From Paragordius varius (taxonomy: Eukaryota > Animalia > Nematomorpha), in assembly GCA_964247055.1 (NCBI GenBank), contig OZ176055.1, forward strand, positions 1,426,001-1,490,000: 64,000 bases of DNA, written 5' to 3'. The position numbers and the translations under genes are program-made. The notes beneath the pieces were generated by a model. The model was given only the letters and a program-made list of their open reading frames with translations. It did no database searches and was not told where the DNA came from. Each line of letters starts with the position of its first letter. Positions within the stretch are counted from its first letter, which is position 1. Below, piece by piece: positions 1-64,000 of the stretch.

Positions 1-59
1 GGAATCATGATTGCCATATGCTCTCATTAATTTTTGGAATTGCTTCAAAACAAATCATT

Positions 60-715
60 CTATGGTGGCGCATTTTTCAGGGTGTGAAGGGCCTAATTAA
101 CGGCTAATTTTGAAAAACCGCCCAACCTAAATTTTTGCCTTCTTACGAGTAATATTTTACTATTGAACTAATATGGCCTGATATGTTTTCTGAAATTTAG
201 CCCCAAAGGCAAGCTATTTCGATATGACGGGGCAGTTTTTAGCGGGTATCTCCTTACCCAGCAGCCAATATAATATATACGCGCGACTAAATATTTTTCC
301 TTTGGGGAAAACCTGGAATCATTGAATACTTTACGGTCTTATATTCTGGGCGAAAAATAGATTAAAAAAATTATTTTTGTGGACTTGTTTTTTTAAAAAA
401 AGCATTAAGAAGGAAGCGGGTAAAAAGAAACCCTAAATTTAAAAAGCTAGCCGACTATCGGCGCAATCAAAAAAAGCAAAAAATCATATTTGAAATCGAA
501 TGGTCCACTCGGTTTTCCGGAATATTGTCTCAAAGACACGATTTTTGTAGACTTCTGTTTTCTAAATAACCCGTTTTTACACGAGGTGGGCCCGAAATGG
601 GATCCTAATTCATAAAAAGGCGAAGCTATTGTCGGGGCATTCAATAATGATTATATTTTTTTGATATTTGGATTGAATGGGTCTACCGGTTTTCCGGAGG
701 CAGATCACAAAGCCA
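60..715 (+). repeat. Dispersed ~700-bp repeat, copy 1 (may begin before the window)
   Basis: Collinear similarity to 59400-60045. Shared blocks include TTACCCAGCAGCCAATAT, CAAAGACACGATTTTTGT and AAAAGGCGAAGCTATTGTCGGGGCATTCA. Confidence 0.85.
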
Positions 716-2720
716 CCACTTTCTATTTTTATAAATTATAGATTAGATTTGCCATTAATATATTTTTTGTTTAATTTAGTTGCAACAAATATTTTACATT
801 TAACCATGATTAACTGCATTTATGAGCGCTTAGATCGGTTATAAACCCTGCCGAACCCTATCTGAATTTAATATCATTTTTCCTATATTGATTAAAATTT
901 TGGGTCCTTTTTCCCTATATTATGAGAAAAATATTAAAGTGTTGTTTTGTGCATTTATCGGCTTTAAATAATGACCCGTAAATTCTATGCTCCTTCTACT
1001 CCAACAATTCTATTTGAGTTCCTTCCAAAATATTTTTGAGGCCCGTGAGAAATGTTAAAAACAACATTTTAAAACTAAGATAACATTTTTTTAACAAATT
1101 TTCTGAATACGCTTTACTAATTTTGAGATTTAACTAGAAAAATTAAAATAAATACCAGTTTTTACAAACTTATGTTTAAAATCTAATAAAATATTTTTTC
1201 ATATATTTGAGAATGCGGGTTGAAATGCGGCCCTCAAATCTATTTGTTTTGGAAACCTTTGGTTTAAACGATTGTAATTGGGGGTAATGGGCCAAGCGTA
1301 TGAGAGACCATAAATTTGTACTATTAAAATTTATATTAATATTTAAATTTTTCATTATTACAAATTAAATTTGATATAAAGTAATTTGTAAAGTTATATA
1401 CTGTCAGAACTTTGCTCAGAAATTTAAAGATGTTCAAGGGTAACACACAAATGTTTCAAATTTGCCAAATTTCAAAAAGACTAAGTCTGTAGTTAGTCTA
1501 TTGAATTCATATATATGTTTTTAATCTAAAACATAAGAAATGTGAGTTATAAAGCAATTTCATTAAAAAGATAATTAATAAATTTTAATAAAATTATATT
1601 TACAGGTCATTTCATTTCTACCTGCAACAACTATTTTTTATATCAAAATATTTTCAAAGGTAAGCCTAAATATCAAATCTATTATCATTTGGAAAGGAAA
1701 TCTTAATACCTATCAGACTTTTATAGGGTCACTTCACACGATTATTAATTGTATTGAAAATTGAAAAATTATCAGTTTCCAGTTTATACAAAGAACTTTA
1801 TTCTTTAACCTTTCAAAAGAGTTAGATATAAAAAAAACTTTTTGATTGATAAATGGTGCCATTCCGTATCAGGAGAGAACTTTTTTTTCAAAAAAAGTTG
1901 TACTTAAAAAAAGACTTTAAAATAAAATTATCCATTTTTAATTCTAGTAGCACAATGATGACACATTGTGTCACTCTACCTTCTTTTATTGTGTTGTGGT
2001 TTTTCATTAATATAATTATTTAATTATTCTGCTTTCTTGAATCCAGCTATAAATTATATGGTGCCTAAAGGTAGATATACGTATAAAGGGACTTTCATTA
2101 TATTGCTAATACATTTAAGTATTAAAGTAGTACCAAGAAGAGACATCTCCGCACATCTTTTTTTATCCTCTATAATATTATAATGATAAATGCCACAGTA
2201 CCTATTACTTTTAAATGGCTTAGCTTAGATGTTGAAAATCGCATAAATTCTGGCTTTAACATACTATTATCCATTTTTACTAGCGTAGAGAGTAGAAATA
2301 TAAATACGTAATAATGTTTTAATGACACAATAGTTACCTGGTTCTACATGGTATTTACTTTTTTTTGATTGATATCTTTATTTCATTTTTTTGAAAGGTA
2401 AATTTATTATATAGGATAAAAAATAAAGGTCCATACAGAGAGAGAAAGAAAGATGAGGACGGAATTTAATCTTATCTATTATATTATGGTAATTCCATTT
2501 TATACAACATCTTATCAATCATAAACTTTATATAATTTTATCATCCATCCCTTTGTGTTAGCATAAGTCGTCACTATAAATAGGACGCTCTCATAGAAGT
2601 TTACTCATTTATGTAATTTGTTAGTAGAAAAAAACTTCTCAAGATTTAATTTAAACTTTTATCCTTACATATATACATATAATATTCATCGTTTATTGCT
2701 TTTTGATCAAAAAATCCAAC

Positions 2721-4603
2721 ATGCAATTTTTATTACCGATATCTGTACTAATTTTGGTTTACATCAAATTCTATAATGCCAAAAATATTGAATACTATGG
2801 AAAACATTTAGGTATTTAATGATAACATTTTTTATACTTATACGGGTTTTCTATTCTAATCGTTGGTTGGAAAAATATAATTTTTTTTTTAAATTATTCA
2901 CATAATAGCTGAACCAAGTTACCGAGATGCGGACCCTTTGATTTTCCGAAGCCATCGCCGTTCCAATGTTAAAGGAACAAGTAAAAAAATTTAGTTTCAA
3001 ACTAACTTTTTTAAAATTTATATATAAAGGATAAAAATTTATTTTACATCTAATAATTCTTAGTTGCTGATTGTTTGGCCGGTAAGCTCAGGTGCAATTT
3101 CAAGGTTCTCAAAGTCAACAGCAAAAAATACAAATCTAAAAAAAGTAGCGGATATTTCGATGATGATGAAGATACAACCACAGTTCCCCCATCCACAACC
3201 ACTACAGCCGAGCCATCTACCACAGATAAGGTAATAAATTATCAAGATTTTGTTCCACATTTCATGAAATTAAAACAAATTATTTTCAACTAAAATGTTG
3301 CACAAACAAATCTCTTTTTTAGAAAGAATTCTTCATCTACAAGGAGAAATTGGAAAAGGACACAGCCAAAGCCACTGGAAATGGGACAGACGCTAAAATG
3401 ATGTCAGCCGATGTGGAAAGTGATGACTTAGAGCTCAAAGAATGGGTCCTCAGCAAACACAAAGAGGGCGGGAAAGTCATAATCAAGAAAATTAGCAAGG
3501 AAGACTTTGAAAAAGATAAGAAGCGACGAAAACGCCGAAGCAAAAAGAACAAGCGAAAAAGCCGAAAGAGTCGCCGAAAGCACAGACGCAGCAAAGATAA
3601 TGATGATGACACTACCACAGCTGGATACACTGGAACAGGTGGGGATCCATAACCTATAAATTTAAATTTTGCTTTTACATTTCTTTTAAATATCTTGCAA
3701 AAATGGGCAAAAAATAATAATTCCCCTTGTAAATTCAAAACAAAATGCAATAATTTTGTCAATTATCCTATATATAGGTACCACTACAACCCCAATCTCC
3801 ACATCTGCCACAACGACTGAAAACAGTGACTGCGCCTACTGGGACGTCAAATCAGGCGATTGTCGCCGGAGATATAAGAAATCTTCGAGATATTTGAAAC
3901 CCAAAATCATCCGTAAACGCGTATTGCTCAACATAAAAAAGAGTTGTTATGGTGGTAAAAAGGGTTGTTACGAAGCCCCTCTAATCCGTAGTTTCGGAAG
4001 CAAAAATTATGATACCTTTTCTTCCGGCAGTGCAAACGCCATTTTCCGTGACGAAAAGTATGCCTATAGTCCAATAAACAATCAAATTAACTCATTGTTA
4101 CCCCAGTCATTCCATCAACCACAACAGCAACAGCAACAGGTAATACATCGACTTAGATTTCAACACCCTAAGTTTTGATAAAACAATCGACATAAACTGT
4201 TTAAAATTATATTTATACTTCAATTGAATAGTTGGTGCCAGCTAATGCGATGGTTTTGATGCCAGCAAACTCACAACCAACCATGATTGCCCAACAACCT
4301 CAGCAACCTCAACAACAGAGTCAACAAAATCAAATGGCTCAACCCCAATCGCTGAGTGCTAATGCTCAAGGATCCGCACCAAATACCAACAATAATGTTC
4401 AATCCTCTAATACAGGAACTGGGAGCCAGCCGGCACCTCGACTCCTATATTTCAACAGTGGTTCAAGCTCTGGAAGGAATGATGTTAGACCAGCCGTTTC
4501 TGCTCAAAGATCTGATAACCCTTCAGCCGCTTCGTCTGATTTAATGCCCGACCATATGCCACAATCGGACATTCAAATTGAAGGGGCCGAAGAATTGTCA
4601 TAA
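2721..4603 (+). CDS. Orphan secreted low-complexity protein, ~459 aa: signal peptide, Thr-rich, Lys/Arg-rich and Gln-rich blocks
   Basis: Exons 2721-2811, 2909-2980, 3064-3230, 3323-3638, 3778-4139, 4232-4603. All introns are GT-AG with matching phases; total 1380 nt. The N-terminus MQFLLPISVLILVYIKFYNA resembles a signal peptide. No family recognised. Confidence 0.8.
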
Positions 4604-6140
4604 ATAAATTGTTTCATATTAATATATAGCCATCACACACTGCGCATGTAATATGCACCACAAAACATTTATTATAATATAATCTCATACTTTTTTTATT
4701 GTTTTTAGCATATAATACATATTAGTTGATTGTGATGGGTCCCATAAGCATAATATTCATTTTATTTTATATATAGAATACTCCTCACTATACATGATAA
4801 TTTTATGCAAACAATGCAATCACTCACCAAAATATATAATATATTTATTTATGCGACAATTAAATTAGACAGTAGTTTAGATATACACAATTATAACGTT
4901 AAGATTTAACAATAAATGCAAATAAATGAAAATATCCATCATTTACCATTTTATTTTGTGTGCTTAGAGAGTAGTTCCTTGTAAAATAATACAAGTCAAC
5001 AAAATTTAATTACCTTATTACAGTCCAAAACAAATTAAGAAATTTTTACAGGCGCTTTGAAGGGTGTTATAAATTACATCCTTATAATGTGAATGAGCTC
5101 CTGAAAGTCGACTCAAATTTCGGCTTATACGCTGAATAAGCCGATACTATTTTCCTCCCATTTTTAAAATATTAAGGTTTTAATCCGCAAAAAGGTAGCT
5201 AAAATTTTCCGTTTCCAATCTTGAGCCAAATATATAAGATATTCACAGAAGCCGGTTCATCTACAGTACCGGTTTAAATCTTTTATATGGCTCAATATTG
5301 GGCAACTTGTGGTAAAATATCCAGTTTTTCATAAAATGTAATAGTTAAAGGATAGCTGTGAGTATTTTATACTATATTGCACAAAATTGGGAGAGATGAG
5401 TAATTTCGTAAAATATATCTAGAAAAATGTATCAAGATCATCATTATGGTGCTTTTGGTTTTGGACTAACGAGTGATTTAAAAACTTATTCCAACTTTTG
5501 AAGGTAATACGTCCATTTCGAAAGGCGAAATTCGCTCACATTATATAAAATAAAATTTTTGGTAAAGTAAATGTTTCATTCCAAAAATTATTATTAATAA
5601 ACTTTCTATAAAAAACAATACGATAATTAAAAAAATGTAAGACGTGGGCCATAAAAATCCCATATTTTTAGATCTCTAAAATGGGCTAGTTTTCTGAAAA
5701 TTAATGAATTAATGCCTAGATTGTCTATGATAATTTTTAAATGCTCAATTATGACAATAAAAAAGATTTTATTGCTTCAAAATTAAATTTTGGCAAAATA
5801 CCATAAAGTGTGTCATAACATTTCTATCACCCTAAAAATTAAAAGGTTACTTTGCTTTAAAATTGTAAAAAACAAGATTATTTGAATTTAAGGGACGAAC
5901 AAATTTTTAGCTCAATATTTTGAGATGGTAAAAATGATGGAATTTTTTTTAACAGAAAATTTGCGCTTCAAAACAATAAAATATATTATATTAAAAAACT
6001 CGCATAAAACAACAATTATATTAGAGTATATCAACCTTATAAAGCCTATTTTTCGTTAGTATGCTTGAAATTTTGGCACCAGCAGGCCATTTATCTAATG
6101 ACAGCGCCAAGCCTACGCCACTCTTATCGCCTTCAATATA

Positions 6141-6368
6141 TATATAACTTTAATACTTAAAATTCATCCTTGAACAATTCAAATTCACCCATTATGCTTT
6201 TTTTAAAATTACGATTTTGTATATAATTAATAAACTGAAAAAATAATAAAGTATGCCATAATAATACATTTTATATTAATGATGAGTTTTATTATCCTAA
6301 AAACACATATTTATTTTTAGGGTGAATTTGAATTGTTCGAGGGTGAATAGGTGTTGGTAAATGGTATA
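6141..6368. mobile_element. MITE family A, copy 1 (21-bp modular TIRs)
   Basis: GAACAATTCAAATTCACCC units at the left end, inverted units GGGTGAATTTGAATTGTTC at the right end, terminus AAATGGTATA. The internal ATTAATGATGAGT core is shared with other copies. Confidence 0.8.
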
Positions 6369-7043
6369 TGTACAATTGTTGAATATAAATATTTGCTGAA
6401 AAAAACTATCACAAAATATTAAAATATAAGATTATAAACATTTACTCAAATAATTTTTTAATTTATAATTTGTCCACAGGCTATTTTAAAATTATTATAC
6501 CATAGCCACTCTGGCTAAAGAAAACTGTTGGCGTCAGTGCTTGAAAATAATTTTCCGGAAAATAAAACTATATAAATAAATAATAACTATATTTATAACA
6601 CAGTTTACAAATCGGTGTTTAAACATGATATTTTGACAGAAAATATATGGTGATTGCCATGGTGCTTTTGGTGTTGGGCCTTACGAGATTGGTAAAAAAG
6701 TTATTACCAACTTTTGTATTTGGTCCATATCAAAAAATGGCACATATAGTACAATGATTGTAAGCAAAATGAGGATGGAATTATTATATATATATACCAA
6801 ATTTTTTTTATAAAAATAATCCCAGGAGTTAGTAAAGCTGCTTAAATAAATGTGTATAGAACTGGTTTTAGTTATGGAAAACATTAACCGGAGATACATT
6901 TATTATACCAATAAGTGCTATAAAATAAACTTTAATATATCAATATTCAAATAAATATTTGAGTGTGCTTCATACATATAAAAGCTGATTGTATATCACA
7001 TGTCGAATGTTTAACTATTAATGTATAAAATAAATAATTTTTT

Positions 7044-9563
7044 CTATTTATTGCTGTTTGAGGATTGCATCTTTTCATACATTCTTTCTATCTAAAAAGA
7101 TTAGACAAAAATTTTAGTAAACGCAAAATATACAGTAAAAATTGAAATTATACGGACAAAAAGTAAAAATATAAAAACTAATATTTTTTAAAAGACAATC
7201 ATAAAACCTTAGTTTTTCTCATATATGCCAATTAGTTAAAATGTAAAATATAGAATTGATTGTGTTAGTAATATATATCTCTATTTCGCACTTTGCCATT
7301 TAAAACAATAAGTTATGTTGAAATAAATTAATATTAAAAAAGTATGGCTGTATTTTAAAATAAAATTTTATTTTTACATTTTTACGTTTTCTCCGTATAA
7401 TTTTAGTTTTTACTCTATATTTATCATATCTAATGTATAAAAATGATTATAATACATATTTTCGATTGTGATACCTATATACTGCAGTATATGGCTTCTT
7501 CAAATCATATAATATATGAAGAAAATATGATTTATCAAAACAAAACCAAAGTTATTAAATTTAAAAGCAAAGATATGCTCACACCTTATCTAGGAGTCTT
7601 TCATGTAACTCCATCAAACGTAAGTGATCACCATAGGATAAAAACCCTAAACAATATTGTGTTCTTATAGAATTATATATTTTGAAGGGTATTTCTATAA
7701 TTTGGTAGATAAAATTGGCGGCCCAATATAAAATGTCTGTTAGGAATGTCGATGAGTATATGTCGTTAACATTTTGTGGTTTGGAACTAAAGTAAAAATA
7801 TAAAAAGATGATTGTGAAAAAAACCTTTAGAGATAATAATTTAATATATATAAATATAATATTCTAGGTGTTTTAAACAACCTATTGATGGTTGATTATC
7901 GAAAACCTGTTAAATTTTTTAAATTTGTCAAAAATTTGGAAACTTATGGATGCACATTATTTAATTACAATAATGATGTCTTAGAAAACAAATAAATTAT
8001 AAATTTTATCATTTAACAAGTAGAGTCAAACAATATATGTTGTTACAAAAAAATAAAGGGCAAATTGAATTAAGTTGTATAATAAAAAACTAACTTAAGA
8101 ATTTGGCATGTATGAGGTTACATTATAAATTTTATATATAACCAAATAATTATATAGATTAATGCATGCCTATCTGAAAACCCAATATCTAAAAATATTA
8201 TATGTGGTTCCTAAAAATTCTGTGAAAATTGGCTTAAGACAATTCTTTAATTATATCGAAATCTTATATATATAAAATATATTACAATAATGTAGTTTGG
8301 TGTATGATAGGTTGTTTTGGGAAATAGGTAGATTCCTTTTTTAAGAAAGATTGATTGATGATTTTGCTCTCATTCAAAACACCAATTATATTTTCCAAAT
8401 ATGCCACACGTTTGTGTAAAGATAGTATGTAACAACTAAAAAACAATGTTAGTTTTAAAAAATATCTTATTGTTTTATAAAATATCTAAAAACGATTATT
8501 TTAAAATATTAAGATGGTTGTATATAATTTATAATAAATCAATTTATAATAATTGCTAGAATAAAAATTTTTAAATATAATCACGAAAAATTAAATGGAC
8601 GTTTCTATAATAAATAATTATTTTCTCTTTTATTAGACAAAAATAAATTAAAACCGAGAGCACATAAAAATTTAAATTACGTGGTAAAACTATTACAACC
8701 TACCATATAATAAGGAAGAAAAATATTTTTAGGGTAAATGCTCCAACTACTCCACATATATTTTTAGTTCTCAGTCTGTCCACACTCGTGGACACAAAAG
8801 TCACAATTTTCGGATATAACCATATTTTATCATTTGCCCCTTTCCGTAATTTGTTGGTATTATTTGGGATTTCATATGGATCGCCATGATGATCATTGAA
8901 ATTAACGTTAGGGGCTCCTCTATAATGCAAAAAGGAAAAAAATGTTGATCAAAATTAACTTTAATATAAATCTTCTGGTTTATAATTTAATCATTTTCAT
9001 TATTTTATAACACCAAAAAAATCAATAAAAATTGATAAATTTCGATTATATGCTATATAATTTTACTAATTAATGGCCATAAACTAAACAAAATTTATAC
9101 CTGTATATTCCTTTGAAAAGATAAAATTTATTTGTTCTAAGAAATGATTTTTCCAGAAAGAAAGAGAGAATATGATATCTAGCGTAACATGCGATAAATA
9201 CATCGAGATCTTACAGCCAAAACATTAACTGTCAAAACCAAAATAATTACTACTCCTTTGACGATATATATAATTGCTAATTTGTCATCCAGTCAAATCT
9301 AGGGTCGGGTTACATCTAATTATAAATCAATTAAATCCGTGACCATTTATATATATAGTAAATTATTTTTAACTATGCTTATAATATATATAAAATAAAT
9401 TTCCTATGTAAAAATATTATGAGATGTCAACATCTAGGCAAAATCATGGAATTTAGGATTTATATTTAATTCGTTAAAATATTTTTCCTTTTTGATAGGG
9501 TCTGGTGTTATAACAATAGATCAGGACTGTCCAACACAAATGTCTTTGCGGGCCGCATTCAGG

Positions 9564-9594
<31 letters not shown>

Positions 9595-12500
9595 TATATG
9601 GCCATTAGTAAATATTTATTAAATTCCAAACAGAAACTGCAAAAACCACTGATTATTTTAACAATATTCGGTAGTTAATTGCCAAAATTCGAGACTAGTT
9701 TGAGATAATCAAAGTTCCTTAGGTTTCGTAAAATACTGTTTTTTTAATTTTATGCTGCATAAATATATTAAAAGGGTCTCATTGGACAACCCTGGTAAAG
9801 AATTTAAGAGTAACCCCCGTTTATTTAATATAGACGGTCAAAAACCAAATTCATCCCATACATTTAGTACTTTATATATAAGCGACACTAATACAAATAC
9901 CTTCGATAATCAAGTGACAACGATTTCTGATGATGTTCGCTTATGATATTTTCATCACTTCGTTGAATGTTTAAGTCATCTTTGACCAAAGGTTGTTTGG
10001 ATTTTACAGATTTTCGTAATTCACCATGTGATTGTTTATAATAGAGTGGTGTATTTCTATCCTGATTATTAGTTTGCGTAAAAGGCAAATTTTTGGTTTC
10101 CGACATATTTTGTTGTTCCAACACACAATGGGAAATGGATCTAGCTCTCATCTCATGTACAATTTTTTCGCCTATTTTAATGGCAATTTAAACAAGAGTT
10201 AATTTGCATTTTATTATTAAGGAGTATTTTTTAATTAAAAATTTGTTAATCATGTTTTTTTGGAACTGATGTGTATAGATAAAATTTAATAAAATTGATT
10301 TAACGTTTCATTAAACAAAACTTATTTTGTTGAAAAACGTATTATATATAAATACCATTGCTTTCTTTTGAAATTACAAACAAACAACATAAGAAAAACC
10401 GTAATCCATTTTTAAAGGGTCCAATATCATAAAATCTTTAAAAAAAATAGTGATATCTTAATAAAACCCACCGTGTTAATTAATAAAAAAATGTTTTAAA
10501 AATTATCCATAAAAATTACCCAAGAAATTAAAGTAATCTTGCAGACCGGATTGACAATTCTTTTCGATAATACCTGTTATAAGAAAAAATAAAAAAATAC
10601 AAAAACTTTATATTTTTAAATACATATCCACTTCTAAAACGACAGTTAATTTGTTTTTTAAACATGGCACACATATAAATTATTGCGCAATCAAATTAAA
10701 AACTTTACTTAATTAAGCATATTTACAATTTAAACATCTTTTACAGTAAAATTTTGTATTCATCAAATAAAAACTAATTTAACTTTTAAAGAAAAAATAG
10801 GAAAATAAAAATCATATACTTTTCACAAGGGAAAAAACGCTCTTTTTATATCCTATGAGACAATGGACACGTAATCTACACCCCAACGATCTAACGTTTG
10901 ATTTAGCTATTTTTTTTGACTCATTACTAGTTAATACAAAAATGAAATTAAAAAATATAAAAAAAATAAAAGACAACAAATATTTTTTTACTAAAAGACA
11001 ACCAACCTAATTTTTAATTTATTTAGTACAACTAGTTTACGGGCGTTACAAAATATTTTCACGCATTGAAATATATATATTTCAAATTTGTGATTACACA
11101 GTTTATATTGGAAAAATAATAAGGTTTAAACAAAAAGTGTGGTTGTTTCTTAAACAAAAAAAGATTTGTCTTTAATAGATAAAAAAATTCAAATCCTTAC
11201 GTTATATTCTTATTATTTGATTGAGTTGTCGTGTTTTTGCCTTCCCCAATATTATCATTGTTTTGGACCATGGCAGTTATACAATATCGACAAATGACAT
11301 AATATGCATCACTGTATGGTACACCCGAATTGGTTACTTCACATTCAACCACATATCTATGTGTTTTTTTGACAAAAAAGTAAATCTTTTTTTTGATGAT
11401 GTTCCAATACTTTTTGAAAAAAACCAGTAAACCTACCTACTACCCTTTAATGATTATGATTGTGGGAAAATACAAGGGTGTCATATTATCAGGTACCCTT
11501 ACCCCTTTTCAAAAAATAAAGGTTTTTGTTTGAATAAATAAATTATGATTAAGTTTAATTAAGTGAATCCTGGCCTGGAAATATTTGGAAAATGATAAAA
11601 ATTTAAACTCTCACTTGAAGATTCTCCATAATACCCACAATAAATAAAGGTGTGGACCGAGTCCTTTTAATTTTGTAGTACGATTATAACTAAAAAATTA
11701 GTACCTTATTTATAAATGATTATTAGCATGATCTAATAAGTGTATAGGCAGGCGCTGTTTATGTAAAAAAGGTCATTAAGGTGGTTTACTGTATTTTTAA
11801 TACCGACCTTGCAGTATTTCAAACAATATGTAATAATATCATATAAAATAGTTTGAAATACCAAAAAAAGAAATCAAAATAAATATAATGAATGAAAATA
11901 CCTTCGCGATATGCGATAATGGTGCCGTCGGGTGGATCTTCGTTTTGCTTCGTTACCAATCAAAAGTGTCTAAACGATTTAATTTATAAATTGATAGTAA
12001 AATCACTTTTCAAAACACTGATAATAATAACTGTTTCGTTGCCAACAAATTATTATATCAATTCAGTCAACATTCATTTTTAGGCAGATGCAATCGCAAA
12101 AATCGAGTTTCATTATTTAAAAAAGACGGTAAAACGGTTTAATAAAAATTAAAATCAGTGTTTTTAACAGTTCTTCGCTTCTCAAAAAAACAGAAAATGC
12201 CCCTTCAAAAAAATATAAATTCTATGGCTTAGGAAAACACCATAATAGCGATCGATTTAAGAAATAATCATAAAATAAATTATTATAATTAATATCATCC
12301 TACCTACCTGTTTTTCAGTTGTAGGGGCAGATTTATTTCCTATAGGACTAGATATTTGTACCACGTAAGATAAGACTCGTTTTTTACGTTTGGCAAGATA
12401 TGATGCGGATGAAGTTATATAATTTAGTTTTCCTTTATTAATGCCGCTGCTAATTTTATGTGGATGATGTAAACCTCCTTTATTCCCTAAACTAGCATTG

Positions 12501-13222
12501 TTTTGTCCAAGTGATTCGGTACTTCGTTGCCATTCAGACATAACTAAATCTATAAGTGCAAGCAAATTGATAAAAAACATATTTAAATTTTAAGTATAAT
12601 TTATCTAAACTTGAAGTAAGTTTGTTACTGACCGTATGAATGGTTAAACTGCGTGTCTGCACTTATATACCATTTACAGTTCGAATTCACCCTCGAACAA
12701 TTCAAATTCACCTTTGTACAATTCGAATTCACCCTTGAACAATTCAAATTCACCCTCGAACAATTCAAATACACCTTAAAAATTTTTTCGAACTAATATA
12801 ACTAATTATTAATATGAAATATATGTTTATGGTAGAGTTTATTATTTTTTCAGTATTATTTTAAGTTAAAACATATTTTTTTTAAAAATATATAAAATAT
12901 AGATAATTTTTAATCTTAGAAAACTTATATTTTATTTAAGGGTGAATTTGAATTGTTTAAGGGTGTTGAATTATTTAAGGGTGAAATTGAATTTTAAATG
13001 GTATATATCCAGTCAAAAACTTTTAACATAGATTCAGATTTATAATGAATGGCATAAAACTGTTTAACACTATTATGAAAAACAAAAGATATTTTTATAA
13101 AAAAAAACAAACTAATTGAGTGGGTAACGACGACGGTTTGTAATGTCAACGATAATAGTCGTAAAATAAGGTAAATATAAAATATATGTTATTGGTTCTC
13201 AAATTTTCGCCATAGGAATCAG

Positions 13223-13271
<49 letters not shown>

Positions 13272-16200
13272 AAATAAAATTAAAAGGCGCCCTTTCAGCT
13301 CGGTACATCGCCCCCTCCCCCCTTAGCTACGCCTCTGTGGCAGAAACTAAATTTAAAAAAATGAACAAAATTATGATTGATTGCCACTTATATAGTAGGA
13401 AAAATCACAAAAAACCGTTGTGTTATAAAAAAAACGTCCATTTTTAATTAAATATTATGTTAATCTATGCATAAAAAAGTAAATCATGACAACTTATTCA
13501 GGGTTTTTAATAAGTCGCTCTAATTCAAAAAAAATGAACCTAGCCTTTTTTAGATATAGTTTTAACAGGAGGAAAGATCAATGAGTATGTGTGATCCCTA
13601 CGAAAGTATATATACTATAAAAATTGTTTAATTACAACCTTCCTATATATAAATATTTCTCCCCCCTCTCGTCCACATACAAGGCTATAATCCAGTCACC
13701 CAAAACGCCGCACATTTTTAATATATGCCACACAGTAAAAATCACAGGTATACCAAACGGATAAAACTCAACAGTATTATTTGCTACAACACAAGGCTAT
13801 CACAAAAAGAATGGAGGATAATAACTGCAAGTGAACAAAATTGTGAAAAGCAACTTAGTTGACTCCCGTATAAGCAGATCATGTATTAGTGGTATTCCAC
13901 ATGATGACATCCCATTCTCACGATTGATTCTTCCCCAAAGAAAAAGCAATCGTATAGAATTGCTTGGTTACTCTTAAAAATCTCGGGAGAAAGAATTGCA
14001 AAAAAGATAGATGTAATATAAGTGGTATATACACCGACGTCGAATTGTTCAAAAGATGTTAAAATCCAAGGATATGGAAATGAAAGATACATGGTGTTTG
14101 GAGGGTGCAACCAAAAATTGCTAGTATCGTACATTGGCCAATCGAACCGAAATATTACATTAAGATTTAAGGAGAATCAAAAAAGTAAATTCGGCCAAGC
14201 TGTCTTCATTGCGTGGTTAATAACCATGAGTGCTCCTCAAACACAATTGACATTTTAGCCGTAGAGAGAGAAGGCACAGGTCAAGCAAGATTTATTCTTT
14301 ATACAGAGTTCAGAATTCAGAGGATGTTTTACTCAATGATCGCGAGGAAAAGAAAGACAAAACCCCCCCACAGACCAGATCTAATTCATTAATTATCACA
14401 CATTTTCAACCATAAACCGCTATAAAGTTTGTTGGATATTACTTGATTTTTAATAATTATATTTTCTATTTTATTTATTTTGTTATTTTATTATAAAATA
14501 GCATTCATTATACATTGTTTTTGTATTTCGTCCTGATAAACGAATTCTTGTAATTTTTCCAATATAAGTTAGGAGTATAAACTATAATTTTGTTATTTTG
14601 ATTCTTATTGTGCTGTATATACATTTTATTTGTATCTATCTCCTGATGACTAGGGCAAACCAATCTAAATCATATTTTTTTACGTTATTATACGACTTTT
14701 AAAACTAATTAATATTAAATAATGCCCTTGTTCTATATACCATTTGCACTTCAAGAGTGTCCTTGAACAGTTCAAGTTGGTCCTTAAAATTTATAAATTT
14801 TGATTTAACCATAATTTTTGCATTTATTTTTTAATTTTATTATTTATTAACCGAATTTTCTTTATTTATTATATATTTATTCATTTAAAAATAATTTTTT
14901 TTATTGAAAAACCACTTTTTTGTTTCAAATTTTTTTTGAACACCATTATTGACTTTTAAATGTTTTAAATAAAAAAATTTAATTAATAACCCAGAAAACT
15001 TATAGATTTTTTCATTTCGTGTTAAAATCTTATAAATATCCAAAATTATTTTAAGAAATTAATAAAAATATACGGTTTCTCAAAGATTAAAAGTTGATAT
15101 CGATTTAAAATTTATGTTAAATAATAGAAAATAGGTTAAAAACAATAAAATAGATGAATTATTTACGATTTGATTAATAAAAATTAAAAACAAAACAAAA
15201 AAGTCATAGGACCAACTTGAACTGTTCAAGGACCAACTTGAAATGTTCAAAGACCAACTTGAATTGTTCAAGGACCAACTTAAACTGTTCAAGGACACTC
15301 TTGAAGTGCAAATGGTATATATAAATTAATTTATCTTAATTAAAAGATACTGTCTTCACATAAATTGTTAACAATGTAGTATTATTTAAGTGTGGTTTCA
15401 AACCAAAAGATATCACAAATTTTAGGTAAAAGATACTATCATAGGAAAACAATATATTACTTTTCGTGTGTCGTTCCTTTTGGAGATTTCGGAAAAATGA
15501 GCTATTAGTAAATAACATGGTAAATACATCATCACAGCTTTTATCATGGATTAAAACGTCTAAATACAATTTTCCTGGATGATTTGTACATAGGCAGGAA
15601 ACACAATCCCCCTCCAAATTATCAGAATCGCCATTGTAACATAATTCATCTAGTGGTTGTAAAAAAATGAGAAAAATAAGATACCCCCCTATTTTTTTAC
15701 ATGCATTTTTAACTATATATACATGTGGAAAATAGTTTTATAGCAAAATCATGTATTTCAAATTAAGATTTTATAGTAAGGAAGGAAACATCTAGGTTCA
15801 AAAATTGTCTTTATATAAAAAACATTTATATGGTATTGAGTTTGTGTATCTAATTTTCATTTCTGAATTATAAAAAATTAAACCATAATAGAAATATATT
15901 TAGAAATTAATTATTAATAATTCTACCTTATTATGACTTGTGGAAAATATTTAATATTCGTATCATTCACCTTTTTTATTATATTTAAATTTTAATATTG
16001 TTATACAGAATCCGCACTAGATATAGAAATAAAATTAAATAAAAGTAATAACTTATAACGGTCATCAAACCTAAAAAAATTCAAATTAATATTTTTTTAG
16101 ATTTGGAGATATTTTGGGACTTTAGTAGTAATTTTAAATTTTTGTTTGCATAAAGATTCAAAAAAACCTTTTATTTAGGCGAATTATTCCGATAAAAAAA

Positions 16201-19200
16201 GCTGCCCTCAAAACGAAACAATAGTAAATATTACCATATTATATTAATATACAAATATATTTAATATGCCAAAAATATATATGAAATGAGAAATTAAAAT
16301 AAGATAAGTCGTTTTTAATTACATATGAGCCATTGAATTTATTAGCAATATGTAAATGACTATAGCCAACTATTAAACATTGTTTATGATTTAAATATTT
16401 TTCAATAGCAGTATTTGAAATTATTATTTAAAAAAAAATAATTATTAAACAAACCAAGTAGTTATTATTTATTAAAATTAAATTGTGATCGTGATTAAAA
16501 AATACTACGCCCCAAATAACATTGATATATTTTGCAAAAATTGAATATTTTTTTTACATGACATGACTGAATGTTATACAATAAAAATAATTTGGTAAAA
16601 ATCCATTTTATATATATTTATACCGATTACTAAAATTTAGTTTTTGCCCGACTAAGGCAATAAATAGGACAAAAGGTCGGTGGCAAAAAAGATTTGATTG
16701 TAATTATAGAGTGGCGTATGGAGTAACAGAATATTAATCCACAGAAGAATAAAAAAATGTTTTTTCAAAAAAACAAGGGGATATTATAGATATGAATATT
16801 TACAACTAAGATTGTTTTTTTTAAAAAACATTTTTTTATTCTTTTATGGACTAATTTCGTTCTACTCCATAAGCTCCTGTAACATGCAACAATATTAAAA
16901 AACACAGTTAAATAATAAGGGGAGTTTATACCATGTTTGAATAATAAAACCAACAAATTTTTACCAAAAAAATATCCATAATACTTTTTCAACCATAATT
17001 TTACTTTTATATTTATGAGTAAAATTGTAAAGTATATAATATAGAGTGTGAGTAAATTAAAATTCATATCTTTATGCGATGTTTTAAAAATATGTCAAGT
17101 TTAAAAATATTTGTCTTTTAGTTTTAACGCGTTTTATTATTAATTTGATTTACCATCCGAAGTGAATTTGCCAGAAGAGGTCCGTTCCTCCAGAGGTGGA
17201 TTATTTTTAAAGATGGCAGTTTTTGTGATATTTTTCTGCATATAAAATATAATAACGCGTTATAAAGATAATATATATATATATATATATAAATACAGAT
17301 ATGTAAAAATTTAATAAACTGCTTATTTTTAATTTATTGTCAGATCAAGCAACTTATTTTGGTAAAAATAATGGAAAAAGGCGAAAATAATAATTAATGA
17401 TATGCTGCTATCTGCCAATATTCAATAAACAAATAGCAATGCGCATAACTCTAACTGAATGTAATACAGTTGCGTATGATATAAAATAGTTTATGGACAT
17501 AATTAAATATACAAAATTAATGATAAACTATTAAAAAATGTTATGATTGTTTGCAACTAGCCAACCATTTATTGTTTTTTACCATACACTATGGTATATA
17601 AATATTAATCAATTAATGATTTCGCACAACAGTTTATATGTTGTTTTTACATAAATTTTATAGTATTAGTTATTGTGATATAAACAAATATATATTATTA
17701 AATATCATCATAACTGGAGCGTAAAATAAAAAAAAATAATCCACCAAATTAATAACATTAAATGATAAGAATAATTATATATACAGCAAATAAAAAATTA
17801 CCATTATATTACAAATTACAACAATTCAAAAACGGTTAAAGTACAGATTTTTTGTGGTGTTTTGCGAAAAAAATATTGATTCTGGCACCTTTAAATGGGT
17901 CTTTAAATTGTCTATCGAGTTATTTTAATAAAATGTGGATAAATAGCTCTAACAACATGTACAGTAATTAAGCTACTTTTCTTTAAACCATAATCTTCTA
18001 AAGTAGTATACTTCATAGGTACAAATGAAATAAAATTTCTTTAATCAGAATAGATATTTTTAGAACCGCTAAGAACGCTTTCACAAAAATGGCGGCTAAT
18101 AAATCAATAATGGCTTTCTCTGCTCTTATAAATAATATTAGCTTTTCAATCAATCAATCTTATAATAAATAACTACTTAACAATATAAATTCAAACGAAT
18201 TGGAAATCAGATATTTCTATTGAAAAAAAACAAATTACGCGCAGTTCCTTCTGATCAGTAAAAATGTTGATGGTCCCAACAAAACTTATGATTCCGGCCT
18301 CAACCCTGCAAACTATCAATAAACAATTTTTCAATTTTGCAACAACCCAGGATTTATCAACCAAAATTTTATTTTTCGTAAAATCACACAAATGCCGTCT
18401 CAAAACATAGCTTTTTAAAACCGGAGAGCGCTGGGAAAAACTATTTAAAGAAAATTCTTAATACATCATCCCTGTTAAATATCAATAGTCGTCAATGATC
18501 AATTTTGCCAACAATCTTAGAAAGTTTAACCATCAATATTTTATCTTTCCCAAAATAACTTTTCCAATATCAATTTAAATCTAATATAGGAATCACCATA
18601 TTTATGTATATTAGAGTTTTTAAACCCTAGTGGTTCAATTCTTAATTGTTGGGGGTTATGAAAAAAAATGATAAGTTCTCCGGTTATGATCTCTGCTAAA
18701 TATCACTCATAAATTTTAATCGATTTGCCGAAAATTCAATTCAACAACACTCGAGAAAAATTCTATTCATAACATAACATAGTTAAAATAAAACCACTTA
18801 CAAATATATCATCAGTGTTTGAGTTAGCTGTTGTAGTTGTTAAAGTTTCATCATCATCCATGCCATAATGCATATTTCCACCACCAATATCATGAGATTC
18901 AATTTTCCTTTCTCTACCACCGCGTAAAGTAGCCATCGTTTTACCCGAAATTTGCTTGGAGGGAAGGGGTGAGAACCGCGGTAAATCTGTATCGCTAAAT
19001 GCTTCCTCCCCTAAATTAATGGCCTCTTGACAAACGCTCAAATTGGTATCAGTATCGAAATAGAGATCATCCTCATGGTCGTTTATTCCAGACGCATTTC
19101 GAGGTGCTGAGGAGCCAACAAAAGAGTTACTGCAAAATGAAAGTTAAACAATCAATGTATTGAAGTGATTGATAAGAAAAATATAATAAATGCAATAACG

Positions 19201-22200
19201 TTTAATTTAAATCATGGTTAATATTGTCAAAAAATGGTCACCAAAACCAAATTTGGCAATACAAACCGATAATAATGAATGTAAAATAAACATTCTAATA
19301 TAATTTACTCATGTTTTGTTGTGAAATGGCCAAGAGTCTCATCTACTAAACTGGTAGGCGATTGAGCCCGGACCTCTTTACGTGATAATTTATGGGCCCG
19401 ACCTGGAGATGATTGTAACTTACCCATTGGGGACACTAAAATTTTTGTGGCAGAATTCCCACTCTTTACGCCACCATGCTTTTTATAAGGATGATGGTGG
19501 TAATGATAATGAGATGAACCACCTATTATTATTATTATTATGTTAGAAATGTAATTTTATATATTAAGTCAAAGTAGAATGAATGAACTAATTTGAACGT
19601 TACACATATATTTTAAGTCAAAGTAGAATGAAATGTAATTTTATAAGATAAATTATTTTAAGTCAAAGTAGAATTATAAAGTGATTTTAACGTTACTCAT
19701 ATATTTTAAGTCAAAAATAGTCAAACTAATCAAATTAGCTACGTAGGCGTCAAGCCTTGCTACGCATGATTTTAACCATAATGATATTATATATATATAG
19801 GGCTAAAGTTAGTTTATGCCTTATTAAAACACATGACAACTTTCCGATTTAAATTTTATATCCTCCATGATTATTAAACATCCATCTATTTAACCAAAAG
19901 CTAATAATAAAAAAATTATCACCATGTGGTGACACAATGGTGGCATTGTTACGTGGATCCACATAATCCTCATCTTCAGATGTAAGACCCAATTCATTTC
20001 CTATTACAAGAAAATAAAAATTTACAATAAAACATATAAACGAAATATATTTTAGAGACTTGTTATTAGATTACAATTGCGTATCTAATTATTAAATGGG
20101 TTGGGTAAAAATCACTTTGGATGAAAGATATAAATTGTTAAAGTAACTTAATATTTGATATCGTTTTATTTTCTAAAACATATAAGAATACATATTTTGG
20201 TGATTCTCTCTCCCATATAATTCATTAGGATTGAATATACTAAGTAAATTAAAAATCAAAAATCATTTTGTATAAAATAAAAATAGTTATTTTAAGCTTT
20301 TTAGTTAAGTGAATATGTTAGATAACGCCTTAAAAAAGTAATTTATCAAAAAAAATCGTATAAACAATAAAAAAGTTTTGCAATATATATTCCAGCAAAA
20401 TTTAACGTACTTTTAAAGAGTGTTTGATTTATATAGGCAATTCCATATTCCCCCCCTTACAATATAATTTCTTTAAAAATAGCGTCTATAAACTAATAAT
20501 TCTCATTTTTTACAAATTACAATCGTTCAAGGCTGAATATGCTCTCTTTCACTAACTTACTATTTGGGTCCAAAAATGATAAAAAAAATTAAATTTTATT
20601 TAACTTTTTTTAGTTTCATTTAAATATCGATATAGAATATTTTTACTATATAATATTATATACTTAATTAAATCTAACGCTAAAATTTAAACTTTTCTTT
20701 TGAAAAAAAAGGGTTTTACTCTGTAGTAAATAAATAACCCTTATTCCCACAATCGGGAGGAATCATTTTAGTTAAAAACTAGATTTATAAAAACCAATTT
20801 ACAAGGGTGACCACTTTAAGAAATGTCGAAATTGTAATATACCGTATGATTCATGAACGTATCTCCAAATCTCATTAGGTGCCAGTGTTTGATCCATCAA
20901 AGCTTTTTGCCAAATGCGAAAAAGCATGAAATACGTTTTATCACGCGCAGTAAAGGATGCAAAGGTAAATTTTGCCCCTGTATTAGTTAGGATGGTGAGA
21001 GCATTCGGGATTATTTTAGCAAGTTTTTCCTTATTTATAGCGACTATATCCTAGGAGAAGAAAAATGAAGATGTGCCATTTAAAATTTTTAATGTAAGTT
21101 TAAGTTTAGTTTTGGTTAAGTCATATTTAAATCTCTAATATTGATAATGAAAAAGAATATAGATTTATTTATATAAGTATGTCATACATTTCCACAGTTT
21201 GGGGATAATTTTTACCCATAAAACAATTTAAACATACCAAAGTGATGTTGTAATTATAAATAAGCTAAAATATCCATGTAAAATTTTTGTTTATTTTTAC
21301 ATTGGCAAATGTTAATTTGTGTCTAGTCTACTTTGCCTTTCTTCGGACAATTATTTGTTTAAAATTGAATATTTTTAATATAATATAATATCTTAGAATT
21401 TATATACATGAACGTAAAACTATTCCAACCTATTTCTTTTAAAATATAAAATTTTTTTATAAAAATAAAATGAAATAAATTACATTTTATCTATTTTACC
21501 AAAACACTTCCTTATTAGCCAATAAAATTTTATTGGACGAATTTTATGCCTATTTTAATCTTTACGGCATATATTATCCATAAATATTAACAAAACCACA
21601 AATAGTATGTAGTTTATGGTAAAACACTAAACGAGCAATAAAAATTATGTTATGACATATATTTTCTTCAGTAGTATCATAATAAAAGCACATCGATCGA
21701 TAAAAATTCATAAAGCACTACAAAAAAAAAATGATTATAATACCTAATAAAATGACAAAAAAATCTTTGATATACAGCTCCTTTTATACTAAATTTTTTT
21801 TGGAAAAATATTAAAACAAAATAAACTACCTTAAATCGTATCTTAATTTTGCTTTCCCAGCGAAAAATGTTGGCATAGAAACAGAGATAAGATTGAGATA
21901 TGTACATTCGCCCTTGTATGAGGATTTCTTTTTGCAATGCACAAGAATAATCCACAATCAAGCGTTCAGCCAAATCATTTAAACCACTAATTGCAAAATA
22001 TAAATAAATAAGGACATAAATTTTTATAAATTAGAGGTTGACTTTAAATGTTACTAGATATTTGAGCAAAATATATTTAAGTAATACTTAATGATTGATT
22101 AATATTAACAAAATTAGATATTAAATATAGGGCTCCATATATTGTTTGGCATTAAATATTATATAATATAGAGCATTTACAGTATGAATAAGTATATATA

Positions 22201-24452
22201 TTGCTAGAAAGTTATTAATTATTGCCAAATAGCATATGCAGAAATTGGTTAATAATAGTAAAACGTGAAAATAATAACTATAAGCCCCAATAATATTACC
22301 CTTTGTTATATACGCTATTTGGCAATAATTAATAACTTTCTAAAAATGTATACCTAGTCCTACTGTAAATCATTGTATGATATAATATTTTTCAATGTTC
22401 ATAGTATTCAATTCAAATTAATATCTATACCATATTAATAAAAACAATCATTTTTATAAAACGCCCTCCCTAAAACACCACATTCTAAAACAACATAAAA
22501 ACTTTATTATAAAACCCATACGATCCGTATTTCAACTACTCACTTGGTAGATATATTATCAGTTCCAGAAGAGATTACTGTGTTCATCAAATTATTAGCA
22601 TCTGTGATTATAGAACCACCTGTTGATTCAACAATAGCATCACCCTTTACGGAGGAGGAGCAACTGGTTGGAGAAGGGGAAGTTAAGATTGAACTACTGA
22701 TGTTGTGCAAATTGGTAGGCATGCCCTCTGTTTCAAAACTACAATTGAAAGTATCACCTTCAACAGTTACATTAACATTGCTCTCAGTGACCGTATGTAG
22801 CATGTTTGGGAAAAAGAGTTTTTTAAAATCCTCATTCCGAGTCTTATAGCTTGGGGCCAACATGTCCCAAAACGTTTTTTTATACTTGGTGGCGGTTCCA
22901 GTTGTTGTCCGATCACCTGTGCCCGCGGAAAATGACATTATACTGCTTTGATTATTGGTCATATTGGTGCTGCTACTGTTCATAGTTATAACTGTAGCTG
23001 TTACTGTACTGTTGATATTTAAGGTTGACATTGTCTTTGCCGCCATAGTAACGCAGTTTAATGATGCTGGGCTAAAACCGTCACCGGCTAACTCTATATT
23101 TGGTGCTGTTAAAATTTTCAATAAAATCCAATTAAAGATCTACATACAGTGGATTAATGAAAGAATATTTGTAGTAGAGAACATAATATTAGGAGTAAAA
23201 AATGAAAATTAGTGAAAATTAAAAGAAACAAAGGGCCATGGTGCACGAGTTAGCATTACCATGCCCATCCAATAATAATTATTTTTTACTATTTACCAAT
23301 GAAGGGAAAGAATATTACGTAGTTGTATGGTATGACATACTCAATAAATGCCCTTTCTTTCTTTTTTTTCTTTCACAAATGGTAAAAATAATTATGATTT
23401 GATGGGCATGGTAATGCTTACTCGTGCACCATGGCCCTTTGTTTCTTTTTTATTTTCACTAATATTCATTTCTTCACTCCTAATATTAATTTCTTTACTA
23501 CAAATCTTTTGGGTGGTAGTTATTTAAAAGCATAGACCCGGGTCTGATCGTTTATGAATAAGGCATATTCAATCAGGATCAAAATCAGTCAATTTATGCC
23601 AGAATGCAAATATATGTGTTTTAACTAAATAAAACAGATGTATATACTCATTCAAAATGCCATTTAAGGTTGATAACGATTAAGTTAAAAAAATTAAATA
23701 AATTTTCCCCATATAAAAATAAGGTATTATTCATTATATTATTGTGACTTAAAAATGTCAAAATGGTAAATGATAAATTACGGTCTTAAACGCACTCATA
23801 ACCTAATTCTAATTAGAAAACATGAATATATATACTCGTTATAGGGGCATTCGAAATATGATGTGCTTCCGATGTACCATGAGAAGCTATTTGATAAAAA
23901 AGTGTGTTTAATATTAAAATATTTAAATATAATCATAAAATTATGAGTAAGATTGTAAATATTACCTAACAAAGTTGATGGAATAGTAGCGAATTCAGGA
24001 ATGCTAGTAGATGCTTCAGACCCATGAAAAAATTGATGAGAGCTATCGACCGCAGTATATGTATTATGGAAAAGTATATGAGGAGAATTTAAATCTGAAT
24101 TTATGATAACAATATTATTTTGATCGGTTGATGATGATTTACTTTTGGGTCTTGGTGGTGCGATTGGACGCAGCGGTTGAACATTTAGTTTTGTTGTTGT
24201 ACATTGGTGTTCTTTATCGATATTGTTTTTTAGCGTTAACGAACAATTATGGTCTTTTTGAAGATCAGTTTCTGAATAAAATATATTTCTGGATTGCTTC
24301 TTAGCACAGTGGATACCACCTGGATCAGATTCAAAAGATACATTTGACAACCGACGTTCCTGTTCACCTAATCTAATATGAGCTCCATTAATTGAAGAGC
24401 TGTCTTCAAAAACATTTTCTAGGCTATTTATTAAATTCTCAACATCTGCCAT
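7044..24452 (-). CDS. GRAMD1: GRAMD1/Aster-like ER-PM sterol transfer protein (GRAM + VASt + TM), ~1260 aa, 19 exons
   Basis: Exons (minus): 24452-23966, 23105-22544, 21986-21830, 21050-20843, 20000-19923, 19522-19309, 19129-18802, 17235-17154, 15649-15461, 12549-12308, 11969-11902, 11356-11201, 10890-10820, 10573-10520, 10171-9901, 8919-8704, 8435-8286, 7786-7585, 7091-7044; phases consistent. Motifs: SYKTRNEDFKKLF, ERLIVDYSCALQKEILIQGRMYISQSYLCFYANIFRW, YGNELGLTSEDEDYV; VASt VECEVTNSGVPYSDAYYVICRYCI and IIEKNCQSGLQDYF; TM GAFTLKIFFFLIICCYILSL. The last exons are less certain. Confidence 0.9.
7131..7417. mobile_element. MITE family F (~290 bp, TACAGT...ACTGTA, Tc1/mariner-pogo type ends)
   Basis: TACAGTAAAAATTGAAATTATACGGACAAAA at left and its inverted complement at right. 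Lies in the last GRAMD1 intron, ~38 nt from the acceptor. Confidence 0.8.
12667..13003. mobile_element. MITE family A, copy 2
   Basis: TATACCATTTAC...AAATGGTATA ends, with about five 21-bp units on the left and about three inverted on the right. Confidence 0.85.
13208..13268. repeat. (TA)n microsatellite
   Basis: Long uninterrupted TA run. Other TA runs occur near 9565, 17270, 44740, 50740, 52206 and 61960. Confidence 0.95.
13700..14400 (+). mobile_element. Degenerate Penelope-like retroelement fragment (GIY-YIG endonuclease region)
   Basis: Peptide ...GC...SYIGQSNRNITLRFKE followed, after a frameshift, by HCVVNNHE...IDILAVE. This resembles the YIGQTxRxLxxRxxEH...H...H...IL.xE pattern. Contains stops and frameshifts; antisense within a GRAMD1 intron. 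Confidence 0.5.
14737..15317. mobile_element. MITE family B, copy 1 (~580 bp, 21-bp modular TIRs)
   Basis: TATACCATTTGCACTTCAAGAGTGTCC...GGACACTCTTGAAGTGCAAATGGTATA, with tandem GAACAGTTCAAGTTGGTCCTT units. Confidence 0.85.
19550..19720. repeat. Minisatellite with four TTAAGTCAAAGTAGAAT-like cores
   Basis: Core recurs near 19564, 19613, 19658 and 19707 (last one partial), next to a GRAMD1 acceptor at 19523. Confidence 0.7.
22178..22367. mobile_element. MITE family C, copy 1 (~190 bp, TACAGT...ACTGTA)
   Basis: Long inverted arms (AAAGTTATTAATTATTGCCAAATAGC / GCTATTTGGCAATAATTAATAACTTT). Homologous to 51227-51416 and 54898-55083. Confidence 0.85.
23161..23508. mobile_element. Foldback element, ~350 bp with ~150-bp arms
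   Basis: AAAGAAACAAAGGGCCATGGTGCACGAGTTAGCATTACCATGCCCATC is mirrored almost perfectly at about 23400-23448. Single copy in the window. Confidence 0.85.
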
Positions 24453-24580
24453 AGATGCGTGAAAGATACACCAGATTGAGTGAAATTAAAAAAATAGTGA
24501 AAATATCTTGTTAGAAATTTGATATATAAGATTCATTACTATATTCATTTTATCAACACTTTGATACAGCATTTTACTTC

Positions 24581-25588
24581 GATTCAAATTGGGTTAGTTA
24601 AATACCCCAAGCCTGCTTTGAATTAAATACTTTAAAAATATGGGAATAACCATGGCAAAATTATGGACTTATATAACATTAATAAACCGAAATATATAAA
24701 AAATTTATTCAAAAATTGATACTTATTAAAACTAAAACCGAAAGGCAAAAATTAGTCAACGTGGCATGTGTGAAATGGTAAAATTAAAAATAATACAATA
24801 TAAACCGCTTTTTCTGTTTCTAACATTGTTAGATGTGATTTAAATAAAAAATTAGCTTTAATTCCCTTATAATTAAATTAATAGAAATTTTGCAAAAATT
24901 TTGTAAAATAAAAATGACGTCAAAGTAGTTTGACATGAAAGTTTTTTTCGAAACAAAATTTTATTTAGATATTTTGGCATATTTATATAATTTATTTTAG
25001 GGTAGAAGCATAAATTTAAATTGGGACCGTTTGCTTCAGTCGTTTATAAAATTCCTGATTTAAATTTAGTCTAAGCGATTTAGATACCCCAGACTTAATT
25101 TGAGTCAAATTTTTTATTAAACTACTGAAGGAAACGGTCTCAATTTAATCCTAATAAATATTATATAAATATGCCAAAATATGTAAATAAAAGTTTGTTT
25201 TTTAAAAAAAGTTCCATGTCTAACTACTTTGACGCCATTTTTATTTTAAATTTTTTTTGCAAAATATCGTTTTATTTAAAATTTAAGGGTAAAATTAAAG
25301 CTAATTTATTTAAATTACATTTAACATTGATAGAAATAGAAAAAGCGGTTTATTTTGTTTTATTTCTCATTATCCTGGCACACGTGTCACGTTGACTAAA
25401 TTTTTACCTTTTGGTTTTAGCTTAAAATAAGTGATATCAAGTATTTTTGAATGAATTTTTTAATCGGTTTATTAATGTTATATAAGTGCAAAATTTTGCC
25501 TTTGTGTCGATTCCTTCCACATTTTTTAAATAATTTAATTTTAAACAGGTTTGGGGTATTTAACTGCCCCAATTTCAATCAGGGGACT
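24581..25588. mobile_element. ~1-kb palindromic foldback element just upstream of the GRAMD1 ATG
   Basis: Mirrored blocks: GGGTTAGTTAAAATACCCCAA/TTGGGGTATTTAACTGCCCC; AAAATGACGTCAAAGTAGTT/AACTACTTTGACGCCATTTT; GGACCGTTTGCTTCAGT/ACTGAAGGAAACGGTC. Confidence 0.8.
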
Positions 25589-27378
25589 AAAATGAATGTG
25601 TTGTATCCAAGTGTTAATAGCAGAATTTAAAAATAAAATTTCATTTTTGAAACTTTTTATGCATTAGTTAGAAAACTAGAAAATTAACACCTATTTTATT
25701 TTATGTAGAACAGAGGAAACTGTGAAAAGTTTGAGCTGATTTTTTTTACAATTCTGCAAAAAAGTTATTTTTGCATCCTGTGTAAAAGCCATGTGTGCAT
25801 ATAAAATTTATCCAATATTATAAAAAATTAAGCTATGCATTAAGTACGGGGCAAAACTACCCGTAAAATAAATAAAGTATTATTAGCAAAGTATCTATTT
25901 GTATGGGAATATAGGATTTTATTAAAACCACAGTATCAGGAAGGATTTTACCCCTAAGCGACTTCATATTTAATAAATACTTTATGATGTTTTCACCTTT
26001 TTCAGATGATATTTTATGGTAATTTCTTGCCCTGGAGCTTGATGTAATGCTAACTAATGTTTTGAAAAGTTGTTTTGGTTAAAATTTAATTATAAAATAT
26101 TTTTGTATGAGATAAGAAACTTATGATTACAGTTTTTTTGCATAGTCCTGAATTCGGATAGCTTCAAAAAATGATATCAAACAGTTGATAAACAATATGT
26201 TAAAAATATATGTGACTCAAAAGCTTTGCAAAATATATAATTTATATATTTAAACCATATTATATGTTTTGTCTGTTGTATTAGCAATTTTATAAAATTA
26301 ATAAAAAAATGGGGCAAAAAAGTTTAAGATAAGGTTTTTTACTTTTATATTTTTTTAGTTTTTTTGTATATGCGCCTAAAAAGCTAAAGAATTGGGTTTT
26401 ATCTGACCCATTACTAAAAATCACGCTTATGATATTGAAATATAAATAAAACAAGGGGAAACTACCCAAAAGATCATGAGGTGTCAATGTCAAAATATGA
26501 ATTATATGGCTGTTTGGGCACATTCTTTTATGAACATTATAAAAGTCAACTCACATTTTAGCCGAAATAGCAGATGTCATATAGTATTTGGGCTTAATCC
26601 AAAATACTTATATTTTTAAGAAATGTGATAAATTTGTGTGATGATGTTATATAGAAAAAATAGCCATACTTACGGACTTTATTAACATATCTCCAAAAAG
26701 ATTTGTAAAAATTACCCTACACTTATTTTAACCGGGGATTGATTGAAGATTCTAGTATATATCGATTTGTGACCCTATTTAAATGGCTTTATCATTACTG
26801 GATTAAGAATTACCCTCATATATGCAAATTTGGTTTTAAAAAAATCGCCTTCAACCATTTCGTCGTTTGAGTAAAATATTCTTCTTTTCTAGATACCACA
26901 GCTAACTGCTTATTTCATTTTTGAGCAGCAATATTTTTAATTTTAACTCATGCCCTTTTTGTTATGTCTAAAACTTTGCCCTTTAGGCCTTAAATAAAAA
27001 TATAATCCATTTAATAAATTTCTATTAAAATTTTGGGTTATCAATTTTGGTCTTCAATATATTTCATATAAAAATTATTGATTTTTTACCGACCTAGGTC
27101 GACAACTACCCCAATTTGTAATAATGCATAAGTGAACCTTATCTTAATACAATTTTTAAAATAAGACATGATCAATGTTAATTCGATTGGGGTATTAATA
27201 TGTCAGATTATTTTACTTATCATATTAAGCTTTAGGATATTAAACGCATTAATTATTAAGACTGTTTTCCAACCTATTTTTATGTCCACAAAATATATTA
27301 TCTCATACTGCTTCCCAAAGGGTATGACTTTATGCGCTTTCATACATCAGGGTTTTTAGCATTAGCACTCAGCATTTC

Positions 27379-28590
27379 ACTGTGTGCAAAAAAGAGGGTC
27401 ATTTTGATTTAACGAAAATTTTTTTTTCATGAGATAGCTTATGACCAGCGTATTCATTTGCCGCAAAAATTTTTATTTGTCGACAACCTAGTTTTTGAAA
27501 TATTGAGAGAAAGAAAACGGTCAAATTAAGGATAATTAAGGATAATTCAAAAAATAATGATAAAATCTGAAATATTATCGTTTATTATCATTTTAGGAGA
27601 TATTATAAATAGAAAATCATATAACTAGGGTTTCTATAAAATTTCAGGTCAAATGATGGCGTTTTTCTTTTATAACACTTAAAAGACAAAAAAATAAAAT
27701 AAAACTATCTTAAAATATTTTTTTTAATTATTCACTACCCATACTCACTATTAAAATCTTCACATTGATATTTTATTCAGTAAAATAACCTTCTAAATCA
27801 AAATAAAACCAAAAATATTGTTTTTTATTTTTGCATTTTTTTTTCATCTGGTTTATGAGTATATAAAAAATTTATACTGTTTTATTTTGGATTCTTACAT
27901 GATTAGAAATTATTAAGTTTATAATTTATGCAAAATAGGATTTAAAAGTAGTGGTATGTCATACAATCCTTACAATTTCCCGTAACAAGTCTGTTTTATG
28001 ACAAATTAATATTTGTATTGGGATTTGTACGGATTGTTGGTTAATATTCCACTAATTTTCAATCCTATTTTGCATAAATTATATACTTAATAATTCCCAC
28101 TCATGTAAGAATCCAAAATAAAACAGTAAAAATTTTTATACACTCATAAACCAGATGACAAAAAAATGCAAAAATAAAACAATATTTTTGGTTTTATTTT
28201 GATATAGAAGTTTATTTTCCTGAATAAAATATGAATGTTCAGATTTTAATAGTGAGTTTAGGTAGTAAATAATTAAAAAAAGTTATTTTAATATAGTTTA
28301 ATTTTTTTTGTCTTTTAAGTGTCATAAAAGAAAAACGCCATCTTTTGACCTGAAATTTTATAGAAACCCTAACTATATGATTATCTCCTAAAATGATAAT
28401 AAACCATAATACAGATTTTTGAATTATCCTTAATTATCCTTAATTTTCACTTTTTGTCCGATTTCGATTTTCTCTCAATAATTCAAAAACTAGGTTGTCA
28501 ACAAATAAAAAATTTTGCGGCAAAAATTCACTGGTCATAAGCCATCTCATGAAAAAAAATTTTTTCGATAAAAATTTTTTTGCACACAGT
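27379..28590. mobile_element. ~1.2-kb near-complete palindrome (foldback), possible Transib-like termini
   Basis: Arms align in inverted orientation from ACTGTGTGCAAAAAA/TTTTTTGCACACAGT almost to the centre (loop ~27981-28019). No coding capacity. Confidence 0.9.
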
Positions 28591-28719
28591 TTTTGTAACG
28601 TTGGGTATAATATCATCTTTAATGCTCCATCTTATATCAAAATTAAAATTTCCCTGAGATTAGCCAAAATCATATTAGTCACATGTTTATTTTTATCGGG
28701 AAATATCAAAAATTTATTT

Positions 28720-29600
28720 GTACATAGTTAGTTTATTTATTGAATATTTGATTATCTTATTTGCATCCGCCTTCATCATCATTTTTTTATTGTTCCCCCA
28801 AGGAATGGTTCTATGTTATCAGCATGCAGAAATATTTAAAAATTATGTTTCACGCCCTAATTCCCACAGTTGTAAACCACTGAGATTTTCAAGGAGCCGA
28901 ACTTATAAACTACACTTGCCATGGTCGATATATAAAACCACCTTCCTATTTCTAAAATAAGATTAATATTTGTATATTTAAGATAAAGAAAATTTGTTAT
29001 ATTTGAGAAATTAGTAGAAAACTCTGGCCCGGTACGAGCCAATGCCATCAGAAGGTTTCAGTTCTGTTTCCATATATGAATGGCGCCAAAATAATACTAA
29101 AGCAGTTACATATGTTTTGTTTCTAGGCTTTTGTGGTTTCTTTACAGAGTCTAAATCACATATTAGATAGATTGGTATCATACTATAGCCTGTGTAAAAT
29201 ATAAAAGCATTCGTTTCATTAAAGAATATATATATTATTCAAGCAAAGAACATATTCTTTGACTTATAAAATCTGAATTGTGAGCCAAATTACTAGTTCC
29301 TTATTCAAATTTTCGCATGTGAAACAGACATTTTAAAAAAATTTATTTTTATATGCAAGCGGTAGAGGTATTTTCGAAATTGCAGAAATAATATTTTTTA
29401 TGGGTCCCATAGTAGCGCGTTCCCTCTGTTGTTGAAATCCCATAATTAATTAGCTGTGCCCTGGGCCTCACTGTGACTTAGATACTATCATTAGTGAAAT
29501 GTAAAGAAAGTTGAAACGACATTTAATTGCTACCCAGCGAGCGGCTAAATTAAAGAGTTAGGCAAAAACTTTTTTGTGCGGAAATTACCAAAAATCGGAA
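28720..29600 (-). pseudogene. Highly decayed pogo/Tigger (CENP-B/DDE_1-type) transposase remnant
   Basis: Fragments appear in the expected order across frames: FNLAARW..KCRF, IFFNET, ELKP..IG...RVF, RKVVLYIDH, LQLWELG-VKHNF. Many stops and frameshifts. Confidence 0.35.
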
Positions 29601-31026
29601 TTCATACAGTCTCATAGCTTATTCGAGTTGCTTTAAAATTACGTTATGTTTGCGCTTTTTGATATGGAGCAATTAAAATGAAGTGAAAAAAGATTTAAGA
29701 CTCTTACACAAATATGGTGGCGCATATTATAGAGTGGACCTCTTCCCAGTAATTAATTAATCTTTAAACGATAAATGCCTAAATCCACTATTAGATTTAT
29801 CGAGTCTATCCAAAACGTTGCCTTAAACTCCAGATTTTATTTATGGTGGCCTATTTACATAGGGCCGAGTTTTAACGAGTGGCTTTAGAAAGCGCTTAAA
29901 TAGTTTGTAGCTTCATACTGGAAAAAACATATATCATTATTGTATACATAAGGTCTCGTAGATTTTCCAATAACTTTTTAAACGTCAGTTATTTTTAAAT
30001 GATGGCGTTTTTACGGAGGATGGAAGACTATTTAGCAGCTTAAAAAGCGCTTAACTAAATTTTTGTCAGCATATAATATACCTAAAAGCATATTAAATTA
30101 TGTCTCACCGGTTTTCCCACAATCCACTTCAGAGCCATGTTATTTTCAAAAAGCACTCGGTAAGTTTGAAAATACTCAAACCCACTATGATTTTACAGTT
30201 AGACGGATTCGTAAAATAAATAATAAATTTGAATGCACTTACCTGTTTTCAACGAATCATAAAGAAACAGTTTTTGTGGATGTATTTTTTAAAACTCCTA
30301 TTTTCACACGGGGGGGGGGAACGGCTTAACTCAGGTGCAAAGTATTTGAATTATAGTCGGCGCTTTTGATTATTAATTAAAATTTCGACTTTTGATTTTA
30401 AAAAACGCCACCTTTGCCGGTATTTTTCTCAAAATTAATATTTTATATTTTAATAATGTGGATAACAGAATATACGTTTTTTCTATTTTGAAGAAACAAA
30501 TTATAGCAGATGTGCGATGCTTAAATGATAACCTATCGTTTTTGTATGTAATTTGCTAAGAACAGTAGATAATAATCGATAAATTTGATTTTTAAGGCCT
30601 GTTTATTTCAATTATATCTTAAACCGTACCTCTATTCCATATTCATCATTTCTAACAGATGCGCCTTTTTCATTTGCAATTAATAAACGATATATTCCAA
30701 TTTAAAGATTTATAAATATAGAATGTAAACCAAATATATAAAACAATAAAACATGAATTTGCATTGCATCCGTTTTAGAAAATACACGAAAAAAGGTAAA
30801 AATGTCATAATTACTTTGCTTGCGTGAGTGAGAAGTGACTGCACATTTTTTCTATCCTTTTAATCGAAATGTCATTGTGTCTCTTCATTTTTTTATTATT
30901 ATGTAAATAAAAAATAGGAAAAAATATTACGCAAAACATAAATTTTTGTATTAATCCATCTATATATCATATTTTTTTAACCTCTCATTCGGTTTCATAA
31001 AAATTAATTTTGGAGCATATATAATA

Positions 31027-32733
31027 ATGAATTCTAAAAATCAAATATTTAACATTTCACTAATCGTAATACATTTTTATATTCTTCCTTCCATATTTGG
31101 AGAATCGTTGAAAAATAGCCAATTACAAACAAATCGTATAATTAAACTCCCCCCGTTTTTTGAAATTAATAAGGAATCATTTGATACAAATTCCTTTTCT
31201 CCCTGTATACCCAAAACTTATAAGTATGGGATAGTTTGTATTTGTAATAGTACATATTGTGATCACCTTGAACCATTGAATAATGCAGACTCCCCAAACC
31301 AGATAATTATTTATGAGTCAAACAAAGCCGGATTGCGATTTCATCAAACGTCCCAACAATTGAACAATTTACAAAAGGAAGCAAAAAGTGATTTTAATTC
31401 CGACCGAGATGCATACACCATAAAAATTGACCCAACTAAACAATATCAACGAATATTGGGTTTCGGCGGAGCGCTAACCGATGCGGCTGTTTTAAATTTT
31501 TATAACATGAGTCCAGGTACTCAAGAAAATCTTTTAGCCTCGTATTTTAAGTCATCCGGTCTGGGTTATAATATGATACGAGTTCCGATGGCAAGTTCCG
31601 ATTTTTCTGAACATAAATACACGTATGATGATGTGACAAACGATTACGACTTAACAAATTTTGCCCTTACGATTGAAGATGTGGATATGAAAATACCCTT
31701 CATAAAAAGGGCAAAAAGTATGGCCCCACACCCAATAAAACTTTTTACAGCACCGTGGAGTGGACCAGCATGGCTGAAAACAAGTAACTCAACAGTCGGA
31801 GGCAAGCTAAAGGGTGAACGAGAAATGAAAACGATGGCTATGTACGTAATCAAGTTTTTGGAATCCTACAAAAAAGTAGGGTTACATATGTGGGGCCTAT
31901 CACCTCAAAATGAACCCGTTGATGGATTGAATTCTCGTCATCCCTTTCAATCAACGCTATATGACACAAAAAACATGACAGATTACATGACAAACTATTT
32001 GTGTCCATTACTCAAAGAGTACAATTATCTGCCCAACAATCTCTCAGTTATGATTTTAGATGACAATATAGTTTATGCTAAAAAATGGGCCAATGACTTA
32101 TATACAAACATTAATGGTAGCACTGATTGCGTTTCAGGCATGGCTGTGCATTGGTACCTAAATAATTTTTGGAGTCAATCGGTATATGATGATATTCATA
32201 GCAAATGGCCTCAATATTACATTCTTAGCACTGAAGCATGTAGCGGGTTTCGTCCTTTTGAAAACGACGTCCGCTTAGGTATGTGGGAACGCGGAGAAGC
32301 CTATGCCAAAGATATCGCTAATAGTTTGATGCATTCAGTCTCGGGTTGGGTCGATTGGAATTTAGTGCTTAATCCACAGGGCGGGCCTAATTGGATCAGG
32401 AATTTCGTAGATAGTCCTATCATTTACAACGGGAGCGCGGATGAATTTTACAAGCAACCCATGTACTATGCCATGGGACATTTTTCAAAATTTATTTCGG
32501 ACAAAGCTATCCGCATAGATGTTGAAGTAGTTAAACCGCCTGATCAAGCCTCTGTTAAATGGTTTAATGTGGATCCTATCGTTACAGCAGTCGATAACAT
32601 AGATAATTATGTTGTAATATTTATTAATAAACAGTCGCAACAGATTAAAACTGTGATTCGATTAGACCAGCGAGAAATTAATTACACACTATCACCAAAA
32701 TCATTTGTTACAATGATCTGGCCAAAAACATAG
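31027..32733 (+). CDS. GBA1: Glucosylceramidase (glucocerebrosidase, GH30_1), single exon, 568 aa
   Basis: Signal peptide; animal-type PCIPK...IVCICNSTYCD motif; RVPMASSDFS; acid/base QNEP; nucleophile STEAC; WVDWNLVLNPQGGPNW; FYKQPMYYAMGHFSKF. Confidence 0.95.
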   Translation: MNSKNQIFNISLIVIHFYILPSIFGESLKNSQLQTNRIIKLPPFFEINKESFDTNSFSPCIPKTYKYGIVCICNSTYCDHLEPLNNADSPNQIIIYESNKAGLRFHQTSQQLNNLQKEAKSDFNSDRDAYTIKIDPTKQYQRILGFGGALTDAAVLNFYNMSPGTQENLLASYFKSSGLGYNMIRVPMASSDFSEHKYTYDDVTNDYDLTNFALTIEDVDMKIPFIKRAKSMAPHPIKLFTAPWSGPAWLKTSNSTVGGKLKGEREMKTMAMYVIKFLESYKKVGLHMWGLSPQNEPVDGLNSRHPFQSTLYDTKNMTDYMTNYLCPLLKEYNYLPNNLSVMILDDNIVYAKKWANDLYTNINGSTDCVSGMAVHWYLNNFWSQSVYDDIHSKWPQYYILSTEACSGFRPFENDVRLGMWERGEAYAKDIANSLMHSVSGWVDWNLVLNPQGGPNWIRNFVDSPIIYNGSADEFYKQPMYYAMGHFSKFISDKAIRIDVEVVKPPDQASVKWFNVDPIVTAVDNIDNYVVIFINKQSQQIKTVIRLDQREINYTLSPKSFVTMIWPKT

Positions 32734-33689
32734 AAAAACACACGTCATGTACCTGAATATCTTCAATTAACGGTTCTGATATATATTTTTAAGCATGATA
32801 GAACTATATATTAAATAAATATTTATGAATTTCATATGGGTTTTGTGCCGTTATAAACTTGACTTAATTTCGCTCAAAACCTTTATTCAATACCGCGCGT
32901 TCCTACTGCTATCTCGCTGGAATAAAGTTTTATTTTTTCCAATCCTAAGTCCAAACGGTTACTAAACCGGTTTTACAGGACACGGCGACGTGGAAAAAAT
33001 AAAAATGGCGTGAAATACATATTATAATTGAATATGCTAGAAACATTATAATACCTCTAAAGGCGCCCATCACAAATGTCTTCCTGGGCCGCAATCAAAT
33101 ATGGGTATAAAATATTTATCAGACGAACATAATTCAAAAATAATATTACCAATTTTTCCCTAGTTCGTTGCCAAAGTCTGAGATTCATTGAGAAGTTTTT
33201 AAAATATCCTTTTTCTAACATTTATTTTATAAATCGCAATAATATTTTTGCCAAATATGGAATTTCGTGTTTATTTAATAATTTTTTAAATTTTTTGTGT
33301 GCCGCAAATATAACGCGCATGCGTCCCGCATGTTCGAGCTGCTAAACATGCATAATAAATAAATAAGAATAGTGTTGTTTTAGCGATAATAATCATATGT
33401 TTATAATTACCTACAAAGCTTTATCGATTGAGTTCTATAATTTCAATTTTTACTGTATTATTACAAACGGTTAAGCAGACCCTTAATTTAAGTAAAAGCA
33501 TTGGTGACATATTTTGAGTGATAAAATGTTTATTGGTAGTATAGGGGTGGGGAGAAGTTGTAAACCACTTTTATATATATTTTATGCGTTCCTATCTATC
33601 TACATAAAATGGTTTTAAAAATTATTATTGAAAAATAATTTATTTAGAGAGTAAAAATGCAGTAATTTTGAAAATGTTTAATACATGGT

Positions 33690-34935
33690 TTAAGTATTTT
33701 TTAATGTAACACTCAGCGCAGTTTGTTTCAGTAATGAATGAGTTGTAACCTCTGATAGTGCCCGTGTTTTATAATTAAATATATGCTTAACATTTCGCAC
33801 ATTGTAATGGATGAAAAAGTATATGAAGGGGTTCAAAGCACTATTTATATATGATGTCCAGGTCACCAAAATAAATATCCATTCAGGGGCCCATTGAACA
33901 AAATCTGTATTATGAATCCAATCAATAGTTGATAACGTGAGAATTAAGCCAAAAAACGGAGCCCAACACACAATAAAAACTCCGACCAGCAATAAAATAA
34001 ATTTTATTGCCTTAGCATCTTGACATAAACGCATATGTTTGTAATCGCTTGGTAGGTTAGCCACATTAAAAAGTTCTTTTGTATGTTCATTCAGTGTACG
34101 TATCATTTTGCAACACAATCCACATATGATAAATATGGGAATGATGTATGAAAAAAAATGAGAATATAAGAGCTACCCCCAAATCAATTGTCATGTAACA
34201 TTTCTTATATTCCAATTGAATACGCCCCTTCCCTGGTTTAAGCTCCCAATATTTTACATTTTCATCTTTGGCTTTATTTTCAATGCTACTATTGATGAAT
34301 GCCAATAGGTTATTTTGGGTCTTAACAGTTTGGAAAAAACAATCGTTGGTAGTTAAACTAAATTTTTTTGTATGTGGTATTAGGTTAATACGTTGATTTA
34401 ATATTATCGAAGTCTGTTCTCGACTAATGCGAGAAGTGGTAAGGTTTAATCGATATATCGGGAAACATTTTGTGCACCCAAAATAGAAAGTTAACCCAAA
34501 CGCCGTGCATATGAGCCATAAAATCAAAATGCCCCGGTTATAATGACAAACGACTTTACGTTTTTGTAATCCATAACCAAATCCATTTCTCATCAGCAAG
34601 TATTGATCTACTGTTAGAAATACGACATGGAGCATACTAGCATTAGCTAAAATTATATCGAGGCATTTCCAAACCTTACAGGCCCGCATAGAAAAAACCC
34701 AAACACTCCAGGCATTATAAAAGACATCAAGTAATATTACTATAATGGCATAGAGGAGATCAGTGATGGCCAGTGAGAAGATTAAACGGAATCGTGGCAT
34801 ATTGCGGAATTTTTTGCAGCTCAAATAAACGATAATTAACCATGTATTAGCGATGACTATAATTAACCAAAGGATGAGCATGAGAGAAAATTTGGTGGCA
34901 AACATAGGTCCCTTCTCTATAATTTTGTAAACCAT
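33690..34935 (-). CDS. Divergent class A aminergic-type GPCR, single exon, one +1 frameshift in a T8 run (414 aa if corrected)
   Basis: TM2 SLAITDL; TM3 C..WKCLDIILANAS...DQY; TM6 FIVCWAPFF; TM7 WTSYINSALNPFIY. Removing one base from the run at 34151-34158 joins the two ORFs into TM5 FSFFSYIIPIFII. Confidence 0.85.
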
Positions 34936-35770
34936 TCTTTGTTTTCTGTAATGACTGCTTTTATAGAATATTTTGTTGCACGAAAAAATTATAATGTTTG
35001 AAATGAAAAAAATGATGCCCGAATGTCCGCTTATTAAAAGGTTTTTGGAATAGTAACATTGTAATCATATATATTACGTAGGAGAAATGATATAAATGGT
35101 TAAAAAGAAATCATGCTATCGATCCAGATATTTCTATGTTGATATTTAAAGGTAAATCGTGGTTCATAAATTATTTATTTATCCCAAGAGTTTAGTTAAA
35201 TTTTGCTTATTTTGCGTCATAAACATAATAGCCATTTATAAAGGAAAAATACGCCAATCCTGAAATTATACATAAGGAATGGCAAAACATCAATAATTAT
35301 TTTACAAATTAATTAACACCTTGGCGCTATTGAAAGAGATTTATAAATTAATTAATAATTAATGAGAATAACATTACAATGTATTATTTTTTATTTTTGA
35401 TAATTAGGGTAAAAATATCATTTTCCTTTTTTGGCACGTAAATTCGATATTACTATCTGTAATCAATATATGTGACATTAATTACTGTGTAAATTATAAA
35501 AATTCATTAGGATTATAAAATAATATGCAATAAATCAAAACAAGTCATAATCAATAATAATCTTAAATGAATATAAAAATGAATATAAATTTTGAAATTA
35601 ATTTAAATACATACATTTTAAGTCGTAGAAAGGGGATTAATAGGCATTCAGTATTCATTATGTGACTTTTAAGTAAGCCAAATCTACTAATTTTTATGTT
35701 AGAAATTTATAAACCTATATTGGAATTAAAAATTATTGTTAAAACGCTTGTTTATTAACACTTGGATACA

Positions 35771-36280
35771 AGTCCTCGGATTCAAATTGGGGTCTTTGGG
35801 GACCCAGTTAAAAATCAAATATATCTTATACTAAGGAACAAACCATTGCAAAAGTTTGGACTTATATAACATAAATGCCCCGAAATTAAAGACTCTAATG
35901 TAAAATAATCACTTTTTCTGTTTATATCAAATTTGTAAGTGAAATAAAAAATTAGCGTTAGTTTTAGTGCAAGAATCAACTAAACACGGTATTTTGGAAA
36001 AATGTTGTAATATAAAAATGGTCAAAGTAGTATGATATGGATTTTTTAAAAACTAATTTTTTTAAATATTTTGACTTTTATTAATATAAAGGCATAAATT
36101 TAAACTGAACCGTTTCTTACAATGGTTTTTTAAACTTAAATATAGTGTAGTCATTAGATAGTACAATTTTAAGTCTTATCAAGATATATGTTTTTTAACT
36201 AAGAAATTAGCTTTAATCTTAGCGTTAGTATCAAACATAATATTTTGCAAGAATGTTGTAAAATAAAAATGGCGTATTTG
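35771..36280. mobile_element. Partial (about one arm) copy of the 24581-25588 foldback family
   Basis: Shares GATTCAAATTGGG, GGACTTATATAACAT, GCATAAATTTAAA..G.ACCGTTT and GTAAAATAAAAATG in the same order as the left arm. Confidence 0.65.
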
Positions 36281-37149
36281 GTTTTTCTAAATTATTTGAA
36301 TAATATAGTCTATATATAATCATTATTAAATTAAATTAATACCATTCTATTCGGTATGTTTTAATAAAAAAAGGGACTGGAGTTTTTATATAACCCAATT
36401 TAAATTGAAATTTAAGGATTAGCTTTCAAATAAAAAAGTTGTAATGGGAAAATAAAAGCTTGGAAATCTTTCATAAAAATCAATTTTGTAAAAGAGTTCA
36501 TTGTATTTACACATCTAATGGTAGTGTATCAGGATCATTAAAAATATATAATCTATTCTTGCAGTGTGACAAATTTAAGATTTCTTTAGCCTTTTGAATG
36601 CATAATTCAAAATTTCCAAATATTGAAAATTTGTAAATACATTCTCATTTCTGTTCGCCGTTTTTTAAATTTTTTATAAATTATGGCTGAAAAAAATAAT
36701 TGACTTTGAAAAGCTTTCAAATTACATTTTATAAGATATTTGGATATTTATGGATATAAATAACCGCTGGAATTATCTGAATTCGGAACTATAGAAAAAA
36801 ACTTCAATATTCTTAAATAATATATCCAGAGAAGAGGGTGTGATAATTAACCGATAATTGATAAGCATAGTAGTTTGTTTATTTAAGCTTGGTAATCAAG
36901 AAGTTTATCAAAATGTTTGCATATAAAAAATGAAAATGTAATTAAGTTTAAATAGTACATATTATATTGGAGTGTTTTTTGAAATGAAATTATTATCTTT
37001 CAAAAATTTTTTATAAGGTGCGCTATTGGGATCTGATACAACAATTATTACGAAAATGTTAAAAACTTTTATAAATTATTCATCTAACTCTAAACAATCA
37101 GCATCATGATAATCATGACACGTTTTTATCACAATATTTATAATCATCA

Positions 37150-37715
37150 TAATATATTACCTCCGATTTGCACCATATTGAGTTACAACTAGGGTTGTTG
37201 ACTGCTTTTTCAAAAATGACCACTTTTAACATAAGTAATCCTGCGATATTGGATTGTGAAAATAATGTTCGAACCCTGCGTTTAATAAATGTCATGTTTT
37301 TTAAGTTTGTTTGTATTATACATTTTTTGATATTTATTATTAACAATTATTTTCAATCAAATTTATACAAGAATTTTTCGTTTTCAAATAAATTTTGCCA
37401 CATGTTGTGGCCTTCTGAATTTTCAAATACATAGCTTATAAAACTGGATATTTCAAATAAAATTTTACCTAGCTTATTTTACACTTTCTTTATCACTGAA
37501 ATATCCAATTATAAGATGTTGTTTCATTTTATTGGTTCAAATATCTGAAATAAAATATTTTTAAAAAACAATATATTTTCTTCCAAAAAAATTTACCAGC
37601 AATTTTTCAAACAACAGCTGTTTTTTTGATGACAATGGTCAAAGAATAAATAGTCACTAACCTGGTCATGAACCGGTCAGTAGACCGAATCATGACTTGG
37701 TCAGCACAACCCTTG
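37150..37715 (-). pseudogene. Possible decayed hAT transposase C-terminal (dimerisation) remnant
   Basis: MWQNLFEN...MTFIKRRVRTLFSQSNIAGLLMLKV loosely resembles the end of the hAT dimerisation domain, but the SERxFS core is absent. GCACAACCCT near 37705 is TIR-like. Confidence 0.25.
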
Positions 37716-38107
37716 TTACAAAATATATTATGAATCACCATCCTTTCGACATTTATATCCCCTTTAATTCATAAATTAATATTTCCTATTAAAATATTTC
37801 AAAACCACTACCTAACGACAGTTTGTGTATTTACTTTTTTAACTACGCTTTTTCGGGATTCAAAAAGAGTATCCCTAACGAAACCTAATATAGCTCTAAT
37901 TTAAAATTACCAATATATTTTAGTTGTAACAGATAAGACGAATATATGAATTGATAAAACGATATAATGCAAGAATATTCATTGAAAAATAGGCACATTA
38001 ATAATTAATTTATGGCTAATTAAATAGTACAAAAATATCTATATTACAATTTAATCTAATATTTTTACCAATATCACATATGTGTATATCTGTGCACTAG
38101 CTCCAAC

Positions 38108-40717
38108 ATGCGATTTACAGCGTTAGTTAGGTATGGAAAAATTATTTAATTTTTTAGTGGTGGTAAAGATAGTTGTTTTAACATTATCAAATGTCTTGAT
38201 CAGGGACATGAAATAGTATCATTATCCAATTTATATCCACCCGCTCAAGGTTTAAAATTAAATCATATTTTAGATGAAATCGATAGTTATATGTACCAAA
38301 GTATTGGCCATGAAGGTATTGAAATGATAGGTCATGCTACTAGATTACCACTTCATAGACAATGTATTACAGGCAAACCTTTAGAAACTACCCTGGATTA
38401 TCAACATAAATATATGGACGACGAAGTCGAAAATTTGTATACATTGCTAAAATCTGTAAAGGTAATTTTCTTTATAAATTATAAAGACAATACATATATA
38501 CAAATAATTTTATAAAAACAGCCATAATTATTTTTATTATACTTAAATAATTGAGTGAAATTTTCAGTTGAGTATGTTATATTTTTTTCTGCAGCCCTAA
38601 ATGATCAACTGTATTTATAAATTAATATGAGTTTATTGCTGTTATTTTAAAAATATGCCTTTCTTACATTTGATATATAAATGCAAATTCTTAGAGTCAA
38701 GAAATGATTGAGGGTGTGAGTTGTGGTGCCATTTGGTCAGAATATCAGAAAAACAGACTGGAACATGTATGTTTCTTACGCTTTATAAATTTAATTTTCA
38801 TAACTTAAAAAGAAATATTTTTTTTGGAAAACAATATATTTTTTAAAAGTGGATATTTTGAATATAACTCATCGTTTTGCGTTGCAAAATAAGATATAAT
38901 GAACTAAATAAGAATTTGTTTTTATTAATTAATGCATATCTACCAAAAGGCATCTTTTTACTTTTATCAGTCAATAATGCTCTTTGCTAAATGTGCTATC
39001 TAGAAATATTAATACAGCAATGTAAACTTACTTATATCGTATGTTTAAAATCCACTCAATTATATTTAAATAGTTTATGTAAGGAAATTAAGATATAAAA
39101 CATTATGTTATCTTTTTCAAATCAAATTTTTTGTCTTTTGGTTTTTACGTTTTTGTCTGTATAAATTCAAATTTATTATTTATAATCTCTCTTCATAGGT
39201 GTGTGAACGTTTAGACCTTGAACCACTATGCTATTTATGGCGTCGAGAACAATCTCAACTGTTGGCAGAAATGTTAGAGGCTAATCAATACAATTGTGCT
39301 ACAGGAACTGTACCATCCTTCCATGTCATAATTATAAAGGTGATTTGATTTTACAATTTATCTCGCAATCAATTTATCATTTTTTGATTTCAATGCCATA
39401 TGTTTTATATTAAAAGGTTTTATTTTGGTTTCATTATTTTCTAAACTTCTTGTTGGTATAATTGGTTAAATATACAGTATAAATAAGGCTCTAATTTAAT
39501 AGTCTATACAAAGTTACACACCTAAATATTATAAAACTGGCCTAAAAAATAAGGTTACACATTTTTTAAAAGATTTTTGAATAATAACAATAGTTATATG
39601 CCATTAAAATAAAATTTAATTTAGATTTTAAAGATAATATTTTTTAAAAAAAGGATCAAGGTGCGGATAATGACCCATATATTTTCCAAGGTGCATATCA
39701 GGGTTTATTTTTTTTATTATGCAAACAAATGGATCAATTGCATTATTTTGCAGATTAATGTTTTAATTCTGTTACTTTATTTTATAATTATTAATTGCTT
39801 CTTAAAAGCGGTGCCTAATGTTACTTATTAATTGTCGTAATTTAACATATTTTTCCTATTTACAGATTATTTGCTTTTGTAGGTTAAAATTGGAAAAAGT
39901 TATAATTCCAATTATTTGAATGAAACCGGTCTAAAAGCTTTTTTCAAAATAACTTTGAAATCAAGACCATTTTGTGCTCTTTTTTTCAATGATTAAAAAA
40001 AATTTACATTTAAAATTAAAATATATATGGATAAAACGTAAAAATTAAAAGCAAATATTTTTTTGAAACAATCATACTTTTTTAAACTTTAATTTTTTTC
40101 TACACCAATTATATAATCACAAGACTGAATCAAAATGTTGTACTAACAATTTAAAATCTTTTACCTCTCAAAATAATAACATAGTTGGAAAAAAAAATGG
40201 ATTAAAAAAATATGGTTATCTTTTTAAAATATTTGTCTTTTGGTTTTTTACTTTTCTATGTATAGTTTACTGGTCAGACCCAACTTTATGTTAAAAAATC
40301 TTACTGTAATTTTATATGCCTTAAATAAAGGTAGCCTGTCTCGGTTTAAATCCTTACACAGATCTTGGCCTTACGCTCGATCAATTACAACCAAAATTAA
40401 TGGATTGCCTAACAAAGTATGGAATAAATGTTTGCGGGGAGGGTGGGGAATATGAAACATTTGTACTGAATTGTTCACTTCATAACCTGTATAAAAGACC
40501 ACTAAAGGTTTCACATGCAAAAACATTCTTGATTCAAGACCATGACAATAAGCCTGTACAAATTTGTGCAAATTTAACAAATGTCGGCCAAAATTTTACC
40601 AATAGCAGTAATAATTGTGTTATAAACAACAATAATGGTAATAATATCAATAATAGGGCAATCACCTTATTAGCTCCGGTAGGTTACCTTAAAATGGATC
40701 ACATAGAAATGGGATAA
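38108..40717 (+). CDS. DPH6: Diphthine--ammonia ligase (diphthamide synthetase), ~300 aa, 6 exons
   Basis: Exons 38108-38130, 38158-38249, 38274-38461, 38695-38766, 39199-39339, 40331-40717. Motifs ALVSGGKDSC, DEIDSYMYQSIGH, DEVENLY, GAIWSEYQ, GINVCGEGGEYETFVL, APVGYL. Confidence 0.95.
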
Positions 40718-41394
40718 ATGTTTATTGAATAATACTTTACATTTTTTTGACACCATACAATGAAAAACTCATGTATCTGGAAATACTGCTCACTTAATAA
40801 ATAGTATTCTTACTTAGATTTCCTTTTTAAAATTAAGTTATCATAGTTTTGAGATTTATTTTGATATAAAGTCAAGTTGTGTAAAATTTTGATTTGTAGC
40901 ATGGTGGTATTAAATGATATCTTAAACCTGTAATCAAAAATTTGATGAATATGAACTGTGGGCGTTTACAATTTGATTTTCCCAGGTTTTGGTAATTGAT
41001 ACGTTCTTCAGAATAAAATTAATATGTTTTGAGATATGTTTTAAAAAATATTTAGAATTAAATTATATGGATCATGGAATTTATTTCATTCATTTTAAAT
41101 TTATCCATATATCTAAGCGCTAATATTCATGTAATTGACAAATGACTATGGGTAAAAATATCACATAAAATAGAAAATGACTTTTAATTTTGAGCGAGTG
41201 TTTTTAAAAATGTATTATTATAAAAATAAATTTTCGGTGTGACTTAAATTTGAAATTGGCTAAAACGTATCATATATTAATTACCTTATTAAATTTTATG
41301 AGAAAAAAAGGCTTTTTAATACAAATTCAGCCTTTATAATATGGTTTTTTGATAGTTTTGTGATGGTAAATAAGCATGGCATAAATAGGCACAA

Positions 41395-44300
41395 CTAACA
41401 TTCCTTATTCCAATCAATTAATCCGTTCAAGGTTTCACCCTTTTCATACTTTTCGAGGTTCGCTCCAAAAACTTTATTAACCTAAAAAGAGATAAGTTTG
41501 TTATAATTTCACAAAAATTCTAAATATAAGCTGATATATTATTATAAATAAGGTCTTGGTTACGTAGAAAAAATTTAATTTTTATAACTTTTATATTTGA
41601 TGTATGTAAAATAATAAATATTAATATTTTTATGGGAAAAAAGGAATAAAATGCAAAAATATATATACTAAATGTGGCATTGTGGTACCAGAAACATGGG
41701 GTGTGATCACAACCTAAGATATATTAAAAAAACTTAATATCTGCATTTTTATTGAATGGATTTTTTCAATAACCAAAAAAATATTGCAAGATAAAACATT
41801 ATTAAACATCTAACCTGTATCAAAAAAGATACCTACCATATATTTTTTTTAACTTTGATTATAAAAATACCGTATGATTTTAGGATGCAAAATAATTTTT
41901 ATGCAACTAACTATATATTAAAAAATTATTCAAGGTAGCTCAGAACATAAATTTAAACCTTTTCCACTTATATATAAAATAAAATATACCTGAGGCATGG
42001 TCCATATCTTACTCGTCTCTGGTAAGGGTTCAGTTTCAAAAACATCTAAAATTGCGGCAGAAATCCATTTTTCTCTATAAATAAATGGCAACATAGGCTT
42101 TGAAAAGAGTTAAAATTATTATGAAAAGTAAGATAAAAAAATTTCAATTTCATCGTTTTTTGTTTGAATGTTGATTTTACATGGATAATAATCGCAACAA
42201 AATTAAAAGATAACATTTTAAAGCATGATCTTTTTCCATAAGAAAATAAAAGTAAAGAAAAAATGTAAAAATTAAGAGAATTTTTTTTAAAAATTAGCAT
42301 ATTTGAATTCTTACAAAAACGATCGTTTTGCCTTACAAAAGAAAGAATTAATATGTAATTTAATAACAGTTTCAATTGTTACATTGCACTGTTGTTTTTT
42401 TCATTTGGATGTATATTTAAAAATAACAACGTTTAAAAAAATATATCTATGTTTGAAAATAATATTTTTCTTCGACTTTATATATTTTTTTGCTTATTTT
42501 ATTTTTTTATTCTAATATTTTAAAATACTTTATACTTTATATTGTAATGAATAAAAATAGTAAAAAAAAATGATTAAAATATTGAAAAATATTTTTTTAA
42601 ACGGTTTAAAAACCGCGTTTCGGTTCCATATCGGATTTTAATCCATCCTTAATAAAAAAAAGTCTACATAAAATCTTATTAAATTAACCATATATATTAC
42701 CAAACTCATATTATATAACCTATTTGTAAAAAAAATAATTTAATTAACTTTTAAGCTCTTTGCTTAAATATTATCAGGTTTCGTGTTTTACGGCCTTAAT
42801 TTTTATATAATTTCATAATATATCAAAATATTTTATAATATTGATTATAGCAAAAGGAACATCTAAATAATAAATATATACAGTAAAAATTGAAATGATA
42901 CGAACACAAAACTAAAAAGGTTTGAAGAAAAATATTTGCTAAAAAAACTGCATACTTTATATATGTCTTGATTTTTAATATATAAATGATTGTTTTGAAT
43001 TGAAAGCTATAAACTAGATATGTAATTTGGTTACACAATCAATTATTTATTATATGATTGCAATTAATTGATTTCTAAAGGATAAATAAAGGTTTAAAAA
43101 GTATGGTTGTCGTTTAAAAAAATAATTGTTGTTTTTATATTTTTGCGTTTTGTCCGTATAATTTCAATTTTTACTGTATATTTGCGTAATTTACAATTTA
43201 ATTTGCTCATTTGAAATTAAAAATTAAATCCGTATCATTTTAAAAAATTAAGGTAGGAAATTACTCTAAAGCCTTGACCAGCTGATCTTCCGCTATTAAA
43301 TCTCCCCGGCCAATATTGATAAAAACGGGTTTCTATTCTCACAAATGATAAATATAATTTAAATATAGGTTTAAGATTAACACTTTAATATTCCATGATT
43401 TTTTTCGGTTTTATTAAACTTTTTAGGTTAAGCAACAATTATCATATAAAACAATTGTGAACGTAAAAAAAGAAAGATAAACCAAATCGCAAAATCAAAA
43501 ATGGTTTCAAAAAAATTGTTTTAAAATAAAAATCCACGTCCTTAAATTAAAATTGATAATTTACATAAAAATATATTAATTCGAAAAAATCGTGTATATA
43601 TTTAAAAAACTGTTATTTTCAAGATTAAAATAAGCCAATTTAATTATCTCCTTTAGTAGTGATATTAATAGATATACTTAAACTATTTCATATACATATA
43701 AAAATTTCAAATTTTATTTGATATATATATATATAATATTTAAATTAAATTTAAAAAAAATTATGTAAAATATGGAAATATAAACACCCGTTTTTCCGCA
43801 CACTTCAAAAGATCATTGTTCAATAAACCGCGCGTTGATGGAATGCTCGGTAATATGCTCACCAAATAATCACAAGATGCTAAAAAAGTTGTAAGTTCTG
43901 ACCCTATACTAAAAAAATATTTTACAAAAATGATTTTATAAGAACTCACCAAAATTATTTATAAGGAAAATGTATGTAAATATAAATTTGATAAATGCCA
44001 CTATTTATTTTAAACTTAAAAACTGTATTTTTAACTTAAAAGCGTATGTTTAATAGCGTAAGATGACAAATGATGTGCAAAAAAATATTCATAAATATGA
44101 CCTATATTATACGGAGGACAAAAGAATATTTTTAAATTCAAATCTCATAAAGTAGTTTAAGTAAAAAACTATCTAAAACAACTAGAATGTGGAATTTTTT
44201 TGTCATATCTATCTAAACATCTACAGATGTGAAAAAAAATTAAAAAAATCTTATCCTCAATATAAAATTTGACATAGAAAATTCAAATTCACTCTCGAAC

Positions 44301-44734
44301 AATTCAAATTCATCCTCAAATAAATTATAGTGTTTTTAATATAAAAAACCTATATTTTTATAAAATAAAATTTTGTTATATAATACTGAAAAAATAATAA
44401 ACTATGCCATAAAGATATATTTTATATTAAATGATGAGTTATATTAGTTCGAAAACACATAATTTATTTTTAGGGTGAATTTGAATTGTTCTAGAGTGAA
44501 TTTGAATTCTAAATAATATACAATGATTTATCAATCAGGGTTGGTTCCGATTTTCGCGTTGTGCTATAAGTGAATACAGTACATCCGAAAGATTTCAAAA
44601 GTCTTGCAACTAAAAATGAAAAAAAATAATTAAATAATCACTACGGACAAAAATTTAAATTATAGGGACAAAACGTAAAAATACAAATACATGCAATATT
44701 TTTTTCTAAAATATATCACCATACTTTTTAATTA

Positions 44735-44773
<39 letters not shown>

Positions 44774-47059
44774 CTTGTTTAAAATTAGAAAGTATGAAAC
44801 AGAGATAAATATATATATATATATATTTAATATATATATGTAATATTTTGTAACATATTCAATTATATATTTTACGATGGTAATTAAATAATTTATACAT
44901 GGGAAAAATTAAGGTTTAAAAAAGTATATTTGCCTTTTAATATTCTTACCTGTTCGCATGATTACATATTTTACTGTAAAAAAACCAAATTATATTTAAC
45001 AATTTAATTTTTTTGTATACAGCTTCCTTTAAAAACCCATGCAAAATTAAATATATATTGACATGTTATAAACAGCACATTATTTTATAAGCTTTGTTTT
45101 CCAAATAACGGACTTTTTTTTCACACACAAAAATAAAATCAATTAGTTTGCTAAATAACCTTTAATAAATGTCACCCAAGATAATTTTTTTATAATTATA
45201 TTCAATATAAAACAAATAAAATTAACTAAACCTCCTTAGTTCTTCCCATAAAAATGGTAGTTAATCCCTCTTTTTTAAAAATATTGAAAAATTGAGATTA
45301 ATTCAAAATAAAGGTTTATATATTTTATAAAAAATGTAAAAACACAAGAGCACTGTGATTAAGTATTAATTTTTACTGTATCATTTATTTTTAATAAAAA
45401 TATAACTACAAAATATTTAGTGTTTGAGAATTAAATAAACATTTAGGCTAATAATCATTAACAATATATATATAAAAGTGCATGAGTAGGCTAATTGCAA
45501 GCGCTGTTAAATACAAAAAAAATAATTTTATGGGTGTATTACAGTATGCATTGTTTATGGTTGCTTATTTCACACTATAGTAGGGAGCAATATACATCAC
45601 AGTAGTGTATGGAAAAAAGAAATGAAAAATAGTCTTTATTCTAAGATAGATGTTTTTTCCATACACAACTGTGTTGTAAATTGCCCCCTCTATAGTGTGA
45701 AATAAGCAAGCACATTAAAATGCATACTCTATATCCTAAAATATTTTGAATAGCAAACATTCAACATTTAACAGCTTTAAAGAAATAAACTTAAATATAC
45801 CTTCTTTTCCAATATCGCCAAAACCCATGATGCCAACGGTCAGTTGGTATAAGAGACGGTAACCCCATCGCAAATAATCCCTATATAATTAATAAAGTTA
45901 TGAAAGTTTACAGTACAAAATTAAATGTATGCATAAATAATTTTGTAAATAAAATCATATTGTTAGATTTTATTTTTTTTCTTTACAAACTATATGATTA
46001 AATTGTTTATGTTACCAATTTACATTTCTATTTCATATTTTGGAGACCAAAACGCAAGAATATTTAGCCTAATTTATGTTTTTATTCATAATTTATTGCT
46101 CTATGAAAAACTACGTAAAAAATTGAAAATATACGGACAAAACGTGAAAATACAAAGACAATTTTTCCAACAGACAATCATACTTTTGATTAATTAATGT
46201 TTAACTCATTGTTTTATATTTCCAAGGTATAAAATAGAGATGTATATTGGTAACATAATCTATTCTATATTTTAGATTTGTTATTCACTATTTTACTATG
46301 ATTTATTTAGTTTTGAAAAAATATCGTTGTCTTTTAGAAAAATATATTTGTCTTTATATTTTTACGTTTTGTCCGTATAATCTCAATTTTCACTGTATGT
46401 TAAAATAAAAATAAAAGTTTGGTAATAAGTTAAATTGTTTAAATATCGATAATTTGAAATAATATTGATTAAACCTATGGCTCAAATATCAATATACAGT
46501 TTCGATAGTTTAATTTACATATTTAAATTAACTTAAAAATAAAATTAAAATGTACCATTTTTTAAGTTTTTGGTTATCGTGCATATGATAAAATAACCGT
46601 TCATGTGCAACTATTTGTGATATGACATATTCACCCATAACAGGACCAAACACCCCAGTCATACGTGTAAATTTTATCTGTTTTGGAATCTTTAAATTCT
46701 ATGTAAATTCAAAAAAACTTGATATTTTGTTTCATGGATTTGGGAAAAAAATTTATCTACACCTAAATATTTATTTTATATGTAAAGCAAACCTGCTGAA
46801 GTAGCTTGCATCCATTTAAGTTTTGGCATATGTGATAAAAGATTTGGTATAACTGCGGCATCGGCTACTAAAACTTCTTTATCCTTTATTTCATGTTTAA
46901 GGTCATCAGTCAGCATTGGACATCCCCCTTAATACAATATAGACGTTAATCAAAACTTTTTGCGGGTACTACACAAAATTTTAGGTTGGGAAAGGCTTGA
47001 ATTATACTTTCAGCAAAACCGGGGAAAGCCGACGCAAAGACAACATTTTTAACCTGCAT
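41395..47059 (-). CDS. D-isomer-specific 2-hydroxyacid dehydrogenase (glyoxylate/hydroxypyruvate reductase A-like), paralog 2, 329 aa
   Basis: Exons 47059-46957, 46927-46793, 46762-46719, 46689-46556, 45880-45801, 44609-44522, 43908-43788, 43332-43265, 42074-41990, 41713-41669, 41481-41395 (990 nt). Motifs LKWMQATSAGVD, GFGDIG, INIGRGD, LDVFETEPLP, ITPHVSG. Confidence 0.93.
42879..43178. mobile_element. MITE family F copy
   Basis: TACAGTAAAAATTGAAATGATAC...TTTTGTCCGTATAATTTCAATTTTTACTGTA, in intron 8 of paralog 2. Confidence 0.85.
44277..44510. mobile_element. MITE family A, copy 3
   Basis: ATTCAAATTCACTCTCGAACAATTCAAATTC...GAATTTGAATTGTTCTAGAGTGAATTTGAATT, ending ~11 nt from a splice donor. 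Confidence 0.8.
45539..45733. mobile_element. TACAGT-ended foldback MITE (~195 bp)
   Basis: TACAGTATGCATT..GCTTATTTCACACTATAG mirrored by CTATAGTGTGAAATAAGC..AATGCATACTCTA. Confidence 0.75.
46112..46397. mobile_element. MITE family F copy
   Basis: AAATTGAAAATATACGGACAAAACG...CGTTTTGTCCGTATAATCTCAATTTTCACTGTA. Confidence 0.8.
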
Positions 47060-47744
47060 TTAAAAATTTAAAAACATTTGGCACAGTGAATGTTTTTATT
47101 TTCAAATGCAAGGTTTAAAATATCCTGGGTAATCGAAATTTATTATACAAATTTATTATATACATGGATGTAAATACTAAATATATTCGATATAAATTAA
47201 GATTATCTATAATTAATATAAAAATTACCGTACCAATAGAAATATAGACAGTTCCCGTCCCCCACGATGACCTCGATTGTAAAAAAAACATGGTTATTTA
47301 TCGCATTCTGACCGTTTTTACAAATATAAATAAATATTGGATAATTATCATCTATATTTATTTAATTGTAAAAAATACTTAAATATTCTCTATAAGAAGG
47401 TTATAAAATACCCATTAATTACCGAGTATATGGGAATAGTTAACCACTGCATTTTAAATACAGGGACTCTCTATGTATACCGGACAATGTTTTAAAAAAA
47501 TGTAAGATCATTAAATGCGCCAGCATCTTGATAACTCTACACAACATATAGAAGCAAGTTTCGTTGTAAACGCAAAAAGGCAAAGAATGCACGATATTTT
47601 TATGGATTAAATCAAATGATCTTGGGCGTTTATTAACATTTATTAAAAAATGTGAGGTAACGCAAACTGAAAGGCTAACACATGCATTTCATCATATGAT
47701 TTTAATTTAAAATTTTAAATCAGTTTTTATTTTCAAGTTTGAAA
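47060..47744. promoter_or_regulatory. Probable bidirectional promoter/5'UTR region between divergent dehydrogenase paralogs
   Basis: Only 685 nt separate the two ATGs on opposite strands. No specific motif was identified. Confidence 0.6.
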
Positions 47745-50733
47745 ATGTCCAAAATTAAAGCTGTTTTTTGCTCAATTTTGCCAGGATTGACGGAAAATAT
47801 TAAAAAATTATCAGATGTAAGATTTTATATCGTCCCTGCCAGTATATTTTAATAATGTTTAGATAATGGCAGCTTAATATTAGATCCGAATTTGAAAGCT
47901 ATGATAAGGGATAAAGAGATTTTAGTTGCAGATCCAAGTCTGATGCCAATTTTTTTGGATACTATGCCAAAACTTAAATGGATGCAGTCTACGTTGGCGG
48001 GTCAAAATTTTATTTAATGATTTAGGTGTGGATAAATTTTTTAAACAAGTCACTGATACATGCAAAGTTAAATTTCATTAATATTGTTTTAGATTCCTGA
48101 GCATGTAAAATTTACCCGGATGACTGGAATATATGGACCTGTTATGGGGGAATACGTAATTTCCCAGATAATTTCCAACGAGAGATATTTTTATCAAATG
48201 CATGAAAATCAAAAAGACAAAAAATGGTTTAGTCTTCAAATAAAAAATATATTCTATGTGTATTGATAGGGATCACATCCAATGTAATTATCGCCTAATT
48301 TCCGATTTAACAGTCGGACTTATGGGTTTCGGCGATATAGGCAGCGAAAGTAATGATTTATAAGCCATTCAAATTTTTCTTTTATTAATTGAATATTTGA
48401 GTAATATTTATGTGATGCCGTTTAGTTGCAAGATTACTTAAGGCCCTTGGATGCAAGGTGCACACCCTCACCTCAAATCGTAAATTGGATCCAAAACGTA
48501 TTGATAAATCTTTGTAATATTTAATTAATGACCTTATATAATATTTTTTTGAATATATTATTATGGCCATAAGAAGATTTCGCAAACTACGATGGAAATT
48601 TTTAAGAAATTAATTATGCGTTTTATTTTTATCAAATATTCAATTTGATTTGATCCAAACCCGACTAATATTTTTTTTGACCCGATGATATTTATAATTC
48701 AGTAGATTTCTCCGACAAAATATTATGATTTCGTTTTCTAGGAGTTTAACCGATGTTTATCGTTTATAGTATCAGTACAGAATTATCGCAATTTTTGATT
48801 TCTTGCGATTACATAGTTTCAATATTACCCAGTATCCCTTCAACCCGTGGTTTATTAAATGGTGGTAAATTAGAAGGTGCCAAATTAAAAGTTAGTTTTA
48901 TCCGTTGTTATATACGGCTAAAATTAAACAATTATAAACTAAATTTTATAATTTTCTTTTTATGATAGAAACCAGTACTTATTAACATTGGCCGTGGTGA
49001 TTTAATTGACGAGGCTGAGATTTTGAAAGCACTTAAGTAATAATTGGTTTAATATTGATAATTATAAATTAATTAACCTTTCATCTAAAAATTATATATT
49101 AACCGCTGTTAGTATTAAAACGGTGTTTGAGTAGTGACGTTTTTGATAGCTCTTTTAGTTCAAACATTATTATAATAAAAATTTTATTTGTTTTTTTTGT
49201 CAAATAAATTGAATGATTTACAACCTTTATATAATTGATATCTAGTCAAGGTGATTGAGGTTTATAAATGTTAAAATAATTACATTTTATACTTTAATTT
49301 TAAAAGGTAGGATATAAAAAGTTTTATTAACTAATTACGATCTGATACTTTTGTATATAATAGAGAAAAATGGATATCTGGAGCCATATTAGACGTATTT
49401 AGTCAAGAGCCCTTACCCTCTACAAGCATGCTTTGGAATCATCCACAGGTTTACAAATAATTTTAAAGCTCAAAATTAGTAAAAAAACTTAATGTTCTGC
49501 GGAATACAGGACAGCACCGAAAAATTTCATGAATAAGCCATATTGCCAACTATTAGAAACCTGCAAAAACCATTTTTGTGGGTAGGGAAAAAAAGTTTGC
49601 TAAAAAAATTTTCCATTTTATAACAGCAGTAGAGGCGTAGCTAAGGGGTAGGGGCAAGGGGGGCTTGATGCACTTGGCGCCATAGTTGAAAGGGTGCCCG
49701 AATTTTAAAAGTTGTAATGTTATTTCAAAAAAATAGGCATCTTCTATAATACATAAAAGAATTACCCATCAATGAGTACAGTTCGGGATTATTTATTTTT
49801 TACAATGCAAGGAGTTGTATGGTAGGGGTGGGGCATAATCACGGATTCATGCACCGGGCGCCAGAAAGCAAGTTATGTTTTTGAACAGCAGGCAAAACTT
49901 AGCGAAAATTAATTATATCAATGTTTTTGAGGGATATAACGCACTTTCTTAAATTAAATTTCGAATGTTGTTAATCTTACAAAAGAATTTCACCAATGAT
50001 TTTCATAAAAAGTTATTTATGTGTATGAAAAATTTGGGTACTAAATGGTACTATACAAAAATGTCACAATGGTTTATTTTGCACTAAAAGGGGCATAAAA
50101 CCAGTCGTTGCAAAAAGGGTTTGATTGTATTTTTCTTGATTTTTTTAAAAAAAATAGTTGCCATACGTGGCGCGTTTTGCCTCATAATCCACCTTTCCCA
50201 AAAAACTTATGTTTTAAGATATACTTGCTAAGAAATATGTTAAGAAGTTATTTGATTTAGTTAAAAACATTTTTTGAAAACATATTTCCGTTTCCAAAAA
50301 AGCCATTATATTAAATTAAGAACGCTGCTCATATATATCATTTACAATTCACATTCACCCTTAAACAATTCAAATTCACCCTCAAAAAATCCGAACTTGC
50401 CCTCCAATTCAAATCTAAAAATAAATTATGGGCTAATATAACTCATCATTAATATAAAATATATTTTTACGACTATTTTATTTTGAACAGAATTTCATAT
50501 TTTAAAAATATTAAACAATAAAGGTAATTTTTAATCGTAGAAATGCACATAATTTTTAAGGTTAATTTGAATTGTTCAAGGGCGAATTTGAATTGTTTAA
50601 AGGTGTTGAACTGAAATGCTATATATAAATGTATGGGGATAGACTATTAATACTTGACAAGCGAAAAGCACACCATTATTTAAGAGGTTTTGACAATTTA
50701 CCTGTAATAATCCGTTAAAACTAAAACAATTCG

Positions 50734-50771
<38 letters not shown>

Positions 50772-51106
50772 ATTTCATAATTTTATTTTATTTATATTAA
50801 GGTCAAAATTACTCCTCATGTTTCTGGGTTTACAATGGCCAAATTGGTATTTTCTATTTCATTTTTGTTGTTTGGACATTTAAAATTAATTATATTTATG
50901 TTTTTTTGTGTTTGTATTAATTTTTTTTCATTGAATTTCAATTTAAACTAATTCTTATTGAAATGCTTCAATCGTTTTATTTAATCTTATTGATATGCTG
51001 TATATTTTTAAACATATAGGTTAATAAAGTGTTTTTAGCCAATCTTGAAAAGTTTGAAAAGGGTAAACCCTTAAACGGACTCATAGACTGGAAAAAAGGA
51101 TATTAA
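47745..51106 (+). CDS. D-isomer-specific 2-hydroxyacid dehydrogenase (glyoxylate/hydroxypyruvate reductase A-like), paralog 1, 327 aa
   Basis: Exons 47745-47841, 47863-48000, 48026-48066, 48093-48226, 48270-48349, 48426-48513, 48770-48890, 48969-49036, 49364-49448, 50802-50846, 51020-51106 (984 nt). Motifs LKWMQSTLAGVD, GFGDIG, INIGRGD, LDVFSQEPLP, ITPHVSG, C-terminal IDWKKGY. Confidence 0.93.
49628..49885. mobile_element. GC-rich-ended short interspersed element (AGAGGCGTAGCTAAGGGG... terminus)
   Basis: The terminus is the reverse complement of CCCCCTTAGCTACGCCTCTG at about 13318-13337. The right end is degenerate (GCACCGGGCGCCAGAA). Confidence 0.55.
50335..50622. mobile_element. MITE family A, copy 4
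   Basis: TATCATTTACAATTCACATTCACCCTTAAACAATTCAAATTCACCC... with inverted units and a TGCTATATA end; in intron 9 of paralog 1. Confidence 0.8.
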
Positions 51107-51226
51107 AACCTACAACATTGAAAATTAAATTGCAGTGCAAATTACCCTTAAAATTTTCTAGTCAAACAAAATTACAACGATGTGATGTACCCCATATTAT
51201 TAGAGCCAAATTTTTATAAATTTATT

Positions 51227-51416
51227 TACATAGTAAGTATTTATATTGCTATAAAGTTATTAATTATTGCCAAATAGCTTATGCAGCAAAGAGAATTATT
51301 ATTGGCTAATAATAGTAAAAAGGGAAAAAATAACTATAAGCCAATAATACTGCTCTTTGTTGTATATACCATATGCCAATAATAACTTTCTGGGAATGTA
51401 TACTTACTCATACTGT
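51227..51416. mobile_element. MITE family C, copy 2
   Basis: Homologous to 22178-22367; inverted arms. Confidence 0.8.
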
Positions 51417-51622
51417 CAACTAATATGAAAATAGTTTTAAAACATTTCAAAACCATACAATTATTTATTAAATAATAATTAAATAAATTCCTATGGCAAT
51501 ATATGCGCACACATTCTTATATTTGAAAAACCATTTATTAATCATATGTAAGCTTTATATTTTTTTCGATTTAATTGTTCCAGCTAAATAGTTTAAACGT
51601 TTTTAATAACCAAAATTTAACT

Positions 51623-51887
51623 TACAGTAAAAACGACAAAAAGTAAAGCTATAAAGACAAATATTACATTACTAAAAGAGAAAAGACAGACATATTTTTC
51701 ATAAATAAATTGTTTTATAAAATATCAAAGTATGAAATAGAAATATACATTGGTAACACAATCAAATGTATTTTATGATTGTAATTAAATTAATTACATG
51801 GGGAAAACTAAGGTTCAAATATGGTTTTCTTTAGAAAAAATATTTATCTTTTACGTTTTGGCTGTATAATTTTAATTTTTACTTTAT
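51623..51887. mobile_element. MITE family F copy
   Basis: TACAGTAAAAACGACAAAAAG...TTACGTTTTGGCTGTATAATTTTAATTTTTACT. Further degenerate or partial copies at about 39120, 40210, 44640, 52850-53073, 55928-56190, 58512 and 60340-60460. Confidence 0.75.
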
Positions 51888-52201
51888 AAGTAAAGGCATA
51901 TGTCATTTATAAATATTTTGATTCAGCCCCCAAAATTCCTTTTTGAAACTTATTAAACTACGCACGGCTTTATAACATTATTTTGAAATAGTTGTAGAAA
52001 TTTAATAATGTTAACAAAAAACGTTTTCATATATTTAAGTTAATTTTTATATAGTAACGACAACTATTTATAGACCGAATCGGTAATTTAAATAAAAGGG
52101 TCTTTAATTTACATGTCTATTGCCATGTATAAAATTTTACGTTTTTACATTAATTTAATACTATTGTTTCTCCACAATTTTCAAGGAAAAGTAACTGATG
52201 T

Positions 52202-52236
<35 letters not shown>

Positions 52237-53287
52237 AGCCCACTAAAATACCGAAATGGCCTCTAATAGTTCTATGTATGTTAGAAGTATTCATTGGGAA
52301 CAATTCAAAACACCATTCAATCAAATGTCAACTTTAGATCTCGAATCAAAAATTCAAGGGGTAATACAAAGTCTAAACTTAATTGTGTATCACGGGTTAA
52401 TAGGTGTATTACTACTGTTTGATATTTTTGAAGACTATCCTATTGTATTTTATACCATTTTGGGTGAATGTTCAGAAAATATGTCAATTTCAATTTCAAG
52501 ATTAATAGTTTTGGCATAAAGTATTTATTTTAAGTGAGCTCCTTATTATATAATATTAGCCAATAAAATTCGACATAATATATTTATATAAAATATTTTA
52601 TATTCCATTTTTAGGGATGTAACATCAAAACTAAATAAAATACGGCAAAATGTTTGAAATCAGGTGTTTTCCATTTTAAATTTTTGAATATATTCGTCTA
52701 AAAGGTAATGAGAAAGCATATTTTTATATTTGGCTGTAAAGTTTCACACACAATTAATATCAAAATTTGTAATTTGAAGCAGAAATATTATTTAATTGTT
52801 AACCATGTCTGCCGATATAGAGTTTTTCAAATATAAAAATTAATATTAGTCAGACAAAACTTAAAAACATAAAGACATATTTTTTACAAAACCTTTTTTA
52901 AAAATTAATTTTTTTAATTATAACTTTATGTTTTATAATGCAAAGTATGAAATAGACATGTAAATTGGTAACAATCAATTATTTTATATTTATAATTCAA
53001 TAATTTACTTAGAGTAAGGTTCAAGAAATATACATGTCACTTCAATAATTTGTCTGTATAGTTTCAATTTTTATCAGACCACAAGTATTTTATATCTACG
53101 AATCAATGTTTCCATTATGTCTATATGTAGTCGATTTAATAAATAATACGTAAAAATCGATAACCCAAAATAGGTGAACTAATAGGCACCTAAGTAAATA
53201 ATTATAAACAATTAATTTAACAATTTATAGATAAATTTTAAGACACATTTTAAATATTTTATATTTTTTTAAGAAAATAAATTAGCC

Positions 53288-56200
53288 ATGATGTTTTTAG
53301 TTAAAATTGGAGAAATAATTTTTTTCATATTGTTGATTGCCATTATACCGTTTTATTCGGTCGAGAGGTTTACTAATTTTATATTTTTATAATTTTTATC
53401 ATCGCTGTTATAACTCTTTTAACAATGCATTTTTTTAAAAAAATCAAGAAATTCCTAAAAACTTTTTAACTTGATATAATATACCATTTACAATTCAAAT
53501 TCACCCATGAACAATATATATTCACCCTCCAATAATTCGAATTCACCCTAAAATAAATTATGCGTTTTTTAAGATTAAAAATTAGATTTATTTTTTAATA
53601 TTTTTAAAATAGGAAATTCTGTTTAAAATTAATATAATACTGAAAAAATAATATATGTCGTAAAAATATATTCATATTAATGATGAGTCGTTATATCGAA
53701 AAAACATAATTTATTTTTAGGGTGAATATGAATTGTTCGAGGTGAATTTGAATGGTTCAAGGGTAAATTTGTGTTGTAGATGGTATATATATTATATTCT
53801 GGTAATGTTCCCGCTTTAAGCTTAAATTTGTCAAATGTAATAAAACTAATAAATTTTTACTATGCTTTTTTTTGGTCAAAAATTGACGTCCTAATTATTG
53901 ATCTTCTGGAGGAGGCCTAAATATAAATCACTTCAAATAAATCGTATTATGCAAGATTTTGTCTTAAAATATATCAAAATATATCCAATAGCAAAAATGA
54001 TATTAGAGTTAATAATGAGAAATGGACAAAACCCACAAGAGCCATGAATCCCGCCATGGTAGAAACGATATGCAACATTGAAATCATCAAAAATACCCAA
54101 TTGCAAAAACCATCCAAAATACCTACCAAGGAAATAATTGGGAAAGTTCATATGGTTGGACCCTTCATCGAACTCAAGGCTAATGGGACATCTTTTATTG
54201 GTTTACGGGCTGTCAGAGAGGCTTATGCCATTGTTTATAATTACTTTTTTGGTGCTAATACACGAAGTATTTACTTTTTCAATGCTATATATCATGAACT
54301 AAGAGAGTTTTTTTCAAAAAGAATAAGGCCATGTGAATGATTCATGTGTGTAGGGTACTGGCCCAATACCTATAAAACTCTATGTTATTGTTTACCTTTC
54401 AAGTTTTTTAAGTTACGACGGTTTAAAAAAATTCAATATTTCTGACTTAAATTCTCCGCCATAAAACATTCAGAATATTTGAGTAAGTCACTTGAGAATC
54501 TGTTGTGCCGGCTTGTTAACCGAAATGCCTGTCAAGGCTTATTCAGGTGGCCGTAAGTATTTAAAACAATATTGTAAAAACGCATAAAACATTCAAAATA
54601 TTTGAGTAATTCATTTGAGAATTCGTTGTGCTGGCTTGTTTACAGAAATGCCTGCAAGGCTTATTCAGGTGGCCGTAAGTATTTAAAACAATATTGTAAA
54701 AACACTTAAATACTTAGATACTTTTGGAATGCCATACCTTTTATATATTTTACGAAATAAATGATTCATCAATTACAATTCATTCTTTAAAAAAAATCAG
54801 TTTTCTCATTAGTATTTATTTAAAAAGACGTCGCCTGAAGAAATTAATACCCTAAAATTTTGTTTTTCAAAATAAACTATATGTGTATTGTGCCATATAC
54901 AGTGTGAGTAAGTATACCTTGCAAGAAAGTTATTTATTGCCGAATAGTGAATACAACAAAGGGCAGTATTTTTGGCTAATAGTAAAAAGTGGAAAAAATT
55001 ACTATAAGCCAATAATACTGCCCTTTGTTGTATATGCTCTTTCATGGCAATAATTAATAACTTTCATACATACCCATACTGTATAATTATATTTTAGATT
55101 ATACAAGCCCGCTGCCTACACCCTTTCTTATTTCGCGTAATTTCTATGAAAACGGGAATCAGGTTATGGATCACAGAGAACACAATACGATCGAACAGGA
55201 GATTGGTTGTATCTTTAGTTTTTGCCGTAAATTGTATCAAATAAGTTTTATGATTCAAGCTTCTGACCAAGTTCCACTCCCTACGGATCATAGGGTAGCA
55301 TACGTTTAACTTTTTTTGTTTCGCGAAAGAAATGGATAATAATGAGGAATAAATTCACAATTTTATTTGATTATGTATAAACCATCTTATCAGACACAAG
55401 ATATTAGATTACAAAATTAGCAATATAATATATTATCTTTATATATGTACATTATAAATCTAAACTTTCTCAGCCGTTTACTTAAAAACAAAATCTAGAT
55501 GTGAAGTTAAATATGTTTAAGACATGCAAAACCCATATTCCCAATCTCAATTATATAAAGTTATAAGGCTTAAAAATTATATCTGATCTTTAGAAAAAAA
55601 TGATAGATGATGGGCCTTATTTTCATTTTTACTGTAAAATCAAATGTTCCAGGTAATAATAATTTCTATATATATAACCTGTGTTCTAATTTTAGCTTAG
55701 TATGCAACTCAGATCTCCCAAATATTATTATGCCCTACCGTTTACGGGTTGGATTGTCAATGTGGTGGATAGTGGGGACGAACACGAGAAATTAGAAAAA
55801 ATTTTATCTGAAACATTTGGGATCCATGTGGAAAAAGCTAATTATTTCATTGCAAGTTATGATAGGTCGGTTTCTTTTTTTATACCCTATTTTTGATTTT
55901 TTATTAAAAGTATGTTAAAAACTTATATTAAAAACTGATACAGATAAAACTTAAAAACTAAAAGACAAAAATATAATTATAAGACAAACATACTTTTTTA
56001 AAACAACTGATTGTTAATACACAAATTAAGTAATTTCAATTTCGAAATATATTATTGAGTGATTAACGATTTCACGTCTTTGTTTTTTTATATTGAAACC
56101 CAAAATAATTATATTAAAAAATGATTGTCTTTTTAAAAAACTATTTGTCTTTAAGTTACATTTTTTGTCTGTCTGTATAAATACAATTTTGTCTTTATTT

Positions 56201-56299
56201 TATTTCTTTTTTAGTCCTGGAAAATTGTTTAATCGGAAATTTGAGATTTGGATTGAAGCCCAGGAAGAGGATTTACCGAAAGTTTGCACAAGTTATTGA
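53288..56299 (+). CDS. Secreted SOUL/heme-binding-protein family member, ~268 aa, 5 exons
   Basis: Exons 53288-53367 (signal peptide MMFLVKIGEIIFFILLIAIIPFYSVES), 53992-54266, 55098-55294, 55696-55865, 56215-56299; 807 nt. SOUL-like motifs AYAIVYNYFFGAN, YQISFMI..VPLPTD, YYYALPFTGW, IASYDSPGKLFNRKFEIWI. Confidence 0.8.
53481..53785. mobile_element. MITE family A, copy 5
   Basis: ATACCATTTACAATTCAAATTCACCC...TAGATGGTATA, in intron 1 of the SOUL gene. Confidence 0.85.
54462..54707. repeat. Tandem duplication, 2 x ~123 bp
   Basis: Unit TAAAACATTC...CAAGGCTTATTCAGGTGGCCGTAAGTATTTAAAACAATATTGTAAAAAC starts at 54462 and 54585. Confidence 0.9.
54898..55083. mobile_element. MITE family C, copy 3
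   Basis: TACAGTGTGAGTAAGTATAC...CATACTGTA, ending ~14 nt before a SOUL acceptor. Confidence 0.85.
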
Positions 56300-56593
56300 A
56301 GAATGACAATATAAAATTTTGTTTATGTGATTTAAAAAAATTGAACAATATTCAACAAATATTTACAACAATATCCTATTATATTCACCATTGCAATTAA
56401 TTACATAATAATCCTTTTTTTGCCAAAATAATATTACTTTAAAGCATGGCTATCAACATATACCGCCCAACGGGCCGCCAGCCCTCCGAAATATTTTGCA
56501 GACTGTGAAAAACTTAAAACATTACTAAATAAATTTGAAATTGAGAGAATCACGCATTATATATTATGAAAATTTTTTAAAATTGTGCTACAA

Positions 56594-56703
56594 TGCATAT
56601 ATGATAAAAATATATATTTTAATTTTCGACTTTTATATTGAAAAGTCCTTATCGAAAAACTTTTCAATAAAAGTCGAAAATTGATATTTTCATCATATAA
56701 GCA
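56594..56703. repeat. ~110-bp inverted repeat (hairpin)
   Basis: ATATGATAAAAATAT..AATTTTCGACTTTTA..TTGAAAAGT mirrored by ACTTTTCAATAAAAGTCGAAAATT..ATATTTTCATCATAT. Confidence 0.7.
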
Positions 56704-59399
56704 TTTTAGCTTAATTTTATAAAATTTATTAAATAAATACGTGTTTCATAATATGTGTATTTTCTCTAAATCGTATGCATGATTTTTCTTAACGTCTTTC
56801 CAAAGTAGACAAACTAACAAAAATTGTGAAACACATAGTAATTAAATTGTGTTCCTATTGTTCACAATCCTATGTTTGAAATCTAATAAAATATATATTG
56901 ATGCCCATATATATATATTCGAACGGGGCCCGCCTAATTTTATGAGCCCAAAATACAGCCCGCTAAGCATTTATTGAGAATTAGAAGAATTCAAAAATAA
57001 TTAAAATGCAAAGCGAGACAATTTTTAAATAATTTAAGGAAATCGAAAAAATTTAGCCTGCGGTACTTTAAATTATTAATAATAGATATTTTCAAATCTA
57101 TAAAAAATTTTTTGAAGTTCTTGTGAATTAACGTTGGTGTGTTGTGTATATTTTCGTCCTTAATTAGTTGAAAACATAACAAGGCACTACGATGGCAAAA
57201 ATTTTTGAATATCAATAAAATTTATATTATTTAATTTTCAAATTGGTAATATATGCAAATATCGAAATTATTACAAACAAAAAAATTTGTCCAAAATATT
57301 ACATAGTTAATTTTTTAAAAAATTTTATGGAATTATAATTATATCTTAATTCTTTGAATCTCAGGGATCAAACTGGATAAATCATAATTTAATTTATGCA
57401 AATTTTATTTTACAATTTTTATTCCCAGTGGAGGTACAACATGTCAAAATTTTTAATATAAAATTAATAGGACTCTTTTGATTTTTTTACGTAAAATATT
57501 TAAAATATAAGTTTGTTAAAATTATTGCATAATTAAGGATCTTACAAAGTTAGCATAATTTTTTTCATTCATTAAAATGTTTCGACTTAAAGCAAAGAAC
57601 TAAAAATAATAGCGTATACTTTGGAATTATTTTAAGTTAAACACCTTTTTATAAAAATTAAATAAAAAGTACCTTTTGGCGTGTTAAATACGCCAGAAAT
57701 TAGAATATATAATGGTGGTCACGTTTCTTTGCTAAAAAGCAATGATATACCTTAGGGGTTAAAATTTCAAACTTTTCAAAAAATTAATTCAAATTACCAG
57801 CTGATAATTTAAAAATTAAAAGCTATATTTTAGTTATATAGTTAATTTTAAAGATAATATATATATATATGTTGTTTCTGAATTGCAAATATATTTGATG
57901 GCAAAAACTTTAAGAAAATATATTAACTGTTGTTAATAAAACAGTTATGCGCTTAAAAGGCATAGAATGCAAATTATTCGATTTAGACCAATATCATCGC
58001 TATTTTAAGTTATATAAATTTTGAAATTGTCTCATGGGTGAACTTTAACGATACTGAAGTGTTTAACATATTTCAAAATTATGCGCAAAAATAAATTTAT
58101 ATATGATTGTACAAAATTTTCATAAATTGGCGGAAAAAATTTGATATGAATAATTTAATTTTATGATTTTATTTTGAATGTGCTTTACCAGCCATGAAAT
58201 GCATTCCTTTGAATTTTCCCTATATCATAGAATTTAAAATACTCTGGAATCGTTAAATCATGGAATGAAGTGTTATATAAGAAATAAAGCTCAGTGTTAT
58301 GATTTCGAATAAGTATATGAAATTTTAGCTCAATATCCTAAAACATGTAGAAGGTGCTATATATCACAAAAGAGCAAAAACAAGTAAAAATATTTTAAAC
58401 TTGGCTTAATTTTGTAATTAATATAAATATTTATTCTAACTATAAAACAATTTTTATTGAAATAATGGCTAAAATTGAAATTTATTTATTTCAATTTAGA
58501 GGCTAAAGAAATACAGTAAAAATGAAATTATACGTGGACAAAACGGTTAAATCAAAGACAAATATTTGTTTCTAAAAGAACCATACTTTTTTACTCGCAA
58601 TCATAAATGGGGTCGGGAACTACAAAAGTTTAATAAGCCATGATTTATATATATAGGAAAAATTGAGTTAACGACCCCAACAAATATAAAAGAAAAACAA
58701 TAGTTTCTACGAAATAGCACTAGATAATATCTATCAGGATTATTTCGGTTTTAAGAGATTGACAAAAATCAATCTACATTTTTTATAAATTTCTATGACA
58801 TTTTCTGATTCATAGTAAAATATATACTAGCTGGCCCTGTCACGCTTCGCTGTGACGTAGTCTCACCGATAATTATTCTTAATAATTTAAATAAAGAGTT
58901 AATGGAGATCAAAAATAAAAAACATATATAATAAAAAGAATGTCTTTAATTCCTTTACGGGTTTTTGCATAGGCTCAATATTGTTTACTCGAAATTGACT
59001 ATTTAAACTGTCCCTTATTAAAGTTAATATTCAAAAATTGGATTATTTAAAGATTTTCGTTTTACGAAATCATGGTCAAAAGTTCTATTATCAAGTGTTC
59101 CCACACAAGGGATATAAAAAGTAAATTATTTGTGGTCCCTTTTTAAAGGAAAGAATGATATTATACAAATTCCCCAGATTTGTGTTTAACTGAACTCGTA
59201 TGGCTTCTTAAGTTTTTTGCTGCAAAACTACGCCATTTTGTATGGCTCAGTTTTAAATCGGTAGATCCCTACCTATAGACCTATATGGAAAAGCGCTGAA
59301 TTAAATTCTTTGCCTTTATGGGGCAAATATTTGGAAACATTTTTGATACCATTGTCTCATGGATTATTCGAAAAAATACCCTAGACTAAATAATCGTTA

Positions 59400-60045
59400 T
59401 ATGATGGCGTATTTTTAGGGCATTAAGGCCCCAAATTAACGGCTATTAAAAAACCCGACCTTGATTTTTACATAGTTACGGGTAAAATATCGAGCTTTTA
59501 ATGAGCTCATATGGCTTCATAAATTTTCTGTAAATTAGCTTCAAAACAATGCAATTTCTATATAGTGGCGGTTCTTGGCGGCTATCTGTTTACCCAGCAG
59601 CCAATATTAAAAAACGCAAGACTAAAATTTTTGCCTTTTAACAGGGAATATACCTGGAATCCTCATTAAATTTTAACGTTCTATTACCCTGGGCAAAAAA
59701 TTATTTAGTTTTTTTTTTGAAAAAATGGCATTTTACGGGGGGAGCGGGTAAAAAAAGAGCCAAAATTAAAAAAGTAAGCCGACTATGTTCGCCGCAATCG
59801 AAAATAGGTAAAAAAATCATATTTGAAATCGACCAGCAAGTTTTCCGGAAATTGTCGCAAAGACACGATTTTTGTGGACTTGTGTTTTCAAAAAAAACCG
59901 TTTTTGACACGGGGTGGGCCCGAACTGGGGGCCTAATCTAAAAAAAGGCGAAGCTATTGTCGGGGCATTCATTAATGATTATATTTTTTGACATTTGGAT
60001 TTGTATGGGTCTACCGGTTTTCCGGATACAAATCACAATAGCATT
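59400..60045 (+). repeat. Dispersed ~700-bp repeat, copy 2
   Basis: Collinear, same-orientation similarity to 60-715. Confidence 0.85.
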
Positions 60046-60900
60046 TGTTATTTTTATAAATATATATGATCGCAATAGAAATGCTTATATATACAGTCCT
60101 TCAGAACCAGAAGGTTTTATGATATATTTATCTACGATGATTGCTATTTTTCTTTATAACAATAATTTTAAAAGTTAAAAAACATTTTTGTTAAATTGTA
60201 TTTTCACTCTAACCCCATAATTTTGCTACGCGAATCCAAATGGGGCCGCGACCCATAATTTAAGAAGCCCTGATATAAATTATTAGATTACAATCGTAAA
60301 TTACATAATTAATTGTGTTACTTCTCTATTTTCTAATTACCAAATAATAACAAAAAGTTAAATTAAAAAATCAAGTGTAAAATAGTATAGCGGTCTTTAA
60401 AATAAATTTGACTTTATTTCTTCACGTTTTGTCCGTATAGATTTAATATTTTCTGTATATAAAAGGGTAAATGAGATATATTTTTAAAATTCAACCCTAG
60501 TAAAGTGTTAAATTTTTATTAAGTCCATTTGATTCAAATAAGACATGCCATAATTTATTATATTTATTAATCTATTTATTAGCATATGGACACAATAAAC
60601 TATTTCAACCTGCTAAAATTAATTTTTTGAAAAAAATAAATAACTTTAAAATTGGCACACGATATAAAAATGTTAACACATTTTAGCTATATATAATAAA
60701 TTCAAAAATATGGTATTTGTGTATAATAATTATTTGCGTTATGGGCTGAAATTGGATAATGTGGATTATGAAAATAAGATGGCACTGAATAATTATAGTG
60801 AAGTGTATTAGAGCTTATATTGGTTTCAATGATGGAAGAGCTGGTTATTTCATTTGATGCAGACCTACACAATTAATTATTTAAACATAAAAATAAAATA

Positions 60901-61471
60901 TATCATTTGCACTTCACGAGTGTCCTTGAACACTTCAAGTTGGTCCTTGAACATTTCAAGATGGTCCTTCAACACTTCAAGAGTGTCCTACTTGAAGTTG
61001 GTCCTTCAACTTTTTGATTTGTTTTTAAATTTGTCAATCAAATCGTAGATCATTCATCCTATTTATCATTTTTGACCTATTCTCTTGAATTAACCAAACT
61101 TCTAAATTAGTATCAACCTTTACTCATTCAGAAACCGTATATCTTTATTAAGTTCTTAAAAATATTTTAATTTAGAATAAGATAATCAGTTTTCTGGGTT
61201 ATTAATTACAGTTTTTAGCTGTAAATTTGAATAATATTGTTAAATTAGGATAAATTAGTTCGCAAAAAAAGGTATTTAAATGAAAAATATTAATTTGAAA
61301 TGAATAAATATATACAAAGTTTATGGTTAACTTAAAAGGTTTAACGACAAACTTGAAGTGTTGTAAGACCAACTTGATGTGTTGAAGGACCAACTTAAAG
61401 TGTTCAATACTTGAAATGTTTAAGGACCAACTTGAAGTGTTCAAGAACACCCTTGAAGTGCAATTGATATA
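60901..61471. mobile_element. MITE family B, copy 2
   Basis: TATCATTTGCACTTCACGAGTGTCCTTGAACACTTCAAGTTGGTCC...CTTGAAGTGCAATTGATA. The internal region resembles copy 1 in the opposite orientation (AGAAACCGTATA, TTTTCTGGGTTATTAATTA). Confidence 0.85.
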
Positions 61472-61980
61472 GTAAATGGAAGGTGATTAGAATTTTAGCT
61501 AAAAATGCATTGGGGATGCCATTTCATAAATTTAACGGACAGATTGCATTAAGGCAGTCATTTACAGCCGTCAATGCATACAATACATATGTGGCAATTC
61601 ATATGTTATGCAAAAAATCAAAGTTCAAATAAAATTATATTTGTATGATGTTAAAAAATGTCAATAGTAACTGAGTATTTACCAATTATAGTTTATATTT
61701 GATACATATAATAAAGTTAATGTTTCTTTATTATTAAATTAGGCCAAGGATATAAAACTGTATTATTTTTAAAATTGTAAAAATAATTTGTTTAATAATT
61801 TCTTTATATTTACTCTCATAACAAATCAAAGTAAAAATGCGTATACTAAACCAAATCGAACCGTCGCACGCCATTGTGTGGTTTAAAATCACCATACTAT
61901 TTATCTTAAATTTTAATTAATAAACAAAAAATTATTAAAAAAACTTTATAATATATATTATATATATATATATATATATA

Positions 61981-63792
61981 TTAATATTTATACTTGCTTG
62001 TTTTGGCGTTTGTGTCCTGATTATCGATTTGGTTTGTATTATTTTCCAATGTATCCAACATGGTTTTAAGCCTTTTTTTGTTGGGTTGTATTATTTCACC
62101 TTTAGTGTTTGAGATACGGTGTTTAGAATTTCGATATTTAACATCTGTTTCCTTCCTATGATTACTACATTGTTGATCGTCATCTTGATATGCGTACTTT
62201 CCAGAGTCAAAATTATTCGTATTGGAAGTTGAAAGGAGGTTTTTGTGTGAATTTGGGTCTGAATTGTTCGTTGCAGAAGGGGATAATATTGAATTATTCC
62301 GGCATTTTACACTTTCAATATTATTATTGTTGCTGATATAAGGAACGTTTCCATAACGTTGAAGGGAAGAGATAACATCATAATCGTAAAGAAATGCCGC
62401 GGGCGAGGTATGATTTCCAATGTTGGGATGAGGGGCAGTATGATGGCCTGCATGATAAAACCCCAACATTGGATGGTAATATGGTGTTGCTGGATTAAAT
62501 GCATGTGAATTGAAATCAAACGGGGCCGGAGTTTGTACTTCATTATGGCTTTTATCATAAATGTTTTCGTTATTTGTGATATTTTTCCCGTTTCCGTAAT
62601 ATTTTGCACCATCATTTTTATTATGGTCAACTGGTAGTACGTTTGATTGTTGGGTATCATCTGTAGAGGTCATTGTGGGAACTCCTAAAGCTGATGAGTG
62701 TAAATGATGTGCCATATATGGTGGAAAATCATAGTAATACATATTTGAAGGGAGTTTTCCTCCCTTAAATGATTGTTGATTTTGTCCACTCGTTGAATGT
62801 AAGGTAGATTGTGGTACTAGCGTATTGCTGCCTAGTTCTTTTTTGCTTTGTTGGTAGGGCTCTGCGGCTAATTGACTTTGGGTATATTGGTGGTCTTTTC
62901 CTGTACCCATAAACATATTGTAAGGACTGAAAGCGGCATAATGTATGTTATTCAGCAACATTGAATGCGGATGGGGATATGAGGTATATTGATGATTCAT
63001 ATAAGAAAGTGGGTTGGGCATTTCAGAATTAGCTGTATGCTCTTTATTCTCATATCCTAATGAGGTTTGGGTGTTTTCCCTATAAAATTATAAAAAACTG
63101 TATCTTGGTTCCATTATGTATGATCAATTATATCTAATTGTATAAAACTTCCTAACTTTGGTTTAATTTATTAAAAATATAGCTATAAAAGTTATAATGA
63201 AATATTTATTAAACCTGTCACCCTTGTAATATTTATGAGGTGTGGTATTTGGATTTTCATCATTATAATTTGTATTGTGTGTGTTATTGTGCCCATTGTT
63301 TTTTGGTAGCTTAAGTTGGTTATCGGAAGAAACGCTAAAATCTATCAAAGGAATGGGGGAAACCTTTAGGCATTCGTTATTATTCAGCGGTATATCCTCT
63401 GTAGAAAAGGGTTCATTCTGAGTTCTTAGTTTATCTTCCCGACGCCATTTCGCCCTTCTGTTGGAAAACCAAACCTGTATCAATGTGTCATGCAATTATT
63501 TTTATATTATATTAATAAAACCCCATAAATTTATGGAGCATATAGGGAAAAATGCAAAAAATAGGACTTTTTAAAATTTATAAAATAACTAAAAGTAACA
63601 ATGATTAATTTTCCTAAAAATGTGGTTATGTAGTATCAATGAAGCTTATGATATATAGCTTTTTATAGCTTAAGCTATAGTTAGATAAAACTTATATTGG
63701 TAAACTAACCTGGATTCTTGCTTCGGGTAGATCGATTAATCCTGAAAGTTTCTCGCGAGCAAACACATCCGGATAATGTGTGCGCTCAAATT
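61981..63792 (-). CDS. PAX6: Pax6-like paired-class homeobox gene, 3' exons only (5' part lies beyond the window)
   Basis: Exons 63792-63710 (83 nt, [28 protein letters not shown]), 63474-63215 ([19 protein letters not shown]..., Ser50) and 63079-61981. The intron between ARIQ and VWF is typical of Pax6. Confidence 0.85.
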
Positions 63793-64000
63793 CTAAATAT
63801 GCATAAACAACGGTATTGTAAAGCCAACCTCAATTTGTTTTCACAGTCAGTAATAAAATGTTTTAAGGTCAATGTTATCCTAATTTTTAAAGGGTGTTCC
63901 CTTTACAAGAGGTTACAGATTGTATTGTATGAAATAACTCAATCTTTCGTCTGCCGAGGGCTGACAGTGATGAAAAGGTGCAATTTAACCGAAGTAACAC

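What the first reader, a model, noticed from the sequence alone, without database searches (positions are those of the whole stretch)
38131..48269. Ultra-short spliceosomal introns (21-30 nt) in a metazoan genome that also has kb-scale introns
Seen: DPH6 introns of 27 nt (38131-38157) and 24 nt (38250-38273); dehydrogenase paralog 1 introns of 21 (47842-47862), 25 (48001-48025), 26 (48067-48092) and 43 nt; paralog 2 introns of 29, 30 and 29 nt at the same positions and phases. Most are required to keep conserved motifs in frame, and the paralogs cross-validate them. Three of the four 3n-length ones carry in-frame stops. They are little more than GT + A/T-rich + TTAG. Established: typical animal minimal introns are about 45-70 nt, and introns of about 20-30 nt are known mainly from ciliates, nucleomorphs and dicyemids. 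Inference: the spliceosome here handles both extremely short and long introns, implying altered U1/U2/U2AF geometry or lost factors. This is the strongest candidate for novel biology in the window.
Basis: partly seen in the sequence, partly recalled or inferred. Interest (0 to 1): 0.8.

Follow-up and report, generated by a model that had tools for sequence, protein, structure and literature searches.

The report
Tiny 21-30-base introns, hairworm genes
Three ordinary genes of what is most likely a horsehair worm start with genuine-looking introns only 21-30 bases long, two of them exactly where a fish, a sea hare and a crab have introns of 187-2,747 bases; no RNA was available to show the cutting.

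Summary
DPH6 carries introns of 27 and 24 nt. Dehydrogenase paralog 1 carries 21, 25, 26 and 43 nt. Head-to-head paralog 2 carries 29, 30 and 29 nt in the same phases. All are GT..AG and 8-25% GC, against 37% in exons.

They look like real U2-type introns:
- Retaining any of them except DPH6 intron 2 gives a premature stop.
- Reading through DPH6 intron 2 adds exactly 8 residues that five homologs lack.
- Both DPH6 micro-introns sit at the position and phase of 187-2,747-nt introns in a pipefish, Aplysia and a crab.
- The paralogs keep 67% identical exons, with synonymous sites saturated, while the intron interiors are unrelated.

Elsewhere in the genome RPL3 has eight introns, all 24-29 nt. 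Five of six chaperonin (CCT) genes start with 23-28-nt introns followed by long ones.

The genome is most likely a nematomorph.

The U1, U2 and U6 recognition sequences are canonical, and SF1 and SF3B1 are present.

No RNA evidence could be obtained. Introns under 30 nt are published for dicyemids and myxobolid myxozoans, and a 5'-biased short mode of about 32 nt for parasitic flatworms. This is therefore a new lineage of a known kind. Earlier agents of this scan reported the same class on other DNA of this genome.

The parts
38108..38130 (+). DPH6 exon 1 (ATG, 7 codons plus 2 nt of the Ser codon of the SGGKDS motif)
   Evidence: The translation MRFTALV matches the N-termini MRVVALI and MRVAALI of DPH6 homologs printed.
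38131..38157 (+). DPH6 micro-intron 1: 27 nt, phase 2, GT..AG, in-frame stop if retained
   Evidence: It has the same position and phase (xx|T GGx GGx AAA GAx) as a 187-nt intron in pipefish and a 2,747-nt intron in Aplysia.
38158..38249 (+). DPH6 exon 2 (GGKDS...PPAQ)
   Evidence: TIGR03679 Dph6_archaeal profile positions 6-32, E 5e-4. tblastn to named DPH6 proteins.
38250..38273 (+). DPH6 micro-intron 2: 24 nt, phase 1, GT..AG, no in-frame stop
   Evidence: Read-through gives exactly 8 extra residues against gaps in 5 of 9 homologs. The same position and phase (G|AT) holds introns of 503 nt in pipefish, 402 nt in Aplysia and 439 nt in a crab.
38274..38461 (+). DPH6 exon 3
   Evidence: The 62-aa query finds DPH6 proteins at their residues about 40-100. 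Three of these hits (P0291, P0296, P0266) were confirmed as PF01902.
38462..38694 (+). DPH6 intron 3: 233 nt, phase 0. It is followed by introns of 432 nt (38767-39198) and about 0.99 kb (39340 to about 40330).
   Evidence: The position after '..VK' is shared with crab, Aplysia and pipefish.
47745..50846 (+). D-2-hydroxyacid dehydrogenase paralog 1, at least 10 exons; introns of 21, 25, 26, 43, 76, 256, 78, 327 and 1353 nt
   Evidence: Exons hit PF02826 and NF041369.
47842..47862 (+). Paralog 1 micro-intron 1: 21 nt, the shortest seen; phase 1; in-frame TAA if retained
   Evidence: My own reading of the sequence found that the other GT/AG choices I tried run into stops. The flanking VPA motif is shared with paralog 2.
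48001..48025 (+). Paralog 1 micro-intron 2: 25 nt, phase 1; splits the conserved AG|VD motif
48067..48092 (+). Paralog 1 micro-intron 3: 26 nt, phase 0
48227..48269 (+). Paralog 1 intron 4: 43 nt, phase 2. The homologous intron in paralog 2 is 675 nt.
   Evidence: Exon 4 matches NF041369 positions 78-117 and exon 5 matches PF02826 positions 30-50.
41663..47059 (-). D-2-hydroxyacid dehydrogenase paralog 2, head to head with paralog 1; introns of 29, 30, 29 and 675 nt, then roughly 1.2, 0.6, 0.45, 1.2 and 0.27 kb
46928..46956 (-). Paralog 2 micro-intron 1: 29 nt, phase 1
46763..46792 (-). Paralog 2 micro-intron 2: 30 nt, phase 1, in-frame stop if retained
46690..46718 (-). Paralog 2 micro-intron 3: 29 nt, phase 0
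47060..47744 (.). 685-nt spacer between the two divergent start codons; a likely shared promoter region (inference)

Best explanation
These are genuine U2-type GT-AG spliceosomal introns that have shrunk to 21-30 nt (median 25) in a nematomorph (horsehair worm) genome. They are old introns at conserved positions, not new insertions.

They form a discrete size class. It fills the first one to three intron positions of ordinary genes and all or most intron positions in the three ribosomal-protein genes examined. Later introns of the same ordinary genes are 76 nt to several kb.

I infer that they are removed by the ordinary major spliceosome through intron definition. The signals would be a minimal 5' site GT[A/T], a T-rich 3' end (T at -5 in 28 of 30) before AG, and a probable branch adenosine about 8-9 nt upstream of the AG, often inside a yUnAy or TTAAT-like word.

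Shown: sequence anatomy, reading-frame necessity, colinearity with homologs, position and phase conservation, paralog conservation, and canonical snRNAs. Inferred: actual removal from RNA, the branch site, and the recognition mode.
For: - Anatomy and frames. All 30 micro-introns collected are GT..AG. The 23 measured are 8-25% GC, against 37% for exons. Of the 21 micro-introns of 30 nt or less tested for retention, all but DPH6 intron 2 give a premature stop, as does the 43-nt paralog 1 intron 4.
- Homolog colinearity. DPH6 exon 3 aligns from residue about 40 of full-length DPH6 proteins, which fits 8+30+1 residues upstream only if both micro-introns are removed. Intron 2 read-through equals an 8-residue insertion.
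- Position and phase conservation. Intron 1 corresponds to pipefish 187 nt and Aplysia 2,747 nt. Intron 2 corresponds to pipefish 503, Aplysia 402 and the crab Petrolisthes 439 nt.
- Paralogs. Over 173 codons they are 67% identical, with pN 0.21 and pS 0.77. The intron interiors are no more alike than shuffles, yet both copies keep 21-30 nt.
- Genome-wide pattern. RPL3 has 8 introns of 24-29 nt; four of them (introns 4, 5, 6 and 8) are directly shown colinear with fly and beetle RPL3 fragments. RPS6 has 23, 25, 27 and 23 nt. CCT genes begin with 23-28-nt introns followed by introns of 71 nt to 3.3 kb.
- Spliceosome. U1, U2 and U6 are canonical. SF1 and SF3B1 are present.
- Branch-like signal. 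A occurs at -8 in 18 of 30 (p 0.003). yUnAy lies 6-13 nt from the 3' end in 22 of 30, against 15.3 in shuffles (28 of 3000 shuffles reach it).
- The introns are present in DNA contigs of run X1, which may be the same sample the assembly was made from, so they are not assembly artefacts.
Against: - There is no RNA evidence. The three runs guessed to be RNA hold nothing of RPL3 or of this stretch. No same-species protein was found in the word database.
- DPH6 intron 2 is 3n and stop-free, and vertebrate homologs are 4 residues longer there, so retention cannot be fully excluded for that one.
- The branch-site signal is weak in so AT-rich a sequence.
- U2AF and RBM17 were not examined.
- The sample of 30 introns comes from conserved housekeeping genes and was curated by hand.
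Confidence: 0.85

Rival explanations
1. A specialised or depleted spliceosome (altered U1/U2/U2AF geometry, lost factors, or a dedicated factor such as SPF45/RBM17 for the micro class) handles these introns.
For: - The 5' site is degenerate: +3 is A in 15 and T in 14 of 30.
- U2 carries one extra A next to its branch-site reader.
- U12 snRNA was not found.
- The class is sharply bounded at 21-30 nt and polar toward gene 5' ends, which could reflect a separate recognition mode.
Against: - The U1 5' end, the U2 GUAGUA and the U6 ACAGAGA/AGC are canonical.
- SF1 and SF3B1 are present.
- GTT donors also occur at several long introns.
- Myxozoans with 22-27-nt introns keep a canonical U2 and U2AF (PMC13644364).
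- The U12 negative is weak: only 42 of about 10,000 candidates were scored.
Confidence: 0.1
2. Some 3n-length, stop-free segments, chiefly DPH6 intron 2, are not introns but short lineage-specific coding insertions.
For: - The 24 nt are in frame without a stop.
- The region between 'LxP' and 'DELDSYMYQ' varies in length among homologs; vertebrate-type proteins have 4 more residues there.
Against: - The segment is GT..TTTTAG with 12% GC.
- The 8-residue insert is absent from five homologs.
- It sits exactly at a phase-1 intron position shared by pipefish, Aplysia and crab.
Confidence: 0.04
3. The segments are removed at the DNA level (ciliate-like internal eliminated sequences), or they are assembly or pseudogene artefacts.
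For: Programmed DNA elimination exists in some nematodes (general knowledge). A one-base frame break at a T8 run in the neighbouring GPCR shows that the assembly, or that gene, is not flawless.
Against: - All 30 begin with GT and end with AG, not TA..TA.
- They are present without gaps in DNA contigs of run X1, though that run may be the sample the assembly was made from.
- Exons are under purifying selection.
- Lengths of 21-30 nt at conserved intron positions are not what sequencing errors produce.
Confidence: 0.01

Closest known systems
Ultra-short introns of myxobolid myxozoans (Henneguya, Thelohanellus, Myxobolus) and of Dicyema japonicum (PMC13644364; Lu et al. 2019, PMC6736024, listed but not read)
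   Same: GT-AG introns of about 20-30 nt at conserved ancestral positions. The 5' signal is reduced to GT plus one weak base. A residues are weakly conserved a fixed distance upstream of the AG. U2 is canonical. The host is a parasite with an AT-rich genome.
   Different: In those animals the whole intron complement is short, with a median of 22-27 nt, in compact genomes. Here the micro-introns are one discrete class beside introns of hundreds to thousands of bases in a 110.6-Mb genome. By a one-gene tree the lineage is Nematomorpha (Ecdysozoa), neither Cnidaria nor Dicyemida.
Bimodal intron lengths of neodermatan flatworms (Gyrodactylus salaris short mode about 32 nt; tapeworms; PMC4040987)
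   Same: A sharp short mode dominates intron positions 1 and 2 of a gene, and long introns dominate later positions. Both classes coexist in the same genes of a parasite.
   Different: The mode here is about 25 nt (range 21-30), shorter than the flatworm mode. The phylum is different, so the origin is probably independent. In the three ribosomal-protein genes examined, all or some introns at every position are micro.
Ciliate and nucleomorph tiny introns (Paramecium about 25 nt, Stentor 15-16 nt; PMC5014332, and as cited in PMC13644364)
   Same: Same size range, GT..AG ends, AT-rich interior, spliced by a canonical spliceosome.
   Different: Those are unicellular lineages in which all introns are tiny. 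No depletion of 3n lengths is seen here (11 of 30 are 3n), unlike what is reported for Paramecium (my own recollection, not checked here).

Membership tests
U2-type GT-AG spliceosomal intron | GT at the 5' end and AG at the 3' end | tested here: met
   30 of 30 micro-introns, including all 9 of the finding.
U2-type GT-AG spliceosomal intron | Removal restores the reading frame and colinearity with homologous proteins | tested here: met
U2-type GT-AG spliceosomal intron | Same position and phase as introns of orthologous genes in other animals | tested here: met
   Both DPH6 introns match pipefish and Aplysia; intron 2 also matches a crab. Not tested for the dehydrogenase.
U2-type GT-AG spliceosomal intron | Absent from mature mRNA; lariat formed at a branch adenosine | not testable with these tools
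   No RNA run of this organism was served. The three 'RNA?' runs laid nothing. The branch-like signal is only statistical.
U2-type GT-AG spliceosomal intron | The genome encodes the major-spliceosome snRNAs with intact recognition sequences | tested here: met
   U1, U2 and U6. U4 and U5 were not searched.
Animal genomes with a median intron under 30 nt (myxobolid or dicyemid type) | Most introns of the genome are under 30 nt | tested here: not met
   Most introns of the CCT genes, DPH6 and both paralogs are 76 nt to 3.3 kb.
Animal genomes with a median intron under 30 nt (myxobolid or dicyemid type) | Reduced splice-site motifs (5' 'GTa', little beyond AG at 3') | tested here: inconclusive
   The 5' site is reduced to GT[A/T]. 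The 3' side keeps a clear T run at -7 to -3.
Flatworm-type bimodal intron architecture | The short mode is concentrated at ordinal intron positions 1-2, with long introns later | tested here: met
   DPH6: 27, 24, then 233 and more. Paralogs: 21-30 three times, then longer. Five of six CCT genes start with 23-28 nt, and none of the later CCT introns measured (roughly 30) is micro.
Flatworm-type bimodal intron architecture | The host is a neodermatan flatworm | tested here: not met
   The GBA tree joins the window to Gordionus (100/99) and then to Nematoda. The mitochondrial DNA has long zero-spacer palindromes, as described for Nematomorpha (PMC6649704).
U12-type (minor) intron | Long conserved 5' site and TCCTTAAC branch box; U12 snRNA present | tested here: not met
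   No such motifs in the 30 introns. U12 was not detected (a weak negative).
Ciliate-like internal eliminated sequence | TA-bounded and excised from somatic DNA | tested here: not met
   The boundaries are GT..AG. The segments are present in DNA contigs of run X1. Germline versus soma could not be separated.

The most novel reading that the evidence does not exclude
Nematomorpha evolved, independently of dicyemids, myxozoans and flatworms, a discrete and long-maintained class of 21-30-nt introns tied to the 5' end of genes and to ribosomal-protein genes. The sharp size window and the 5' polarity would reflect a distinct promoter- or cap-proximal recognition mode of the ordinary spliceosome. 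It would be the first such case in Ecdysozoa, in a large-bodied animal that also splices kilobase introns.
Probability: 0.35. Interest if true: 0.7.

Novelty: new member of a known kind. Interest (0 to 1): 0.55.

Why it matters
A 2026 survey of 51 animal genomes found introns under 30 nt only in myxobolid myxozoans and Dicyema (PMC13644364). A nematomorph would add a third or fourth independent lineage and the first in Ecdysozoa.

Unlike those two groups, this genome keeps the tiny and the kilobase class side by side in single genes. One cell's spliceosome must therefore handle both. That makes it a natural system for asking what sets the lower size limit of an intron, and why the short class sits at gene 5' ends.

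There is also a practical point. Gene predictors with a minimum intron length of 30-40 nt will break or truncate many gene models in such genomes. That could inflate reported gene 'loss' in hairworms; this last point is an inference that I did not test.

Tried and rejected
- **RNA evidence.** The look-up of sequencing runs listed no confirmed RNA holder. I spent the single read-laying run on RPL3, which has eight micro-introns and should be highly expressed, with three 'RNA?' runs plus a DNA run. The RNA-guess runs laid nothing. The tool's filter against conserved, human-like contigs may have removed RPL3 transcripts, so this is no evidence either way.
- **Exon-by-exon PDB searches** were uninformative, as were most Pfam scans of single exons. 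The exons are too short.
- **Species identification** from a cox1 piece and a search for same-species RPL3 fragments that might span a splice junction found nothing above 79% and 85% identity.
- **The look-up of encoding contigs** had no record for the Gordionus GBA protein, so no second nematomorph gene structure could be compared. It also had none for four of the DPH6 homologs.
- **Micro-specific 5' site.** I considered this and dropped it, because GTT donors also occur at long introns.
- **RPS3A last intron** (44 nt?) and a possible terminal 25-nt intron of RPS6 were left out as unresolved.
- **Joined exons.** Exons were searched by reference and frames were carried arithmetically.


Full report
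**Observation.** The window is very AT-rich: 21-34% GC in 2-kb bins. I carried reading frames arithmetically from the start codons.

- DPH6 (+) has exons 38108-38130, 38158-38249 and 38274-38461, separated by 27 and 24 nt.
- Dehydrogenase paralog 1 (+, ATG at 47745) has introns of 21, 25, 26 and 43 nt.
- Paralog 2 (-, ATG at 47059) has introns of 29, 30, 29 and 675 nt.
- Both paralogs have phases 1, 1, 0, 2. Intron 1 is displaced by one codon in the paralog alignment; the others are at identical sites.
- All of these are GT..AG with 8-25% GC, against 37% for the exons.

**Are they needed?**

- If retained, every one except DPH6 intron 2 puts a stop codon in the intron or a few codons later.
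- DPH6 exon 2 matches the archaeal Dph6 profile from position 6. The five missing positions correspond to exon 1.
- The family scans left exon 3 open, so I used the large representative search on it. It found 520 proteins. In the full-length ones the match starts at about residue 40. That is where exon 3 falls only if both micro-introns are removed (8 + 30 + 1 residues upstream).
- Three of the hits were confirmed as DPH6 by PF01902, and six were named by their sources: pipefish, Aplysia, Mya, Phallusia, the crab Petrolisthes, and one unnamed.
- tblastn of nine hits against the window shows that reading through intron 2 adds exactly eight residues opposite a gap in five of them. Reading upstream through intron 1 hits a stop and loses the match, while exon 1 (MRFTALV) resembles the homologs' MRVVALI.

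**Conserved intron positions.** I fetched three DPH6 genes of other animals and mapped their own proteins on them.

- Micro-intron 1 has phase 2, inside the Ser codon before GGKDS. The same site and phase holds a 187-nt intron in the pipefish and a 2,747-nt intron in Aplysia.
- Micro-intron 2 has phase 1, in the Asp codon before ELDSYMYQ. The same site holds introns of 503, 402 and 439 nt in pipefish, Aplysia and crab.
- The 233-nt intron 3 is shared too.

So the micro-introns are old introns that shrank, not insertions or artefacts.

**Paralogs.**

- tblastx between the two head-to-head genes finds ten shared exons.
- Over 173 codons they are 67% identical, with pN 0.21 and pS 0.77, which is saturated. 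This is an old duplication with both copies under purifying selection.
- The interiors of the three homologous micro-intron pairs align no better than shuffles. Yet both copies have stayed within 21-30 nt.
- The fourth homologous intron is 43 nt in one copy and 675 nt in the other, so introns can leave the class.
- Later introns of paralog 1 are 76, 256, 78, 327 and 1,353 nt. Those of paralog 2 are roughly 0.27-1.2 kb.
- DPH6 continues with 233, 432 and about 990 nt.

**Rest of the genome.** G000 has 110.6 Mb in 44 contigs.

- RPL3 has eight introns, all 24-29 nt. tblastn with RPL3 fragments of a fly, a beetle and others gives contiguous query coordinates across introns 4, 5, 6 and 8.
- RPS6 has 23, 25, 27 and 23 nt.
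- RPS3A has 23, 128, 24, 126 and 67 nt.
- Six chaperonin (CCT) genes were read at their 5' ends. They run:
  - 25, 26, then 607 and more;
  - 23, 23, then long;
  - 28, about 84, about 57, then about 1,190;
  - 24, 71, 73, then long;
  - 27, 28, 36, then 461 and more;
  - about 61, then 589 and more.
- None of the later CCT introns measured (roughly 30) is micro.

Altogether I collected 30 micro-introns of 21-30 nt, with a median of 25.

- Eleven have 3n lengths, so there is no depletion of 3n.
- Position +3 is A in 15 and T in 14.
- T occurs at -5 in 28 of 30.
- A occurs at -8 in 18 of 30 (p 0.003) and at -9 in 16 of 30.
- A yUnAy word lies 6-13 nt from the 3' end in 22 of 30, against 15.3 in shuffles (28 of 3000 shuffles reach the observed value).

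This is a weak but consistent branch-site signal.

**Spliceosome.**

- U1 has 17 matches, U2 has 46 and U6 has 2.
- The best copies carry canonical ACUUACCUG, GUAGUA (with one extra A upstream) and ACAGAGA/AGC.
- SF1 and SF3B1 are present.
- U12 was not found. This is a weak negative.
- GTT donors occur at several long introns too.

Nothing here points to lost factors or altered snRNA recognition.

**Organism.**

- An intronless glucosylceramidase ORF (31027-32733) has Gordionus (Nematomorpha) as its best normal-length relative.
- In a 29-taxon tree it joins Gordionus with 100/99 support, and the pair sits next to Nematoda.
- A mitochondrial contig exists. It carries zero-spacer palindromes with arms of 131 and 97 nt, a known hallmark of nematomorph mtDNA (PMC6649704, PMC10380579).
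- The GC content matches the 26.9% reported for Gordionus.
- The genome is therefore not a myxozoan, dicyemid or flatworm.
- The genome sizes published for the nematomorphs studied so far are 200-300 Mb, while this assembly is 110.6 Mb. The species remains unidentified.

**RNA.** No RNA evidence could be obtained. DNA contigs of run X1 contain the RPL3 introns without gaps. X1 may be the same sample the assembly was made from.

**Literature.**

- Introns under 30 nt in animals are published for Dicyema and myxobolid myxozoans (PMC13644364).
- Parasitic flatworms have a short mode of about 32 nt concentrated at intron positions 1-2 (PMC4040987).
- The two nematomorph genome preprints held in the library do not contain the word 'intron'.
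- No listed paper combined nematomorph terms with the short-intron terms, and one search turned up no nematomorph genome paper that discusses introns.

**Verdict.** The best reading is ordinary U2-type splicing of extremely shrunken, 5'-polar introns in a nematomorph. This is a new lineage of a known phenomenon, and it still lacks RNA proof. Earlier agents of this scan reported the same class on other DNA of this genome.

Noticed in passing
window 33690-34935 (-), break near 34140-34160: A rhodopsin-type GPCR (PF00001 in two overlapping ORFs) changes frame by one base at a run of eight T inside transmembrane helix 5. No GT..AG is there. It is either a homopolymer error of the assembly or a recently broken gene.
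   Followed up: partly
window 31027-32733 (+): An intronless 568-aa glucosylceramidase (GH30) gene. Its nearest named relative is Gordionus at 44-45% identity.
   Followed up: yes
L040 (G000:C44) 53-314, 770-1472 and 4064-4257: The mitochondrial contig holds zero-spacer palindromes with arms of 131 and 97 nt. Upstream of cox1 there is also an array of about ten copies of a hairpin unit of about 72 nt.
   Followed up: partly
G000:C2:9807614-9809654 and G000:C6:5283631-5285832: Two CCT genes show open frames of 590 and 757 codons that run through what should be introns. This is very unusual at 25% GC. It may relate to the exon-edge repeat arrays that earlier readers noted in SPT16.
   Followed up: no
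G000 whole genome: U12 snRNA was not detected with Rfam RF00007. The minor spliceosome may be absent, as in nematodes, but only 42 of about 10,000 candidates were scored.
   Followed up: partly
L004 1501-1695: The best U2 snRNA copy has one extra A between stem I and the GUAGUA branch-site reader. There are at least 46 U2 matches, many clustered on contig C3.
   Followed up: partly
window 44730-44798 and 50728-50779: Long introns of both dehydrogenase paralogs contain similar TA-rich microsatellites (translated as IYIYIY) and short shared repeats.
   Followed up: no
window 12000-24500 (-): ORFs that by eye resemble GRAM and VASt domains, which would suggest a GRAMD1/Aster-like gene spread over about 12 kb with long introns. 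No family scan matched them.
   Followed up: no
window 63163-63495 (-): An exon encoding the end of a homeodomain (PF00046, E 3.5e-05), followed downstream by a 346-aa low-complexity ORF (61981-63021).
   Followed up: no
run X3 (organism B): A run labelled as another organism holds 35% of the sampled words of 44000-49900. This suggests a close relative, or a mixed or mislabelled sample.
   Followed up: no
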